From an uncultured Oscillospiraceae bacterium (GTDB taxonomy: Bacteria; Bacillota; Clostridia; Oscillospirales; Oscillospiraceae), in the NCBI GenBank assembly GCA_947581795.1, contig CANPVS010000013.1, forward strand, positions 64 through 64,063: 64,000 bases of DNA, written 5' to 3'. Position numbers and translations under genes: made by a program. The notes below the pieces were generated by a model that did not search any database, was not told the DNA's origin, and worked only from the letters and a program-made list of their open reading frames with translations. Positions 1-64,000 of the stretch are shown here, piece after piece. The stretch's first letter is position 1, and each line of letters opens with the position of its first letter.

Positions 1-1823
1 ACTCCACCCAGCGGGACTACATGGCCGGCGAAGTCAGCCGTGACATCACCAACCGCCTGTTGCTGCCTCCCGACATCGTGGAGGCCCACGAGGAGGGCAT
101 CATCCACTTCCACGATACGGATTACTATGCCCAGCACATGCACAACTGCGACCTGGTGAACCTGGAGGACATGCTCCAGAACGGCACCGTCATCACCGAC
201 ACCCTCATCGAGCGGCCCCACTCCTTCGCCACCGCCTGCAACATCGCCACGCAGATCGTGGCCCAGGTGGCCTCCAACCAGTACGGCGGCCAGTCCATCT
301 CTCTGGCCCACCTGGCGCCTTTCGTCCAGGTCAGCCGGGAGAAGATCCGCGCCATCGTCCGGGACGAGATCAGCACTCTGGGCGTCATCCCCACCTCCGA
401 GCAGGTGGACGGCATCGTGGAAAAGCGCCTGCGGGAGGAGATCCGCCGGGGCGTGCAGACCATCCAGTATCAGGTGGTCACGCTCCTGACCACCAACGGA
501 CAGGCCCCCTTCGTCACCGTGTTCATGTACCTGAACGAGGCCAAGAGCGAGCAGGAGAAGAAGGACCTGGCCATCATCATCGAGGAGACCCTGCTCCAGC
601 GGTACGAGGGCGTGAAGAACGAGAAGGGCATCTGGGTCACTCCCGCCTTCCCCAAGCTCATCTACGTGCTGGAGGAGGACAACGTGGAGGAGGGCACGCC
701 TTACTGGTACCTGACCAAGCTGGCGGCCAAGTGCACCGCCAAGCGGATGGTGCCCGACTATATCTCCGAGAAGAAGATGCTGGAGCTGAAGGGCGACGTG
801 TATACCTGCATGGGCTGCCGCTCCTTTCTGACTCCGGACCGTTTCACCGACGCGGGCGTGGGCAACATCGCCAACGCCGGCAACTACGAGCCGGGCAAGC
901 ACAAGTACTATGGCCGTTTCAACCAGGGCGTGGTCACCATCAACCTGCCGGACGTAGCTCTGTCCTCCGGCGGCAGCATGGAGAAGTTCTGGAACATCTT
1001 TGAAGAGCGGCTGGAGCTGTGCCACCGGGCCCTCCGGTGCCGCCACGAGCGGCTGAAGGGCACGCTGTCCGACGCGGCCCCCATCCTCTGGCAGTACGGC
1101 GCTCTGGCCCGTCTGCAGAAGGGGGAGAAGATCGACAAGCTCCTTTACGGCGGCTACTCCACCATCTCCCTGGGCTACGCCGGCCTCTATGAGTGCGTCA
1201 AGTATATGACCGGCAAGAGCCACACGGACCCCGCCGCCACGCCTTTCGCCCTGGATATCATGCAGAAGATGAACGACAAGTGCAAGGAGTGGAAGACGGC
1301 CGAGAACATCGACTACTCCCTGTACGGCACGCCCCTGGAGAGCACCACCTACAAGTTCGCCAAGTGCCTGCAGAAGCGTTTCGGCATCATCCCCGGCATC
1401 ACCGACAAGGGCTATATCACCAACTCCTACCACGTCCATGTGACCGAGCAGATCGACGCGTTCACCAAGCTGAAATTTGAGGCCCAGTTCCAGCACCTGT
1501 CTCCCGGCGGCGCCATCAGCTATGTGGAGGTGCCCGACATGCAGAACAACCTGGAGGCCGTGCTTCAGGTCATGCGCTTCATCTACGACAATATCATCTA
1601 CGCCGAGCTGAACACCAAGAGCGACTACTGCCAGGTGTGTGGCTGGGACGGCGAGATCGGGATCGTGGAGGACGACGGCAAGCTCATCTGGCGCTGCCCC
1701 CGCTGCGGCAACACCGACCAGAGCAAGATGAACGTGGCCCGGCGCACCTGCGGCTACATCGGCACCCAGTTCTGGAACCAGGGCCGCACCCAGGAGATCA
1801 AGGACCGGGTCCTGCACCTGTAA
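1..1823 (+). CDS. nrdD: anaerobic ribonucleoside-triphosphate reductase (class III), 5' end outside window
   Basis: Reading frame is open to the window edge. C-terminal Cys ribbon CQVCGW..CPRCG and glycyl-radical motif RTCGYIG. The activase gene follows 4 nt later. Confidence 0.9.
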   Translation, partial: STQRDYMAGEVSRDITNRLLLPPDIVEAHEEGIIHFHDTDYYAQHMHNCDLVNLEDMLQNGTVITDTLIERPHSFATACNIATQIVAQVASNQYGGQSISLAHLAPFVQVSREKIRAIVRDEISTLGVIPTSEQVDGIVEKRLREEIRRGVQTIQYQVVTLLTTNGQAPFVTVFMYLNEAKSEQEKKDLAIIIEETLLQRYEGVKNEKGIWVTPAFPKLIYVLEEDNVEEGTPYWYLTKLAAKCTAKRMVPDYISEKKMLELKGDVYTCMGCRSFLTPDRFTDAGVGNIANAGNYEPGKHKYYGRFNQGVVTINLPDVALSSGGSMEKFWNIFEERLELCHRALRCRHERLKGTLSDAAPILWQYGALARLQKGEKIDKLLYGGYSTISLGYAGLYECVKYMTGKSHTDPAATPFALDIMQKMNDKCKEWKTAENIDYSLYGTPLESTTYKFAKCLQKRFGIIPGITDKGYITNSYHVHVTEQIDAFTKLKFEAQFQHLSPGGAISYVEVPDMQNNLEAVLQVMRFIYDNIIYAELNTKSDYCQVCGWDGEIGIVEDDGKLIWRCPRCGNTDQSKMNVARRTCGYIGTQFWNQGRTQEIKDRVLHL

Positions 1824-1826
1824 GAG

Positions 1827-2372
1827 ATGAACTACGGCGAGATCAAGGACTGTGACATCGCCAACGGCGTGGGCGTGCGCGTGACGCTGTTCGTGTCCGG
1901 CTGCACCAACCGCTGCCCCGGCTGCTTCCAGCCCCAGACATGGGATTTCGGCTACGGCGAGCCCTTCACCGCCGAGACGGAGGAAAAGCTCCTGGCCATG
2001 CTGGCCCCCGGCTATATCAACGGGCTCACCCTCCTGGGGGGCGATCCCTTCGAGCCGGAGAACCAGCGGGCACTGGTGCCCTTCCTCCGGCGGGTGCGTG
2101 AGGCTTATCCTCAAAAGACGGTCTGGGCCTTCACTGGCTTCGTCTATGAGGACCTCCTCCGGGAGGGCAGCCATCCCCGCTGTGAGGCGACGGACGAGCT
2201 GCTGGCCATGACGGACGTGCTGGTGGACGGGCCCTTCATCCAGGCCCAGAAGGACATCAGCCTCCGCTTCCGGGGTTCCCGGAATCAGCGCCTTATCGAT
2301 ATGAACAAGACCCGCGCGGCAGGCGAGGTAGTCCTCTGGGACGACGAAATGTTTCCGGCATCCCGTAGATAA
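1827..2372 (+). CDS. nrdG: anaerobic ribonucleotide reductase activating protein (radical SAM)
   Basis: 181 aa with an N-terminal CTNRCPGC cluster. Sits directly downstream of nrdD. Confidence 0.85.
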   Translation: MNYGEIKDCDIANGVGVRVTLFVSGCTNRCPGCFQPQTWDFGYGEPFTAETEEKLLAMLAPGYINGLTLLGGDPFEPENQRALVPFLRRVREAYPQKTVWAFTGFVYEDLLREGSHPRCEATDELLAMTDVLVDGPFIQAQKDISLRFRGSRNQRLIDMNKTRAAGEVVLWDDEMFPASRR

Positions 2373-2403
2373 CGGGGTGCCGGCTTTTAATAGGGGAGAG
2401 CAT

Positions 2404-3135
2404 ATGAAAAATCATCTGGAAAAGGACGTGTCGCTGTTCACCAGCCGGGTGGACTACGAGGGAAAGCTGAAGCTGGCGGGCCTGTTCGACCTGTTTATGG
2501 ACTTGGCGGCGGAGCAGGCCGAGCTCATGGGCGTGGGCTACGAGGACATGATGCGCCACCGGGCCTTCTGGCTGGCGGTGCGCACCCGGGTGCACATCTA
2601 CAAAAACCCCGGCTACGGCGACGTGGTGCGGGTCAAGACATGGCCGGGCAAGCCGTCGCTTGTGAAGTGCGACCGGTTCTACACCCTCAAAATGGGAGAG
2701 GAGCTGCTGGCCGAGGGGCGCACCGAGTGGGCAGCCCAGAACATCGACACTGGCCGGGTCATGAAGACCGACGGCTTCGGCTATCCCGTGGACATGGAGC
2801 CCCTACCCGAGCGCGTGCTGGACCGGCCATTCACCCGGTTCAAGGACAAGCCGGACCCGGAGTTTCTGCACACCACCTACACCGTTTGCTCCCGGGACAT
2901 CGACACAGGCCATCACATGAACAACGTGGCCTATGTGCGTATGCTCATGGGCACCTTCACCGTGGCGGAGCTGCAGGCCATGGACGTGGCCGAGGCGGAG
3001 ATCAGCTACAGTTCCGCCTGCCGGGAGGGGGAGACCCTTCGGGTCTACCGGCGGAAGGACGATGAGGGATGGCATCTGCTGGTCCAGAAGCCGGACGACA
3101 CCGTTGCCGCGCAAATGGTCCTCCGGCTGCGTTGA
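2404..3135 (+). CDS. acyl-ACP thioesterase family protein
   Basis: About 243 aa with a double hot-dog-like layout (SRVDYEGKLKL..., HHMNNVAYVRM). ATG at 2404 is preceded by GGGGAGAG. Confidence 0.65.
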   Translation: MKNHLEKDVSLFTSRVDYEGKLKLAGLFDLFMDLAAEQAELMGVGYEDMMRHRAFWLAVRTRVHIYKNPGYGDVVRVKTWPGKPSLVKCDRFYTLKMGEELLAEGRTEWAAQNIDTGRVMKTDGFGYPVDMEPLPERVLDRPFTRFKDKPDPEFLHTTYTVCSRDIDTGHHMNNVAYVRMLMGTFTVAELQAMDVAEAEISYSSACREGETLRVYRRKDDEGWHLLVQKPDDTVAAQMVLRLR

Positions 3136-3177
3136 ACGATGAAAAATGACCGCCGGTGAAAGCCACCGGCGGCCGTC

Positions 3178-3951
3178 TTATTTCTTCTGGTTTTTCTTCC
3201 ATATGAGCCACAGTCCCCGTGGGATCAGGTCCCTGTCCACCTGAATATCCTTCCTGCGGCAGTGGGGGATGACGGCCTCGGCCCAGACGCCGGTGGCCAC
3301 CACCGTCGGCCGCTGGCCCAGTTCCTCCTCCATGCCCTGCAGGAGCCCGTCCAGCATAGCGGCGCAGCCGTAGATGATGCCGGAGCGCATGGACTCGTCG
3401 GTGTTCTTGCAGATGATATGGCCCGGCGCCTGGGGCACTACGTTGTGCAGAAGGGATGCGCGGCTGGTGAGGGCGGCGGTGGAGACCATGATGCCCGGGG
3501 CGATGACGCCGCCCACATACCGGCCTTCGCCGTCGGTGACGCCCATGCCGATGGCCGTGTCCATATCCACGGTGATGACCGGCAGGGGGTATGCCTCCTG
3601 AGCCGCCACGGCAGCGGCCACGAAATCGCTGCCCAGCTCCGAGGGGTCGTCCAGACGGATATTGAGCCCGGTTTTCACACCGGGACCCACCACCATGGGG
3701 GCGATGCCTGTGAGGAGCTCCAGCGCCTGGCGCAGCGTCAGCGTCAGCTCCGGCACCACGGAGGAGAGGATGCAGCCCTCCCACTTGTCCCCGCCTGCCC
3801 CGTGCTGTTCCAGTATGAGGGCCATGAGGGCGGCGTATTCGTCCGCCGTGCGGGTCTTCACCGTGGCCATGCCGCAGGAGAAGGCCACGGCTCCGTCCTT
3901 TACGCCCGCCATGGTCACACGGCTGTTGGATAAGTCCACAGTCAAAAGCAT
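3178..3951 (-). CDS. coaX: type III pantothenate kinase
   Basis: MLLTVDLSNSR start and ASKHA-fold motifs (TVDMDTAIG, GGVIAPG). Length is typical of CoaX. Confidence 0.8.
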   Translation of the reverse strand: MLLTVDLSNSRVTMAGVKDGAVAFSCGMATVKTRTADEYAALMALILEQHGAGGDKWEGCILSSVVPELTLTLRQALELLTGIAPMVVGPGVKTGLNIRLDDPSELGSDFVAAAVAAQEAYPLPVITVDMDTAIGMGVTDGEGRYVGGVIAPGIMVSTAALTSRASLLHNVVPQAPGHIICKNTDESMRSGIIYGCAAMLDGLLQGMEEELGQRPTVVATGVWAEAVIPHCRRKDIQVDRDLIPRGLWLIWKKNQKK

Positions 3952-3996
3952 TCGTATCACTTCCCGGGCATAGCTTATCAAATCCCGGCGGATATG

Positions 3997-5529
3997 TCAA
4001 AGGATAGTTAAATGCTTTCGGATGGCAAGGCAGAATAGTCCCAGACCCGCGGCCATGGACAGCACCAGCGCCGGTACGCTCACCGCCGCGCCCGTATACT
4101 GTCCCAGAAGCCAGGCGGCCCCGCCGCCGAGAGCCGCGAGAAGCACAGCCCGGGCCGTGTCCAGGACAGGCAGGCGGAAGCCGGAGACCCGCTTTAAGCG
4201 CCAAATGCTCAGGACGAAGTTGAATATTTCCGTGAAGCAGATGACGAAAATATAGGCGCCCAGGCCCCAGCGGGGCAGCATGAGCCACACCAGGAGGGCG
4301 GAGAGACCCACATCCGCGATGTTCACGTACATGCAGAACATCATCTCGCCCAGACCCTTCAGGCACCCGTCCGTGGCCATGTCCATGTACATGACCGGCA
4401 CGATAAGGGCGAAAAGCCGTATGTACCGCCCGGCCTCCTCCGAACCGTAAAGGGCCAGGCCCAGGCTGCTGCCCATGGCAAGAAACAGGGCGGCGGTGAC
4501 GGCGCTGAACAGCAGGCTCTTGTACAGCACATCCTCGGTCACGGCGCGGATGCTGTCCGCCCGGCCCTGGATCTGTTTTTCTGTCAGCTTCGGCACGATG
4601 AGCTCCGCGATGGCCATCATGAGGCAGGAGGGGAACAGCACCACCGGCAGGGCCATGCCCTGGATGACTCCGTAGCCGGCCAAAGCCGTCTCCGCGGCCA
4701 GGCCAGACGCCCGCAGGCCCCGGGGCACCAGAAGGTGCTGGAGGGTGGAAAGGCCGCTTCGGGCGTAAGACGCAGCCGCAAGGGGCAGGGCGATGCGGAA
4801 CATACGGCCCGCCATGCCCGGCCGGGGGACCTGGCCCGTCTTGCGGACGATGCCGTGCTTCCGCCGGTCCAGGACATAGGCGAGGCCCAGGGCGGTGACG
4901 CCGCCGAGCTCGCCGATGAGGCTGCCGCCGGTGATGACCGCCACGGCGTATTCCAGGTTCCCCGCCGGCCGCGTCACCAGCATGGCGGCGGTGACGGCGA
5001 TGGTGATAAGCTGCTGGCCCACGGATACCGCTACGCTCTTCCACACCCGGCCCACGGCGGTGAAGTACCCGTGCATGACGGAGTCCACGCCGGTCAGAGG
5101 CAGGGCCAGGGCCAGGAGCATCAGCGGACGCACCGTTCTGGCGTCCTCCAGCCAGAGGAAGCCCAGCGGTTCCGCCAGGACCATGAGGATGAGTCCCGCC
5201 GCGAGGCCGAAGCCAAGGCCGTAGAGCATGCAGTCGTTCAGCGCCTGGGCGGCGCCTTGGGGGCGGTCCAGGCCACGCTCCTCCGACACCAGGCGGGTGA
5301 CGGCGTAGCGGCTGCCGCTCATGGCCACCGTTACGGCCAGGGCGTTGACGCTCATCACCAGCTGGAACAGGCCGATACCTGCCTCGCCGATGCGGCTGAC
5401 CAGCCACACCTGCCAGACCATGCCCACGAACCGCATGGCGAGGCCGGAGGCGGTGAGAAGGGCCGTATTGAAAGCCAATGTTCTGTCTTGGAGCAAGGAA
5501 AGACCTCCCCATACTTGCGTAAGAACCAC
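3997..5529 (-). CDS. MOP-superfamily flippase (SpoVB / polysaccharide biosynthesis protein-like)
   Basis: 510-aa polytopic membrane protein with the repeated hydrophobic helices typical of MurJ/SpoVB-type proteins. Confidence 0.65.
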   Translation of the reverse strand: MVLTQVWGGLSLLQDRTLAFNTALLTASGLAMRFVGMVWQVWLVSRIGEAGIGLFQLVMSVNALAVTVAMSGSRYAVTRLVSEERGLDRPQGAAQALNDCMLYGLGFGLAAGLILMVLAEPLGFLWLEDARTVRPLMLLALALPLTGVDSVMHGYFTAVGRVWKSVAVSVGQQLITIAVTAAMLVTRPAGNLEYAVAVITGGSLIGELGGVTALGLAYVLDRRKHGIVRKTGQVPRPGMAGRMFRIALPLAAASYARSGLSTLQHLLVPRGLRASGLAAETALAGYGVIQGMALPVVLFPSCLMMAIAELIVPKLTEKQIQGRADSIRAVTEDVLYKSLLFSAVTAALFLAMGSSLGLALYGSEEAGRYIRLFALIVPVMYMDMATDGCLKGLGEMMFCMYVNIADVGLSALLVWLMLPRWGLGAYIFVICFTEIFNFVLSIWRLKRVSGFRLPVLDTARAVLLAALGGGAAWLLGQYTGAAVSVPALVLSMAAGLGLFCLAIRKHLTIL

Positions 5530-5661
5530 GATAAGGGTATAATAGCGCCGAAACTGCTATTATACTTAAAAATACCGGCCGCGCTCCTGGCTATGCCGGA
5601 ACCGCGCGACATGGCATAATCATTCATATGGGACAAAACCGCTGGATATGTTGAGGCGCTT

Positions 5662-6384
5662 ATGAGAAGACCGTCGGAACAACTGAAAAGGGAGAGACTG
5701 CCCTATGCCGCGGCGGTGATCGTGGCTGGAGGCTCGGCCCGGCGCTTCGGCTCCGATAAGCTGATGGAGGACCTGGCTGGGTTCCCGGTGCTCATACGGT
5801 CTGTGCTGGCCTTTGAGCGGTGCGAGGCGATCAACGCCATTGTGGTGGCCGCCCGGGCCGACAGGGTGGACGAGGTGAGAGCGCTCTGCGATACGTACGG
5901 CGTCACCAAGCTCACGGCAGTTGTCGCCGGCGGGGACACCAGAGCCAAGTCCTGCCTCGCTGGAGTAATGGCTGTGCCACCGGAAGCGGAACTCATCGCC
6001 ATCCATGACGGCGCCCGGCCTCTTGTGACGGACGATGTCATCCTGGATGCTCTGTGGACTGCCTATCGCCACACGGCGGCGCTGCCCGCCGTCCCGGTGC
6101 GGGACACGATAAAAGAAGCGGAGGACGGCGTTGTGTCCGCGACGCCGGACAGGTCCCGCCTGTGGGCCGCCCAGACGCCCCAGTGCTTCCAGGCCGACCT
6201 TATCCGGGCCGCCCTGCAGGACGCGGCGGCCAACGCCCCGGAGGTCACGGACGACTGCCTCGCCGTGGAGCGCATCGGCGGGCGGATATATCTTTCTAAG
6301 GGCAGCGAGGAGAACATCAAGATCACCACGCCCCTGGACCTGAAGCTGGCCGGGGCGCTGCTGGCGGAGAGGAGCGGCATATGA
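5662..6384 (+). CDS. ispD: 2-C-methyl-D-erythritol 4-phosphate cytidylyltransferase
   Basis: [17 protein letters not shown] motif, 240 aa, overlaps ispF by 4 nt. Confidence 0.9.
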
Positions 6385-6860
6385 GCATACGCATAGGCCA
6401 CGGATATGACGCCCACCGGCTCACGGAGGGACGGAAGCTCATCCTGGGCGGGGTAGATATACCCTATGAGAAGGGGCTTCTGGGCCACTCGGACGCGGAT
6501 GTGCTGCTCCATGCTTTGGCGGACGCTATCCTGGGCGCCGCGGCGTTAGGGGACATCGGGAAGCTCTTTCCAGACAATGACCCGGCTACGGAGGGAATTG
6601 ACAGCCGCATTATCCTCCGGGCGGCAGTGAGGGCGGCGGCGGACGCGGGGTACGGCGTGGGAAACTGCGACGTGACCGTTATCGCCCAGCGACCGAAGCT
6701 GGCGCCCTATATCGAAGAGATGCGCCAAAACATAGCCGCTGACCTGGGTGTGGATGTTTCCGCTGTCAGCGTGAAGGCCACCACCGAGGAGCGCATGGGC
6801 TTTACCGGCTCCGGGGAGGGCATCAGCTGCCACGCGGTGGCGCTGCTGGCCTCCCGCTGA
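6381..6860 (+). CDS. ispF: 2-C-methyl-D-erythritol 2,4-cyclodiphosphate synthase
   Basis: [10 protein letters not shown]..., [11 protein letters not shown] and DIGKLFPD motifs. 159 aa. Confidence 0.92.
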
Positions 6861-6923
6861 ATTTGAACCAAACAACGACCCTCCCGCATACAATGGTGCG
6901 TAACCAGTGCGGGAGGTCATTTT

Positions 6924-7172
6924 ATGCACTATCTACTGTCATTTCGGAGCCTGACCTATGCCCAGCGGGCGGCCCGTATCCTGGAGCGGGCGGGCATCAC
7001 GGGCACGGTCTCCCGCGTACCGAAGGCCGCGTCTACGAAGGGCTGCGCTTACTGCGTGATCGTGGCGGCGCGGCATAAGGAGCGTTCCCTGTCCATCCTT
7101 GCTAGTGCCGGCGTCGCGCCGGAACGGGTGCTGCTGCGCCATCCAGACGGGACGCTGGAGGCGGGAGCATGA
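6924..7172 (+). CDS. DUF3343-like small protein (putative S/Se carrier-like)
   Basis: 82 aa starting FRSLTYAQRAARILERAGI. Overlaps the downstream cysteine desulfurase-family gene by 4 nt. Confidence 0.6.
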   Translation: MHYLLSFRSLTYAQRAARILERAGITGTVSRVPKAASTKGCAYCVIVAARHKERSLSILASAGVAPERVLLRHPDGTLEAGA

Positions 7173-8287
7173 TCTATCTGGACTGCGCCGCCACCTCCTT
7201 TCAGAAGCCCGCCGCCGTGAACTATGCCGTATCTGAGGCCATGCGGACCCTCTCCAGCCCGGGCCGGGGCGGATATCCAAGCGCCATGGCCGCGGCGGAG
7301 CTGCTGCTGGACTGCCGCCTGGCGCTGGCGGACCTCTTCTGCGTGAAAGACCCGGAACAGGTCGTTTTCACTTCCAGCGCTACCCATGGGCTCAACATCG
7401 CCCTGCGGAGCCTGGTGGGGCCCGGCGACCCGGTGGTCATATCCGGCTATGAGCACAACGCCGTGTGGCGGACGCTGCATGGCATAGGTGCGGACGTGCG
7501 TGTCGCCGCTTCGCCGCTCTTTGCGCCGGAGGCTGCCGTAGAGGCCTTCCGCGCGAAGCTGCCCGGCGCGAAGGCGGCGGTGTGCACCCAGGTGTCAAAT
7601 GTGTTCGGCTATATCATGCCTGTCCGGGAGATCGCCGCCCTGTGCCGGGACGCGGATGTGCCCCTGGTGGTGGATGCCTCCCAGGGGGCGGGCGCTGTGG
7701 GTCTGGACTTTGACGGCCTGGGCTGCGCTTTTGCCGCCATGCCAGGCCACAAGGGGCTTCTTGGTCCGCAGGGGACGGGGGTGCTCCTGTGTCGGGACGG
7801 GAAGATAACGCCCCTCTTCTTTGGCGGGACCGGCTCCGTGAGCGCGGACCCGGCCATGCCGGACTTCCTGCCGGACCGGCTGGAGCCGGGCACCCACAAC
7901 GTGCCGGGCATAGCAGGGCTTCTGGAGGGTGTGAAGTGGCTGCGGCGGAAGACGCCGGCGGCGGTGCTTGCCCATGAGAAGGAGCTGCTGGGGGTCTTTT
8001 CCAAAGCACTTGAAGGAGAGAAACGAGTGAAACTGTTCCTTTCATCCGATCCGGCTTTACAGGCAGGGGTGCTCTCGGTGCAGATGAATGGACTTGACTG
8101 CGAGGAGGCGGCGTCGCGTCTCGCGGAAAGAGGCGTCGCCGTCCGGGCGGGGCTCCACTGCGCGCCCCTGGCCCACGATACGGCCGGGACGCTGGGGGAG
8201 GGAACAGTGCGCTTCAGCTTTTCTCCTTTCAATACGTATCAGGAGGTCATGGCAGCGGTGGAGGCCGTGCGGAAGATACTTAACTGA
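7169..8287 (+). CDS. class V aminotransferase / cysteine desulfurase family protein
   Basis: 372 aa. MIYLDCAATS start, PLP-lysine region (MPGHKGLLGPQGTG) and RAGLHCAP motif. Confidence 0.8.
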   Translation: MIYLDCAATSFQKPAAVNYAVSEAMRTLSSPGRGGYPSAMAAAELLLDCRLALADLFCVKDPEQVVFTSSATHGLNIALRSLVGPGDPVVISGYEHNAVWRTLHGIGADVRVAASPLFAPEAAVEAFRAKLPGAKAAVCTQVSNVFGYIMPVREIAALCRDADVPLVVDASQGAGAVGLDFDGLGCAFAAMPGHKGLLGPQGTGVLLCRDGKITPLFFGGTGSVSADPAMPDFLPDRLEPGTHNVPGIAGLLEGVKWLRRKTPAAVLAHEKELLGVFSKALEGEKRVKLFLSSDPALQAGVLSVQMNGLDCEEAASRLAERGVAVRAGLHCAPLAHDTAGTLGEGTVRFSFSPFNTYQEVMAAVEAVRKILN

Positions 8288-8292
8288 CCTGC

Positions 8293-8324
8293 GGGGCGGA
8301 GCTTTTCCGCCCCTGTCTTTTTTA
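8293..8324 (+). terminator. rho-independent terminator
   Basis: GGGGCGGA / TCCGCCCC stem followed by a T-run, 5 nt after the stop codon. Confidence 0.7.
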
Positions 8325-8358
8325 CCGGAGAAGGACAGGCCAAAACGCAGAAATGAGG

Positions 8359-8387
8359 TTGCCAAAGGTCACAACTTGTTATATAAT
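8359..8387 (+). promoter_or_regulatory. sigma-A-type promoter upstream of cdaA
   Basis: TTGCCA, 17-nt spacer, TATAAT. Confidence 0.55.
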
Positions 8388-8446
8388 ACAAAGTTGACAT
8401 AGAGTGTTCGTCAACCGACAGTCGTACGAATGAATGGTACTGGTCT

Positions 8447-9310
8447 ATGAATGAATTTCTAACCAACCTGCGCGAATCCTTCGGCCTCATCCTGGACATG
8501 GGACCGGCGGACATCGCCGATGTGCTCATCGTGGCGGCGGCGCTGTACGCGGTCATATCCTTCGTGCGCCGGACCAACTCCCTGCGCGTGGCCCAGGGCA
8601 TATTGCTGCTGCTGGTGGCCCTGGGACTGTCCAGCGCTCTCCACCTGACGCTGACCAGCTTCCTGCTGCGGCAGGTCTTTGAGATAGGCGTTCTGGCGGT
8701 GATCGTGCTGTTCCAGCCGGAGATCCGCCGGGCCCTGGAGCGAGTGGGCTCCTACCGGCTGTTCTCCCTGTTCGGCCGGAACGTGGGCGGCCAGGCACTG
8801 GACAAGACCATCATGCAGACCGTGTATGCCTGTGAGGATATGTCCCGGAGCCGCACGGGCGCGCTCATCGTCTTTGAGCGGACCAACCGGCTGAACGAGG
8901 CCATGGCCTCCGGCACCCAGGTGGACGCGCTGGTGTCGTCGGAATTACTCAAAAACGTCTTTTACGACAAGTCGCCTCTCCATGACGGGGCGGTGATCAT
9001 CCGTGACGGACGCCTCGCCGCGGCGGGGTGCATGCTGCCCCTCAGCGAGAACGCCAACTTGAGCCGGGACTTGGGCATGCGCCACCGGGCCGGCATTGGC
9101 ATGAGCGAGCGGTCCGATGCGGTGGTGGTCATCGTCTCCGAGGAGACGGGCGGTATCAGTGTGGCGGAGGACGGCCTTTTGAAACGCCATCTGAGCGCGG
9201 ATACCTTTGAGACGCTGCTGCGCCAGGAACTCCTCCCGGAGGATGACGCCGGAAAGACCAGCTGGCTTGCCAAGCTCAAGGGGCTGAAGGGAGCGGACCA
9301 TGAGAAATGA
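8447..9310 (+). CDS. cdaA: diadenylate cyclase
   Basis: N-terminal TM helices plus a DAC domain (DGAVIIRDGRLAAAGCMLPLS, RHRAGIGMSE). Confidence 0.9.
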   Translation: MNEFLTNLRESFGLILDMGPADIADVLIVAAALYAVISFVRRTNSLRVAQGILLLLVALGLSSALHLTLTSFLLRQVFEIGVLAVIVLFQPEIRRALERVGSYRLFSLFGRNVGGQALDKTIMQTVYACEDMSRSRTGALIVFERTNRLNEAMASGTQVDALVSSELLKNVFYDKSPLHDGAVIIRDGRLAAAGCMLPLSENANLSRDLGMRHRAGIGMSERSDAVVVIVSEETGGISVAEDGLLKRHLSADTFETLLRQELLPEDDAGKTSWLAKLKGLKGADHEK

Positions 9311-10571
9311 CAACACCGCCCGCAGCCGCGGGATACTGGACAGCCGCATCTTCTGGCTCATACTGTGCCTGTGTGCGTCGCTTGTCATCTGGCTATACTA
9401 TACGTCGAACTACGGCATCTCCAAGACCCAGACCTATTACGGCGTGGAGGTGACCTTCACCGGCCAGGACGCCATGCGGGACACCCTGAATTTGGTGGTC
9501 TCCGAGCAGGACACCACCCGCGTGAACGTGACCCTCTCCGGCACCCGCCGGGAGCTGGCGAAGATCACCAGCGACGACATCAAGGCCGTGGTGAACCTGT
9601 CCAACGTGACCATGGCAGGTTATCGGACCATGACCTACTCCCTGAGCTATCCCTCCGGGGTGAACCAGTCCAACATCCGGGAGACCTCCCGGTCGCCCTC
9701 TACCGTAGGCCTGCAGATCAGCAAGCTGGCCACCATGCCCATCGTGGTCTCCGGCCAGTTCGAGGGCACCACCGCCGACGGCTATATGGTGGACGCGGCG
9801 GAGATGACCTTTGACCCCGCTACCGTGACTTTCACCGGCCCTGAGGAGGAACTGAACCAGATCAACAAGGTCCAGGTAGTGGTGGCCCGGGACGAGGTGA
9901 GCGCCTCTTTCAACGCGGTGGGCAACTACGTGCTGCTGGACGCCGACGGCAACATCCTGGAGTTCGAGGACGTCCAGGCGGACGTGGAGACCGTCTCTGT
10001 GAACGTGCCGGTGAGCACGGTGAAGGAAGTGGCCCTGGGCATGGACCTGGTGCCCGGGGGCGGCGCCTCGGCCGACAATGTCATCACCACCATAGAGCCT
10101 GCGGCCATCACAGTCGCCGGCGACGCGGCCACCCTGGACGGGCTGAACATCATCTCCCTGGCTACGGTCCAGCTGGCCAATACCCTGAGCTTTGAGCCCA
10201 CGACCTACAACATCGTTCTGCCCAACGGCGTGGAGTGCCTTACCGGCGAGACCACGGCCACGGTGAGCATGGAATTCGTGGGGCTTAGCTCCAACCTGTT
10301 TGGCGTGACGAACCTGAGCTATGTGAACGCGCCGGCGGGATATGATGTGAGCATCATCGATATGAACAAGGTGGTCACGGTCCGGGCCCCGTCTGACGTC
10401 CTGCCCAGGATCACCGCCAACAATATCCGCGTGGTGGCCGATCTGTCCAGCCTGGCGGATTCCGCGCCCGGGCGGTACCGGGTGTCGGCCAACGTATATG
10501 TGGACGGTTTTGAAAGCGCCGGCGCGGTGGGCAGCTATTCCGTCTATGTGCAGCTGGAGGAAGAAAAATGA
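9300..10571 (+). CDS. cdaR: CdaR-like YbbR-domain protein
   Basis: 423 aa with an N-terminal TM helix and repeated YbbR-like beta modules. Overlaps the cdaA stop. Confidence 0.75.
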   Translation: MRNDNTARSRGILDSRIFWLILCLCASLVIWLYYTSNYGISKTQTYYGVEVTFTGQDAMRDTLNLVVSEQDTTRVNVTLSGTRRELAKITSDDIKAVVNLSNVTMAGYRTMTYSLSYPSGVNQSNIRETSRSPSTVGLQISKLATMPIVVSGQFEGTTADGYMVDAAEMTFDPATVTFTGPEEELNQINKVQVVVARDEVSASFNAVGNYVLLDADGNILEFEDVQADVETVSVNVPVSTVKEVALGMDLVPGGGASADNVITTIEPAAITVAGDAATLDGLNIISLATVQLANTLSFEPTTYNIVLPNGVECLTGETTATVSMEFVGLSSNLFGVTNLSYVNAPAGYDVSIIDMNKVVTVRAPSDVLPRITANNIRVVADLSSLADSAPGRYRVSANVYVDGFESAGAVGSYSVYVQLEEEK

Positions 10572-10966
10572 CCCAGACAGGCATTGTGAAAAAAATACTG
10601 GATAAGGGCATGGCGGATGTGGCCGTGGAGCGTGTCACCGCCTGCAGCCATTGCTCCGGGTGCGGCGAGTGCATTTACGGCAAGGAGATCCACGTGGAAG
10701 CCGAAAATAAGATATTCGCCAAGCCAGGGGAGAGGGTGGTCCTGGAGAGCAAGACCACGACCATCCTGGGCGTGACGCTGCTGGTGTATATGCTGCCGGT
10801 GGCCATGCTGTTCATAGGCTACGCCATCGGGGCGGCGCTCCATCTCGATCAGCAGAAGTGTATCATCGCAAGCGCTGTGGGCATCGCCATAGGCGTCGCT
10901 GTCTCCACGGAACTGGGCAAGCGCTTCAAGAAGATCGATTATTACATCACCGGCTATAAACGCTGA
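10568..10966 (+). CDS. RseC/MucC-family (SoxR-reducing system) membrane protein
   Basis: 132 aa. N-terminal Cys-containing OB-like part (CSHCSGCGEC) followed by two TM helices. Confidence 0.65.
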   Translation: MTQTGIVKKILDKGMADVAVERVTACSHCSGCGECIYGKEIHVEAENKIFAKPGERVVLESKTTTILGVTLLVYMLPVAMLFIGYAIGAALHLDQQKCIIASAVGIAIGVAVSTELGKRFKKIDYYITGYKR

Positions 10967-11853
10967 TGTACGGCTATGTCCGCCCGGTGAAGGGCGAACT
11001 GAAGGTATCGGAATTCGAGCGGTTTCGCGGCGTGTACTGCGGGCTGTGCCATGAGCTGGCCCGGCGGTACGGCTTCGCCGCCCGTTTTCTGGTGAACTAT
11101 GACTTCACCTTTCTGGCCATGCTCCTGGCCCAGCCGGGCCCGGCGGTCACCTGCCCCCGGCGCTGCCCGGCCCATCCGCTGAAAAAGACGGAGTGCCTCT
11201 CCGGCTGCGACAGCCTTGCCATGGCGGCGGATATGACCGTCATCCTGGGCTGGTGGAAGCTGGCCGACGGGGGAGAGGACAAATCCTTTCCGGCCAACTG
11301 GGGCTATAAAGCCGCCTGCGGCATACTGAAAGGCGCCTATAAAAAGGCGGCGGCACGACAGCCGGATTTTGCGGCTGCCACGGAGCGAAACCTCAGAGAG
11401 CTGCAGACCCTGGAAAAGGCCAAGTGCCCCAGCGTGGACGAGGCGGCGGACAAGTTCGCCCTCGTCCTCCGGGCCGTGGGCGCGGCTATTGACGGGGAGA
11501 AGGGACGTGTTCTTTCGGAGCTTCTCTATCACCTGGGCCGCATCATCTACATCCTGGACGCGGCGGACGATCTGGCCGAAGATATCAAAACGGACAGCTA
11601 CAACCCTCTGCGCTACCGGTTCCGGCCCACGGAGGAGGGGAAGCTGTCGGAAGAGGACCAGCGGACCATCCGCGTCAGCTTACAGCACTCTCACAACGCC
11701 CTGTCCGGGGCATACGCTCTCCTGGGCGAGAATATTTATTCAGGCATTCTCTCCAACACCATATACCTAGGCCTTCCGGCGGCGACCCAGGCGGTGTTTT
11801 CCGGCACGTGGAAGACGAACGGAAGAATACAAAGAGAACGGAGCATATCATGA
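10966..11853 (+). CDS. DUF5685-like protein
   Basis: [32 protein letters not shown]-terminus is typical of this family, as I recall it. Confidence 0.55.
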
Positions 11854-12491
11854 ACGATCCATACAGCGTACTGGGCGTGTCGCCCTCTGCCAGCGACGAC
11901 GAGGTCAAGAAGGCCTACAGGGACCTGGCCCGGAAATACCATCCGGACAACTACCACGATAACCCCCTGGCGGACCTGGCCTCCGAGAAGATGAAGGAGA
12001 TCAACGAGGCCTACGACGCCATCACCAAGAGCCGGGAGCAGAGCGGCTCCTCCGGTTCGGGCGGATACGGCTATGCCTACCAGAGCCAGGCCCGGCAGCA
12101 ATCCACCGGCTCCAACGCCCAATATGTGCAGATACGAAACCTCATCAACGCCAACAACCTGGCCCAGGCCGAGGCCATGCTGAACGCTATCCCCACCCAC
12201 GACGCGGAGTGGTACTACCTGATGGGCAGCGTGTGCTGGCGCAAGGGCTGGATGGACCAGGCGGGCCAGTATTTCCGCACCGCCTCCACCATGGAGCCCG
12301 GCAACGTGGAGTACCGCAACGCCGTCCAGTACATGAACCAGGGCGGCCAGGCCTACCGCCCCGCCGGCGCGGGCATGGGCGACATGATGGGCGGCGACGC
12401 TGCCTGCAATCTGTGCCAGAACCTGATCTGCGCGGACTGCTGCTGCGAGATGTTCGGTGGGAACCTGATCCCCTGCATAGGCTGCCGGTAA
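11850..12491 (+). CDS. J-domain protein with Cys-rich C-terminus
   Basis: [32 protein letters not shown]-domain. Tail is [27 protein letters not shown]. The ATG overlaps the upstream stop codon. Confidence 0.8.
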
Positions 12492-12492
12492 G

Positions 12493-12996
12493 ATGAAAAG
12501 CGGAACAAAACGGCTGGCCCGGCTGGCCATTTTGACGGCCCTGGGTACGGTGCTGCTGGTATTGGGTTCGGTGCTGCCCGCGGGGCGGCTGGCGCTGGCG
12601 GCGGTCTCCAGTCTGGGCGTGTGCGTGGCCCTCATGATGTACGGGATCAAGTGGTCGCTGGTGGTGTTTTTGCTCACCACGGCCCTGGGCGCGCTGCTGT
12701 TTCCCGGCGCGTCAGTCATCATGTACGCGGCCTTTTTTGGATACTATCCCATTGCCAAAAGCCTTTTTGAGCGGCTGCACAAGCTGTGGCAGGTGTGGGC
12801 GTGCAAGTTCGCCCTCTATACCTTCGCCTTCGTCATCTATTGGCTGCTGGCCAGGGCGCTTTTCACCTTCCAGGGCGGCGAGCTGGGCTGGTACATACTC
12901 TATCCGCTGGGAGCGGTGGTGTTCTGGCTGTACGACCAGGCGTATTCCTCTCTCATACGGTTTTATATCGTGAAGATCGCGAGGTACTTTGAATGA
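12493..12996 (+). CDS. hypothetical integral membrane protein
   Basis: 167 aa with about 5 hydrophobic helices, packed between neighbouring genes. Confidence 0.5.
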   Translation: MKSGTKRLARLAILTALGTVLLVLGSVLPAGRLALAAVSSLGVCVALMMYGIKWSLVVFLLTTALGALLFPGASVIMYAAFFGYYPIAKSLFERLHKLWQVWACKFALYTFAFVIYWLLARALFTFQGGELGWYILYPLGAVVFWLYDQAYSSLIRFYIVKIARYFE

Positions 12997-13871
12997 TCAA
13001 GAGCATGACCGGTTACGGCGGGGCCAAGGGCGAGACAGACGCCATCGCCGTGACGGCGGAGCTGAAGAGCGTCAATAACCGGTATCTGGACGTATCCGTA
13101 CGCCTGCCCAAGAGCTGCCTGTTCGCCGAGGAGGCGGTGCGCGCCGCCGTGGCGGATACCATCAGTCGGGGCAAGGTGGATGTGTTCGTCACTGTTGACA
13201 CCTCCCGGGCGGAACAGGCCGTCATCCGGGTGAACGACAACCTGGCGGAAGCCTATCTGAAGGCCGTCCGGGACACGGCGGAAAAGTATGGTCTGGACGG
13301 GGAGGTGAGCGCACTCAGCTTGGTGCGGTTCCCCGAGGTCTTGTCTGCCGATAAGACCGATATCGGCCGGGACGCGGTGGCCGGCGCCATTTCGGCGGTG
13401 CTTCGGGAGGCCCTGGCGGAGTTTGACGCCATGCGCACCCGGGAAGGCGAGAAGCTCCGGGAGGACATCGAGGGCAAGCTGGATACCCTGGAAGCCATGG
13501 TCGCAGCGATCGAAGAGCGGTCACCCCAGACTGTGACGGAGTACAGGGAGAAGCTCCTGGCCCATATGAAAGAGGTCCTTGAAGGCGCGGCGGTGGACGA
13601 GAGCCGCATCCTTCAGGAGGCGGCCATTTACGCGGACAAGGTGGCTGTGGACGAGGAGATGGTCAGGCTGAAGAGCCACATCGCCCAGTTCCGGCTTTTG
13701 CTGGCCGCCGGTTCCCCCGTGGGACGGAAACTGGATTTTCTGGTTCAGGAGATGAACCGGGAGGCAAACACCACCGGTTCCAAGTGCGCGGACAGCGCCA
13801 TCGCCAAGACCGTCATCGACATGAAGGCGGAGCTGGAAAAGATCCGCGAGCAGATACAGAACATGGAGTGA
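12993..13871 (+). CDS. yicC: YicC-family stress-induced protein
   Basis: MTGYG start, KSVNNRYLD motif and C-terminal REANT motif. 292 aa. Confidence 0.85.
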
Positions 13872-13876
13872 GTCCT

Positions 13877-14134
13877 ATGGAGTTCGTCAGTATCGGATTT
13901 GGCAGCTTTGTAGCCGCCGGAAAGATCGTGGCGGCGGTGGCGCCGGAGTCGAACCCCATCAAGCGGGTCATATCCCAGGCTCGGGAGGCGGGCCGTCTGG
14001 TGGACGCCACCTATGGCCGAAAGACCGAGGCCGTGCTCATCATGTCCAGCGGCCACGTGATCCTGTCGCCTGTCGCCCCCGGCGAAGTGGCCGGTCGGGC
14101 GGCCGGGCAGGAGGGAGGCGCTGAAAATGGCTGA
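13877..14134 (+). CDS. remA: RemA/DUF370 family regulator
   Basis: [30 protein letters not shown] and DATYGRKT motifs. Confidence 0.8.
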
Positions 14135-14738
14135 AAAGGGACTTCTTGTCGTTATATCCGGCCCCTCCGGCGCCGGAAAGAGCACCGTCATTTCAGAGCT
14201 TATGAAGCTGCGGAGCGACATCCGCTTTTCTGTTTCCGCCACCACCCGGGCTCCCCGGCCCTTTGAGGAAGACGGCCTGCACTATTATTTCCGCACTCAC
14301 GAGGAATTCGCCCGCATGATCAAAGAGGGAGAGTTCCTGGAATACGCCGAATATGTGGGAAATTACTACGGTACGCCCGCCGGGCCGGTGAATGAACATA
14401 TGGCGGAAGGGTGGAACGTGCTGCTGGACATCGAGGTCCAGGGCGCGGCCCAGGTCATGGCCAAGCGGCCCGACGCCGTGAGCATTTTCATGGCGCCGCC
14501 CAGCTTTGAGGAGCTGGAGCGCCGTCTCCGCGGCCGGGCTACCGACGCCGAGGAGAAGATCCTGGGCCGACTGGAGACCGCGAGGCTGGAGTGCTCTCAA
14601 GCTAAAAACTATGCCTACATCGTCGTCAATGACGACGCGGAGATCGCCGCCAGGAAGCTGGACGCCATCATCACTGCGGAGCGCTGCCGCAGCGGCCGAA
14701 AACTGGAATCTATCGCAGAAGGAGATTTTCTATTATGA
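14127..14738 (+). CDS. gmk: guanylate kinase
   Basis: [10 protein letters not shown]-loop and YYFRTHEEF motif. 203 aa. Confidence 0.92.
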
Positions 14739-14950
14739 TGCTCTATCCCCCCGTAGCCGATCTGGTGGACAAGGTCGGCAGCCGTTACGCCCTCATCAAT
14801 CTCGTGGCCAAGCGGGCCCGGGCCATCTCTGCCGAGGCGGAGGCCGACGGCCAGTCCCTGACGAAAAAGCCCGTTTCCGCCGCCATCGACGAGGTCTATA
14901 CCGGCAAGCTCACCATCAACGCGGCCGACGGGACCGACAGCGAGCAGTAA
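14735..14950 (+). CDS. rpoZ: DNA-directed RNA polymerase subunit omega
   Basis: 71 aa with SRYALINLVAKRARAI. Conserved gmk-rpoZ order. Confidence 0.85.
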   Translation: MMLYPPVADLVDKVGSRYALINLVAKRARAISAEAEADGQSLTKKPVSAAIDEVYTGKLTINAADGTDSEQ

Positions 14951-14983
14951 GCGCGCTGTCTTTCAGCACGATTGGACGTTTCG

Positions 14984-17437
14984 ATGAGCGGTATGACGGC
15001 CCGGATCGCCGTGGCGGACGTGACCTATTGGGTTGACCGTCCTTACACCTATGCCGTGCCACCACAGCTGGCGGCGAAGGTGAAGCCCGGCGTGCGGGTA
15101 GCTGTTCCCTTTGGGGGCAGCCGTCCCCGTGAGGGCGTGGTGCTGGCCCTGGGCGGCCAGATCGACAAGAAGCTCAAAAACGTCCTGGAGGTGCTGGACG
15201 AGGAGCCCCTTTTGAGCGAGACACAGCTCAAACTGGCCCTCTGGATGCGGGAGCGGTTTTTCTGCACGGTCATGGACGCGGTGCGGGCCATGCTCCCGGC
15301 GGGGCTCTGGTACAACGTCTGGCCCGTCTATTTGCTGGGGGAGGGCATAGAGCCCTCCGCCGCCTATGAAAAGGCGCATGGCGCCGGCGAAAAGCTGGTG
15401 CTGGACGCGGTCATCGGCCACGGCGGCCGCTGTGAGCTGGCAGACATCGAGGCCGTGTTCGGCCAGAAGAATCCCGGGCCTGCCCTGGCGTCCCTGGTGA
15501 AAAAGGGCGTTCTGAGGGCTGAAGCCGGCGCCTCCCGCCGGGTCTCCGACAGGACCATCCTCCAGGCGGAGCTTACCGTGTCCCCGGAGGAGGCCCGGGC
15601 GGTGGCGGAAAAGAATGTCCGAGCCGTGCGCCAGAGCGCCGTGCTGCGCCTTTTGGCCGATCTGGGCCGGGCAAGTGTGGCGGACATCTGCTACTTCACC
15701 GGCGCGGGCCGCGACGCGATCAAAAGGCTGGAAGAGAAAGGGCTCGTGACCACCTCCCGCCGGGAGGTATATCGCCGGCCGGACTACGACGGCGGCGAGG
15801 AGGGCGGAAAGCCCTTGCCTCAGCTCAATCCCGAGCAGAAGGCCGCTTTTGAGGGCATTTTGGCCTTGGCGGATGGAAAAGAGGCACGGGCGGTGCTGCT
15901 GTTCGGCGTCACCGGAAGCGGCAAGACCACCATCTACATCCATCTCATCCACCAGATGCTTCTGCGGGGCAAGTCGGCCATCTTTCTGGTGCCCGAGATC
16001 GCCCTGACGCCCCAGATGCTCCAGACCTTTTCCTCCCACTTCGGCGACAAGATCGCCGTGCTCCACTCGTCTCTTTCCATGGGCGAGCGGTATGACGAGT
16101 ATAAGCGCATCCGCGCCGGGGACGCCCGTGTGGTCATCGGCACCCGCAGCGCCGTGTTTGCGCCTGTGTCCGACTTGGGTATCATCATCATGGATGAGGA
16201 GCAGGAGGATACCTACAAATCTGAGAACAGCCCCCGCTACCATGCCCGGGACGTGGCGAAGTTCCTCTGCGCCCGGTCCAAGGCGGCCCTGGTGCTGGGC
16301 AGCGCTACGCCGGATGTGTGCAGCCGGTACTACGCCGAGACGGGGCGGTATGCCCTTTTTGAGCTTCCCCATCGCTACAACGCCATGCAGCTGCCCCAGG
16401 TGCGGATCGCGGACATGAAAAAAGAGCTGCGGGCCGGCAACGGCACCAGCATCTCGTCACTGCTGCGGCAGGAGCTGCAGGAGAACATCGACCGTGGTGA
16501 GCAGTCCATCCTCTTTTTGAACCGCCGGGGCGCCAGCAAAGTGGTGGCCTGCGGGGAGTGCGGATACACTTATAAGTGTCCCAACTGCACCGCGTCGCTG
16601 ACTTACCACAGCGTGGGCAACCGGCTCATGTGCCACTACTGCGGCCATGTCCAGCGGCTGGACGCCGCTTGCCCCCAGTGCGGCGGCAAGCTCACCTTTA
16701 CCGGCGCGGGGACCCAGAAGGTGGTGGAGGAGCTGGCCGAACTCTTTCCCGGTGTTCCGGTCCTGCGCATGGATACGGACGCTGTGGCCCCGGTGGGGAG
16801 CCATCGGGCGCTGTTCGAGCAGTTCCGGGCCCAGCGCATCCCCATTTTAGTGGGTACGCAAATGGTGACCAAGGGGCTCAACTTTGAAAATGTGACGCTG
16901 GTTGGCGTTTTATCCGCCGACCAAAGCCTGTACAGCAGCGACCACCGGGCGGGGGAGCGGACCTTCTCCCTCATCACCCAGGTCATTGGCCGGAGCGGCC
17001 GGTTTGAAAAGCCAGGCCGTGCGGTAATCCAGACCTTCACCCCGGAAAATCAGATCATCCGGCAAGCCGCGCGCCAGGACTACGACGGCTTTTACGAGGG
17101 TGAGATAGGGCTCCGGCGGCTCACGGGCGCGCCGCCCTTTTCCGAGCTCTATGTGCTCACGGCCTCAGGAAACGACGAGCACGAGGTGCTTCGCTGCTGC
17201 GCCGATATTCGGGAGGAGATGGCGCGGCTCACGAAGGATATGTCCGAGGCAAGGGTTCTTGGCCCCGCGCCGCTGCCGGTGGCGAAGGTGAACGGCGCCT
17301 GGCGCTACCGGGTGACGGTGAAGAGCCCCGCATCCAAAGAGATACGGGCCGCGGTAGGTCGGGTCCTGCTGCTTGCCAACGACGGCAAACGATATAAGGG
17401 CGTGTCCGTGTACGCGGACTTCGACCCCTTGGACTGA
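14984..17437 (+). CDS. priA: primosomal replication protein N' (helicase PriA)
   Basis: GVTGSGKT Walker A, DEEQE box and Zn-binding CxxC pairs (CGECG..CPNC..CHYCG..CPQCG). Start is uncertain (TTG 14972, ATG 14984 or ATG 14993). Confidence 0.9.
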   Translation: MSGMTARIAVADVTYWVDRPYTYAVPPQLAAKVKPGVRVAVPFGGSRPREGVVLALGGQIDKKLKNVLEVLDEEPLLSETQLKLALWMRERFFCTVMDAVRAMLPAGLWYNVWPVYLLGEGIEPSAAYEKAHGAGEKLVLDAVIGHGGRCELADIEAVFGQKNPGPALASLVKKGVLRAEAGASRRVSDRTILQAELTVSPEEARAVAEKNVRAVRQSAVLRLLADLGRASVADICYFTGAGRDAIKRLEEKGLVTTSRREVYRRPDYDGGEEGGKPLPQLNPEQKAAFEGILALADGKEARAVLLFGVTGSGKTTIYIHLIHQMLLRGKSAIFLVPEIALTPQMLQTFSSHFGDKIAVLHSSLSMGERYDEYKRIRAGDARVVIGTRSAVFAPVSDLGIIIMDEEQEDTYKSENSPRYHARDVAKFLCARSKAALVLGSATPDVCSRYYAETGRYALFELPHRYNAMQLPQVRIADMKKELRAGNGTSISSLLRQELQENIDRGEQSILFLNRRGASKVVACGECGYTYKCPNCTASLTYHSVGNRLMCHYCGHVQRLDAACPQCGGKLTFTGAGTQKVVEELAELFPGVPVLRMDTDAVAPVGSHRALFEQFRAQRIPILVGTQMVTKGLNFENVTLVGVLSADQSLYSSDHRAGERTFSLITQVIGRSGRFEKPGRAVIQTFTPENQIIRQAARQDYDGFYEGEIGLRRLTGAPPFSELYVLTASGNDEHEVLRCCADIREEMARLTKDMSEARVLGPAPLPVAKVNGAWRYRVTVKSPASKEIRAAVGRVLLLANDGKRYKGVSVYADFDPLD

Positions 17438-17455
17438 CAGTTAGGAGATCATTTT

Positions 17456-17992
17456 ATGGCTCTGCGCAACATCTTGAAGCAGGGGGACGAGACCCTCACC
17501 AAGCGCTGCCGTCCCGTTACGGACTTCAACGAGCGGCTGCATACTCTCCTGGACGACATGGCCGAGACCATGACCGAGGCCAACGGCGTAGGCCTGGCCG
17601 CGCCCCAGGTGGGCATCCTCCGCCGGGCGGTGGTGGTCCTGGAGACCAACGTGCCCGAGGGAGAGCCGGAGCGCGTCATTGAGCTGGTGAACCCTGAGAT
17701 ATTGGAATCCTCCGGCGAGCAGACCGGCCCGGAAGGGTGCCTGTCCGTGCCGGGAGATTTCGGCATGGTGACCAGGCCCGATCATGTGAAGGTGAGAGCC
17801 CAGGACCGGGACGGAAACTGGTTCGAGATAGAGGGCGTGGACCTGACCGCAAGGGCGTTCTGCCATGAGATCGACCACCTGGACGGACATATGTTCACAG
17901 AGCTGTGCGACCACATCCTGACGGACGAGGAGCTGTCGGATTACTATGCCGCCCAGCAGGAAGAGCAGGACGGCGGGGAGACCGGCCAATGA
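17456..17992 (+). CDS. def: peptide deformylase
   Basis: GVGLAAPQVG, EGCLSVPG and HEIDHLDG motifs. Confidence 0.93.
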   Translation: MALRNILKQGDETLTKRCRPVTDFNERLHTLLDDMAETMTEANGVGLAAPQVGILRRAVVVLETNVPEGEPERVIELVNPEILESSGEQTGPEGCLSVPGDFGMVTRPDHVKVRAQDRDGNWFEIEGVDLTARAFCHEIDHLDGHMFTELCDHILTDEELSDYYAAQQEEQDGGETGQ

Positions 17993-18906
17993 GAGTCGTA
18001 TTCATGGGCACGCCGGACTTCGCCGCCTGCTCTCTGGAAAAACTCCTGTCGGAGGGGTTCGACGTGGCCGCCGTGTTCTGCCAGCCGGACAAGCCCCGGG
18101 ACCGGGGACACAAACTGGTCCCCTGCGCCGTGAAACAGACGGCCCAGGCGGCGGGCATCCCTGTGTACCAGCCGGAAAAACTCCGGGACGGCACGGCCCT
18201 TGCCATATTAAATGAGCTGGCCCCGGATATCATCGTGGTGGTGGCCTACGGGCGCATCATCCCAGATGACATCCTGGCCCTGCCCAAGTACGGCTGTATC
18301 AACGTCCACGGCTCGCTCCTGCCCAAGTATCGGGGCAGCGCCCCCATCCAGCGGGCGGTGCTGAACGGCGACGACGTCACCGGCGTCACCACCATGTACC
18401 TTTCCACCGGCATGGACGAGGGGGATATGATATACACCGCGGAGACAGCTATCGGCGACACTGAGACCAGCGGCGATCTCTTCGACCGGCTGGCCCCTCT
18501 GGGCGCGGAGCTGCTCATAAAAACGCTCCGGGATATCGAGGCCGGTACGGCGCCCCGCATCCCCCAGGACGGGAGCAAGGCCACCTACGCGCCACCTCTG
18601 AGCAAAGAGGAGTCTCCTGTAGACTGGGCCAAGCCGGCCCGGATGGTGCTCAAGCACATATATGGTATGCAGCCCTGGCCCTGCGCCACGGCGGAGCTGG
18701 GCGGCACAGCCTTCAAGCTCTTTGCCGGCGAGGCGACGGAAAGGCATTCCGATAGAGCGCCGGGCACAGTCCTTTCCGCCGGAAAGTCGGGCATCGAGGT
18801 GGCCTGCGGCGGGGGAGAGACCCTGCTCATCACCGAACTGCAGGCTGCGGGCGGCAAGCGTATGGCGGCGGGCGCATGGCTCCTGGGCCACCCCATGGAG
18901 GTCTGA
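17989..18906 (+). CDS. fmt: methionyl-tRNA formyltransferase
   Basis: MRVVFMGTPDFA start and HGSLLPKYRGSAPIQ motif. The ORF-track start at 17905 overlaps def and is rejected. Confidence 0.9.
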   Translation: MRVVFMGTPDFAACSLEKLLSEGFDVAAVFCQPDKPRDRGHKLVPCAVKQTAQAAGIPVYQPEKLRDGTALAILNELAPDIIVVVAYGRIIPDDILALPKYGCINVHGSLLPKYRGSAPIQRAVLNGDDVTGVTTMYLSTGMDEGDMIYTAETAIGDTETSGDLFDRLAPLGAELLIKTLRDIEAGTAPRIPQDGSKATYAPPLSKEESPVDWAKPARMVLKHIYGMQPWPCATAELGGTAFKLFAGEATERHSDRAPGTVLSAGKSGIEVACGGGETLLITELQAAGGKRMAAGAWLLGHPMEV

Positions 18907-18908
18907 CC

Positions 18909-20156
18909 ATGCCCAGGAGAACGGCGCTGGAAGCTCTGGAGCGCTTTCGACGGGATTCCGCCTGGAGCCGCCAGGTCATGGAGGGCCTGGCGGAGAAAAA
19001 TCGCCTGTCCGGCCGGGACAGAGCTTTGGCGGCGCGGCTGTTTTACGGCGTGCTCCAGAACATGGCCCTGTGCGACTACTACATCGGCTGCTACGCCAGG
19101 GGAAAGCTGGAGCCCAAGGTGCGGGACATCCTGCGGCTGGGCGTCTATCAACTCCTCTTCATGGACAAAATACCGCCCAGAGCTGCAGTGGACGAGGCTG
19201 TACGCCTCTGCCGGAACCTTGGCTATGCCCGGGCATCTGGCCTTGTGAACGCGGTTCTGCGGCGGATAGGGGATAATAGAGATGACCTGCCTGCGATCCC
19301 CGGCGAGGGGACAGCGGAGTATCTCTCCATTCGCTGGAGCCACCCCAGATGGCTGGTGGAAGAGCTCATGGCCCTGCGGGGCTATGAGGGCGCGGAGGCT
19401 GTGTTAACAGCCGACAACGCCGAGCCGCCTGTGTACGTGCAGGTCAACACCTGCCGGACCACAAAGGACGAGCTCAAAGCCATGCTGGACCTCACCGAGA
19501 CGCCCGCGGGCCTGATCCTCAGCCGGGCGGGGGACTTCACCTCCACGGAGGCATTTCAAAAGGGCCTTTTCTATGTGCAGGACCCGGCAGCCCACGCCGT
19601 GGTGGAGGCCGCGGAGCTGAAGCCCGGTATGCGGGTGCTGGACGCCTGCGCCGCCCCCGGCGGCAAGAGCTTCGCCGCCGCCATTGCCATGGGAAATGAG
19701 GGTTTCGTCACGGCAAGGGACATTCTGGCCAAGAAACTGGCCCTGGTTGCGGAGGGCGCGGGGCGGCTGGGCCTTTCCTGCATCGAGTGCGTGCCCGGCG
19801 ACGCCCGGGACATCGACGGCGGGGACTATGACGTTGTGTTCGCGGACCTTCCCTGCAGCGGCCTCGGCGTCATTCGCAAGAAACCGGACATCCGCTACCG
19901 TGACCCTGTGGAACTGGACAGGCTCCCGGAGCTCCAGGAGGAGCTTCTGGACCATATCGCCTCGGCGGTGCGCCCCAGCGGAAAGCTCATCTACTCCACC
20001 TGCACCTGGCGGGAGAGGGAGAACGGCGCGGTGGCGGAGGCGTTTTTGCGGGCGCATCCCCAATTCACCAAGACCCTGGAACGGACCTTCTGGCCGGACC
20101 GGGACGGAACGGACGGGTTTTATCTATGCCGGATGGAGCGGTCAAACGAGATATAA
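18909..20156 (+). CDS. rsmB: 16S rRNA (cytosine967-C5)-methyltransferase
   Basis: NusB-like N-terminal domain, SAM motif DACAAPGGKS and catalytic DLPCSGLG / YSTCT motifs. Confidence 0.85.
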   Translation: MPRRTALEALERFRRDSAWSRQVMEGLAEKNRLSGRDRALAARLFYGVLQNMALCDYYIGCYARGKLEPKVRDILRLGVYQLLFMDKIPPRAAVDEAVRLCRNLGYARASGLVNAVLRRIGDNRDDLPAIPGEGTAEYLSIRWSHPRWLVEELMALRGYEGAEAVLTADNAEPPVYVQVNTCRTTKDELKAMLDLTETPAGLILSRAGDFTSTEAFQKGLFYVQDPAAHAVVEAAELKPGMRVLDACAAPGGKSFAAAIAMGNEGFVTARDILAKKLALVAEGAGRLGLSCIECVPGDARDIDGGDYDVVFADLPCSGLGVIRKKPDIRYRDPVELDRLPELQEELLDHIASAVRPSGKLIYSTCTWRERENGAVAEAFLRAHPQFTKTLERTFWPDRDGTDGFYLCRMERSNEI

Positions 20157-21172
20157 AGTCCATGCTCCCAGCGGAGATCGCCGCCGCGTTCAAGGACCTG
20201 GGCCTGCCAGGCTACCGGGCGGGACAGGTATTTCGTTGGCTGGGCCGGGGCGTCACCTCCTTTGAGGAGATGAGCGACCTGTCCAAAGACCTGCGCCAGC
20301 GGCTGGATGGCCTTTTCGCCATCCCGAGCCTCACCATGCTGCGCCGGCAGGTGTCGGCGAAGGACGGCACGGAGAAATATCTCTGGCAGCTGCCCGACGG
20401 TGAGAGCGTGGAGACGGTGTTCATGCGCTATAAGCACGGCAATACGGTTTGTATCTCCTCCCAGGTGGGCTGCCGCATGGGCTGCGCCTTCTGCGCCAGT
20501 ACCATCGGCGGAAAGGTCCGGGATCTGACCGCCTCGGAGATGCTGGATGAGGTGATCCGCACCGGCCTCGCCGCCGGAGATGAGGTCACCGGCATCGTGC
20601 TCATGGGCATAGGCGAGCCCCTGGACAACTACGACAACGTGATGCGGTTTCTCCAGCTGGTGAACGACCCGGAGGGCGCCAATATCGGCATGCGGCATAT
20701 ATCCCTCTCCACCTGCGGACTGGTGGAAGCGATTGACAAACTGGCCGCCTCCCGGTTACAATTGACATTGTCCGTATCCCTGCACGCGCCGGACGACGAG
20801 ACCCGCACCCGGCTCATGCCGGTGAACGCCCGCTACGGCGTGGACGCGGTGTTTGACGCCTGCGAGCGGTATTTTGCCGCCACGGGCCGGCGCATCTCCT
20901 TTGAATACGCCATGGTGAAGGACATAAACGACACGCCCCGCCACGCGGATCTGCTTGTAAAACATCTGCGTGGCACAGGATCCCATGTGAATCTCATTCG
21001 GCTGAACTACGTGTCTGAGAGGGGCTTACAGCCCTCTTCGGAGCAGACCGTCCGCGACTTCGTGAAGAGGCTGGAGGACGGCGGCGTCACCGTTACCGTG
21101 CGGCGGCGGCTGGGCAGCGACATCGACGCGGCATGCGGCCAGCTCCGCCGGGGACAGATGAGGAAGCAATGA
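20126..21172 (+). CDS. rlmN: 23S rRNA/tRNA (adenine-C2)-methyltransferase, radical SAM
   Basis: CRMGCAFCAS cluster and GIGEPLDN motif. Alternative start at 20162. Confidence 0.88.
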   Translation: MPDGAVKRDIKSMLPAEIAAAFKDLGLPGYRAGQVFRWLGRGVTSFEEMSDLSKDLRQRLDGLFAIPSLTMLRRQVSAKDGTEKYLWQLPDGESVETVFMRYKHGNTVCISSQVGCRMGCAFCASTIGGKVRDLTASEMLDEVIRTGLAAGDEVTGIVLMGIGEPLDNYDNVMRFLQLVNDPEGANIGMRHISLSTCGLVEAIDKLAASRLQLTLSVSLHAPDDETRTRLMPVNARYGVDAVFDACERYFAATGRRISFEYAMVKDINDTPRHADLLVKHLRGTGSHVNLIRLNYVSERGLQPSSEQTVRDFVKRLEDGGVTVTVRRRLGSDIDAACGQLRRGQMRKQ

Positions 21173-21924
21173 ACTATTTCGGATTGAGCGACAAGGGACA
21201 ATACCGAGCGGAGAACCAGGACTGCTTTGACCTGCGGCCCGTGGCCGGGGGCGTCCTCGCCGTCGTGTGCGACGGCATGGGCGGCGCGGCAGGGGGGCTG
21301 ATGGCCAGCGATCTGGCGGCCGGCCGGTTCTTTGCTTTTGCCCGGGCGGCCCTGGAGGCCTCCGATGGGGAGGACCCTGCGGAAGCCCTGCGCCAGGCCA
21401 TCGACGCCGCCAACCGAAAGGTGTTCCGCTACGCCGCCCAGCTGGACGAGTACTCCGGTATGGGCACCACCTTGGTGGCTGGGTACTGGCAGCAGGACAC
21501 GGCCTTTTTTGTGAATGTGGGAGACAGCCGGGCCTACCGCATCGCAAAGGACGGCATCCTGCAGATCACCAGAGACCACTCCCTGGTCCAGCAGATGATC
21601 GACAGAGGAGAGATAACCCCTGCCCAGAGCCGGACCCACCCGCGACGAAATATCATCACCCGGGCGGTGGGCAGCGAGCGGTTCGTCTCCTGCGACGAAT
21701 TCGCCATCCCGATACGGGAGGGAGACCGGTTTTTGCTCTGCTCCGACGGGCTGACGAACGCCATGGAGGACGCGGAGCTGCACCGGGTGCTGCTGGCCGA
21801 GGAGGACGCCGAGAGCGCCTGCCGGAAGCTGGTGGAAGAGGCCATAAACAACGGAGCGCGGGACAATGTGACCGCCATCGTGATATACGCTGAGAAAGGA
21901 GGCGCCGTGAAGAATGGAAAATAA
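21169..21924 (+). CDS. stp: PP2C-family Ser/Thr phosphatase (Stp1/PrpC-like)
   Basis: DKGQYRAENQD, VCDGMGG and LLCSDGL motifs. Lies upstream of the prkC-like kinase. Confidence 0.85.
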   Translation: MNYFGLSDKGQYRAENQDCFDLRPVAGGVLAVVCDGMGGAAGGLMASDLAAGRFFAFARAALEASDGEDPAEALRQAIDAANRKVFRYAAQLDEYSGMGTTLVAGYWQQDTAFFVNVGDSRAYRIAKDGILQITRDHSLVQQMIDRGEITPAQSRTHPRRNIITRAVGSERFVSCDEFAIPIREGDRFLLCSDGLTNAMEDAELHRVLLAEEDAESACRKLVEEAINNGARDNVTAIVIYAEKGGAVKNGK

Positions 21925-23692
21925 GGTGAATTGGCGTCTCGGAAAGATATTGGACGGCCGTTACGAGATCGTGTCTGTGGTGGGCATCGGCGGCATGGCC
22001 GTGGTATACCAGGCTTACGACCTGGAGAAAAAGCGGGATGTGGCTGTTAAGGTCCTTCGTGACGACGTGTCCATGGACGCGGACAGCCGCCGCCAGTTCC
22101 GCAAGGAATACCAGGCGGTGGAGAAGCTGAATCATCCCAATATCCGCGCCGTTTACGACGTGGTATCCTCCGGCGACACGGAGTATATCGTGATGGAATA
22201 TGTGGACGGCATCAACCTGAAGCAGTATATGAAGGGAAAGGGCGTGCTCTCCTGGCAGGAGGTGCTGCACTTCTCCACCCAGATCGCCCGGGCCCTCAGC
22301 CACGCTCACAGCCGGGGCATCATCCACATGGATATCAAGCCCCAGAACATCATGCTGCCCAAGGACGGCACGGTGAAGATCGCCGATTTCGGCATTGCCC
22401 AGATGGATGAGGCCGATGTTGCCGACGCGGAGGAGGCCCTGGGAAGCATCCACTATATCTCTCCGGAACAGGCACGGGGCGGCAATGTGGACGCCCGCAG
22501 CGACATCTATTCTCTGGGCGTGGTCATGTATGAGATGCTCACGGGCAAACTGCCTTTCAACGGCAAGACTGTGGGGGAGGTGGCCGTGCAGCAGGTCTCC
22601 GTCCTGCCCGACGCGCCCAGCGCCATCAACCCCGACGTCCCCCCGGAGCTGGAGGACATCACGCTCCGGGCCATGCAGCCCGAGCCCAACGACCGTTACT
22701 CCTCCGCCGGCGAGATGCTGGCGGACCTGGAGGATTTCCGCCGGTCCCGCAGCGGCACGGCCGCCGTTCAGGACCAGGCCTATGAGATTCGGGACGAAGT
22801 CCATGTGATCTCGAAGAACGTGCCCCGCATCAGCAAGTCCGGTGAGCTGTCCAAGGAGGGCTATGCCCGCCGCCGGTCCCGCGCCGCCAGCATCAGCCTG
22901 CTGTCCGGGTGTGTGATCGTGGTGGCCTTCGCTCTGGCCCTGTTCGTATTTGTTTGGCAGTACTGGCTGGCGGACATCTTCCGGGACGCGGAGCGTGTGA
23001 ACGTGTCCTCCTTTACCGGGCTCCGGTACGAGGACATCATGATGGACGAGCAGCTGAAGGAGCTGTATAACTTCAAGGTCGTCTACAAAGCCGATTCCAC
23101 CCACGACGAGGGCATGGTGGTGGACCAGGACCCCACCGCCGGCGCCAGCCGGATGGTCACCTCCGAGGGCATCGACGTGACCCTGACGGTCAGCTCCGGC
23201 GTGCAGCTGGTCACCATCCCCGACGATATTCTGAACGCCCCCTACACGAACGTACAGGTCCGTCTGGAGGCCAAGGATCTGAACGTGAGCATCGAGCTGC
23301 AGGAGTCCAGCTCCGTCACGGAGAACTACGTCATCTCCTCCGATCCCGCTCCCGGCGCCTCCGTATCCAGCGGCAGCACCGTGACGCTGTATGTCAGCGC
23401 AGGACCCGCGGCCAGCTATACGTCCGTGCCCAGCGTGATAGGCCTTTCCAAGGAATCCGCTCTGCTCACCCTGCAGCGGGAAGGACTTATCTGCGGCGAG
23501 AACGAGATATCCTATGTCAGCTCTTCCGCTACTGAGGCCGGCAAGGTCATGTGGCAGAGCTATTCCGCCGGCACCCAGGTCATCATGGGCACCCAGGTGT
23601 ATCTGCAGGTTGGTACCGGTCCCGCCGTGGCGTCCCAGCCTGCCCAGGCCCCACAGCAGCAACAGGAGGCGGCGCCTCCCGCGGAGGGTTGA
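21914..23692 (+). CDS. prkC: Ser/Thr protein kinase with extracellular PASTA repeats
   Basis: Hanks kinase motifs (GIGGMAVVY, HMDIKPQN, DFG), one TM helix and PASTA-like repeats. Confidence 0.88.
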   Translation: MENKVNWRLGKILDGRYEIVSVVGIGGMAVVYQAYDLEKKRDVAVKVLRDDVSMDADSRRQFRKEYQAVEKLNHPNIRAVYDVVSSGDTEYIVMEYVDGINLKQYMKGKGVLSWQEVLHFSTQIARALSHAHSRGIIHMDIKPQNIMLPKDGTVKIADFGIAQMDEADVADAEEALGSIHYISPEQARGGNVDARSDIYSLGVVMYEMLTGKLPFNGKTVGEVAVQQVSVLPDAPSAINPDVPPELEDITLRAMQPEPNDRYSSAGEMLADLEDFRRSRSGTAAVQDQAYEIRDEVHVISKNVPRISKSGELSKEGYARRRSRAASISLLSGCVIVVAFALALFVFVWQYWLADIFRDAERVNVSSFTGLRYEDIMMDEQLKELYNFKVVYKADSTHDEGMVVDQDPTAGASRMVTSEGIDVTLTVSSGVQLVTIPDDILNAPYTNVQVRLEAKDLNVSIELQESSSVTENYVISSDPAPGASVSSGSTVTLYVSAGPAASYTSVPSVIGLSKESALLTLQREGLICGENEISYVSSSATEAGKVMWQSYSAGTQVIMGTQVYLQVGTGPAVASQPAQAPQQQQEAAPPAEG

Positions 23693-23712
23693 GCTTGCTG
23701 GAAGGCGTCATC

Positions 23713-24576
23713 ATGCGGGCCCTCAGCGGATTCTATGACGTTCGCGCGGGCTCTGAGTTGGTGCGGTGCCGTGCCAAAGGACGGTTCCGCAAGGACGGGC
23801 TCACGCCCTTGGTGGGTGACCGGGTCCTGATCGAAGAGACCGGCGACGGCACTGGTACCGTAGCGGAGATACTCCCGAGAAAGAATGCCTTCTGCCGCCC
23901 GGCGGTGGCAAATGTGGACTACCTGGTGATGGTGGTATCCGCCGTCATACCGGTGACGGACCCGTACCTTATCGACCGGGTAACGGTCCGGTGCGAGAAA
24001 AATTGGTGCGGCGTGCTCCTGGCCCTCAACAAATGCGATCTGGATCCCGGCAAAGAGCTGAGGCAAATATATGCCGCCGCAGGCTATAGTGTGTATCCTG
24101 TCAGTGCTTTTACCGGCGAAGGCGTGGACGCGTTCCGCCGCGCTATCGAAGGCAAGATCTGCTGCTTCACCGGGAATTCCGGCGTGGGCAAGAGCAGCCT
24201 TATCAACGCCCTGGCGCCCGGACTCGCCATCCCCACGGCGGAGGTGAGCCAAAAGCTGGGCCGGGGCAGACATACCACCCGCCACGTGGAGCTTTTCGAC
24301 ATCGGCGGCGGCACGCTTCTGGGGGACACGCCTGGATTTGCCTCCTTCGGGGACGAGGACGAGACGCCGTTTCTGCCCGAGGAGCTGGATGGGCTCTTCC
24401 CGGAGTTTCTGCCTTATCTGGGCAAATGCCGCTTTGACGACTGCACCCATCGGTCGGAACCCGGCTGCGCGGTGCGCTCCGCGCCCCCGGAACATATCCA
24501 TCCCAGCCGCTACGCCTCTTATCTGCGGCTTTACGAGGAGGCCTCCAAGCTCAAACGCTGGGAGCTGGAGCCGTAA
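23713..24576 (+). CDS. rsgA: ribosome small subunit-dependent GTPase A
   Basis: ALSGFYDV OB-fold start, NKCDL, GNSGVGKSSLIN and a C-terminal Zn motif CRFDDCTHRSEPGC. A TTG at 23695 is an alternative in-frame start. Confidence 0.88.
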   Translation: MRALSGFYDVRAGSELVRCRAKGRFRKDGLTPLVGDRVLIEETGDGTGTVAEILPRKNAFCRPAVANVDYLVMVVSAVIPVTDPYLIDRVTVRCEKNWCGVLLALNKCDLDPGKELRQIYAAAGYSVYPVSAFTGEGVDAFRRAIEGKICCFTGNSGVGKSSLINALAPGLAIPTAEVSQKLGRGRHTTRHVELFDIGGGTLLGDTPGFASFGDEDETPFLPEELDGLFPEFLPYLGKCRFDDCTHRSEPGCAVRSAPPEHIHPSRYASYLRLYEEASKLKRWELEP

Positions 24577-24621
24577 CATATTCCGCCTTTCATCCATACA
24601 ATGGATGGGAGGCGGTGTTTT

Positions 24622-24774
24622 ATGGGCAGAAGGGGAGGCGGCGCGCTTTGCTGCTGCGCGGTGATATTGGGTACGCTCATATTGGTGACGCTTATGATGC
24701 CCAACTGGTTCTGGTGGCTGGCCGGGGCGGGACTGCTCGCTCTCGGTTGTCGGGGGATGTTCCGGGACCGGTGA
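24622..24774 (+). CDS. candidate 50-aa small membrane protein (below the ORF-track cutoff)
   Basis: GGGAGG Shine-Dalgarno 6 nt upstream of the ATG. Sequence is MGRRGGGALCCCAVILGTLILVTLMMPNWFWWLAGAGLLALGCRGMFRDR, with two hydrophobic helices. Confidence 0.35.
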   Translation: MGRRGGGALCCCAVILGTLILVTLMMPNWFWWLAGAGLLALGCRGMFRDR

Positions 24775-24837
24775 CATATTCCCATGGACGGACGCATACC
24801 CTTGCCATAGAAAAATTCGGCAAGGAGCGATCGAATC

Positions 24838-26337
24838 ATGGATACGGCCCTGAAAAAGGATATATATGAGCAGTTGGTCCCCGTGTGGTCGGGCTCGTTC
24901 AGCCGGGACTTCACCGCGGAGACCATCGTGCCTGACGCCATGCCGGACATGGCCTCGGTGGTGGACGCGGAGGGGATCATCACCCTGCGGAGCAAGGAGA
25001 CGGTCCAGGGAAGCGTATCCCTGGGCGCCAGTGTGAGCGTGTCGGTGCTGTACATGCCGGAAAACGGCGGCATGGTACAGAGCCTGGCTCTGGTGGTGCC
25101 TGTGGAGATGCACGCCGACGCACCGGGAGCGGACGCGGACTGCCAAACCGTGGCCAGGCTGCGGGTCCGGGCGCTGGATGCCCGGATGGTCAACTCCCGG
25201 AAGCTCTCCGTGCGGGTGGATGTGGACTGCGAGGCGCGGTGCTATCAGAGCAAGCCTATGGAGCTGCCCTGTGGACTGGCGGCGGAGGAGAAGAGCGTTC
25301 ATGTGCTCACAAAGACAGCGCCTCTGGTGACGGCGGCGGACGTGCGGGAGAAGACCTTCGTGCTGACCGACGCCTATCCGCTGCCCACGGGCAGTGCCGG
25401 TGTGGAGCGCATTCTGAGCCAGCGGGTTGACGCGGCCCTGGAGGACGTGAAGTACGTCTCCGGCAAGGTGGTGTTCCGGGGCAAGGTCCGTGCGGGGCTG
25501 GTGTTCGCCTGCCAGGATAGGGAGGTATTCGCCGGCCGGTATGAGACGGAATTCTCTCAGATCATGGAGGTGGAGGCACAGGAGGGTGACGTGACGCCGG
25601 AGGTTGCGCTCATGTTCACAGGGGCCTACTTTGACCTTCCGGAGCGGCAGGACGAGGACGGCAAGGTGGGAGCGGAGCTGCATCTGGTGGCTCAGACCGT
25701 ATGCCGTAAGGTGGTCGAGGCGGCCTACATAGCGGACCTCTACAGCAACCGGACCGTGCTGGTCCCCAAGCGGGAGCAGATACCGTTGGTCAGCGCCGCA
25801 AAGCCCATCTCCATGCGCCAGTCCGTCACCGGTACTGCGGAGCTCATGGGCGCCTCTGGGGACGTGCTGACCCTGGCGGCCAGCGTAGGCTCTGTAACCG
25901 TGGAGGGCAATACCGTAAAGACGGCGGTGAACGTCCGGGTCATATTGAAGGGAGAGAACGGCTGCGGCGCTGTGCGCTGCCGCCTCACGGCGGAGTTCAC
26001 CACGGACATCGGCTCTGACACGGAGCTACAGGGCGTCGCCGTCACCGCGGCGGACGTATTCTGCGCCCCGGCCGGCGGGAGCATGGACGTGCGGGCCACC
26101 CTGCAGATGGAGGCCATGGCCGTGACCCGTTCCGCTCTCGCCGCTGTGACCGAAGTGACTGAGGATCCGGATGCCTGGGCGTCCATGCCGCCCGCGCCCT
26201 CTATAACGTTGGTCCGGGTGGAGCCGGAGGCGGATATGTGGGCCCTGGCGCAAAAATACCGCTCTACCGTGGAGGCCATCGCCGCCGCCAACGGCGGAAA
26301 GGACCATGGGCTGCTTCTAATTCCGAAGGCCAGATAG
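24838..26337 (+). CDS. DUF3794-like repeat protein with C-terminal LysM domain (spore-envelope-type)
   Basis: 499 aa. The C-terminal approx. 45 aa (ITLVRVEPEADMWALAQKYRSTVEAIAAANG...LLIP) fit LysM. Confidence 0.6.
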   Translation: MDTALKKDIYEQLVPVWSGSFSRDFTAETIVPDAMPDMASVVDAEGIITLRSKETVQGSVSLGASVSVSVLYMPENGGMVQSLALVVPVEMHADAPGADADCQTVARLRVRALDARMVNSRKLSVRVDVDCEARCYQSKPMELPCGLAAEEKSVHVLTKTAPLVTAADVREKTFVLTDAYPLPTGSAGVERILSQRVDAALEDVKYVSGKVVFRGKVRAGLVFACQDREVFAGRYETEFSQIMEVEAQEGDVTPEVALMFTGAYFDLPERQDEDGKVGAELHLVAQTVCRKVVEAAYIADLYSNRTVLVPKREQIPLVSAAKPISMRQSVTGTAELMGASGDVLTLAASVGSVTVEGNTVKTAVNVRVILKGENGCGAVRCRLTAEFTTDIGSDTELQGVAVTAADVFCAPAGGSMDVRATLQMEAMAVTRSALAAVTEVTEDPDAWASMPPAPSITLVRVEPEADMWALAQKYRSTVEAIAAANGGKDHGLLLIPKAR

Positions 26338-26400
26338 TTGATATTGTGAAAAAATTGTGCTACAATGTCCGGGAACGCAATTTTACAGGGGGATAACACC

Positions 26401-27141
26401 ATGTCCGGACATTCCAAGTGGCACAACATACAGAAAACGAAGGGCGCCGCCGACGCGAAGCGTGCCCAAGCCTTCACCAAGATCGCCCGCGAGATCATCG
26501 TGGCGGTGAAGGAGGGCGGCAGCGGCGACCCCAAGAATAATATGCGCCTGGCCGCCGTCATTACCAAGGCCAAGGCCGCCAATATGCCCAACGACAACAT
26601 CAAGCGCACCATCGACAAGGCGCTGGGCAGCGGCGACACCTCCAGCTTCGAGTCCGTCACCTATGAGGGCTACGGCCCCAGCGGCGTGGCCATCATCGTG
26701 GAGGCCATGACCGATAACCGCAACCGCACCGCCAGCGACGTGCGTCACACCTTCGACAAGTACAACGGCAACATGGGTCCCACCAACTGCGTGAGCTGGT
26801 CCTTTGACCGCAAGGGCGTCATCGTGGTGGACAACGAGGACGGCGACCTGGACGAGGACACCGTCATGATGGACGCCATGGAGGCGGGCGCCGCCGATAT
26901 GGAGACCGAGGAGGGCGTGTTCACCCTCTACACCGCCCCAGAGGATGTGACCGCCGTGGCGGAGTACATGACCGCCCACGGCTACAAGCTGGACTCCGCC
27001 CAGGAGGAGATGGTCCCCCAGAACTACGTCACCCTGACGGCGGAGGGCGACCGGAAGAATATGCAGAAGATGCTGGATGTGTTTGAGGACAACGAGGACG
27101 TGCAGAACGTCTGGCACAACTGGGACAATCCCGACGACTGA
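26401..27141 (+). CDS. yebC: YebC/PmpR-family transcriptional regulator
   Basis: MSGHSKWHNIQ start and the typical 246-aa layout. Confidence 0.9.
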   Translation: MSGHSKWHNIQKTKGAADAKRAQAFTKIAREIIVAVKEGGSGDPKNNMRLAAVITKAKAANMPNDNIKRTIDKALGSGDTSSFESVTYEGYGPSGVAIIVEAMTDNRNRTASDVRHTFDKYNGNMGPTNCVSWSFDRKGVIVVDNEDGDLDEDTVMMDAMEAGAADMETEEGVFTLYTAPEDVTAVAEYMTAHGYKLDSAQEEMVPQNYVTLTAEGDRKNMQKMLDVFEDNEDVQNVWHNWDNPDD

Positions 27142-27149
27142 GTAAGGTA

Positions 27150-27498
27150 GCGAGTTTTCCGAATGGCCGCGGGCATGAGCCGAAAGGCTGTGCGTGAGGA
27201 AAGTCCGGGCTCCACAGGGCAAGGATAACGGGTAACGCCCGCCGATGGCGACATCAGGACGAGTGCAACAGAGACAGACCGCCGCGTCTTTGGCGCGGTA
27301 AGGGTGGAAAGGCGGTGTAAGAGACCACCCGGCGCCCTGGCGACAGAGCGCTGCTGTAAACTCTATCCGGAGCAACACCGTGGAGGGGAACATAGGCCGG
27401 CCCGGCCTCCCCGGGGAGGTGGCTTGAGCGCAGCGGCAACGCGGCGCCTAGATAGATGGCCATTTTAAACAGAATCCGGCTTACACGAGAGCTCGTTT
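27150..27498 (+). ncRNA. rnpB: RNase P RNA, bacterial type A
   Basis: Universal GAGGAAAGUCCGGGCUCC, GGGUAACGCC, AGUGCAACAGAGA, GUAAGGGUGGAAAGG..GUAAGAGACCACC and ACAGAAUCCGGCUUAC. P1 pairs 27151-27160 with 27487-27496. Confidence 0.9.
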
Positions 27499-27501
27499 AT
27501 C

Positions 27502-27535
27502 AAAAAGAGACAGGATCGCGGTCCTGTCTCTTTTT
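27502..27535. terminator. bidirectional rho-independent terminator after rnpB
   Basis: AAAAA-GAGACAGGA-tcgcgg-TCCTGTCTC-TTTTT. Confidence 0.8.
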
Positions 27536-27559
27536 ATACCTTCTTGTAGGTATCTGTTT

Positions 27560-27588
27560 CTTGTAAACCACAAGATATTGTATTATAA
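27560..27588 (+). promoter_or_regulatory. sigma-A-type promoter for murD
   Basis: TTGTAA, 17-nt spacer, TATAAT. This places the ORF-track ATG at 27578 inside the promoter. Confidence 0.55.
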
Positions 27589-27613
27589 TACCTGTGATCG
27601 TGAGGTGTATGCC

Positions 27614-28999
27614 TTGACACTGAAAGAGTATTTGAAGGGCCTGACGGGAAAGCGGGCCGCCGTGGTGGGCGCGGGGCTTTCCAACCGGCCTTTGGTAGCG
27701 TTGCTGGCCGACGCCGGCGTGGACACCACGGTATATGACAAAGCCAGTCCGGAGGCGCTGGGCGCCTTCTATGAGGATATGAGCGCCAGGGGCGTAAAGT
27801 TCCATCTGGGGGAGAACTACCTGGCCTGCCTGGAGGGGGATATAGTCTTCCGCAGTCCCAGCATCCTGCCGTTCCGGCCGGAGCTGGCCCGAGCGGCGGA
27901 CGGAGGCGCGGTCATCACCAGCGAGATGGAGGTCTTCATGGACCTTTGTCTTTGTCCTATCATCGCCGTGACAGGCTCTGACGGCAAGACCACTACCACG
28001 ACCCTCATCGCGAAGATACTGGAGGCTGCCGGCAGAAAGGTTTGGCTGGGGGGCAATATCGGCCATCCGCTGCTGGCTGACGTGGATAATATCGCCCCGG
28101 AGGACGCGGCTGTGCTGGAGCTCAGCTCCTTCCAGCTGCACAGCATAAACTGCTCGCCGGATGTAGCCGTTATCACCAACATGGCCCCCAATCATCTGGA
28201 CATCCATAAGGACTATCAGGACTATATCGACGCGAAAAAACAGATATTCAAAAACCAGCGCCCGGACGCCAAGCTGGTCCTCAACCATGACAACGCCGTG
28301 ACGATGGCTTGCGCTGGGGAGGCGAAGTGCCCCGTGTGGTGGTTCAGCCGGAAGGAGAAGGTCTCTCCAGGCCTCTGGCTGCGGCCCGACGGGATGATCT
28401 GCGCCTCGGTGGACGGGGAGGATAAGGAAGTATTGCCCATGGGGGATATCCGCATCCCGGGCATGCACAACGTGGAGAACATGATGACCGCCTTCGCGGC
28501 CACTTGGGGCATTGCGGATATGGAAGCTATGAGAAAGGTAGCCCGCTCCTTCACAGGCGTACCCCACCGGCTGGAGACCGTCCGGGTCCACAAGGGCGTG
28601 ACATATATCAACGACTCCATCGCCTCCAGTCCGGACCGTACCCTGGCGGGCCTGGCCTGCTTCAAGGATAAGCTCATCCTCATCGCCGGGGGAAAGGACA
28701 AGGGCGTGCCCTTCGACAGTCTGGGCCCGTCCATATGCGCTCACGTGAAGAAACTGTACCTGACCGGCCTCACGGCGGGGAAGATCAGAGCCGCTGTGGA
28801 GAATGCCAGGGAATATGTCCCCGGCGCGCCGGAGATATTTGAAATAGAGGATTTCACGGAGACGGTGAAGGCGGCCGCCGCCGCGGCCCGGCCCGGCGAC
28901 ACGGTGCTTATGAGCCCGGCCAGTACGTCCTTCGACCGTTTTAAGAACTTCGAGGAGCGCGGTGAGCGCTTCCGCCGGATCGTGGAGGGATTGGAGTAA
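27614..28999 (+). CDS. murD: UDP-N-acetylmuramoylalanine--D-glutamate ligase
   Basis: VVGAGLSN Rossmann motif, GSDGKTTTT P-loop and Mur ligase C-terminal domain. TTG 27614 is preceded by GAGGTG. Confidence 0.88.
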   Translation: MTLKEYLKGLTGKRAAVVGAGLSNRPLVALLADAGVDTTVYDKASPEALGAFYEDMSARGVKFHLGENYLACLEGDIVFRSPSILPFRPELARAADGGAVITSEMEVFMDLCLCPIIAVTGSDGKTTTTTLIAKILEAAGRKVWLGGNIGHPLLADVDNIAPEDAAVLELSSFQLHSINCSPDVAVITNMAPNHLDIHKDYQDYIDAKKQIFKNQRPDAKLVLNHDNAVTMACAGEAKCPVWWFSRKEKVSPGLWLRPDGMICASVDGEDKEVLPMGDIRIPGMHNVENMMTAFAATWGIADMEAMRKVARSFTGVPHRLETVRVHKGVTYINDSIASSPDRTLAGLACFKDKLILIAGGKDKGVPFDSLGPSICAHVKKLYLTGLTAGKIRAAVENAREYVPGAPEIFEIEDFTETVKAAAAAARPGDTVLMSPASTSFDRFKNFEERGERFRRIVEGLE

Positions 29000-29002
29000 A
29001 CT

Positions 29003-30025
29003 ATGGAACTTGCGGAACTGACAAAATGCCTGTCCGGCCTGTCCGGACCCTCCGGCTTTGAGGAGAGCGTGCGGGAGTATATCTCGTCTTACCTGCACCA
29101 CGCGGCGGACGAGATACGCACCGACGCCCTGGGCAACATGATCGCCATCAAACGCTGTGGCAAACTGGGCGCGAAGATGATACTTCTTGACGCCCACATG
29201 GACGAGATCGGCTTCATCGTCACCGGCGCGAAGGACGGCTTTCTGTCCTTCGGGATGCTGGGCGGTGTGGACCAGCGGATGCTGCCCGCCCGGGAGGTGA
29301 TGGTGCTGTCCGACCCGCCTCTGTACGGCGTCATCGACACCATGCCGCCCCATGTGCTCACGGTGGAGGAGAAGAGCAAGGCCATCGAGCCGGACAAGCT
29401 CTTCATCGACGTTGGCCTTACCCAGGAAGAGGCCCTGAAGGCCGCGCCCCAGGGAACGCCTGTGGTGTATGCGGCAGGCTGCGACGACCTGGGACAGGGG
29501 CAGCTGTGCGGCAAAGCCCTGGACGACCGGGCCTGCGCCGCCGTCATCATCAAGGCTTTTGAGCGCCTGGCGGCTCAGGAACTGAACGCGGACATTTGCT
29601 GCCTCGTCAGTACCCAGGAGGAGGTGGGCCACCGGGGCGCCACCGTGGCGGCCTTCGGTCTGGAGCCGGATATCGCCATCGTGGTGGACGTGACCCACGG
29701 CAGGACACCCGACGGGAAAGAGGCCCTCACCGACTGTGGGAAGGGCGCCGCCATCGGCATCGGACCCAATATCAACACGGCCCTGGCCCGCCAACTCATA
29801 GCTATGGCGGAGGAGAAGAAGATACCCTATCAGCCGGAGGCGGTGCCCGGCGGCAACAGCGGCACCAACGCCCACGCCATCCAGGTGGCCCGCACCGGCG
29901 TGGTGACGGCGCTCATATCCCTGCCGCTGAAATACATGCACACGCCGGTGGAGGTGGTCCACATCTCCGATATGGAGGCCATCGTGGACCTGATCGCCGC
30001 CTACGTGGAAAGCCTGGAGGTGTGA
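29003..30025 (+). CDS. M42 family metallopeptidase (paralog 1)
   Basis: 340 aa with HMDEIGF, DDRA and QEEVG motifs. Confidence 0.85.
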   Translation: MELAELTKCLSGLSGPSGFEESVREYISSYLHHAADEIRTDALGNMIAIKRCGKLGAKMILLDAHMDEIGFIVTGAKDGFLSFGMLGGVDQRMLPAREVMVLSDPPLYGVIDTMPPHVLTVEEKSKAIEPDKLFIDVGLTQEEALKAAPQGTPVVYAAGCDDLGQGQLCGKALDDRACAAVIIKAFERLAAQELNADICCLVSTQEEVGHRGATVAAFGLEPDIAIVVDVTHGRTPDGKEALTDCGKGAAIGIGPNINTALARQLIAMAEEKKIPYQPEAVPGGNSGTNAHAIQVARTGVVTALISLPLKYMHTPVEVVHISDMEAIVDLIAAYVESLEV

Positions 30026-30026
30026 T

Positions 30027-31049
30027 ATGATGCTGGATACTCTGGAGACCCTGTGCTGTCTGGAGGGCGTGTCCGGCGGGGAGGACGAGGTCCGGGACTA
30101 TATTCTGGAGCGCGTATTGCCTCACGCCGACGAGATACGCACCGACCCCTTGGGCAACCTGATGGTGTTCAAAAAGGGCGCTGTGACGCCGGAAAAGCGA
30201 GTCATGCTATGCGCCCATATGGATGAGGTGGGCCTCATCGTGACCCATATCACAGAGGACGGATATCTGCGCTTCGACCAGGCCGGCGGCATTGACCGTC
30301 GTGTCATCATCGGCAAGAAGGTGTTCGTTGGCCCGGGGCGCATCCTGGGCGTGGTGGGCTCCAAGGCCGTGCACATGACCACGGCGGAGCAGCGCAAAAA
30401 GCTGCCGGAAATAAAGGACATGTTCATCGACATCGGCGCGAAGGATAAGGCCGAGGCGGAAAAGCAGGTCCACATCGGCGACCTGGTGGCCTTTGATGAC
30501 CGGGTGGTCCGCTTTGGGGACGGCTTCGTGAAGGCCAAGGCCATCGACGACCGGGTTGGCTGCGCGACCATGGTAGAACTCATCGAGAGCGAACTTCCCT
30601 GTGACTGCTGGTTTGCCTTTACCACCCAGGAGGAGGTGGGCTCCCGGGGCGCCACGGTAGCGGCCCGGAGCATCCAGCCGGATGTGGCTCTCGTTCTGGA
30701 AGGCACCACGGCGGCGGATATCCCCGGCACGGAGGGGGCAGGTCGGGTGTGCCTGCTGGGCAGCGGCGTGGTGCTCCCCTTTATGGACAGGGGCACCATC
30801 TATGATAAGGACCTCCGGGCGACGCTCATCCGCCTGGCGGAGGAAAACGGCATCCCCTGGCAGACAAAGAGCATGATCGCCGGCGGCACCGACGGCTCCG
30901 TTGTCCAGCGCAGCGGCGCGGGCGCGGAGGTAGCTGCCCTGTCCGTAGCCGTGCGGAACATCCACTCCCCGGCGTGCGTGGCGAAGATTTCCGAGTGCGA
31001 GGATCAGCTGAAGCTGGCCAGGCTCTTCCTGGCGGAAATGGCGAAATGA
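30027..31049 (+). CDS. M42 family metallopeptidase (paralog 2)
   Basis: 340 aa with HMDEVGL, DDRVG and QEEVG motifs. In tandem with paralog 1. Confidence 0.85.
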   Translation: MMLDTLETLCCLEGVSGGEDEVRDYILERVLPHADEIRTDPLGNLMVFKKGAVTPEKRVMLCAHMDEVGLIVTHITEDGYLRFDQAGGIDRRVIIGKKVFVGPGRILGVVGSKAVHMTTAEQRKKLPEIKDMFIDIGAKDKAEAEKQVHIGDLVAFDDRVVRFGDGFVKAKAIDDRVGCATMVELIESELPCDCWFAFTTQEEVGSRGATVAARSIQPDVALVLEGTTAADIPGTEGAGRVCLLGSGVVLPFMDRGTIYDKDLRATLIRLAEENGIPWQTKSMIAGGTDGSVVQRSGAGAEVAALSVAVRNIHSPACVAKISECEDQLKLARLFLAEMAK

Positions 31050-31101
31050 TGTCATAATCCGTCGTCCCGGCGCATAGTCTCCCCTGATAGGGGGTGTAGC
31101 T

Positions 31102-31749
31102 ATGACGGCGAGACGCTGGCCCAGAAGAAGTCCTTTGAGTCCAGCGGTGCGCAGATGGCTGCTGGTACTGTTGATACTGTTTTTCGTGGTCACGACTGCC
31201 GCGGTGAGCGTGGTACTGCGGGACATGGTGACGGAATACGCCGTCTCCTCGGCCAGGGACCTGGTGGTGACGCGAGTCAACGCTATCGTCAAGGACGTGA
31301 TGACGGACCCCGCCTTTGCCGGGGAGGACCTGGTAGCGCTGAAATGGGACAATTCCGGCGCCGTCACGGCGGTGACCGCCAACGCCCCGGCCATCAACGC
31401 CCTGTCGGCGGAGGTGCTCTCCCGGGCCGTCCGGGAGACCGAGCAGGAGGCCATCAAGGTAAGGATACCCGTCATGAACCTGCTGGGCAGCGCGCTGTTC
31501 ATGAACCACGGACCCAGCCTCACTGTGGACGTGACCATGCTCTCGTCCAGCACGGCCAGCTTTCGCAGCGAGCTGACCGGCGCGGGCATCAACCAGACCC
31601 GCCACCAGATATTCCTGGACCTGGACGTACAGCTTTCTTTTCTCATGCCCTGGCGGGACATGCAAACCGACGTGCAGACGGAGATACTTGTATCCGAGAC
31701 CGTGATCGTGGGACGGGTGCCCGGCAGTTATATGAACTGGGAGAGATGA
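31102..31749 (+). CDS. yunB: sporulation protein YunB
   Basis: N-terminal TM helix, GINQTRHQIFLDLDV motif and C-terminal VIVGRVPGSY, as in YunB. Confidence 0.7.
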   Translation: MTARRWPRRSPLSPAVRRWLLVLLILFFVVTTAAVSVVLRDMVTEYAVSSARDLVVTRVNAIVKDVMTDPAFAGEDLVALKWDNSGAVTAVTANAPAINALSAEVLSRAVRETEQEAIKVRIPVMNLLGSALFMNHGPSLTVDVTMLSSSTASFRSELTGAGINQTRHQIFLDLDVQLSFLMPWRDMQTDVQTEILVSETVIVGRVPGSYMNWER

Positions 31750-31751
31750 TA

Positions 31752-33725
31752 ATGGAACCGACGATCAAAGACTATAACGAGCTGGTGGAGAAGCTCCTGG
31801 CGCTGTCCGTTGCCTACTACGACAACGACGCGCCCCTTGTGTCGGACTTTGAGTACGACATGATGAACAACTCCCTCAAGCGCATGGAGGCGGAGCATCC
31901 CGAGTGGATACGCCCCGACTCGCCCACCCAGCACGTGGGCGGCCACGTGAGCGAGGCCTTTGCCCCCGTGGCCCATGAGGTGCCGCTGGAGAGCCTTCAG
32001 GATGTATTCTCCTTCGAGGAGGTCGCCGGTTTCGTGGAGCGGATGGACGCCTCCGTCTCCGCGCCCCACGACTATGTGACGGAGCCGAAGATCGACGGGC
32101 TGTCCGTGGCGGTGGAGTACCATGACGGCTTGTTCTTCCGTGGCGCCACCCGTGGAAACGGCGAGGTGGGGGAGGACGTGACGGAAAATCTCCGCACCAT
32201 CCGCTCGCTGCCCAAGAAGCTGAAAAACGCACCGCCCCGGCTCATCGTCCGTGGCGAGGTATATATGTCCCACGACACCTTCAATACCCTCAACGCCCGG
32301 CGGGAAGTGGCAGGGGAGCCCTTGCTGGCCAATCCCCGCAACGCCGCCGCCGGTTCCCTGCGCCAGCAGGACCCGGCCGTGTGCGCCGAGCGGATGCTGG
32401 ATGTGATATTCTTCAACATCCAGCTGGCCGAGGGCAGGAGCTTCACCTCCCACTATGAGACCCTGGAGGCCATGGCGGCTATGGGTCTGCCCGTGGTGGC
32501 CCACACCCTGTGCAAGACGCCGAAGGAATGCACTGACACCATAAGCGCCATCGGCGAGGGCAGGGAGGGGTATCCCTTCGACATCGACGGGGCCGTGGTG
32601 AAGCTTAACGACCTCTTCCAGCGCCAGACCTTGGGCAGCACGGCGAAATATCCACGCTGGGCGGTGGCCTATAAGTATCCCCCGGAGAAGAAGCCCAGTA
32701 AGGTAGTGGATATCCTCATCCAGGTAGGCCGCACAGGCGTGCTCACGCCCAAGGCTGTCATTGAGCCCATACGTCTGGCCGGCACCACCGTCACCAACGC
32801 CACGCTCCATAACCAGGATTTCATTGAGAACATGGGCGTGAACGTGGGGGACACCGTGCTGGTGCAGAAGGCAGGGGAGATCATCCCCGAAGTGCTCCAG
32901 GTGGTGAAAAAGGAGAGCGACGGCTTCTTCCGATTCCCCGCGGTGTGCCCGGTGTGCGGCGCGCCCGCCGAGAGGGACGAGGACGGCGCGGCCATCCGCT
33001 GCACCGGCGCGGAGTGCCCGGCCCAGCGGCTTCGGAACATCGTCCACTTCGCCTCCAAGGACGCCATGGACATCGACGGCCTTGGTCCCGCGGTGGTGGA
33101 GGCCCTGGACAAGGCAGGACTCATCAAAACTCCGGCGGAGCTCTATACTCTGGACGCCCAATCCGTGGCCGCTGTGGACAGAATGGGAAAGAAGTCCGCG
33201 GAGAATCTGATCGCCCGCATTGAGGACAGCAAGGAAAGAGGCCTTGCCCGCCTCCTGTGCGCCTTCGGCATCCGGCAGGTGGGGGCCAAGGCGGCCAAGG
33301 TCCTGGCCCGGCGCTTCGCCACGCTGGACGAGCTCATGGACGCCGATGAGGAGACACTCACCGTCATCGACGACGTGGGGCCCATCACCGCACGGTATAT
33401 CGTCAAGTGGTTTGAAAATCCCCAGAGCCGCCACCAGATCGAACTTCTGCGCCAGGCCGGCGTCAGCTTTGACAGCCGGGAGGAGATCGCGGACACCCGC
33501 TTCGCCGGTAAGACCTTCGTCCTCACCGGCGCGCTGGAGCATTTCACCCGCTCAGAGGCGGAGGAGATCGTGGAGCGCTTCGGCGGCAAAGCCTCCGGCT
33601 CCGTGTCCAAGAAGACCTCCTATGTGCTGGCAGGGGCCGACCCGGGCTCCAAACTCACCAAGGCCCAGACATTGGGCGTCCCCATCATATCCGAGGAGGA
33701 TTTCCTCCGGATGATCGGGGAATAA
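31752..33725 (+). CDS. ligA: NAD-dependent DNA ligase
   Basis: Adenylation motif EPKIDGLS, Zn finger CPVCG..C..C, and HhH and BRCT regions. The ORF-track N-terminal extension from 31155 is rejected. Confidence 0.92.
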   Translation: MEPTIKDYNELVEKLLALSVAYYDNDAPLVSDFEYDMMNNSLKRMEAEHPEWIRPDSPTQHVGGHVSEAFAPVAHEVPLESLQDVFSFEEVAGFVERMDASVSAPHDYVTEPKIDGLSVAVEYHDGLFFRGATRGNGEVGEDVTENLRTIRSLPKKLKNAPPRLIVRGEVYMSHDTFNTLNARREVAGEPLLANPRNAAAGSLRQQDPAVCAERMLDVIFFNIQLAEGRSFTSHYETLEAMAAMGLPVVAHTLCKTPKECTDTISAIGEGREGYPFDIDGAVVKLNDLFQRQTLGSTAKYPRWAVAYKYPPEKKPSKVVDILIQVGRTGVLTPKAVIEPIRLAGTTVTNATLHNQDFIENMGVNVGDTVLVQKAGEIIPEVLQVVKKESDGFFRFPAVCPVCGAPAERDEDGAAIRCTGAECPAQRLRNIVHFASKDAMDIDGLGPAVVEALDKAGLIKTPAELYTLDAQSVAAVDRMGKKSAENLIARIEDSKERGLARLLCAFGIRQVGAKAAKVLARRFATLDELMDADEETLTVIDDVGPITARYIVKWFENPQSRHQIELLRQAGVSFDSREEIADTRFAGKTFVLTGALEHFTRSEAEEIVERFGGKASGSVSKKTSYVLAGADPGSKLTKAQTLGVPIISEEDFLRMIGE

Positions 33726-33732
33726 AAAGTGT

Positions 33733-33766
33733 ACCGGCGGCAGCGGTGCCGCCGGTGCTTTTTTGT
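33733..33766 (+). terminator. rho-independent terminator after ligA
   Basis: ACCGGCGGCA-gcgg-TGCCGCCGGT followed by a T-run. Confidence 0.8.
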
Positions 33767-33857
33767 GCAGAATTGGGCAGTCGTAAACGCTTGTGCAGCA
33801 TGTCGGAATGTAGTATAATAAAGTTTAATGACATTGAAAAGAAACAAGGAGACCGAA

Positions 33858-35234
33858 ATGGCGCAGACCCAGAACAGATTGGATTCCAGCCGTATGGGGG
33901 AGATGCCGGAGGGGCGGCTGCTTCTCTCCATCGCCGTTCCCATGATGCTTTCCATGCTGGTGCAGGCCCTGTACAACATCGTGGACAGCGTGTATGTATC
34001 CCGGGTGTCGGAGGACTGCCTGTCCGCCCTGAGCCTGGCGTTCCCGGCCCAGAACGTGATGATCGGCCTGGGGACCGGCACAGGCGTGGGCGTGAGTACG
34101 CTGGTGTCCCGTGCCCTGGGCAGCCGTAATGAAAAACTGGCCAGCCGCACGGCGGGCACGGCGGTAGCGCTGAGCTTCTGCTGCTGGCTGCTGATGGCCC
34201 TGTTCGGCATCTTCGGCGCGGACGCGTTCATCCGTTCCCAGACGGATATCGAAAGCATCCGGGCCTACACCGATTCCTATCTGCGCATCGTGACCATCGG
34301 GTCTACGTTCGTATATCTGGAGATATGCGCCGAGAGGCTGCTCCAGTCCACGGGGCTCACGACGCTGTCCATGTGGACCCAGATGATCGGCGCGGTCACC
34401 AACATCATCCTGGACCCGTTTTTCATCTACGGCTGGTGCGGCCTGCCCGCCATGGACACCGCCGGCGCCGCCATCGCCACCGTTATCGGCCAGGCCATGG
34501 GCGCGGGCGTGGGCTTTTTGTTCCACTTCAAAAAGAACAGGGAGCTTCCGCTCCACTGGCGCGACATCCGTCTGCCCTGGTCCATCGTGAAGGACATCTA
34601 CCGGATAGGCTTCCCATCCATCCTGATGGTGGCCATTGGCTCCATCACAAACTACCTAATGAACATCATCCTCATCGGCTTTACCTCCACGGCCGTGGCG
34701 GTGTACGGGGCCTATTTCAAGATCCAGAGTTTCTTCTTCATGCCTGTGTTCGGCCTGAACAATGGCATCATCCCCATCATCGGCTACAACTATGGCGCGC
34801 GGAAGAAGGAGCGCATCTATCGGACTATCCGCTACGGCGTGCTCTATGCCTCCTGCTTTATGATCCTGGGGCTCATATGCTTCCAATTCTTCCCGGAGTT
34901 TTTCCTGGGCATTTTCAGCCCCTCGGAGACCATGCTGTCCATCGGCGTACCCGCTCTGCGGCGCATCAGTCTGAGCTTCCTGCTGGCGGGCTTCTGCATC
35001 GTGGCCGGCTCCGCCTGCCAGGCGCTGGACAAGAGCTTTTATTCCTTCTTCGTGTCCGTGCTGCGGCAGGTATTGGCGCTGATCCCGGCGGCGTGGCTTT
35101 TGAGCCTCACCGGCAACGTGGACAACGTGTGGTGGTGTTTCCCCATCGCGGAACTGGTGAGTCTGGCCGCCAGCGCCTTCTTCCTGCGGAAGGCATTGAA
35201 GGACGTGGAGAAAAAACTGACGGCGCCTGTGTGA
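33858..35234 (+). CDS. MATE family efflux transporter
   Basis: 12-TM layout, N-terminal LLLSIAVPMMLSMLVQALYNIVDSVYVS motif. About 458 aa. Confidence 0.85.
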   Translation: MAQTQNRLDSSRMGEMPEGRLLLSIAVPMMLSMLVQALYNIVDSVYVSRVSEDCLSALSLAFPAQNVMIGLGTGTGVGVSTLVSRALGSRNEKLASRTAGTAVALSFCCWLLMALFGIFGADAFIRSQTDIESIRAYTDSYLRIVTIGSTFVYLEICAERLLQSTGLTTLSMWTQMIGAVTNIILDPFFIYGWCGLPAMDTAGAAIATVIGQAMGAGVGFLFHFKKNRELPLHWRDIRLPWSIVKDIYRIGFPSILMVAIGSITNYLMNIILIGFTSTAVAVYGAYFKIQSFFFMPVFGLNNGIIPIIGYNYGARKKERIYRTIRYGVLYASCFMILGLICFQFFPEFFLGIFSPSETMLSIGVPALRRISLSFLLAGFCIVAGSACQALDKSFYSFFVSVLRQVLALIPAAWLLSLTGNVDNVWWCFPIAELVSLAASAFFLRKALKDVEKKLTAPV

Positions 35235-35257
35235 GCGCCGTAAAATGTAAGATAAGA

Positions 35258-35278
35258 CCGGCCGGGTATCCCGGCCGG
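35258..35278. terminator. GC-rich hairpin between the convergent MATE and cotJC genes
   Basis: CCGGCCGGG-tat-CCCGGCCGG followed by CCTTTCT. Confidence 0.55.
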
Positions 35279-35293
35279 CCTTTCTGTACGTGT

Positions 35294-35491
35294 TTACTTC
35301 ATCTTGTCGAAGGCGGGGTTCACGGCGTAGACGTTCCGCTTATCCATCTTTCCGGTGGCGATGGCCATGGCCTCGCCGAAGCGCTGAAAATGGACCACCT
35401 CCCGCTCCCGCAGGAACCGCATGACGTCTATCACGTCCGGGTCGTCGCACATGCGCAGGATGTTGTCGTAGGTCACCCGGGCCTTCTGCTC
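35294..35491 (-). pseudogene. cotJC: cotJC 3' segment (C-terminal approx. 65 codons of Mn-catalase-family spore coat protein), separated from its 5' segment by the element
   Basis: Encodes EQKARVTYDNILRMCDDPDVIDVMRFLREREVVHFQRFGEA... The 14 N-terminal residues of ORF 35294..35533 derive from element DNA. Confidence 0.85.
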
Positions 35492-35500
35492 TGGTACGAC
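35490..35500. repeat. left att junction: TC crossover core plus 9-bp terminal inverted repeat TGGTACGAC
   Basis: Reverse complement of the right terminus GTCGTACCA. The core TC is shared with the right junction. Confidence 0.8.
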
Positions 35501-35520
35501 CATGTAAGTACAACAAATCG

Positions 35521-37074
35521 CTAAAAATTCCAATGGATTTCGATTGGAACATCCCTTGTGCCGGGGATTCGTTTGCCAATGGTCACATAGTCGATCAGTG
35601 TGTCCACAATCTCACGGGTAAGGTGTTCTAGGTTGGTGTACTGTTCTATCAACTCACGGCGGTTGTCGCCAGCGGCGATACGTTCTTCTATCTCTGACAA
35701 CTGCTTCTCACCATCAGCAACAACGTGTTCCAGCCTGTCGCGCTCCGTAATAAAGTCCTGGGACATTTCCCTGTAATCGCTCTCGGAGATCAGCCCCTTG
35801 ACTTTATCCAGATAAAGTTCCCGGATACCCTTGGAATACTCCGCTATCTTTTTCTGATAGGTGGCTATGTCTGACTTTAGACTAGATTTTTTCTCCTGAA
35901 GGCTGCCGCAAAACTCAATGTTTCGCTCCAACTCGTCCTTGTCAAGATACTCCGCTGACAGCCTATTCAACTCCGCCAGTACCATCTGTTCCAGTTTGTC
36001 AACGGCGATGAACGCCCCCTCGCAGGCATCTCTTGACACATGGCGGGTGCAGCATTGCAGATAGTGGCGGCCTCGGCTTTTGGACGAGCGCATGACATAG
36101 CCGCAATTAGCACAACGGGCTTTTCGGGCGAATAGACCTAGTTCCCCGCTGTCAAAGGGTTTGGCACGCTGGTCGATCAACGCTTGGACTCTATCCCATA
36201 GGTCGCGGTCAATGATAGGCTCATGGGTGCCTTTCACGATAATCCATTGATCTTTTGGCCTTGGCCTGCAAATCTTGGTCTTATAGGACACACTGGCGTA
36301 TTTGCCCTGTACCATATTACCAATATAGATTTCATTTGACAGCATATCCGCGATGGCGAAGTATTTCCAGAGAGTACTGTTCTTCGTGGCTGGCTGCATA
36401 TAGCGCAGACCGTGCAGGCGCTTGTACTCCGTGGGATTCGGAATGCCTCGGTCGTTGAGCATCCGTGCGATGGCGGTCTTGCCATAGCCCTGGGCAAAGA
36501 GAGTGAATACCTCCCGGACAACGGCGGCGGCTTCCTCGTCGATGATAAGATGGCCTTTCTGTTCAGGGTCTTTCAAATAGCCATAGAGAGCAAAGGCCCC
36601 AATGTGAAAGCCGTTTTCCCGGCGGCTGGTCAGTACGCTGCGGATATTCTCAGACATATCCTCCAAATACCACTCGTTCACCAGCCCATTGATTTGGCGG
36701 GATTTTTTGTTGCCCTTGTTGGCGGTATCGGCGTTGTCCACGATGCTGATAAAGCGGATGCCCCAGAGCGGGAAGAGACCGTGTATGTACTTCTCCACCA
36801 ACTCCAGCTCGCGGGTGAAGCGGGATTGAGTCTTACAGAGAACAATGTCAAATTTCCGCTGCTCCGCGTCCTGCAGGAGCCGATTGAACTCCGGCCGCCG
36901 TCGGTCTGACCCCGTGTAGTCGTCGTCACTGTAGATATTGAAAAGCTCCCACCCCTGTTCCATTACATATTGCAGCAGCATGGCTTTCTGATTCTGAATG
37001 CTGTTGCTGTCGTCGGTCGCGTGCTGCTTGTTTCGGTCTTCTTCGCTCAATCTGCAATAGATTGCTACCTTCAT
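35521..37074 (-). CDS. large serine recombinase (resolvase domain + recombinase/zinc-ribbon + DUF4368-like coiled-coil; TndX/TnpX-like)
   Basis: MKVAIYCRLSEED catalytic Ser region, SRFTRE motif and Zn ribbon CANCGY..C..H. GAAAGGAG RBS upstream. The ORF-track start at 37155 is rejected. Confidence 0.9.
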   Translation of the reverse strand: MKVAIYCRLSEEDRNKQHATDDSNSIQNQKAMLLQYVMEQGWELFNIYSDDDYTGSDRRRPEFNRLLQDAEQRKFDIVLCKTQSRFTRELELVEKYIHGLFPLWGIRFISIVDNADTANKGNKKSRQINGLVNEWYLEDMSENIRSVLTSRRENGFHIGAFALYGYLKDPEQKGHLIIDEEAAAVVREVFTLFAQGYGKTAIARMLNDRGIPNPTEYKRLHGLRYMQPATKNSTLWKYFAIADMLSNEIYIGNMVQGKYASVSYKTKICRPRPKDQWIIVKGTHEPIIDRDLWDRVQALIDQRAKPFDSGELGLFARKARCANCGYVMRSSKSRGRHYLQCCTRHVSRDACEGAFIAVDKLEQMVLAELNRLSAEYLDKDELERNIEFCGSLQEKKSSLKSDIATYQKKIAEYSKGIRELYLDKVKGLISESDYREMSQDFITERDRLEHVVADGEKQLSEIEERIAAGDNRRELIEQYTNLEHLTREIVDTLIDYVTIGKRIPGTRDVPIEIHWNF

Positions 37075-37098
37075 AGTCCATACTCCTTTCGGAGATAG

Positions 37099-37146
37099 GA
37101 CAAGCCGTTTCCGGCAGGTAGTATACCACGCCGGAAACGGCTTGTC
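37099..37146. repeat. 17-bp perfect inverted repeat (stem-loop) just upstream of the recombinase RBS
   Basis: GACAAGCCGTTTCCGGC, 14-nt loop, GCCGGAAACGGCTTGTC. Confidence 0.85.
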
Positions 37147-37160
37147 TATTTCCAATGTAA

Positions 37161-37346
37161 TTATAATGACTTGGCCTGTTTACCTCTTTCTATGCGGTTG
37201 ATCAAATCAATCCACCGCCTTGTGTACTCCTCCTTGGATGGCGAACTACCCCGGAATATGCTCGTGCACAGCGGCTGTGGCTGTTTATCAACAGCACTAG
37301 GATGATGTCGTGTCATCAATATCACCAGACCTATCTTATGCCACAT
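37161..37346 (-). CDS. hypothetical small protein (doubtful; possible directionality-factor position)
   Basis: 61-aa ORF with a weak RBS and no recognisable motif. Confidence 0.25.
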   Translation of the reverse strand: MWHKIGLVILMTRHHPSAVDKQPQPLCTSIFRGSSPSKEEYTRRWIDLINRIERGKQAKSL

Positions 37347-37373
37347 GAATGAGAGGTAGCACCCTAGTTGGCG

Positions 37374-37976
37374 CTACCTCTTGTTGTCCTTCTGCAGCTG
37401 CTCGCGCAGCCGCCGCATTCGCTCCACCTCGGCGGCGTCGGGCGCGGTCGTGACCGTCTGCTCCGGGGCTGGTGACGGGGTGCCACGCTCGCGGAGCGCC
37501 CATGTCTGCACGGTTGCCTTCCAGTCATCTATCGGCTGACCATTCAGCTTCCAGCCTCTCGCTTGGTAGTAGGAATGAAACAGGGCCGCATTGACCCGCA
37601 ACCCATTAGCCTCACAAAACTCCTCAACCTCTACGAGAGAGGGTGGGACCCCTGATTTTTCCTCTCGCTCTTTATCATTATACTTTATTTTATTTTCTTT
37701 TATTTTTCTTTTTCCTTTTCCTTTTCCTTTTCCGCGGTCAGCATTTTGGTCAAAAGCGATTCGTTTGGTATTTGTGTCCTCCAATTTCGCTGTGTAATAA
37801 TCGACAACAGAGATCATTCGCCTTAGATAGAATTTAGCGTTGCCCACGACATCGCTGACCTCGCCAGTCATTGCGTAGCGTTGCCCGGCGCGGATGAGGG
37901 AGCCATACTCCTCATCCGAAAGGGCGTCCATCTCGTCAACAAAAGAATCCAGGAGCACGATGTAATACCTTTCCAT
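37374..37976 (-). CDS. phage/plasmid-type DUF6291-like protein with Lys/Gly-rich linker
   Basis: N-terminus is YIVLLDSFVDEMDALSDEEYGSLIRA. C-terminus has FHSYYQARGWKLNGQPIDDWKATVQTW. GGGAGG RBS. Confidence 0.6.
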   Translation of the reverse strand: MERYYIVLLDSFVDEMDALSDEEYGSLIRAGQRYAMTGEVSDVVGNAKFYLRRMISVVDYYTAKLEDTNTKRIAFDQNADRGKGKGKGKRKIKENKIKYNDKEREEKSGVPPSLVEVEEFCEANGLRVNAALFHSYYQARGWKLNGQPIDDWKATVQTWALRERGTPSPAPEQTVTTAPDAAEVERMRRLREQLQKDNKR

Positions 37977-38095
37977 TTTGGACCTCCCAAAAAGTAAAGT
38001 GTAGGGGTCTTGCGTCCCCTCAACTATCTACCATGATTTTTTATGACAAAGTGGGGTGCCGCTACAAATTGTTTACACTTTGTTAACATTTGGAT

Positions 38096-38128
38096 ATAAA
38101 AAGACGGAGGGACTCTAGCCCCTCCGTC
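38096..38128 (-). terminator. rho-independent terminator after the sigma-like gene
   Basis: GACGGAGGG / CCCTCCGTC stem, followed on the minus strand by TTTTTATATCC. Confidence 0.7.
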
Positions 38129-38161
38129 TCGTGACGTACGCGCCCGCTCACGTCAACAGGG

Positions 38162-38629
38162 TTACCTTAGCGTGTCAGCAATGCGTTTGACAATCTCCCA
38201 TGCCCAGCGCACACGTTCGTAGCTCGCGCCAGTCATCTCTGCGATCTCAGTGGTGTCGAATCCAGCCCCGCGCATGAGCAACACATTCCGTTGGAAGTCG
38301 GTCAGTTGCTCGACGATGCTTTGGAGCGTAATACGTTGCAGCGCGATCTCCTCCGCGCTGGCTCCGTACTCATCACGGCTGTGCACGACCACATCGAGCA
38401 GTTCTGGGGTTGCGGACCGATCGAGGGGTACGTAACATTTGCATATGTGACAATCACCGATGCAGCGCTGCCACACCGCACACTCGCACTGCCCTGTGGT
38501 GCGCATAAGGCGATACAGCTTGTGGCTACCGCCCTCATACGCACGCAGCACTTGCAGAGTTACAGGCACGCGGATTTGCATAATCCTCCCATCAACGTTG
38601 GTCTCGACAAGAACATAATGATCTGCCAT
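38162..38629 (-). CDS. sigma-70 region-4-like HTH protein with Cys-rich N-terminal part
   Basis: C-terminus LTDFQRNVLLMRGAGFDTTEIAEMTGASYERVRWAW resembles sigma region 4. N-terminal part has CECAVWQRCIGDCHICKC. Confidence 0.6.
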   Translation of the reverse strand: MADHYVLVETNVDGRIMQIRVPVTLQVLRAYEGGSHKLYRLMRTTGQCECAVWQRCIGDCHICKCYVPLDRSATPELLDVVVHSRDEYGASAEEIALQRITLQSIVEQLTDFQRNVLLMRGAGFDTTEIAEMTGASYERVRWAWEIVKRIADTLR

Positions 38630-38740
38630 CGCAAATCCTGCGCAACACCCCGGAGGGTAGCATGACAATGGCAATAATAGACCTCGGGCGCAGGGACTAC
38701 CCACCACTGTCTATCCGGTAGTCCTGCGCCCTTTCTTTTG

Positions 38741-38785
38741 AAATAAAAAGGCGCCAGCAAAGATTAAATAATCTTCACTGGCGCC
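38741..38785 (-). terminator. intrinsic terminator/attenuator inside the leader upstream of the sigma-like gene
   Basis: GGCGCCAG..AAGATT-aaat-AATCTT..CTGGCGCC, followed on the minus strand by TTTTTATTTC. Confidence 0.6.
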
Positions 38786-38818
38786 ATTCCCTCACAAAAC
38801 ATGGAGGGAAATATGCTA

Positions 38819-38858
38819 CCCCGGCATAGCGTGTCCGTGGGGACACGCCATGCCGGGG
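38819..38858. repeat. long two-helix hairpin in the intergenic leader
   Basis: CCCCGGCAT-a-GCGTGTCC-gtgg-GGACACGC-c-ATGCCGGGG. Confidence 0.8.
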
Positions 38859-39075
38859 CGCATACTCGTGCGCTATTTGTCTGTAATTAGCATACACTAA
38901 CCTACGCTGGGCCTCTCGGCCCATACGATCTTGTAGTAACAGGCCGCTCTGGGCGGTCAACTTCCTTAGTATGTGTATTATGACTCGAAAAAGCTCTGAA
39001 GTCAACCTAATTTTATATAAATTTTTAAGAAAATTTGAAGTGCGCTTTCAATCGCGTTGGTTGCGCACTTGGTAC

Positions 39076-39105
39076 TTGACTGCCGAGGTCATCTCATGTT
39101 ATAAT
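39076..39105 (+). promoter_or_regulatory. sigma-A-type promoter of the methyltransferase/helicase operon
   Basis: TTGACT, 18-nt spacer, TATAAT. Confidence 0.55.
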
Positions 39106-39129
39106 GTTGAAAATTATATAATATTCAAC
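39106..39129. promoter_or_regulatory. 24-bp near-perfect palindrome (operator candidate) abutting the -10 box
   Basis: GTTGAAAATTATATAATATTCAAC, self-complementary at 22 of 24 positions. Confidence 0.5.
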
Positions 39130-39148
39130 ATATTAAGGGGTGATCAAG

Positions 39149-39793
39149 GTGACACAGATCAAGAGCAAAGAGCGGGTGCAACGGCATGGCGAGGTATTCA
39201 CGGCACAGCACGAGGTAACCGCTATGCTAGATTTGGTGCGGAAAGAGGCCAAGAGGATAGACAGCACCTTTTTGGAGCCTGCCTGCGGCAACGGTGCCTT
39301 TCTTGCTGAAATCCTCCGGCGCAAGCTGAACACGGTGTTTCGCATGGCTGGCATGAACGATGCGGACTGTGAGTATTGGGCGACTAGGGCCTTCTCTACC
39401 ATCTACGGCATAGACATCATGGCGGACAATATCGCAGAGGCCCGTGAACGCCTGTTCAATGACTTCTTTGCCCGGTTTCTCAACCGATACAAGCACCAGC
39501 CCACGCACATCTGCATGGACAGCATCCGCTTCATATTGAGCCAGAATATCCAGCAGGCCGATTCCCTGACGTGCAAGACGGGTGGGGGAACAGACCTCAT
39601 AATGACCTCATGGGTCTTTGACGAGAACGACGGTCTGACCATCGGTCTGTTCCGCTATGCCGATATGGTCCGCTCCGGGTGCAGCTGCAAGCCTCTCCGG
39701 GTCTTGCCGAAAATCCCGTATATGATGCTCCCGGCTATCTTTCGGAGTGATGAATGCTGGACATGGCAGACTAGTCATGGTAGAATAATATAG
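39149..39793 (+). CDS. DNA N6-adenine-methyltransferase-like protein lacking the NPPY catalytic motif and TRD (paralog A)
   Basis: HGEVFTA (motif X-like), LEPACGNGAFL (motif I), IYGIDI (motif II), QQADSL (motif III); DLIMTSWVF sits where FDxIxGNPPY is expected. GTG start after AAGGGG (alternative GTG at 39140). Confidence 0.7.
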   Translation: MTQIKSKERVQRHGEVFTAQHEVTAMLDLVRKEAKRIDSTFLEPACGNGAFLAEILRRKLNTVFRMAGMNDADCEYWATRAFSTIYGIDIMADNIAEARERLFNDFFARFLNRYKHQPTHICMDSIRFILSQNIQQADSLTCKTGGGTDLIMTSWVFDENDGLTIGLFRYADMVRSGCSCKPLRVLPKIPYMMLPAIFRSDECWTWQTSHGRII

Positions 39794-39828
39794 ATTATTG
39801 AGCAATATTCCATGCGGGGTGAGTACGT

Positions 39829-40491
39829 TTGGAGCAGCAGATCAAGTCAAAGCAGCGGGTGGCCGATCACGGCGAGGTGTTCACAGCCGAACGAGAAGTG
39901 AACGCTATGTTGGACATGGTTAAACAGGAAACGGAGCGAATCGACTCCCGCTTCCTGGAACCCGCCTGTGGTGAGGGAGCTTTCCTGGCCGAAGTGCTGC
40001 GACGGAAGCTGGCTGTCGTGAAGCAAAAGTACGGACGAAACCCATCAGACTATGAACTCTACGCTTTGATTGCCGTGACGAGCATTTACGGCGTGGATAT
40101 AATGGAGGACAACACCGAGAACTGCCGCAAGCGGCTATTCAAGATATGGAATAAAGAATACACCGCCGTTATGAAGAAAGAGGCGAACGACCGCTGCCGT
40201 GAGGTCGTAAAGTTTATCTTCAAGAAGAACATCCTTTGCGGCGATGCCCTAAAAATGGAGCAGCAGGACGGAACCCCGATCCTATTCGCAGAGTGGAGCC
40301 AAGTATCCGGCAGCCTTATCAAGAGAAGGGACTTTGAGCTGAACGAACTTCTGAAAGGCCATGAACGGCAGATGGACATGGATATGCTCCTCGGCGGCTG
40401 GGAGTACGACGAGGAAATAGACGCATATATCCCGGCACCTATAAAGGAATACCCACCGACTGATTATAGGAGGTTGGATGATTATGAATGA
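39829..40491 (+). CDS. DNA N6-adenine-methyltransferase-like protein lacking the NPPY catalytic motif and TRD (paralog B)
   Basis: HGEVFTA, LEPACGEGAFL, IYGVDI and ILCGDAL, then PILFAEWSQV with no NPPY. TTG start. The N-terminal approx. 60 aa are clearly paralogous to A. Confidence 0.7.
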   Translation: MEQQIKSKQRVADHGEVFTAEREVNAMLDMVKQETERIDSRFLEPACGEGAFLAEVLRRKLAVVKQKYGRNPSDYELYALIAVTSIYGVDIMEDNTENCRKRLFKIWNKEYTAVMKKEANDRCREVVKFIFKKNILCGDALKMEQQDGTPILFAEWSQVSGSLIKRRDFELNELLKGHERQMDMDMLLGGWEYDEEIDAYIPAPIKEYPPTDYRRLDDYE

Positions 40492-42103
40492 TGATTTTTT
40501 CGATGCTGTTTATAACCCGGATGTTCTGTCCTGCATCGCAAACTTGAGCAGCGACGAGGTATTCACGCCGCCCGGTATTGCAAATGATGTTCTGGATATG
40601 CTGCCCCAGGAGCTTTTCCAAAGCCGGGACACCACCTTCCTTGACCCCGGCTCCAAGAGCGGTATCTTTTTGCGGGAGATCGCAAAGCGGCTCCTCAGAG
40701 CGCAGATTCCAGGCTATGAACGGATCGCCCGAGAAATACGCCAGAAACAGCGTGAAGGGGGCACACTGGACCCGGACGAGGAATCCTTTTTGGAAGTCCT
40801 ACAGGAGAACATAGACCACATCTTTCATAACCAGCTTTTCGGTATTGCTGTTACTGAACTTACCAGCCTTCTTTCCAGGCGGAGCGTCTACTGTTCCAAA
40901 TTCCCAAACAGTGAGTTCTCCATTTCTCATTTCGACTCCGCGGAGGGAAATATCCGTTTCCGGCGCACCCAGCACATTTGGGATAAGAACGGAAGTTGTA
41001 AGTATTGTGGCGCATCCAAAGAATTATATGACCGAGGGGATAAGCTGGAAACCCATGCGTATGAGTTCATCCACACGAAAAAGCCGGAGGATATTTTCTC
41101 GATGAAGTTTGATGTTATTATCAGTAATCCGCCATACGCCCAGGACACAGCAGGGGCTGGCCGTCAAGCCAAACCCCTTTATAATTTGTTTGTTGAACAA
41201 GCGAAAAAACTTCATCCACGGTATCTGTGTATGATTATTCCGTCTCGCTGGTTTTCTGGCGGCATGGGTCTGGATGATTTCCGTAAATCCATGATTTCGG
41301 ATGCTCATATCACAAAGATGGTTGACTTCACCAATTCAAAAGATTGTTTTCCAGGGGTCAGCGTAAGCGGCGGCGTGTCATATTTTCTGTGGGAACGGGA
41401 CAAAACATCTGAATGTGAGTTTACTAATATAACGAATGGTGAAACAAATGTGATGGTACGCCCGTTAAATGAGTTCTCGACCCTCGTTAGATACAACAGC
41501 GCTGTTTCAATCATCCACAAGGTCAACGCTCTGACAAAGGAGAAACTTGAAACTATTATTAGTTCTCTTATGCCCTATGGGCTGTCCACCAGCTATCGCG
41601 GCAGAGCACTAAAAACAGAGAGGAGCCAACTCACGTTGTATGCCAGTAATGGTGTGACATATATAAATCGGAACGAGATCACAAAGGGACTTGAAACAGT
41701 CGATAAATATAAAATCCTTGTGAGTAAGACAAGCGCGGAGCACGCGGGAGAACCTGGGAACGATGGTAAATTCAAGGTTATCCCTTCGTCCATGAAGGTC
41801 ATTGGCCCTGGGGATGTGTGTACCCATTCATATTTCATTATTGGAAATTGGGACAGCGAATCTCCCGCTAAAAACGCCCTGTCTTACATGAGGACAAAGT
41901 TTGTCAGATTCTTGATGCTACTTTGTATCAGCGGCTTTGGTCTATCCAAAATTGTCTTTCCATTTGTACCAATGCAAGACTTCTCTAAGCCTTGGACAGA
42001 CAAAGAATTGTATGCGAAGTATGGCCTGACGGATAAAGAAATCGAGTTCATCGAATCTATGATTAAGCCTATGGACGGCGCAGATGAAGATGTTGAGCCG
42101 TAA
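40478..42103 (+). CDS. Eco57I-family (gamma-class) N6-adenine DNA methyltransferase with C-terminal putative target-recognition region
   Basis: DEVFTPP (motif X), FLDPGSKSGIFL (motif I) and VIISNPPYAQ (motif IV). 541 aa. Overlaps paralog B by 14 nt. Confidence 0.85.
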   Translation: MIMNDDFFDAVYNPDVLSCIANLSSDEVFTPPGIANDVLDMLPQELFQSRDTTFLDPGSKSGIFLREIAKRLLRAQIPGYERIAREIRQKQREGGTLDPDEESFLEVLQENIDHIFHNQLFGIAVTELTSLLSRRSVYCSKFPNSEFSISHFDSAEGNIRFRRTQHIWDKNGSCKYCGASKELYDRGDKLETHAYEFIHTKKPEDIFSMKFDVIISNPPYAQDTAGAGRQAKPLYNLFVEQAKKLHPRYLCMIIPSRWFSGGMGLDDFRKSMISDAHITKMVDFTNSKDCFPGVSVSGGVSYFLWERDKTSECEFTNITNGETNVMVRPLNEFSTLVRYNSAVSIIHKVNALTKEKLETIISSLMPYGLSTSYRGRALKTERSQLTLYASNGVTYINRNEITKGLETVDKYKILVSKTSAEHAGEPGNDGKFKVIPSSMKVIGPGDVCTHSYFIIGNWDSESPAKNALSYMRTKFVRFLMLLCISGFGLSKIVFPFVPMQDFSKPWTDKELYAKYGLTDKEIEFIESMIKPMDGADEDVEP

Positions 42104-42650
42104 CGAGGAATACTACGACCGTTACACCGAACTTCAGGACCTGGTTCTGCGGGCCTATATTGACGTGCTGTCCCTTGAAGAAATAACCTCTGCTGTAGGG
42201 ACAAACCAAGACAGCCATATTGAAATGCTGGATGTCAGCATCAACGCCTTGGGCCATATCTGTGAACTGCTGAAGGCAGATATGGCGCTTACCATCTGGA
42301 AGATTTACTATGAATCGTATGGCTGGGCGAATAACATTGGAAATCTGAACCGTGATTTCTTCGCGCCTCGCGGTGAGCGCCGAGAAACAAAACTCCCAAA
42401 GGACCTTAAAACATACAAGGCACCCATTCAAACCCTACGAAAAGAATACCTTGCTCATAACAGCGCCGAGAAAAGCGGAACGAGCATATCCGTGCAGGCG
42501 TTAAGGGCTGTTCTGGATGCCATAAAGGATTTGCTGAACGGATTGTGCGATCCCACGCTGGACAGCCGCGTGGAACCTGTCACAGAGTCCGCTTTGTACA
42601 CGCTGGATATAAACGTAAAACTCGGCCTTGGTACAGTCATCAGAAAGTGA
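42084..42650 (+). CDS. hypothetical helical protein, HEPN-like (AbiU2-type) candidate
   Basis: 188 aa. RKEYLAH fits the HEPN Rx4-6H motif near the expected position. Overlaps the MTase stop by 20 nt. Confidence 0.45.
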   Translation: MKMLSRNEEYYDRYTELQDLVLRAYIDVLSLEEITSAVGTNQDSHIEMLDVSINALGHICELLKADMALTIWKIYYESYGWANNIGNLNRDFFAPRGERRETKLPKDLKTYKAPIQTLRKEYLAHNSAEKSGTSISVQALRAVLDAIKDLLNGLCDPTLDSRVEPVTESALYTLDINVKLGLGTVIRK

Positions 42651-42686
42651 TGTGCTTTTCTGCCAGGCAAAATGGAGGGTCATCCT

Positions 42687-45674
42687 ATGCCCAACACTGA
42701 TTTCTTCCCGTCGCGTCCAAAAACTTTTCCCCAAGTGTATGCCTATACCATTCCCGGTCTGAAGACGCATGAGGGATATATCAAAGTAGGCTACACGGAG
42801 CGTGAGAACGCGAGTGAGCGTATTCGAGAACAGCTGCATACGGCTGGCATAAAGCACGACCTTCTGTTCATCGAATCTGCTATGCGGACAGATGGCAGCA
42901 GCTTTACCGACTATGATGTTCACAGAGTGCTTCGCAGAAAGGGGTATCCCCAGCTGAACGAGGGGGAGGACAGAAACGAATGGTTCAAGTGTAGTGCGGA
43001 CGCTGTTCGCGCTGCGATCATAGCCGTTCGGGATAGGACCGACAACGCAGAGGAGCGGTCTCAGTCTTTTCCGATGCGCCCGGAACAGGCCCGCGCCGTG
43101 CAGGTGACAACTGACTATTTTCGGAGGGTCAGCCAGGACGAGCCGGGTAGGCGGCCCAAATTCCTTTGGAACGCGAAGATGCGCTTTGGCAAGACTTTTG
43201 CCTCGTATGAGCTGGCAAAGGCCATGGGACTGAAACGGATATTGGTGCTGACATTCAAGCCTGCGGTAGAATCCGCCTGGCGGGATGATCTTATGACCCA
43301 TGTGGATTTTGAAGGCTGGCAGTTCGTATCCAATAAGGACGCGCACAACAACAATCTGAACATCGACGAGCAGTATGCCAAGACGGACAAAAGCAGACCC
43401 ATCGTGGTGTTTGGTTCCTTTCAGGACCTACTCGGAACGAATGAAAATGGCGGTATCAAGGCCAAGAACGAGTTCATCCATACGAACAACTGGGATTTAG
43501 TCATCTTCGATGAATACCACTTCGGCGCATGGCGTGAAAACGCTGCCAAGCTGTTTGAACGCCCGGACGAAGAAAAAGACGTGGACTTCGATGCCGAGGA
43601 ATACAGCAAAGAAGAAGCAGGAAACGCCTTCAACGAGACGTTCATTGAGATCACAACGAAATACTATCTGTTTCTCTCGGGCACGCCGTTCCGTGCCCTC
43701 AACTCCGGCGAGTTCATAGAGGAGCAGATATACAACTGGACGTACTCTGACGAGCAGCGGGCAAAGGAACAATGGCCGTACCTTGCTGATTTCCCCGAAT
43801 ACCATGCCCAACCCAGCGACACAAACCCCTATGCCGCCCTTCCTCGCATGGTGATGCTCACATACCGTATCCCCGATGACATCCGCAGAGTAGCGCAGCA
43901 GGGAGAGTTTAACGAGTTCGACCTAAATGAGTTCTTCGCGGCTAAACCTGCAGAGAAGGGCAAGCCAGAAACATCCCGATTCGTGCATGAGAATGAAGTC
44001 CAGAAATGGCTTGATCTTATCAGAGGAGCGCATCTCCCTTCATCTATAGACGAGTTGAAGCTGGACGCTGGAAAACGCCCGCCCATGCCGTACTCTGACA
44101 GCAACTTGCGCGGGATATTGAGCCATACGCTGTGGTTCCTGCCGAATGTGGCAAGCTGCTTTGCCATGTTTAATCTGCTGATGCAGCGTCAAAACGGCTT
44201 CTATAATAACTATTACACTATCAAGGTGTGCGCTGGGTCAAAGGCTGGCATAGGCTTGGATGCGCTCGCTCCCATACGACAGGCGATGGGGAACCCGCTG
44301 GAAACACAGACCATCACCCTGTCCTGCGGCAAGCTGACGACGGGCGTAACGGTAAAGCCCTGGTCTGGCGTGTTCATGCTGCGCAACCTGAAAAGCCCGG
44401 AAACTTACTTCCAGACAGCTTTCCGTGTCCAGTCCCCATGGACTATACAGGACAATGAGGGCAAGACGCAAATCATCAAGAGGGAGTGCTATGTTTTTGA
44501 CTTTGCTCTGGACAGAGCACTCCGACAAATCTCCGATTATGCCCGCAGTCTGGATGTAAAGGGAGATAAAAGCCCGGAAGAAAAGGTGGCCGAGTTCATT
44601 CAATTTCTGCCCGTTTTGGCGTACAACGGCAGTTCTATGCAGCAAGTGGACGCACAGGCCATTTTGGACATCGCTATGTCCGGCACCTCTGCTACACTTC
44701 TTGCGCGGCGGTGGCAATCCGCTCTGCTGGTGAATGTCGATAATACGACGCTGCAAAGACTTCTTGCCAGCCAGGAGGCCATGGATGCTCTCAGCAGGAT
44801 CGAAGATTTCAGAAATTTGAATCAGGACATCGAGATCATCATCAACAGGTCTGAAAGCGTAAAGAAGGCAAAAACAAAGGGAGAAAAGATGACTCCCCAA
44901 GAGAAGGAGAAGGTAAAGGAGGATGAAAACGAGTTCAAGAGCCGCCGGAGAGACATCCAGAAAAAGCTGATTAAGTTTGCCAGCCGTATCCCGCTGTTTA
45001 TGTATCTGACCGACTACCGTGAGCGGACGCTAAAAGACGTAATCACGCAAATTGAGCCGGGGCTGTTTATGAAGGTCACGGGGCTGGATACCAAAGACTT
45101 TGAGCTTCTGTGCTCCCTGGGGGTGTTCAACGCTGGGCTGATGACCGATTCTATCTTCAAATTCAGAAGATACGAGGATGCGTCCCTGTCCTATGCTGGC
45201 ATCGACAAGAACGCGGATAAGGCTGTCGGCGGCTGGGACACTGTTCTCCGCAGAGAGGAATATGAGAGGCTGTATTATACGCAGCAGTCCTCTATGTCTG
45301 CAGGAGTGGTGGAGGAATACGCGGAAGATGCAGAACAGACCCCAGCCGAGACTGTAAAGCCCATAGAGGTGAAAAAGCCAAAAGAAACAGCACCCAAAGC
45401 CACTGTGCCAAAAGTTGCAGTTGCGCCGAGCCGTACACAAGCCCCCACTCCTGCACCTGCAAAAGTGCCGTTAAAACCGTTTTTCAGCAAAGCACAGGCT
45501 TACACGCCACCGAATGTCAAAGTTGGCGATGATGTGAACCACAAGAAGTTTGGAAAAGGTGCTGTTGTTGCTTTAGACCCGGTAGCAAAATACATCCGCG
45601 TTCAGTTTTCAGAGGGCGAGAAGTCGTTTATATTCCCGGATGCGTTCAAAAACGGTTTTTTGAGCATTAAATGA
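42687..45674 (+). CDS. GIY-YIG/T5orf172-like nuclease domain fused to SF2 (type III Res-like) helicase with long C-terminal extension
   Basis: N-terminus is VYAYTIPG..GYIKVGYTER...NEWF. Helicase motifs are MRFGKTF (I), FDEYH (II) and QTAFRVQSP (VI). C-terminus is HKKFGKGAVV (UvrD/PcrA-tail-like). GGAGGG RBS (alternative ATG at 42672). Confidence 0.8.
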   Translation: MPNTDFFPSRPKTFPQVYAYTIPGLKTHEGYIKVGYTERENASERIREQLHTAGIKHDLLFIESAMRTDGSSFTDYDVHRVLRRKGYPQLNEGEDRNEWFKCSADAVRAAIIAVRDRTDNAEERSQSFPMRPEQARAVQVTTDYFRRVSQDEPGRRPKFLWNAKMRFGKTFASYELAKAMGLKRILVLTFKPAVESAWRDDLMTHVDFEGWQFVSNKDAHNNNLNIDEQYAKTDKSRPIVVFGSFQDLLGTNENGGIKAKNEFIHTNNWDLVIFDEYHFGAWRENAAKLFERPDEEKDVDFDAEEYSKEEAGNAFNETFIEITTKYYLFLSGTPFRALNSGEFIEEQIYNWTYSDEQRAKEQWPYLADFPEYHAQPSDTNPYAALPRMVMLTYRIPDDIRRVAQQGEFNEFDLNEFFAAKPAEKGKPETSRFVHENEVQKWLDLIRGAHLPSSIDELKLDAGKRPPMPYSDSNLRGILSHTLWFLPNVASCFAMFNLLMQRQNGFYNNYYTIKVCAGSKAGIGLDALAPIRQAMGNPLETQTITLSCGKLTTGVTVKPWSGVFMLRNLKSPETYFQTAFRVQSPWTIQDNEGKTQIIKRECYVFDFALDRALRQISDYARSLDVKGDKSPEEKVAEFIQFLPVLAYNGSSMQQVDAQAILDIAMSGTSATLLARRWQSALLVNVDNTTLQRLLASQEAMDALSRIEDFRNLNQDIEIIINRSESVKKAKTKGEKMTPQEKEKVKEDENEFKSRRRDIQKKLIKFASRIPLFMYLTDYRERTLKDVITQIEPGLFMKVTGLDTKDFELLCSLGVFNAGLMTDSIFKFRRYEDASLSYAGIDKNADKAVGGWDTVLRREEYERLYYTQQSSMSAGVVEEYAEDAEQTPAETVKPIEVKKPKETAPKATVPKVAVAPSRTQAPTPAPAKVPLKPFFSKAQAYTPPNVKVGDDVNHKKFGKGAVVALDPVAKYIRVQFSEGEKSFIFPDAFKNGFLSIK

Positions 45675-45686
45675 GAGGAGATCAGA

Positions 45687-45869
45687 ATGGCAAGACAGAA
45701 AAAGGATGGGCATTATATTAACTGCTATCTTGATCGGAACCTCTATAACCGACTCTGCTATTATGCGGAGGAGAAAGGACAGACAAAGACCCTCGCCATT
45801 GAGAGAATCCTAAAGGAGCACTTCGATAAAAGCGGCGTTCCAGCAGAGGTTGATACTCCAAAGGATTGA
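45687..45869 (+). CDS. ribbon-helix-helix (Arc/CopG-like) protein
   Basis: 60 aa with beta-strand YINCYL followed by two helices (NLYNRLCYYAEEKGQTKTLAIERILKEHF). GAGGAG RBS. Confidence 0.6.
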   Translation: MARQKKDGHYINCYLDRNLYNRLCYYAEEKGQTKTLAIERILKEHFDKSGVPAEVDTPKD

Positions 45870-45881
45870 GACAGCAAAAAA

Positions 45882-45917
45882 GGACAGAATCTCCACTCTG
45901 GAGGTGCTGTCCTTTTA
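45882..45917 (+). terminator. rho-independent terminator ending the operon
   Basis: GGACAG..CTCCA-ctc-TGGAG..CTGTCC followed by TTTT. Confidence 0.7.
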
Positions 45918-45933
45918 CACAAACAGGCGGCAG

Positions 45934-45953
45934 TTTGTGTGTGCACTTTCAAA
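45934..45953 (+). repeat. 20-bp direct repeat, copy 1
   Basis: TTTGTGTGTGCACTTTCAAA. Matches 19 of 20 positions with 46640..46659. Confidence 0.85.
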
Positions 45954-45959
45954 AACAGA

Positions 45960-45980
45960 GGGGCGGCTTGATACCGCCCC
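45960..45980 (-). terminator. terminator hairpin after the DUF2442 gene
   Basis: GGGGCGG-cttgata-CCGCCCC, followed on the minus strand by TCTGTTTTTG. Confidence 0.65.
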
Positions 45981-45985
45981 TGCAT

Positions 45986-46288
45986 TTACGCCGTTTCCAG
46001 CACACCCAGCGGGTCATCCACGATGGGGGCTTTCTCAAAAATCGTGAAGCTGTCCAAGTCCACGCAGGCCGTCGTATCCCGGTTCCCAGCAATATCCCAG
46101 GCCACAGCATCATTCAGCACCGTTAGGCGTTCCCGGAAAAATGCGGGGTCGGCCAGCGGCGCGAATACGCCGCCCTTGGCGATATAAGGTTTTACATCCA
46201 CCAGGCGGACGGCCCCGTCGCTGCAGTAAGCATAAACAGTGAAGTCGTCGCCGGGGATGACCTGCACAACAGCGGGAAAAAGTTCCAT
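45986..46288 (-). CDS. DUF2442 domain protein
   Basis: 100 aa with FTVYAYCSDGAVRLVDVKPY and VAWDIAGN motifs typical of DUF2442. Confidence 0.8.
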   Translation of the reverse strand: MELFPAVVQVIPGDDFTVYAYCSDGAVRLVDVKPYIAKGGVFAPLADPAFFRERLTVLNDAVAWDIAGNRDTTACVDLDSFTIFEKAPIVDDPLGVLETA

Positions 46289-46301
46289 GGTATGATCTCC
46301 T

Positions 46302-46562
46302 TTACATAAGCGGCTCGATCTGCTTCAGCGGCTGCTGATCTTTGGCAAGTTCCCAGTTTTGCATCAGCTCATCCCGGTGCATCTCGCCCCAGGCAAGGAC
46401 AAATTTCAACTGCCGGAACGGGAGCGCCCCTCTGATAACGTAACCGCGCTGAATGTCTATGAGGGCCTTATACCCGGCATATTCCGCGTGGAAGTGCGGT
46501 GGGTTGTGGTCGTCATAGAACATTTTTATCCGTATGCCGCCAAACAGAGAAATCTCCGGCAT
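46302..46562 (-). CDS. DUF4160 domain protein
   Basis: MPEISLFGGIRIKMFYDDHNPPHFHAEY signature. Confidence 0.85.
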   Translation of the reverse strand: MPEISLFGGIRIKMFYDDHNPPHFHAEYAGYKALIDIQRGYVIRGALPFRQLKFVLAWGEMHRDELMQNWELAKDQQPLKQIEPLM

Positions 46563-46639
46563 GGTACGGCCTCCTTTTTGCAGCGACTTTTCATTAAAAC
46601 TAGTGTATCATATTTTGCTCCAAATCACAACACCCGACA

Positions 46640-46659
46640 TTTGCGTGTGCACTTTCAAA
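46640..46659 (+). repeat. 20-bp direct repeat, copy 2
   Basis: TTTGCGTGTGCACTTTCAAA. Confidence 0.85.
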
Positions 46660-46660
46660 T

Positions 46661-46694
46661 GATGTGAGGGACGGCTCAGGCCGTCCCTCACATC
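46661..46694. terminator. 15-bp perfect hairpin after the SprT-like gene
   Basis: GATGTGAGGGACGGC-tcag-GCCGTCCCTCACATC. Overlaps the stop codon. Confidence 0.65.
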
Positions 46695-47337
46695 ATACCT
46701 CTATCATCTGGCGCATACAGTCGCCGCACAGGATGTTGACCTTTTTCGTGGCCCTCACGCTCTGACCGCAGACGGGACAGGCCAGTTTGCGGGTGCTGCT
46801 GGGGCGTTTGCCGCCCAGGAGCGGTTCCCCGGCCTGGGCGGTGCCGCCTGCGCCAAGCCGTATCATGGGCGGTAGAGTGGAGCGGCCTATTTTTATCTCA
46901 GACCAGCCTTTTGAAAGTGCATACTCAACGAGATTGTCGCCGGGCTTGGTGTTCCAGCCGTATTGACCCTGACGAAAGCAGGTAAGGCCGTGGGCCTCGG
47001 CAATCGCTTTGAACAGCCCATTGTGGTACTTGCCGCCTCGGCTCACCTCTTTGATGCCGTGCTCCCGGCAATAGATATGCACCATCTCATGGAGCATGGT
47101 GTCGATGGTTTCCTCTATGGGGTAGGAAAGCACCTCGGCGGCGATGTTCAGCTCATAGGTGCTGTCCTCTTGCCTGCGCCAGACCTTGGCGACGGAACTG
47201 TGGCCGTAGGTGCCGGGTTTGCTCTGCACAGTGATAATGGGCGTGGGCAGCTCGCTGGCGAAGAAATCGGTGTTGAGGCAGTTAAAAATGTGCTCCAGCT
47301 GACTGACGGCGCGGGACATCTTGGTGGTGGGCTTCAT
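46693..47337 (-). CDS. SprT-like zinc metalloprotease domain protein with C-terminal zinc ribbon
   Basis: HEMVH motif and CPVCG...CGDC. GGGAGG RBS before the ATG at 47337. Confidence 0.75.
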   Translation of the reverse strand: MKPTTKMSRAVSQLEHIFNCLNTDFFASELPTPIITVQSKPGTYGHSSVAKVWRRQEDSTYELNIAAEVLSYPIEETIDTMLHEMVHIYCREHGIKEVSRGGKYHNGLFKAIAEAHGLTCFRQGQYGWNTKPGDNLVEYALSKGWSEIKIGRSTLPPMIRLGAGGTAQAGEPLLGGKRPSSTRKLACPVCGQSVRATKKVNILCGDCMRQMIEV

Positions 47338-47455
47338 AGTGGTGTACCTCCCATAATGTAATATGTGTGATAGCAAAGCGGCTCGCTCGCTTTGCTTGCT
47401 TACAGGAGGCACACCCGCCCGCACGGTCAAGACTGGCCCACAGGGCCACTCGCGC

Positions 47456-47499
47456 AAAAAATTTTCCTCCCAGCCTCACGGCCAGGAGGAAAAATTTTT
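47456..47499. terminator. A/T-flanked hairpin after the coupling-protein gene
   Basis: AAAAAATTTTCCTCC, loop, GGAGGAAAAATTTTT. Confidence 0.6.
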
Positions 47500-47540
47500 G
47501 CTGGTCTTTACCGTGTCCCAGGGGCGCGGTGTGCTATGTG

Positions 47541-49145
47541 TCACACCTCCACGAATGGTATATGTACCAGGGATACACGCTCCGGGTGCTGCTTATCGTA
47601 ATAGATCGCCGTCAAGGGACGCAGTTCCTTGATGGTGTCGGGAGAGACCTTGTACTCATGTACCAGCTTCTTGGTGCCCGCCGCGTCCGGGTCGAGGAGC
47701 CTGCCAGTGGATTTGCGGGTAGTCTCCACCGTGAGCTTTGTGCCGATGATGTTCGCCATCGTCTCCGCGTCGGCAGCGGCGTTGAGCTGCAGAACAGCGT
47801 ACTGTCCGCAATTTTCCATGACCCTTTCTGCGAACGATTCTGATACAGCGGACAGGTCCGCGATGGATTGGGTGGCGACGATGATCTGATAGCCGTAGCT
47901 CCGGGCTTGGGCGAACAGGGGCATAAGCTGCTCCGTGGCGTAGGCTCCCAGCTCGTCCAGGATGACACGCTTCCGGGTGCTCATGTTGCGCTCTTGGGAG
48001 ATAACATGGCGGACGTCCGCGATGAACAGCTTGCCCACCGCCTGGGTGTAGTCCGTGTACCTGAAGCTATCCAAATCCACGAAGAACACAGCACCGTCTT
48101 TCTGCGCTGTTGCTGCGCTCACATAGTCCCCGGTGCCGTCCCCGAATAAGTCGCTGCCATCGCCATACAGCAGGTTTTGGTAGCGGCTCCGGGACAGAGC
48201 CGCTTCCTCTGCCACGTCTGACAGGGCAAGATACCCACGCGCCTGTTCCGCTGTCAATACGCCGTCCTTCCTCAGCTGGCCTATCAGAGAAGAAAACTCT
48301 TTCCATGCGTAGAAGTCACACACCGAGGCAAGAGACAGCGGTATATCCGCTGCCTGAAGCACCTCGCACAGCGCCTTTAGCCAGGTCGCCGTGCAAGCCT
48401 TGTAATGGGGTTCGGTAAACTCACTGATGCTCACCAGCGCGTCCGACAGCTCTGTAGGCGTCATTTCCGCCAGGGGGTTGTACTTCCGGCGGTCATGCTC
48501 GCGGGGATTGAGCGATACGACCAGCATCTTGCGTCCATACTTGGCGGCCAAGGCTTTGGTCGCGTTGAGCAGGCTCCGGCTGTCATCTGTGCCGTTCTTG
48601 CCGCTGAGAACATACAGAGGCTCGCCGCGTCGGATGGAATCCTCTATGTGATGCAGCAGGAGCGTTGTCTTGCCGCTGCCCGTAGTCCCGGCGACAAACG
48701 CATGGGTTCGGTTGCCCGTGTCCACTTGCTGGGTGTGGGTGAACTGCCGCAAGGATTTCTTTCGCTCATGCCGCAGCAGTGCGTCATCTGCACTCTCGCC
48801 GCCCACCCAGGCGATAGCGATGACGGTAGCGTCAACGAAGAGAAAACGAGTGGGCGCGGGATACACCAGCCATTTGTAGGCTGTTTCGGGGAAAGTACCC
48901 ATCCAAAAGCCACCTAGGCCATTACCAAGGACAAGCGATACCAAAATAACAGCGACCACGTCCGAAGCACCAATGAGCAGGAGCCATAACACGATTTGTC
49001 TCTTTGCTGCATCGCACTTCCAGCGCATATAGGCATAGATGACTATTAGTGCCAAAAAGTAGGCAGGGGAGAAAAATAGGGACGCGACAATGAAGTACGG
49101 AAGACACATCACAAGGCGCTGGCGGAAATCCAAAGTATTGTTCAT
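47541..49145 (-). CDS. type IV coupling protein (TraG/TraD/VirD4-like ATPase)
   Basis: N-terminal TM helices, Walker A GTTGSGKT and Walker B VILDELG. 534 aa. Confidence 0.8.
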   Translation of the reverse strand: MNNTLDFRQRLVMCLPYFIVASLFFSPAYFLALIVIYAYMRWKCDAAKRQIVLWLLLIGASDVVAVILVSLVLGNGLGGFWMGTFPETAYKWLVYPAPTRFLFVDATVIAIAWVGGESADDALLRHERKKSLRQFTHTQQVDTGNRTHAFVAGTTGSGKTTLLLHHIEDSIRRGEPLYVLSGKNGTDDSRSLLNATKALAAKYGRKMLVVSLNPREHDRRKYNPLAEMTPTELSDALVSISEFTEPHYKACTATWLKALCEVLQAADIPLSLASVCDFYAWKEFSSLIGQLRKDGVLTAEQARGYLALSDVAEEAALSRSRYQNLLYGDGSDLFGDGTGDYVSAATAQKDGAVFFVDLDSFRYTDYTQAVGKLFIADVRHVISQERNMSTRKRVILDELGAYATEQLMPLFAQARSYGYQIIVATQSIADLSAVSESFAERVMENCGQYAVLQLNAAADAETMANIIGTKLTVETTRKSTGRLLDPDAAGTKKLVHEYKVSPDTIKELRPLTAIYYDKQHPERVSLVHIPFVEV

Positions 49146-49888
49146 CTCTGCGCCCCCGTCCCTTTATAGCAACGATATTTCAAGAGACTATGGCTCTCTT
49201 TGGACTTCGCTTCTCGGAGTACCTCCCCGACATCTACACCTGCTGGCTCTATGTAGGTGTTGTGGTGTATGTTCGCCATCAGGATACGCTCGTCCATACA
49301 GGACAGCGGCATCGTGAGCAGATTAACACCTATCCGGCTTGCCACAGTTTGGATATTCTTGCCGATGCTGGGTGGCTTGTCGGGGACGAGCCACGTTTGC
49401 CCCTCAAAAATATCGTTTGAAACGATGTTCCGTTCCAGCACAGCGATGGGCTTGTGGTTCAACTCTACCTCAAAAGCCTTTCCACGCAGCACGATATCAG
49501 GACGGTGTGCCTTGCGGCTAAAATAAGGCATCATGTCCCGGTCAACGATCATGTCAAATATGCTGACCCGGTCGGTGATGCAGAGCCATGTACAGGCACG
49601 TCCCACCATCAGAGCATGGTAGGTCGTATAGCTTACTTCATAGGTCCTGCCAGTAGACTTTCCTATCTCTCTCATACCAGCTGCCGTCAAGAAGTAACAC
49701 TTTGCTCCCAGACAGTCACGTACCGTCTGTAGTAGACCCATCCGCACCAACTCCATCAATTTCTTCCGACAGAATGTCACATCCGTAAAACCCGCCAGCC
49801 ATGCCAGTTCCAATGCCTGGACTATCCGCAGCTTGTCGATGATCTCAAGCATCCGATATTCACGTTCACCAAGTTTTTTGATTACCAT
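49142..49888 (-). CDS. replication-relaxation (Replic_Relax) family protein
   Basis: 248 aa with an N-terminal winged-helix-like part (REYRMLEIIDKLRIVQALELAWLAG). Overlaps the coupling-protein start by 4 nt. Confidence 0.6.
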   Translation of the reverse strand: MVIKKLGEREYRMLEIIDKLRIVQALELAWLAGFTDVTFCRKKLMELVRMGLLQTVRDCLGAKCYFLTAAGMREIGKSTGRTYEVSYTTYHALMVGRACTWLCITDRVSIFDMIVDRDMMPYFSRKAHRPDIVLRGKAFEVELNHKPIAVLERNIVSNDIFEGQTWLVPDKPPSIGKNIQTVASRIGVNLLTMPLSCMDERILMANIHHNTYIEPAGVDVGEVLREAKSKESHSLLKYRCYKGTGAQR

Positions 49889-50011
49889 AGTTCATGAACC
49901 CTCCTTGTATTATCCAGACCGAACGCCGCGCAACGACGCGCGCGCAAAACCTCGATACCCGTTGCTGCCATTTCCCGGCCCGGTATGACCTGCTGTCATG
50001 CACCATGTTGT

Positions 50012-50052
50012 CCGTCCGGGGTTCCGGGGTGGAACGCCGGAACCCCGGACGG
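50012..50052. repeat. 16-bp perfect inverted repeat (oriT / structural hairpin candidate)
   Basis: CCGTCCGGGGTTCCGG-ggtggaacg-CCGGAACCCCGGACGG, in the noncoding segment upstream of the relaxase-like gene. Confidence 0.8.
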
Positions 50053-50245
50053 CAACCCTTGGTGCTGGCGGGTCGCCGGACCGCAAATGGCGCAAATGCG
50101 CGCGCGACGATGGGCGGCGATTCGGGCCAATAAATTAAAAGACCTCATGCACAAAGCCAGTGCATAAGGTCTAAACGGAAACAGCTTGTCCCATCATAAA
50201 TTATGGGTTTTCTCCAATTATTTGTGGCTATGTTGTCCTTTCCAC

Positions 50246-50256
50246 GTCGTACCATC
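50246..50256. repeat. right att junction: terminal inverted repeat GTCGTACCA plus TC core
   Basis: See the left junction feature. Confidence 0.8.
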
Positions 50257-50661
50257 CGCGCCCATGTCCTCGGCCAGGTCCGCGATCACGTCGCCCTTCA
50301 CCTGGAAGGTGGCGGCGGAGTAGGGGAAGCCGGCGGCCGCCTGGGCATACACGCCGGCGGTGTGGTCCACGAAGTAGTCCTGGAAGCCCTGCTTCTCCAC
50401 CTGCTCCACGGTCATGTTCCGGGTGAGCTGGTGTACCACAGTGCCCACGATCTCCAGGTGGCCAAGCTCCTCCACGCCGATGTCGGTCAGCACGGCCTTC
50501 AGCTCCGGATAGGGCATGGAGTACCGCTGGCTCAGATACCGCAGGGAGGCGGAGAGCTCACCGTCGGGCCCGCCGTACTGGCTGATGATATACTTGGCCA
50601 TGGCGGGATTGGGGTTCTTGATGTGAACGGGATATTGAAGCTTCTTCTCATATACGAACAT
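50257..50661 (-). pseudogene. cotJC: cotJC 5' segment (N-terminal approx. 135 codons)
   Basis: MFVYEKKLQYPVHIKNPNPAMAKYIISQYGGPDGELSASLRYLSQRY...EELGHLE (Mn-catalase/CotJC). The reading frame continues for 12 unrelated codons into the element, to a stop at 50218. Confidence 0.88.
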
Positions 50662-51104
50662 TACTTCTTACCTGCCTTTCTGCCATTCCAGGGCCAGGGG
50701 TCCTCGGGCCACACCCAGGAGTCGAACATGGCCGTCTCGCCGCGTGTCACGGGACCGCATATCTCCACGTAGCGCTTGCGGCCCTCCTTGGCAAGAGCCT
50801 TGAAGCTCTTCCACTTCTTAAAGGCCTCGGCGTCGCCGGGATGGGTGTCCAGATAGAGCGCCAGCTCCTGGCATACGAAGTCCAGAGCCATGAGCTCCGT
50901 CAGAGGCGAAGCCTCCACAGGGCCGCTGGCCACATAATCCATGAAGGGCAGGTCGAGCCCGGGAAAAAGCGTGCCCTTGGTGAGAGCGTCCACGCTCTCA
51001 TAGGCGGGCTCGCTGCGCTGCTGAGCGGCCAGCATGGGAACGGCCAGCGGCGCGCAGGAGGGCAGAGGGCCCTCTTTGTAGGTGCAAGTATCTTTATCTG
51101 ACAA
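50661..51104 (-). CDS. CotJA-CotJB fusion-like spore coat-associated protein
   Basis: GTLFPGLDLPF (CotJA-like) followed by ALYLDTHPGDAEA...YVEICGPVT (CotJB-like) in one frame. TTG start after AAGGGGGA. TAATG overlap with cotJC. Confidence 0.65.
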   Translation of the reverse strand: MSDKDTCTYKEGPLPSCAPLAVPMLAAQQRSEPAYESVDALTKGTLFPGLDLPFMDYVASGPVEASPLTELMALDFVCQELALYLDTHPGDAEAFKKWKSFKALAKEGRKRYVEICGPVTRGETAMFDSWVWPEDPWPWNGRKAGKK

Positions 51105-51168
51105 AAGTATTTCCCCCTTTGCACGCCATACTATGCAAAGGGGGAGTTCTCTTGTGTCAAACCCAGTT

Positions 51169-51765
51169 TTATAGTTCGATATGAGCGGTAGGCAGACCCT
51201 TATAATGGGCCGCCAGGCGCCTTGCCTTGTCCACATTCCACTCGCCAAGCTGGAACACGATGGTCTTGCCGGGCTGGTCTGGAGTGTCGGCGTAGGTGAG
51301 CACGAGGCAGCGGGAAAAGGAGCGCACGGTCTTTTTCCGTACCCACAGGAGCCGGGGCACGAAATGCTTTTCCGCCGCTTTTTGGGTCAGCACCGCAGCA
51401 CCGCGGATTTTCTCTTCCGCCAGAGTGAACACCTGGTTCATGGCGGCGATGTGAAGGGCGCCGCCGCTGCGGCTGATCTCACACTCCACGTCCTCCGCCA
51501 GGGGCAGGCCGGAGGCGTGGCGGAACTTGCCAAAGAATTCCGTCTTCTGCTCCAGCTGGCCGGCCGCCGCGGCCTGTTTCTTTTTCCGGGCACGGTGGAT
51601 GCAGAAGACGGCCTCGCCCAGCAGGACCACGCCCAGGCCGCTCAATATGGCCGCCAGGTCATCGTTCTCGCCCAGATAGCTGAATGCCAGCAACAGGCAT
51701 ATGACGCCCGCCAGGATGCAAATGACAGCCAGTGGCCATTTGACGGCGTTCCAGATCTTCCGCAT
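51169..51765 (-). CDS. hypothetical membrane-anchored protein
   Basis: 198 aa with two N-terminal TM helices. No recognisable motif. Confidence 0.5.
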   Translation of the reverse strand: MRKIWNAVKWPLAVICILAGVICLLLAFSYLGENDDLAAILSGLGVVLLGEAVFCIHRARKKKQAAAAGQLEQKTEFFGKFRHASGLPLAEDVECEISRSGGALHIAAMNQVFTLAEEKIRGAAVLTQKAAEKHFVPRLLWVRKKTVRSFSRCLVLTYADTPDQPGKTIVFQLGEWNVDKARRLAAHYKGLPTAHIEL

Positions 51766-51834
51766 CGCGTTCCTCCATACATGGTTTAAGGAAAACCGGC
51801 TGGGGATACCCAGCCGGCCTTTTGGGAGATGGTA

Positions 51835-53076
51835 TTACGCCAGGACCTTCTTGAGTTTGGCGTAGCGGGGCAGGGAGCACTCCGTGGGACGCTCAGGCTC
51901 GCCCTGGATCAGGGGCAGGACGTAGTTGATGAAGTCCTCGGTGACGAAGTTGTGCTCGGCGTTGATCCACTCCAGAGGCACCTTCTTCTCCGCGTTGGCC
52001 ACTGAGGTGAGGGGGAGAAGGATATACTTGCACTTGTAGCTGCCCTTCTCGTCGGTGTCCCGCTCAAAGGCCACCATCTTGCCGGTCTCGCCGGCCACGG
52101 CGGCCTGGACGACCTTACGGCCGGCAGTCTCCGCCTCCTCCAGGTCGGTCTTGGAGGCCAGGTGGGCGCCGCAGCGCTGCAGCAGGCTCAGCTCGATGGG
52201 GCGGACCTTGGCGCCGGTGCGCTCCTTGACCTGCTCGGCCAGGCGGGCGGCCAGACCGCCCAACTGGGCGTGGCCGAAGCCGTCGGTGGAGCTGGTCTTG
52301 GCCTGGGACACGAAAGTGCCATCGGCGAAGTGCAGGCCCTCGGACACGGCCACCAGGCAGTTCTTTTTCTCGTTATAGATGCGCTCCACATCGTTCAGGA
52401 ACGCGTCCATGTCAAAGTCGACCTCGGGCAGGTACACCAGGTCGGGGCCCGCGCCGAAGTGGGTGGCGAGGGCGGCGGAGCCAGCCAGCCAGCCGGCGTG
52501 GCGGCCCATGATCTCGATGATGGTCACCTGGCCGGTGGGATAGACCTTGCCGTCCTTGGACACTTCCATGGCGCTGGTGGCAATATACTTGGCCGCGGAG
52601 GGGAAGCCGGGGCAGTGGTCAGTGCCCCACAGGTCGTTGTCGATGGTCTTGGGGATGCCCATGACGCGGCAGTCCCAGCCGGACTTGGACATGTAGCGGC
52701 TGATCTTGTCGCAGGTGTCCATGGAGTCGTTGCCGCCGTTGTAGAAGAAATAGCGGACGTTGTGCTTTTTGAAGACCTCCAAGATGCGCTTGTAGTCAGT
52801 GTCGTCCACCTCGGGATCGGCCAGCTTATACCGGCAGGAGCCCAGCTCGGAGGAGGGGGTGTTCTTCAGATAGGCCAGCTCCTGGGGGTCCTCTTTGCCC
52901 ATATCATAGAGCTTGTCGGCCAGAACGCCGGTGATGCCGTGGTCGGCGCCCAGGACCTGGGTGATCTCGTCGGTGGCCAGGGCCTCGGCGATGGCGCCGT
53001 ATGCGCTGGCGTTGATGACGGAGGTGGGTCCGCCGGACTGCCCGATGATGCAGGCGCCTACAAGTTTATCTGCCAT
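51835..53076 (-). CDS. 6-phosphofructokinase (PfkA family, long type; ATP or PPi donor unresolved)
   Basis: IIGQSGGPTSVINAS, GGNDS and PKTIDNDL motifs. The ATG at 53076 is preceded by GGAGGAAAA. Confidence 0.85.
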   Translation of the reverse strand: MADKLVGACIIGQSGGPTSVINASAYGAIAEALATDEITQVLGADHGITGVLADKLYDMGKEDPQELAYLKNTPSSELGSCRYKLADPEVDDTDYKRILEVFKKHNVRYFFYNGGNDSMDTCDKISRYMSKSGWDCRVMGIPKTIDNDLWGTDHCPGFPSAAKYIATSAMEVSKDGKVYPTGQVTIIEIMGRHAGWLAGSAALATHFGAGPDLVYLPEVDFDMDAFLNDVERIYNEKKNCLVAVSEGLHFADGTFVSQAKTSSTDGFGHAQLGGLAARLAEQVKERTGAKVRPIELSLLQRCGAHLASKTDLEEAETAGRKVVQAAVAGETGKMVAFERDTDEKGSYKCKYILLPLTSVANAEKKVPLEWINAEHNFVTEDFINYVLPLIQGEPERPTECSLPRYAKLKKVLA

Positions 53077-53173
53077 GTGTTTTTCCTCCAAAATAAATAA
53101 GTTTTGGTTGATTATAGCATAAATCTGCGGTAAAATAAAGGGCACGGAAAAATATTGTAAAGGAGTCTTTACT

Positions 53174-54142
53174 ATGCCTCTGGTAACTTCCACCGAAATG
53201 TTCAAGAAGGCCTATGACGGCGGTTACGCTGTCGGCGCTTTCAACGTCAACAACATGGAGATCCTCCAGGCCATCACCGAGGCCTGCCGCGAGGAGCACG
53301 CTCCCGTGATCCTGCAGGTGTCCAAGGGCGCCCGCGCCTACGCCAACCACACCTATCTGGTGAAGCTGGTAGAGGCCGCCGTTATCGAGTGCCCGGAGAT
53401 CCCCATCGTGCTGCATCTGGACCACGGCCCCGACTTCGAGACCTGCAAGGCCTGCATCGACGGCGGCTTCACCTCTGTCATGATCGACGCCTCTTCCAAG
53501 CCCTTCGCCGAGAATATCGAGATCACCAAGAAGGTGGTCGAGTATGCCCATGACCACGGCGTGGTCGTGGAGGCCGAGCTGGGCACCCTGGCCGGTGTGG
53601 AGGACGAGGTGAAGGTCTCTGCCGAGGATTCCTCCTATACCCACCCCGAAGAGGTGGAGGAGTTCGTGACCAAGACCGGCTGTGACAGCCTGGCCATCGC
53701 CATCGGCACCAGCCACGGCGCCTATAAATTCACCGCCGCCCAGTGCACCCGCAACGCCCAGGGCATCCTGGTCCCGCCTCCTCTGCGCTTCGACGTGCTG
53801 GAAGAGGTCTCCAAGCGCCTGCCCGGCTTCCCCATCGTGCTGCACGGCTCTTCCTCCGTGCCCCAGAACTATGTGAAGATGATCAACGACCACGGCGGCA
53901 AGATGCCCGACGCCATCGGCATCCCCGAGGACGAGCTGCGCAAGGCGGCCACCAGCAGCGTGTGTAAGATCAACATCGACTCTGACCTGCGCCTCACCAT
54001 GACCGGCACCATCCGCCAGTTCTTCGATGAGCATCCTGACAAGTTCGACCCCCGCGAGTATCTGAAGCCCGCCCGCGCCAACATCAAGGAGCTGGTGCGC
54101 CACAAGCTCATCGACGTGCTTGGCTGCGCTGGCAAGGCCTGA
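53174..54142 (+). CDS. fba: class II fructose-1,6-bisphosphate aldolase
   Basis: GAFNVNNME, LHLDHG and GTSHGAYKF motifs. Confidence 0.9.
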   Translation: MPLVTSTEMFKKAYDGGYAVGAFNVNNMEILQAITEACREEHAPVILQVSKGARAYANHTYLVKLVEAAVIECPEIPIVLHLDHGPDFETCKACIDGGFTSVMIDASSKPFAENIEITKKVVEYAHDHGVVVEAELGTLAGVEDEVKVSAEDSSYTHPEEVEEFVTKTGCDSLAIAIGTSHGAYKFTAAQCTRNAQGILVPPPLRFDVLEEVSKRLPGFPIVLHGSSSVPQNYVKMINDHGGKMPDAIGIPEDELRKAATSSVCKINIDSDLRLTMTGTIRQFFDEHPDKFDPREYLKPARANIKELVRHKLIDVLGCAGKA

Positions 54143-54149
54143 GACATAA

Positions 54150-55853
54150 ATGGGCTTTATCCGGGAGATAAAACAAGCCGCTGAAGGTCACGGTCACGAC
54201 TGTACCTGTGACAGCTGCATGGAAGAGCACCACCACGATCATCACGGTTTCGACACCGTGATGATCTGGCGTCTCGTCACCGCTGTCGTCTTCTTCATAG
54301 GCGGCGTTGTGGCGGAGCATGTGCTGCCCTGGCTGGGAACGGTGCTGAACGTGCTGGCCATCCTCTGCGCGGGCTATGACGTGTTCATCCGCGCGGTGGC
54401 CAACATCATCCGAAAGCGCCTGTTCGACGAGAGCCTTCTCATGAGTGTGGTGGCCATCGCCTCCGTGCTCATCGGCGAGGCCAGCGAGGGCGCGTCGGTC
54501 ATGCTGCTGTACCAGCTGGGCGAGCTGTTTCAGGGCTACGCCGTGGCGAAGGTACGCCAGAACATCGAGGGCCTTATGGAGAACCGCTCTCCTGAGGCCA
54601 GCGCCGTCCTGGCGGACGTGCGCTCCGACAAGGGGCGCAAGGGCCGCACGGAGGAATTTATCACCCATTTTGCCCGTATCTATACGCCGGTGGTATTGGG
54701 CATCGCGGTGCTGATCGCCGCGGTGTCCCCGCTGGCGCTGCATACCACCGTGACCGAGGGTATCTACCGTGCTCTCGTGCTCATGGTTATCGCGTGCCCC
54801 TGCGCCATCGTCATCTCCGTGCCATTGAGCTACTTTGCTGGCATCGGCGGGGCGACGCGTCAGGGCATCCTCTTTAAGAGCACCTGCGCCATGGACGACG
54901 TCTCCCGCGCCAGAGCCGTGGTCTTCGATAAGACCGGAGCGCTGGAAGGGGAGGGGCTTCGCGTCACCTCCGTCAAGAGCGAGAAGATGGACGCGGATGT
55001 GTTCCTGCGCATCGCGGCCCATGCATGCGCCTACGCGGAGGGGCCCTATGCAGAGGCCATCAAGGCGGCCTACAAGGGCGTCATCTACATCGAACTCATT
55101 CAGAGCTTCCAGCCCAAGACCGACGGCTTCGGCGTCACCGTGAAGGTGGACGGCGTTGAGATCATCCTGGGCCCCCTGGACATGCTTTTAGAGGCCGGGG
55201 TTGACCCGGATGCCGACCGCACCAGCGAAAATTGCGTCTACCTGGCCATCAACGGCCAGTACGCCGGCCGCATCGTGTTCGGCAGCGTGGCAAAGCCTGA
55301 CGTGCCCGGCACCGTGACGGTGCTGAGCTGGGACAAGGAAAAGCAGATCGCCATGCTCACCGAGGACAGCCCCGCCGCCACGGAGAAATTCGCCCGCCAG
55401 GTTGGCATCGGGGAGTTTTATCCCAACTGCCAGCCCTCCGAGAGAGTGGCCGTGGTGAAGGAGATACAGAACCGCCAGATCAAGCGCGGCACCCTCATCT
55501 TCGTGGGCGACGCGGAGACAAGCGGCGACTGCATCGAGGCCGCAGACGTGGGCGTGAGCCTCCATGGCGCCACCTCCGACGCCGCCATCCAGGCCGCCGA
55601 CGTGGTCATCATGGGCGCTGCGCCCTCCAAGGTGGTCACCGCCCTGGACGCGGCCAAGCACACCCGCGCCATCGTCTGGCAGAATATCGTCTTTGCCCTG
55701 GCATTCAAGGCCATCATTCTGGTGTTGGACATGTTCGGCACCTGCCCGCTGTGGCTGGCTGTATTCGCGGACGTGGGCGTGGCCCTCCTGGCCGTGCTCA
55801 ACTCTCTGCGGGCCTTCGTCATGCGGGAACCGGTGATACCAAAAGAGGAATAA
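54150..55853 (+). CDS. P1B-type ATPase-like protein with degenerate catalytic motifs and no actuator domain
   Basis: His/Cys-rich N-terminus and CPC TM motif. DKTGA replaces DKTGT, TED replaces TGD, GDAETSGD replaces GDGxNDxP. No TGES segment. Confidence 0.75.
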   Translation: MGFIREIKQAAEGHGHDCTCDSCMEEHHHDHHGFDTVMIWRLVTAVVFFIGGVVAEHVLPWLGTVLNVLAILCAGYDVFIRAVANIIRKRLFDESLLMSVVAIASVLIGEASEGASVMLLYQLGELFQGYAVAKVRQNIEGLMENRSPEASAVLADVRSDKGRKGRTEEFITHFARIYTPVVLGIAVLIAAVSPLALHTTVTEGIYRALVLMVIACPCAIVISVPLSYFAGIGGATRQGILFKSTCAMDDVSRARAVVFDKTGALEGEGLRVTSVKSEKMDADVFLRIAAHACAYAEGPYAEAIKAAYKGVIYIELIQSFQPKTDGFGVTVKVDGVEIILGPLDMLLEAGVDPDADRTSENCVYLAINGQYAGRIVFGSVAKPDVPGTVTVLSWDKEKQIAMLTEDSPAATEKFARQVGIGEFYPNCQPSERVAVVKEIQNRQIKRGTLIFVGDAETSGDCIEAADVGVSLHGATSDAAIQAADVVIMGAAPSKVVTALDAAKHTRAIVWQNIVFALAFKAIILVLDMFGTCPLWLAVFADVGVALLAVLNSLRAFVMREPVIPKEE

Positions 55854-55862
55854 AAGACAAAG

Positions 55863-55896
55863 CGCCCCGAAAATTCGGGGCGTTTATCATTTTTTA
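55863..55896 (+). terminator. rho-independent terminator
   Basis: CGCCCCG-aaaatt-CGGGGCG followed by a T-rich tract. Confidence 0.75.
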
Positions 55897-55971
55897 AGAG
55901 AATCTTAAAATTTACCCTCTTTCATCTTTCTGTAACTTGTGTTACCATGGAAACAGAAGGAGGCGAGGGGT

Positions 55972-56661
55972 ATGTACACCGTTCTCATCTGTGACGACGA
56001 CAGGGATATCCGCCGGGCGCTGCATATATACCTCACCGGAGCGGGCTATACCGTCCTGGAGGCATCCAACGGCAGGGAGGCTCTGGACATCGTGGACAGG
56101 GAGGATGTACACCTGGTCCTCCTGGACATCATGATGCCCGAGATGGACGGGGTATCCGCTCTGACCCTCCTGCGGGAGCGGAACGACAACATCCCCGTGA
56201 TCCTTCTCACCGCCAAGAGCGAGGACAGCGACAAGATCATGGGCCTGGAGCTGGGCGCGGACGACTACGTGACCAAGCCCTTCAACGCGCAGGAGGTCAT
56301 CGCCCGGGTGAAGGCTCTGCTGCGTCGGTACATGCGCATGAGCGAGAAGGACCAGAAGCCCTCCACGCTTGCCTTGGGCGGTATTGAGATGGACGACGAC
56401 ACCAAGACCGTCACCGTGGACGGGGAGGAGATCACCATCACGCCCAAGGAATACGACATTCTGAAGTTTTTCCTGGAGAATCCCGGCAAGGTCTTCTCCA
56501 GCCGGGAGATATACCGCCAGGTCTGGCAGGACACGCCCATGGGCGCGGAGGGGACGGTGGCCGTCCATATCCGCCATCTGCGGGAGAAGGTGGAGATAAA
56601 CCCTGCCGAGCCGCGGTATTTGAAGGTGGTCTGGGGGAAGGGATACAAGATCGAGGGGTGA
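55972..56661 (+). CDS. OmpR-family response regulator
   Basis: Receiver domain (LICDDD..., LLDIMMPEMDG, K at TAKS) plus a winged-helix C-terminal domain. Confidence 0.9.
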   Translation: MYTVLICDDDRDIRRALHIYLTGAGYTVLEASNGREALDIVDREDVHLVLLDIMMPEMDGVSALTLLRERNDNIPVILLTAKSEDSDKIMGLELGADDYVTKPFNAQEVIARVKALLRRYMRMSEKDQKPSTLALGGIEMDDDTKTVTVDGEEITITPKEYDILKFFLENPGKVFSSREIYRQVWQDTPMGAEGTVAVHIRHLREKVEINPAEPRYLKVVWGKGYKIEG

Positions 56662-56667
56662 GGCTGT

Positions 56668-58674
56668 TTGAGGACGCTCTTGCGGGAGATGTGGTTCCGG
56701 GCGCTGATGATGCTTCTGTACTGCCTTGCAGCGGCAGCGGGCGCGGTGAGCCTGAGCCTTTATAACTTCGCGCTGAGAGACGGCTGGTATGGTGAGAACA
56801 ACGCTGTAAGAGGCTTTGGGTTCCAGGACAGTCAGCTGTGCCGGTACTATGTCCAGGACTGTCTGTACGCGGTCCAGCGCAATCTTGTATGGCTGGAGGA
56901 CCCAACCAACGAGACCCTGGGCGGCTACGGCGGCGCCGCCTTTTCCTATAAGATATACGACGGCAGCATCGTCACGGCGGACACCACCTCCGAGGACTCC
57001 CGCTATGTGTATTCCATAAATGTAGAGCTTCCTGTTCCCGACACGGAGGTGATAAGGGTATCCATCGACCCAGCGGATGGCTCGGTGGAGACGGATGGCT
57101 CTGCTTTACCCGCACCTACGCCGCTCCCATGGGAGACGGAGGAAAGCGGCGAGATCCGATACGACGCCTATAAGACCTATCTGGTCGAGGGCTATGTGAA
57201 TCTGCCGGTAAAGCCCTATGACGGCTGCTACCGGGAGTATTACGTTTTTCAGCACCTGTACGCCTTCAAGGACTATTTTCTCCCCATCTGGATACCGTCT
57301 ATCCTCCTGGCGGTAGTGCTGTTCGTGTTCAGCATGGTGGCGGCGGTCCAGGAGGGGCGGCAGGGAAAGACCACCCTCACGGGGCACATCCCCTTTGACG
57401 CGGCCGCCCTGGTGTTCTGGCTGGTATTCTCCTGGGCCAGGACAATTTTCTGGCGCATGCCGGAGATATACAATATCATGTGCATGGTGGGGATCACCAA
57501 CGAGACCATCAACGTGATATTTATGCTGTGGGTGGCGCTTCTGAGCGGGGTCATCCTGGCCAACCAACTGACCAACGGGACTTTTGGGGACAGGTTGCTG
57601 CTGCGCAGGCTGGTCCGAAAGATACCGGCCCAGTTGTTTGTTTTGGGCACTTTGGGGCTGCACGCGGTGCTCATCATGCTGCTGGTCATGTTCGGTGTCG
57701 ACAGGGCCTTCCTCACAATGAGCCTGTTGGCCTTTGACGCGGTGCTGGTTCCCTTCATCCTGCGCTGGTATCTGGAGGAAAAGCGCATCCGGGACGCAGC
57801 CGAGGCGCTGGCGGCGGGCGACCTCACCTACAAGGTGGACGCCAAGAAGCTCCACGTGGGCTGGAAGGCTCTGGGGCAGGACCTGAACCGCATCGGCGAC
57901 GGCATGGCCCTGGCCGTAGAGGAGCAGATGCGCTCCGAGCGGATGAAGACCGAGCTCATCACCAATGTGAGCCACGACCTGAAGACGCCCCTGACAAGCA
58001 TCATCAACTATATCGAATTGTTGAAGGATGAGAGCCTTCCGGAGGAGACACGCCGGGAGTATCTGGCAGTGCTGGACAGGCAGGGGGCCAAGCTCAAGAA
58101 GCTCACAGAGGACGTAGTGGAGGCCTCCAAAGCCGTCAGCGGCGCGGTGACCGTGAACGCGGAACTTTTCGATGTGCGGGAGCTTTTGGAGCAGTCGGTG
58201 GGTGAGTACAGCGAGCGGCTGGCCGCCGCGGGAATAGAGCCCGTGCTGCACGCCCCGGAGCAGGAGACATACATTCTGGCGGACGCCAGGCTCTTGGGGC
58301 GGGTGCTGGATAATTTTATCACCAATGTTCTCAAATATGCCCAGCCTGGTACGAGGGCCTACTTTGACTTGGATGTGGACGGGGAGAAGACTGCCATCGC
58401 CATAAAGAACGTGTCCCGGTTCCCGCTGGATATCCCCGCGGATGAGCTCATGGAGCGATTCGTCCGGGGCGACAGCTCCAGGAGCACCGAGGGCAGCGGT
58501 CTCGGCCTCTCCATCGCCAGGAGCCTCACGGAGCTCATGGGCGGCGAGATGACCCTCACCCTGGACGGGGACCTGTTCAAAGTAGAAGTCTCTTTCCCTG
58601 GCTCAGCGCCGCCGGTTCTGGCGGAAGGGGAGGCAAAATCCCTGCCGGAACCAGTTGTGGCAGCGGCTGAATAA
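56668..58674 (+). CDS. sensor histidine kinase
   Basis: Multi-TM N-terminal half, HAMP-like region, H-box ELITNVSHDLKTPLTSI, and N and G boxes (GSGLGLSIA). TTG start. Confidence 0.88.
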   Translation: MRTLLREMWFRALMMLLYCLAAAAGAVSLSLYNFALRDGWYGENNAVRGFGFQDSQLCRYYVQDCLYAVQRNLVWLEDPTNETLGGYGGAAFSYKIYDGSIVTADTTSEDSRYVYSINVELPVPDTEVIRVSIDPADGSVETDGSALPAPTPLPWETEESGEIRYDAYKTYLVEGYVNLPVKPYDGCYREYYVFQHLYAFKDYFLPIWIPSILLAVVLFVFSMVAAVQEGRQGKTTLTGHIPFDAAALVFWLVFSWARTIFWRMPEIYNIMCMVGITNETINVIFMLWVALLSGVILANQLTNGTFGDRLLLRRLVRKIPAQLFVLGTLGLHAVLIMLLVMFGVDRAFLTMSLLAFDAVLVPFILRWYLEEKRIRDAAEALAAGDLTYKVDAKKLHVGWKALGQDLNRIGDGMALAVEEQMRSERMKTELITNVSHDLKTPLTSIINYIELLKDESLPEETRREYLAVLDRQGAKLKKLTEDVVEASKAVSGAVTVNAELFDVRELLEQSVGEYSERLAAAGIEPVLHAPEQETYILADARLLGRVLDNFITNVLKYAQPGTRAYFDLDVDGEKTAIAIKNVSRFPLDIPADELMERFVRGDSSRSTEGSGLGLSIARSLTELMGGEMTLTLDGDLFKVEVSFPGSAPPVLAEGEAKSLPEPVVAAAE

Positions 58675-58676
58675 GC

Positions 58677-58708
58677 AAAAAGGAGCGTCGTTTGACGCTC
58701 CTTTTTAT
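58677..58708. terminator. bidirectional terminator between the convergent kinase and dut genes
   Basis: AAAAA-GGAGCGTC-gttt-GACGCTCC-TTTTT. Confidence 0.8.
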
Positions 58709-58722
58709 TATGTCGGAATAGT

Positions 58723-59133
58723 TCACGCGCCGGTGCTGCCGAAGCCGCCGGCGCCCCGGTCCGTCTCGTCCAGGGAGTCCACCTGCTCCAGTGCCGGGGT
58801 TAAGATAGGGAGGATCACCAGCTGGATCAGCTTCATCCCTGCCTCGATCGTCACATCCTCGTCGCCCTGATTGTAGAGTTTGACCACGATGGGGCCTGTA
58901 TAGCCGGAATCAATGACGCCCTCGCCCAGGATGTTCCGCTTCACATTGAGGCCGCTCTTGCTTTTGAGCATGCCCACGTACCCCTCCGGAATGGCTACAT
59001 GCACGCCCGTGTCCACCGTGGCGCGCCCACGCGCCGGGATAGTCACGGCTTTGAGGGCGTACAGGTCCAGGCCCGCGTCGGTAGGGTGAGCCCGGGTGGG
59101 CATGATGGCGCCGGGATCAAGCATCACTTTCAT
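58723..59133 (-). CDS. dut: dUTP diphosphatase
   Basis: DAGLDLY, GVIDSGYTG and C-terminal RGAGGFGSTG motifs. Confidence 0.9.
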   Translation of the reverse strand: MKVMLDPGAIMPTRAHPTDAGLDLYALKAVTIPARGRATVDTGVHVAIPEGYVGMLKSKSGLNVKRNILGEGVIDSGYTGPIVVKLYNQGDEDVTIEAGMKLIQLVILPILTPALEQVDSLDETDRGAGGFGSTGA

Positions 59134-59135
59134 GG

Positions 59136-60293
59136 TCAGAATTCCTCCCCTATGGGCGTCAGTATGGCGGGCTTCAGCAGGAACAGGTTGTTGTCCGTAG
59201 AGAAATTGCTCACGCTGTAGAGCACCAATATCATATCGAAATCGTTGTCCAGTGCGTACTGATATAGGCCGCTGCGGTAGTACCGAAGGTCCATCAGGTC
59301 CACCCGGGAGAAGTTTTCCAGCAGGAAGGGAGCCAGACTGTCGGAATAGGAGTCCCGGACGATCAGCAGCCGGGGCCCGTCATGGGCTGTCTCGATGGAA
59401 CGGAGAGGGGAGACCCCGCCCAGGAACATGGAGTACTTGTCCTTCACGTCCAGATAGGATGTGTCATAGAGGGGGCCCTCGCTGGTCTGCACACCCTCGT
59501 AGCTCATTACAGTCACGGTGCCGTCGTCAGGGACGAATGTCTCTATTTCGTCCGGCCGCACCCAGGCGAAGCCGGAGGAGGAGTAGGTGGTCCCGTAGAA
59601 CTGATCCGTGACCACCTGACGGTTGTAGTCGGACAGGGAGGGGGCGGGGAGGTCCATGGCCTCACACAGCGCCTGGTAGCCGTAGAACGCGCCCAGGCTG
59701 GTCCAGTGATGGTCCGTGCGGTAAAAGATATACTCGTCGCTGTGGGCCCGCAGCGCGGAGGAGAAGTCGATATTCACAGCCTTGCTCTCGCTGTAAGCCC
59801 GGTCTATCACCGCCTGCTGGCTGTCGCAGGGGGCGTTTTCCGGCAGGAGGGAGGCGTTGATCTCCGATGCGCCGGGAATGAGGCCAAAGTAGACGGGTAT
59901 CTCGCTCTGCTCCGCCAAGGCATTGACAAAGCCCATTTTTTCATCTATCTCTTCGTCGGAGGGGGCTGTAAAGCGGGTGATGAGGGTGTCATCGCCGCAG
60001 TAGAAGACATCGTTGTTCTCCTTCTTGCCGGAGAGGAGCTCGCAGCGGGCTTTCAGGGCTGTCCAGGTGTCCCGGAAGGCAAATTGGTCGGTGGTATAGC
60101 TCTCAAAATCGGAGGTGAAATCCCCCTTGAACAGCGCCCGGAAGGAGAAATCCGGCAGCATTTGCAGGTACCGATTCTCCTGCTGGGAGAATTCCACGTC
60201 CGGCAGGGCGATATTGAGGATGAAAAACGCGCCGATGAAGCCCAGAAACACCACGAGCACGGCGATCTTTGCTGCTTTCTGCATTGCGTTCAC
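59136..60293 (-). CDS. DHHW-motif (AlgX/SGNH-like) protein partnering the MBOAT
   Basis: RTDHHWTSLGA motif and an N-terminal TM helix. Confidence 0.75.
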   Translation of the reverse strand: MNAMQKAAKIAVLVVFLGFIGAFFILNIALPDVEFSQQENRYLQMLPDFSFRALFKGDFTSDFESYTTDQFAFRDTWTALKARCELLSGKKENNDVFYCGDDTLITRFTAPSDEEIDEKMGFVNALAEQSEIPVYFGLIPGASEINASLLPENAPCDSQQAVIDRAYSESKAVNIDFSSALRAHSDEYIFYRTDHHWTSLGAFYGYQALCEAMDLPAPSLSDYNRQVVTDQFYGTTYSSSGFAWVRPDEIETFVPDDGTVTVMSYEGVQTSEGPLYDTSYLDVKDKYSMFLGGVSPLRSIETAHDGPRLLIVRDSYSDSLAPFLLENFSRVDLMDLRYYRSGLYQYALDNDFDMILVLYSVSNFSTDNNLFLLKPAILTPIGEEF

Positions 60294-60294
60294 C

Positions 60295-61695
60295 TCAGAA
60301 ACGGAAGTAGAGGAAGGGGTTATAGGTGGAATCCACGAGGTATGCGGTGGATACCACCAGCACCAGGGCGATGAGCACCGGCGCGGCTACGGCCCGGAGC
60401 TTTTCCGGGAGCTTTTTGAAGAAGCTCCGGCCTACGGGGAGGCTGGATATACAGCCTACCAGGAGCACGCCGCCGAACCCTACGAGATAATAGAGGTCCC
60501 TGCCAGCGCAGAAGCCCGCCTGACCAAAGCCATACATGGCCCGGAAGAATACCAGCGTCTGGCTCACGCTGGTCTGCTGGAAGATGACCCAGCCGGAGAT
60601 AGCGATGAGCAGGGTATAGATATGGCCCACGAACCGGGGGAGCCTGTCCAGCCACTTCAGCAGGAACATCTTCTCCAGGATGAGGAAGAAGGCGTAGTAT
60701 AGGCCCCAAAAGAGGAACGTCCAGCTGGCCCCGTGCCACAGGCCTGTGAGGGACCAGACGATCAGCAGATTCAGCATCTGCCGGGGAAGGCCCTTCCGGC
60801 TGCCGCCCAGGGGGATATACACATAGTCCCGAAACCAGGTGCCCAGACTCATGTGCCAGCGGCGCCAAAACTCCGTCACCGTCCGTGATATATAGGGATA
60901 GTTGAAGTTCTCCAAAAACTCAAAGCCAAGCATCCGCCCCAGGCCGATGGCCATGTCGGAGTAACCGGAGAAATCGAAGTAGATCTGCAGGGAGAAGGCG
61001 ATGGCCGCCATCCAGGCCCCGGCAAAGGTGAGCTCCGAGGCAGGGGCACCCGCGTACACGTCCCAGAGCATACCCACATTGTTGGCGATGAGCACCTTTT
61101 TGGCCAGACCAACGATGAACCGTTCCACGCCGGAGGCGAACTTGTCCAGGGTCTCATGGCGCTCGTCCAGCTGTTCGGCGACGTCCTTGTAGCGGACGAT
61201 AGGGCCGGCGATGAGCTGGGGGAACAGGGCCACGAAGGTGCCAAATTTGATGAAGTTCCGCTGGACGTGCCCGTCGCCGCGATACACGTCGATGGGGTAG
61301 CTCATGGTCTGGAAGGTGTAGAAGGAAATGCCGATGGGCAGGGCCAGCCCCAGGGTGGGGATATCCACGCCGGGGATCATGCTCAGGGTCTCCGCCACCA
61401 GGTCGAAGTACTTGAAGAAGAACAGGATGCCCAGATTCAGGACCGTATTGACGATGAGCACCCGCTTGGCCTTTGGCCGGGCGTCAGGCAGATACCGGCC
61501 GATGAGAAGGCCGCTCACATAGTTGATGCAGATGGAAAGGAGCATCAAAAGGATGTAGACCGGCTCGCCCCAGCCGTAGAACACCAGATTCACGGCAAAC
61601 AGCCAGACGTTCCGCCAGCGGGCCGGGCAGATGTAATACACCGCCAGGACCACGGGCAGATATAGGAACATGAAGAGGATGCTGGAAAATACCAT
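60295..61695 (-). CDS. MBOAT family O-acyltransferase (AlgI/DltB-like)
   Basis: 466 aa, polytopic, with FWRRWHMSLGTWFRDYVYIPLGG motif. Confidence 0.88.
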   Translation of the reverse strand: MVFSSILFMFLYLPVVLAVYYICPARWRNVWLFAVNLVFYGWGEPVYILLMLLSICINYVSGLLIGRYLPDARPKAKRVLIVNTVLNLGILFFFKYFDLVAETLSMIPGVDIPTLGLALPIGISFYTFQTMSYPIDVYRGDGHVQRNFIKFGTFVALFPQLIAGPIVRYKDVAEQLDERHETLDKFASGVERFIVGLAKKVLIANNVGMLWDVYAGAPASELTFAGAWMAAIAFSLQIYFDFSGYSDMAIGLGRMLGFEFLENFNYPYISRTVTEFWRRWHMSLGTWFRDYVYIPLGGSRKGLPRQMLNLLIVWSLTGLWHGASWTFLFWGLYYAFFLILEKMFLLKWLDRLPRFVGHIYTLLIAISGWVIFQQTSVSQTLVFFRAMYGFGQAGFCAGRDLYYLVGFGGVLLVGCISSLPVGRSFFKKLPEKLRAVAAPVLIALVLVVSTAYLVDSTYNPFLYFRF

Positions 61696-61701
61696 GCTCG
61701 A

Positions 61702-62676
61702 TCATTCCTCCGTGTCTTTCGGTGTAAAATCCCCCAGGGGATTGGCCTCCGCGGCCTTTTTCAGTTCCGCGTTGGCGATGTGGGTGTAGATCTGGGTGGT
61801 GTTCAGGTTCTCGTGGCCCAGGACCTCCTGGAGCGTGCGCACATCCACGCCGTTCTGGAGCATCAGGGTGGCCGCCGTGTGGCGCAGCTTGTGGGGGGAG
61901 ATGTGGCTGGCGTCCAGGCCGGCCTTCAGGAGGGTCTTGTGGACCATCACCTGCACCGCGTCCACGCTCATACGTGTCCGCCGGTTAGAGAGAAAAACAG
62001 CGTTTTTGTCCGTTGTAGGTATATCCTTCCGGACCAGCAGCCAGTCATTCAGTGCCTTAGCACTTGCTGGGTTTAAGTAGACCACCCGCTCCTTGCTGCC
62101 TTTGCCATGGATGAGGAGACTGTCCTGGCGGATGTCCGTGAGGTTCAGGCCCACCATCTCGGAGATGCGGAGGCCGCAGTTAAGGAACAGACACAGAATG
62201 CAGTAATCTCGCTCGGCGTTTTTCCCGTCCACGGCGTTCAGGAGCCGGCGGCTCTCGTCCAGGGTCAGGTAGTGGGGGAGGGTCTTCTTCAGCTTGGGCG
62301 CGTCCAGGTCCTGGACGGGGTTTTCCGTGAGCTGCTTCGTCTTTACGGTGAGGTAGCGGTAAAACCCCTTCAGGCTGGTGATCATCCGCGCCCGGGAGGC
62401 CGCGTTCAATTCCCGGTCGCGGGAAAGATAGGCCAAAAAGTCGTAGACCTCCGCCAACGTCACAGAGCCATAGAAGTCCAGATCCGCGTTCCGAATGTCC
62501 ACGTCTTCCAGGGGCGTGTCCCGGGGGACTATGTCCCGGGAAATATAGAGATACCGGGTGAAGGTCCGCAGATCCATGAAATAGGAATCCACCGTTTTCT
62601 TCGATTGTCCCTTGATGGTGTCGTGGTACACGAGAAATTCCCGCAGCACCCGCGGCGCCTCGGTCTGATAGCTCAT
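61702..62676 (-). CDS. tyrosine recombinase, XerC/XerD-like
   Basis: Core-binding domain, then catalytic RISE...HKLRHTAAT...LGHENLNTTQIYTH. Confidence 0.8.
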   Translation of the reverse strand: MSYQTEAPRVLREFLVYHDTIKGQSKKTVDSYFMDLRTFTRYLYISRDIVPRDTPLEDVDIRNADLDFYGSVTLAEVYDFLAYLSRDRELNAASRARMITSLKGFYRYLTVKTKQLTENPVQDLDAPKLKKTLPHYLTLDESRRLLNAVDGKNAERDYCILCLFLNCGLRISEMVGLNLTDIRQDSLLIHGKGSKERVVYLNPASAKALNDWLLVRKDIPTTDKNAVFLSNRRTRMSVDAVQVMVHKTLLKAGLDASHISPHKLRHTAATLMLQNGVDVRTLQEVLGHENLNTTQIYTHIANAELKKAAEANPLGDFTPKDTEE

Positions 62677-62743
62677 GGAAAAGCCCTCCAACAATGCAAT
62701 ATAATAGCAGAGAGGGACGGGGCTTGTCTATAGGCAAAATACA

Positions 62744-62778
62744 CTAAAAATTCGGCATAATTAATATTATGCCGAATT
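62744..62778 (-). terminator. rho-independent terminator
   Basis: AATTCGGCATAAT-taat-ATTATGCCGAATT, followed on the minus strand by TTTTTAG. Confidence 0.75.
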
Positions 62779-63470
62779 TAGGGGAGGACTATGGAGCCGC
62801 CTATATCAAATATGGGCCTGTCCGTCAGGAACAGGGCTTTCTGCCCATGGGCAGCGAGAAAATCGGTAATGCGTCCCTCGTCCGGATGTCCGTCCAGATT
62901 TCCGGTGAACGCTACTGTATTACTATTTATTTTAAATGACGCGCCGCCGATGAATCCATAGTCGTATCCGTCCAAATCTATGTGGCCTGGCTCGATGAGC
63001 AGCACGTCCATCCCGGCGTTTTTCGCGGCTCTGGAGACGCCAGCGTCAGACGTAATGATGGAATGGTCGTCTACGATCGCCGCAGCGCAGCGGGCGTAGC
63101 CCTGATTCACATGGACCGGCTTGCCGCACAGCAGCGGCAGCACCGCGGGGTCAACGGCGGCAGGGTCATATATCGTGTATTCCCCCGTGGCGCAGACGCA
63201 CAATCCCGCGTCCCTGGGATAGTCCGGTCCCTGCTCCCGCTGAGCTTCCGTCACCATATATCCCCTATTAGTCAAAAAGTTAACAATATAAGGATATATC
63301 CCCTTCGCCGCCACCACATGACCGTCGGAGACAAAAACGGACAGGTCCGCGTGACCCGCAAGGCGCGGGTCTACGTCATTGTTATCAGGAAGCCAAAACG
63401 CCTCTATCCCTTGGCGCGCAAGGCTTTGGGCCAGTTCAGGCTCATACCTCTTCCCTATCAGGAACGTCAC
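62778..63470 (-). CDS. hypothetical protein (possibly DUF6873-like)
   Basis: 230-aa ORF with host-like codon usage. Family assignment is from memory only. Confidence 0.45.
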   Translation of the reverse strand: MTFLIGKRYEPELAQSLARQGIEAFWLPDNNDVDPRLAGHADLSVFVSDGHVVAAKGIYPYIVNFLTNRGYMVTEAQREQGPDYPRDAGLCVCATGEYTIYDPAAVDPAVLPLLCGKPVHVNQGYARCAAAIVDDHSIITSDAGVSRAAKNAGMDVLLIEPGHIDLDGYDYGFIGGASFKINSNTVAFTGNLDGHPDEGRITDFLAAHGQKALFLTDRPIFDIGGSIVLP

Positions 63471-64000
63471 AGCGTCTTCTCCACAGCCTCCCGCAGGGTC
63501 TTCACGTAAATGAGCTCCAGCCCCTTAGGCGGCTTCAGTTCGCCCCGGATCCGGGAGGGGATCACACACTGGGTGAAGCCCAGGCGCGCGATCTCGGAAA
63601 GTCGCTGGTCCAGTGCCTGGACGGCGCGGATCTCTCCGGTGAGGCCCACCTCCCCTACCGCGGCCAGCTTGTCCGGCAGGGGCATATCCCGGAAGCTGGA
63701 GGCGATGGCGAGGCAGGCGGCCAGGTCCGCGGCGGGCTCGTCCAATGTGAGGCCGCCCACGATATTGATATAGGCGTCGCAAGAGCTCAGGTTCATGCCG
63801 CCCCGCTTTTCCAGCACGGCCAGCAGCAGATAGAGCCGGTTGTAATCAAAGCCGTTGGAGGTGCGACGGGCAGCGGAGAAGCCTGTGGGCGTCACCAACG
63901 CCTGCACCTCGGCCAGAATGGGGCGGCTGCCCTCCATCACACAGGCCACGCATGTGCCGGGCACGCCCACGGGGCGTCCTGCCAGCATGACCTCCGAGGG
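63467..64000 (-). CDS. radA: DNA repair protein RadA/Sms, C-terminal Lon-like part (5' end outside window)
   Basis: AEVQALV...DYNRLYLLLAVLEKR...GEVGLTGEIR motifs. The frame is open to the window edge. Confidence 0.85.
   Translation of the reverse strand, partial: PSEVMLAGRPVGVPGTCVACVMEGSRPILAEVQALVTPTGFSAARRTSNGFDYNRLYLLLAVLEKRGGMNLSSCDAYINIVGGLTLDEPAADLAACLAIASSFRDMPLPDKLAAVGEVGLTGEIRAVQALDQRLSEIARLGFTQCVIPSRIRGELKPPKGLELIYVKTLREAVEKTL

Follow-up and report, generated by a model that had tools for sequence, protein, structure and literature searches.

The window, by which we mean the whole 64,000-nucleotide stretch of DNA analyzed here, holds an operon in which a half-methylase, an Eco57I-type methylase, and a variable insert are followed by a nuclease-helicase as the last gene (Table 1). 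The open reading frame that encloses the nuclease-helicase spans 42672 to 45674, and its true start is the ATG at 42687, with a GGAGGG Shine-Dalgarno sequence 6–7 nt on its 5′ side; the public annotation (P0001) likewise gives this protein 995 aa. A preliminary description of this DNA had proposed a protein of three parts, and a nuclease-type domain, an SF2 motor, and a UvrD/PcrA-like tail were indeed all found. The long coiled, charged region that it had placed between motor and tail is not one coiled stretch and divides into two parts, a helical domain and a disordered linker.

Table 1. Features of the nuclease-helicase and of the neighboring genes, with positions in the window.
Feature	Position	Strand	Basis or remark
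Whole coding sequence, T5orf172 – SF2 helicase – helical domain – linker – Tudor	42687..45674	+	995 aa plus stop
T5orf172 (GIY-YIG clan) putative nuclease domain, residues ~15–118	42729..43040	+	Pfam, conservation, AF2, Foldseek
SF2 DExH ATPase/translocase core, residues ~128–655	43068..44651	+	Pfam ResIII, PADLOC, motifs, Foldseek
Conserved C-terminal helical domain, residues ~656–868	44652..45290	+	AF2 helices, conservation, family alignment
Disordered Pro/Lys/Ala/Glu-rich low-complexity linker, residues ~869–940	45291..45506	+	pLDDT 26–37
PcrA/UvrD-type Tudor domain, residues ~941–995 (55 aa)	45507..45671	+	Profiles, conservation, AF2
NA, second, diverged half-methylase paralogue	39140..39793	+	48% identical to NB
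NB, half-methylase (motifs X and I, no NPPY)	39829..40491	+	Conserved partner 5′ of MC
MC, Eco57I-family N6-adenine methylase (NPPY)	40478..42103	+	Pfam Eco57I E = 2e-37, PADLOC, motifs, synteny
X188, occupant (188 aa) of the variable slot that separates methylase and helicase	42084..42650	+	
60-aa ORF directly 3′ of the nuclease-helicase	45687..45869	+	Recurs beside the module in some loci

Operon, mobile element, and family

The gene order was compared among 59 loci from related genomes with enough upstream sequence. MC lies directly upstream of the nuclease-helicase in every one of them and NB is present in 57. The C-terminal region of MC is probably its TRD. Since both half-methylase paralogues and their split from MC are kept in other loci, we rejected the idea that the tandem half-methylase ORFs are a frameshifted or decayed methylase. 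MC and the helicase match different parts of one REBASE-derived fused profile (PDLC03626). The slot between them is empty in 43 of the 59 loci; the genes found there include ApeA-HEPN, AAA_21 with DUF4276, DUF2971, and, in locus L001, a weak RES-like gene, and in locus L005 GmrSD adjoins the module. X188, the occupant in the window, has a faint HEPN (AbiU2) match and an R-x5-H motif. Because the T5orf172 domain is the sole clear nuclease-type domain in this conserved methylase-helicase operon, the role of probable effector that had been given to the nuclease-helicase is still the best reading.

The window copy lies in a low-GC island that also encodes a serine recombinase and a T4 coupling protein, and the module is cargo of an integrative mobile element of ~15 kb. 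Its carriers elsewhere are ICE/IME-like elements, plasmids, and one gut phage, with the same gene order in the gut-phage copy and in further loci. The family is very large and its architecture is not rare. A word-based protein search returned at least 8000 scored candidates, none with E above 0.001, and relatives occur in at least 588 GTDB species; each of the 120 matches listed covers at least 87% of the query at 64% identity or more. Cultured bacteria that carry the module include Ruminococcus flavefaciens ATCC 19208 (L012) and Collinsella tanakaei YIT 12063 (L086). Neither PADLOC nor NCBIfam holds a dedicated model for the full protein. The component set had been predicted before, and we found no description of the T5orf172-SF2 architecture with a Tudor tail in the literature on PF21196 or on Tudor domains combined with restriction helicases.

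The motor and its relation to known restriction systems

The motifs from which an SF2 helicase had been proposed are present and family-wide invariant: G168-K169-T170 in motif I, D275-E276-x-H278 in motif II (DEYH275-278), S331-G332-T333 in motif III, and Q576/R580 in motif VI. Pfam ResIII matches residues 133–291 (26.8 bits against a cut-off of 22.5), and the PADLOC model of the fused profile, REase_MTase_IIG, matches residues 129–670 at E = 4e-35. The full-length AF2 model is weak in the core (mean pLDDT 58.7). Foldseek placed this poor core model closest to Snf2/RIG-I/ZorD/SauUSI-type SF2 ATPases at TM ~0.2, so this comparison shows no more than an SF2 Snf2/RIG-I-like ATPase. Searches of PDB sequences by phmmer with the whole protein and by hmmsearch with two full-length family profiles gave no usable helicase relative; the weak matches were to RapA and HsdR only, around motif II, and the solved Type ISP chains were not matched. 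Its sequence has diverged too far for the helicase to be placed beside any solved R-M motor.

The core is followed by the helical domain, which AF2 builds as helices with pLDDT ~66–82 over residues 690–820 and in which F771, Y773, E779, F794, F826, and E830 are conserved across the family. Relatives that lack the tail also have this domain, and family representatives align up to residue ~860. It is a candidate coupler to the methylase module. The linker that comes after it varies from ~40 to ~160 aa among loci.

Several known systems share parts of this design. The combination of an MmeI-like methylase, a helicase, and a GIY-YIG nuclease was predicted in 2009 by Morgan et al. to be a helicase-dependent R-M type (PMC2731913). 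Clusters of this type, known as YeeA(DnmA)-YeeB-YeeC, bring together a gamma-class MmeI/Eco57I-type N6-adenine methylase that has a TRD but no nuclease, an SF2 helicase, and a putative T5orf172/GIY-YIG nuclease in a tight operon on horizontally acquired DNA, with the methylase gene flanked by those for the helicase and the T5orf172 protein. As judged from published descriptions of YeeB and YeeC, our module has the same domain set and the same predicted logic, with specificity from the methylase and cutting by the helicase-nuclease. The two systems differ in that nuclease and helicase are fused here with T5orf172 at the N-terminus, whereas the T5orf172 of YeeC is C-terminal in a separate protein. 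The order from methylase to fusion, the extra half-methylase NB, and, in this clade, the Tudor tail set our module further apart. Related in the motor are the Lactococcus/Enterococcus plasmid proteins gathered under PDLC03626 (“Type IIG”), which have a homologous helicase core (about 29–33% identity), a homologous Eco57I methylase part, and the same small half-methylase gene upstream. In those proteins, however, helicase and methylase are fused, the N-terminal domain is DUF4145 rather than T5orf172, and the Tudor tail is absent.

In Type ISP enzymes (LlaGI, LlaBIII), too, an N-terminal nuclease and a gamma-class adenine methylase/TRD are coupled to an SF2 motor, and cutting after translocation is the likely mode of action in both cases. 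They are single polypeptides with an Mrr-type PD-(D/E)XK nuclease; membership in this type was rejected because here a gene of its own encodes the methylase and T5orf172 takes the N-terminal place. Type III R-M (Res/Mod) was rejected as well. Only the ResIII ATPase N-lobe profile matches, the methylase is Eco57I/MmeI-type rather than a beta-class Mod, and where Type III Res has a C-terminal PD-(D/E)XK nuclease, no C-terminal nuclease domain of any kind was found.

We think it probable, with some reserve, that the protein is the restriction subunit, nuclease and motor in one, of a three-component ATP-dependent R-M-like defense module on a mobile element. Its role as a restriction motor is, by inference, well supported. 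In the mechanism that we propose, NB and MC would methylate an asymmetric site and so mark self DNA. An unmethylated site would engage the nuclease-helicase, probably via the conserved helical domain, and the enzyme would then translocate on dsDNA with ATP until stalling or collision of the motor leads T5orf172 to cut, as in Type I and Type ISP.

The Tudor tail and its possible partners

The preliminary description had likened the last residues of the protein to the tail of UvrD/PcrA helicases, and this resemblance proved to be real homology. [quoted passage not shown] PF21196 is matched by 32 of the 33 tails; the window tail alone scores 17.4–22.4 bits against it, under the cut-off of 23.9. 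AF2 predicts five strands (949–952, 956–963, 969–974, 977–982, and 992–994) with pLDDT 86–92. The tail shares with the Tudor domains of PcrA and UvrD (5DMA, 6YI2, 7EGS) the pattern G-x-x-V-x-H-x-K-F-G-x-G-x-V ... G-x-K-x-[FL], the small five-stranded barrel, a location at the very C-terminus, preceded by a disordered linker (pLDDT ~30), and the RNAP-binding residues. The family tails keep H952, F955, G956, G958, F974, and K979 without exception, and F981 is at least 90% conserved. In PcrA, H681, W684, K712, and L714 are needed for RNAP pull-down (PMC5397179), and these align with the invariant H952, F955, and K979 and the nearly invariant F981, respectively. The tails differ in their setting, an SF1 repair helicase there and an SF2 restriction-type motor here, and in the last third, where the final strand and helix (FPDAFKxGFL) are family-specific and unlike UvrD/PcrA. 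Opposite UvrD W709, an aromatic-cage residue, an ungapped extension of the profile-UvrD alignment places no conserved aromatic.

The tail is a clade-specific add-on and not a feature of the family. It occurs only in a single clade of anaerobes from gut and rumen, and most relatives end at about residue 860. Sister clades carry RAMA (DNA/modified-base-associated) or GYF_2 domains at the same C-terminal position, which is thus a place where reader or adaptor modules can be exchanged. A related arrangement is found in the RapA-like helicases of Type 3 BREX and BREX-related systems (PMC12839542), which also join an SF2 motor and methylase-associated defense to a Tudor domain of an RNAP-associated type. 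Their Tudor domain is N-terminal and RapA-type, on a Swi2/Snf2 helicase with an REase or HKD nuclease, whereas ours is C-terminal and PcrA/UvrD-type, on a protein with a T5orf172 nuclease-type domain.

The most speculative step in our proposal concerns what the tail does. Tentatively, we suggest that on its flexible leash of ~70 aa it would serve as a protein-docking adaptor through the same surface as in PcrA/UvrD. Its likeliest target would be the “helicase interaction motif”, a beta-hairpin in the beta subunit of host RNA polymerase, or the one in UvrB. By docking, the motor would be concentrated where DNA is transcribed, or its collisions with polymerase would be managed. Tethering to RNA polymerase by the predicted Tudor domain is plausible. 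The full version of this idea, in which the tail docks the restriction motor on host RNA polymerase via the beta hairpin used by PcrA/UvrD and restriction in this clade is transcription-coupled, seems to us unlikely. If it is true, the enzyme might reach invading DNA once transcription by the host polymerase begins; another possibility is that a collision between motor and polymerase stands in for the second converging enzyme that Type ISP-like motors require, which would allow even DNA with a single site to be cut.

Against tethering count the divergent last third of the tail, the lack of a conserved aromatic opposite W709, the weak binding of DNA by the UvrD tail, and the fact that most family members work without a tail. 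Somewhat unlikely, in our view, is a protein of the same architecture whose tail does not bind RNAP and would instead be a weak, nonspecific DNA clamp or dock to the module's own methylase, to UvrB, or to a phage protein. The UvrD CTD does bind ss/dsDNA at micromolar affinity, and the RAMA and GYF_2 replacements in sister clades and the family-specific last third of the tail fit such a role. However, the affinity of the UvrD tail for DNA (~2–4 μM) is far below that for RNAP (77 nM) (PMC7585439), and the invariant residues of our tail are the ones that PcrA needs to bind RNAP. The operon's own proteins also lack the canonical partner motif: a regex search of all window ORFs for the PcrA partner motif [VIL]DxxTGE[VIL][VILT] and relaxed forms found none, and, because rpoB and uvrB lie outside the window, this argues only against a partner within the operon.

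Restriction and the N-terminal domain

The module might not be active in restriction but act as a methylase-centered epigenetic or selfish cassette, or provide an establishment or anti-defense function to its element, with the helicase-nuclease engaged in DNA processing. In B. subtilis, DnmA-YeeB-YeeC neither restricted DNA nor protected against phage, and its DnmA is a regulator (PMC9973331); carriage on ICE/IME-like elements, plasmids, and phage would also suit this reading. That system is a different, unfused one, though, and it is described as missing C-terminal stretches (PMC9973331). Vibrio homologues are reported to affect phage sensitivity, as cited in the same paper. The strict conservation of ATPase and nuclease-type residues over thousands of sequences from many phyla, the invariant synteny with MC, and the defense-type genes found as neighbors and inserts all argue for restriction, and we consider the cassette or element-function reading quite unlikely.

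The assignment of the N-terminal domain to T5orf172/MUG113 was confirmed by both Pfam profiles. T5orf172 (PF10544) matches residues 22–117 with 32.1 bits, above its cut-off of 20, and MUG113 scores 28.5 bits, where 22.3 would suffice; relatives match T5orf172 too. The AF2 model of the domain has a pLDDT of 92.7, and Foldseek matches it only to predicted viral T5orf172/MUG113/Bro proteins (E ~1e-4, TM 0.5–0.6). Across the family, Y18, K33, R45, D75, and E98 are invariant or nearly so. Among 35–48 diverse relatives Y18 is invariant and R45 and E98 are at least 90% conserved, and within the close clade all three are invariant, as is H79, which predominates in the broad alignment. The narrower claim of a GIY-YIG nuclease stood in part: the Tyr, Arg, and Glu (Y18, R45, E98) are kept, but the second Tyr of the YIG motif (Y31 in the window) varies among Y, L, W, F, and R in relatives, with the invariant K33 nearby, and no solved GIY-YIG neighbor was found. 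Against the PDB, the N-terminal model gave nothing better than E = 0.3 in Foldseek and no solved GIY-YIG nuclease; the N-terminal profile matched none among PDB sequences, and hhalign against residues 1–110 of E. coli UvrC gave no match, all within the limited sensitivity that such searches have for small domains. Together with the historical labeling of the Pfam family as a DNA-binding domain and the effector-like genes often inserted beside the nuclease-helicase, these results could point to a noncatalytic recognition domain in a protein that acts without cutting, by translocase displacement or through an inserted effector such as X188, but we regard this as very unlikely given that Y18, R45, and E98 are invariant or nearly so, that one T5orf172 protein is an active nuclease dependent on the equivalent conserved Glu (PMC8263062), and that the 43 loci without an inserted gene therefore have no other effector available.

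Helicase-dependent R-M built on MmeI/Eco57I-type methylases, predicted in 2009, is very common and almost uncharacterized. If the tethering proposed here is true, it would join a restriction motor physically to RNA polymerase and so couple defense with transcription in a new way. With its swappable C-terminal modules (Tudor, RAMA, GYF) and a slot for defense-gene inserts, the family is a good model for how defense systems gain accessories. Members of the clade abound in gut bacteria of several phyla from humans and animals, in the phages of these bacteria, and on their mobile elements, and the clade probably helps to shape gene flow there.

Domain architecture of the nuclease-helicase

The start codon placed at 42687 in the preliminary description is correct, because a GGAGGG Shine-Dalgarno sequence lies 6-7 nt ahead of that ATG and the public gene call of the same protein (P0001) is likewise 995 aa. 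At the N-terminus, Pfam assigns residues 22-117 to T5orf172 (32.1 bits against a cut-off of 20) and also matches MUG113 on this protein (28.5 bits against 22.3). The AlphaFold2 (AF2) model of residues 1-125 alone has a pLDDT of 92.7 and the order beta-beta-alpha-beta-alpha-beta-beta-alpha. When searched with Foldseek against predicted viral structures, it finds T5orf172, MUG113, and Bro-type proteins (E~1e-4, TM 0.5-0.6), and these matches together with those in Pfam make T5orf172 membership solid. Among 35 diverse relatives, three positions are invariant (Y18, K33, and D75), five are at least 90% conserved (G35, T37, R45, L82, and E98), and position 79 is mostly His; the relatives thus retain the Tyr/Arg/Glu set of GIY-YIG enzymes, though not the second Tyr of "YIG". 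Foldseek returned no PDB neighbor of the residue 1-125 model better than E=0.3, a profile of the domain matched no PDB sequence, and hhalign gave no match to residues 1-110 of E. coli UvrC. The tie to solved GIY-YIG nucleases rests on the Pfam clan assignment and the residue pattern. Since so confident a model has no significant PDB neighbor, the T5orf172 branch seems to have no solved representative that Foldseek can recognize. At least one T5orf172 protein, Odn of ICP1, is an active nuclease (PMC8263062).

The motor follows. Pfam places ResIII at residues 133-291 (26.8 bits against 22.5), and the single PADLOC match, PDLC03626 ("Type IIG restriction enzyme-methyltransferase"), aligns residues 129-670 with positions 152-679 of its 1359 (E=4e-35). 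The SF2 motifs quoted previously are present (G168-K169-T170, D275-E276-x-H278, S331-G332-T333, and Q576/R580) and invariant in 40 close and 48 distant relatives. The core is divergent: a search of PDB sequences gave no solved helicase relative, the AF2 model of this region is poor, and Foldseek likeness to Snf2, RIG-I, ZorD, and SauUSI-type SF2 ATPases is only loose. What had been described as a long charged region is more than a spacer, as residues ~656-868 form a helical domain in the AF2 model that is conserved family-wide, including in members that end there. A segment of ~70 residues with pLDDT ~30 does precede the tail.

Coordinates of features in the window
Feature	Position	Strand	Remarks
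Large serine recombinase	35521-37155	-	left part of element
NA, half-methylase	39140-39793	+	motifs X and I, no NPPY
NB, half-methylase	39829-40491	+	motifs X and I, no NPPY
MC, Eco57I-family methylase	40478-42103	+	NPPY; Pfam and motifs
X188, 188-aa gene	42084-42650	+	between MC and helicase
Nuclease-helicase ORF	42672..45674	+	ATG start at 42687
T5orf172 domain	42729-43040	+	Pfam match, AF2 model
SprT-like gene	46693-47457	-	right part of element
Type IV coupling protein	47541-49145	-	right part of element

Homology, distribution, and possible partners of the Tudor tail

On the window protein alone, the Pfam match to PcrA_UvrD_tudor is sub-threshold (residues 951-968, 17.4 bits against 23.9). 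Tails were cut from 33 non-redundant relatives and aligned, giving the consensus PxVxxGxxVxHxKFGxGTVxxxDKAxKHIRVxFxxGEKxFxFPDAFKxGFL with invariant H, F, G, G, F, and K. Searched against all PDB sequences, a profile of these tails recovers two chains of the E. coli UvrD C-terminal domain, 7egs_B and 6yi2_A (E=4e-7), then T. thermophilus UvrD (1e-3) and, more weakly, several PcrA/UvrD chains. All but one of the 33 tails match PF21196 (best 4.9e-6), and CarD_TRCF_RID is a further match for 23. Within the AF2 model of the whole protein, the tail is second only to the N-terminal domain in prediction quality, with five strands and a short helix at pLDDT 86-92. Pull-down of RNA polymerase by PcrA requires H681, W684, K712, and L714 (Sanders et al., PMC5397179), which correspond in the profile alignments to PDB chains to H952, F955, K979, and F981 of the tail, the first three invariant and the last at least 90% conserved. 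The proposed UvrD/PcrA likeness is real homology in which the known interaction residues are kept. FPDAFKxGFL, the final third of the domain, is specific to the family, and no conserved aromatic takes the place of the UvrD cage residue W709 in our own ungapped extension of the alignment, read against PMC7585439.

A word-based search gave at least 8000 scored candidates, all at E <= 0.001, the best 120 of which share the full architecture at ~970 aa. An exhaustive search of 50%-identity representatives gave 4199 clusters, and relatives are present in at least 588 GTDB species. At 35-50% identity, most representatives have 800-870 aa and align only to residues ~13-860; among family representatives the tail is carried by the close clade only, and in sister clades a C-terminal RAMA domain (P0131) or tandem GYF_2 domains (P0183) replace it. 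Its absence from most relatives shows the tail to be an accessory outside the core mechanism. Four other relatives (P0123, P0128, P0154, and P0174) have C-terminal extensions of 130-330 aa with no Pfam match. Among the 80 loci kept, 56 encode the tail; it always closes the protein and is preceded by a linker of ~40-160 aa. The tailed loci span gut and rumen Clostridia, Bacteroidales, Fibrobacter, and Coriobacteriia, among others. Tail-less versions, though present in some gut or rumen MAGs, are drawn more from taxa outside the gut, such as Methylomarinum, Flavobacteriales, Opitutaceae, and a Zetaproteobacteria bin.

The PcrA/UvrD tail recognizes a TGE beta-hairpin (PMC8318588), and that of UvrD has an affinity of 77 nM for RNA polymerase core, as against a merely micromolar one for DNA (PMC7585439). 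No such partner motif occurs in the operon's own proteins or elsewhere in the window, which does not include rpoB, so a partner within the system that uses the canonical motif is unlikely.

The methylase operon and its mobile setting

MC lies directly upstream of the helicase on the same strand in all 59 loci with enough upstream sequence, and NB precedes MC in 57 of them. MC covers positions 1010-1359 of PDLC03626 and the helicase 152-679; as the two occupy separate parts of this model, the operon is a split form of a known fused helicase-methylase. Lactococcus and Enterococcus plasmids carry helicase-Eco57I fusions with the same small half-methylase in front. The C-terminal region of MC is probably its TRD. 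NA and NB are tandem paralogues (48% identical), each with motif I as EPACGxGAFL. NB is the near-universal partner; close orthologues of NA (67% identity) are confined to loci L001-L004. Motif I is canonical (EPACGxG) in NB, whereas MC has the variant FLDPGSKSG (family consensus FLDPACKSG), with Lys for the Gly of canonical DPACGSG. The window MC also has a ~25-residue insertion (about residues 79-107) missing from most relatives.

The MC-helicase junction is a hotspot for insertions: 16 of the 59 loci have additional genes there, including other genes of defense type. X188 is one such gene; elsewhere the slot holds an ApeA-type HEPN gene, an AAA_21 ATPase with DUF4276, DUF2971, RhuM, or an IS. 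Occupied loci include L023, L025, L045, L085, and L001, the last with a weakly matched RES-like gene. X188 has a faint HEPN_AbiU2 match and the R-x5-H motif RKEYLAH; homologues of it occupy this slot in L053 and follow the helicase in L059. A 60-aa ORF of no assigned family at 45687-45869, 13 nt past the helicase stop, may be a small regulator; it turns up again just after the helicase in L024 and L001-L004, and ahead of the module in L043.

In the window, the nuclease-helicase gene sits in a stretch of 47-57% GC (about 35.3-50.5 kb) within a 62% GC backbone. It also has a sigma-70 region-4-like gene and is flanked by a MatE transporter gene on the left and CotJA/CotJB spore-coat genes on the right. 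The host is a spore-forming, high-GC member of the Bacillota, in which this stretch forms an integrative mobile element. The same three-gene module occurs at 5694-10925 of the human-gut phage NatCom_35866 (L009; PV036449.1, Caudoviricetes, Ca. Heliusvirales), where the helicase is tailed and 65% identical and a second DNA methyltransferase lies a few kb away. On the mobilisable plasmid pCRULAC2 of Corynebacterium crudilactis (L008, 5983-8541), a tail-less T5orf172-helicase (53% identical, tblastn) stands without any methylase beside IS/Tn3 elements and the resistance genes aph(3'')-Ib/aph(6)-Id, and is probably an orphaned remnant.

Relation to known systems and proposed mechanism

Identity as a Type ISP or Type III system was rejected on the defining features of those types. 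Morgan et al. (2009, PMC2731913) noted that MmeI homologues without a nuclease, B. subtilis YeeA among them, always have genes for the helicase YeeB and the GIY-YIG-motif protein YeeC on their flanks, and proposed a helicase-dependent restriction-modification type for these clusters. YeeA/DnmA is an m6A methylase; restriction and phage defense were not seen for the B. subtilis system, and altered phage sensitivity is cited for Vibrio crassostreae homologues (PMC9973331). The window system has the same parts arranged differently: its nuclease is fused to the helicase, it has an extra half-methylase, and its clade carries the Tudor tail. It is one variant of a kind of system that is known but has received little study. 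In our literature searches, no restriction-type motor was described as having a PcrA/UvrD-type tail; the one precedent for Tudor domains on defense helicases is the RapA-like N-terminal Tudors of Type 3 BREX and BREX-related systems (PMC12839542).

Established here are the order of the domains, the conserved catalytic-type residues, the invariant operon, the homology of the tail with its interaction residues, and the mobile, defense-rich context; the preliminary interpretation holds in part, as to architecture and effector role. MC and NB would mark self DNA by adenine methylation, and the nuclease-motor would be recruited at unmodified sites, translocate with ATP, and cut with its T5orf172 domain. 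More speculatively, the tail on its flexible leash might dock to RNA polymerase beta, or to UvrB, by way of the TGE beta-hairpin. The system is of moderate interest as it stands, and that interest would rise sharply if binding to RNA polymerase were shown.
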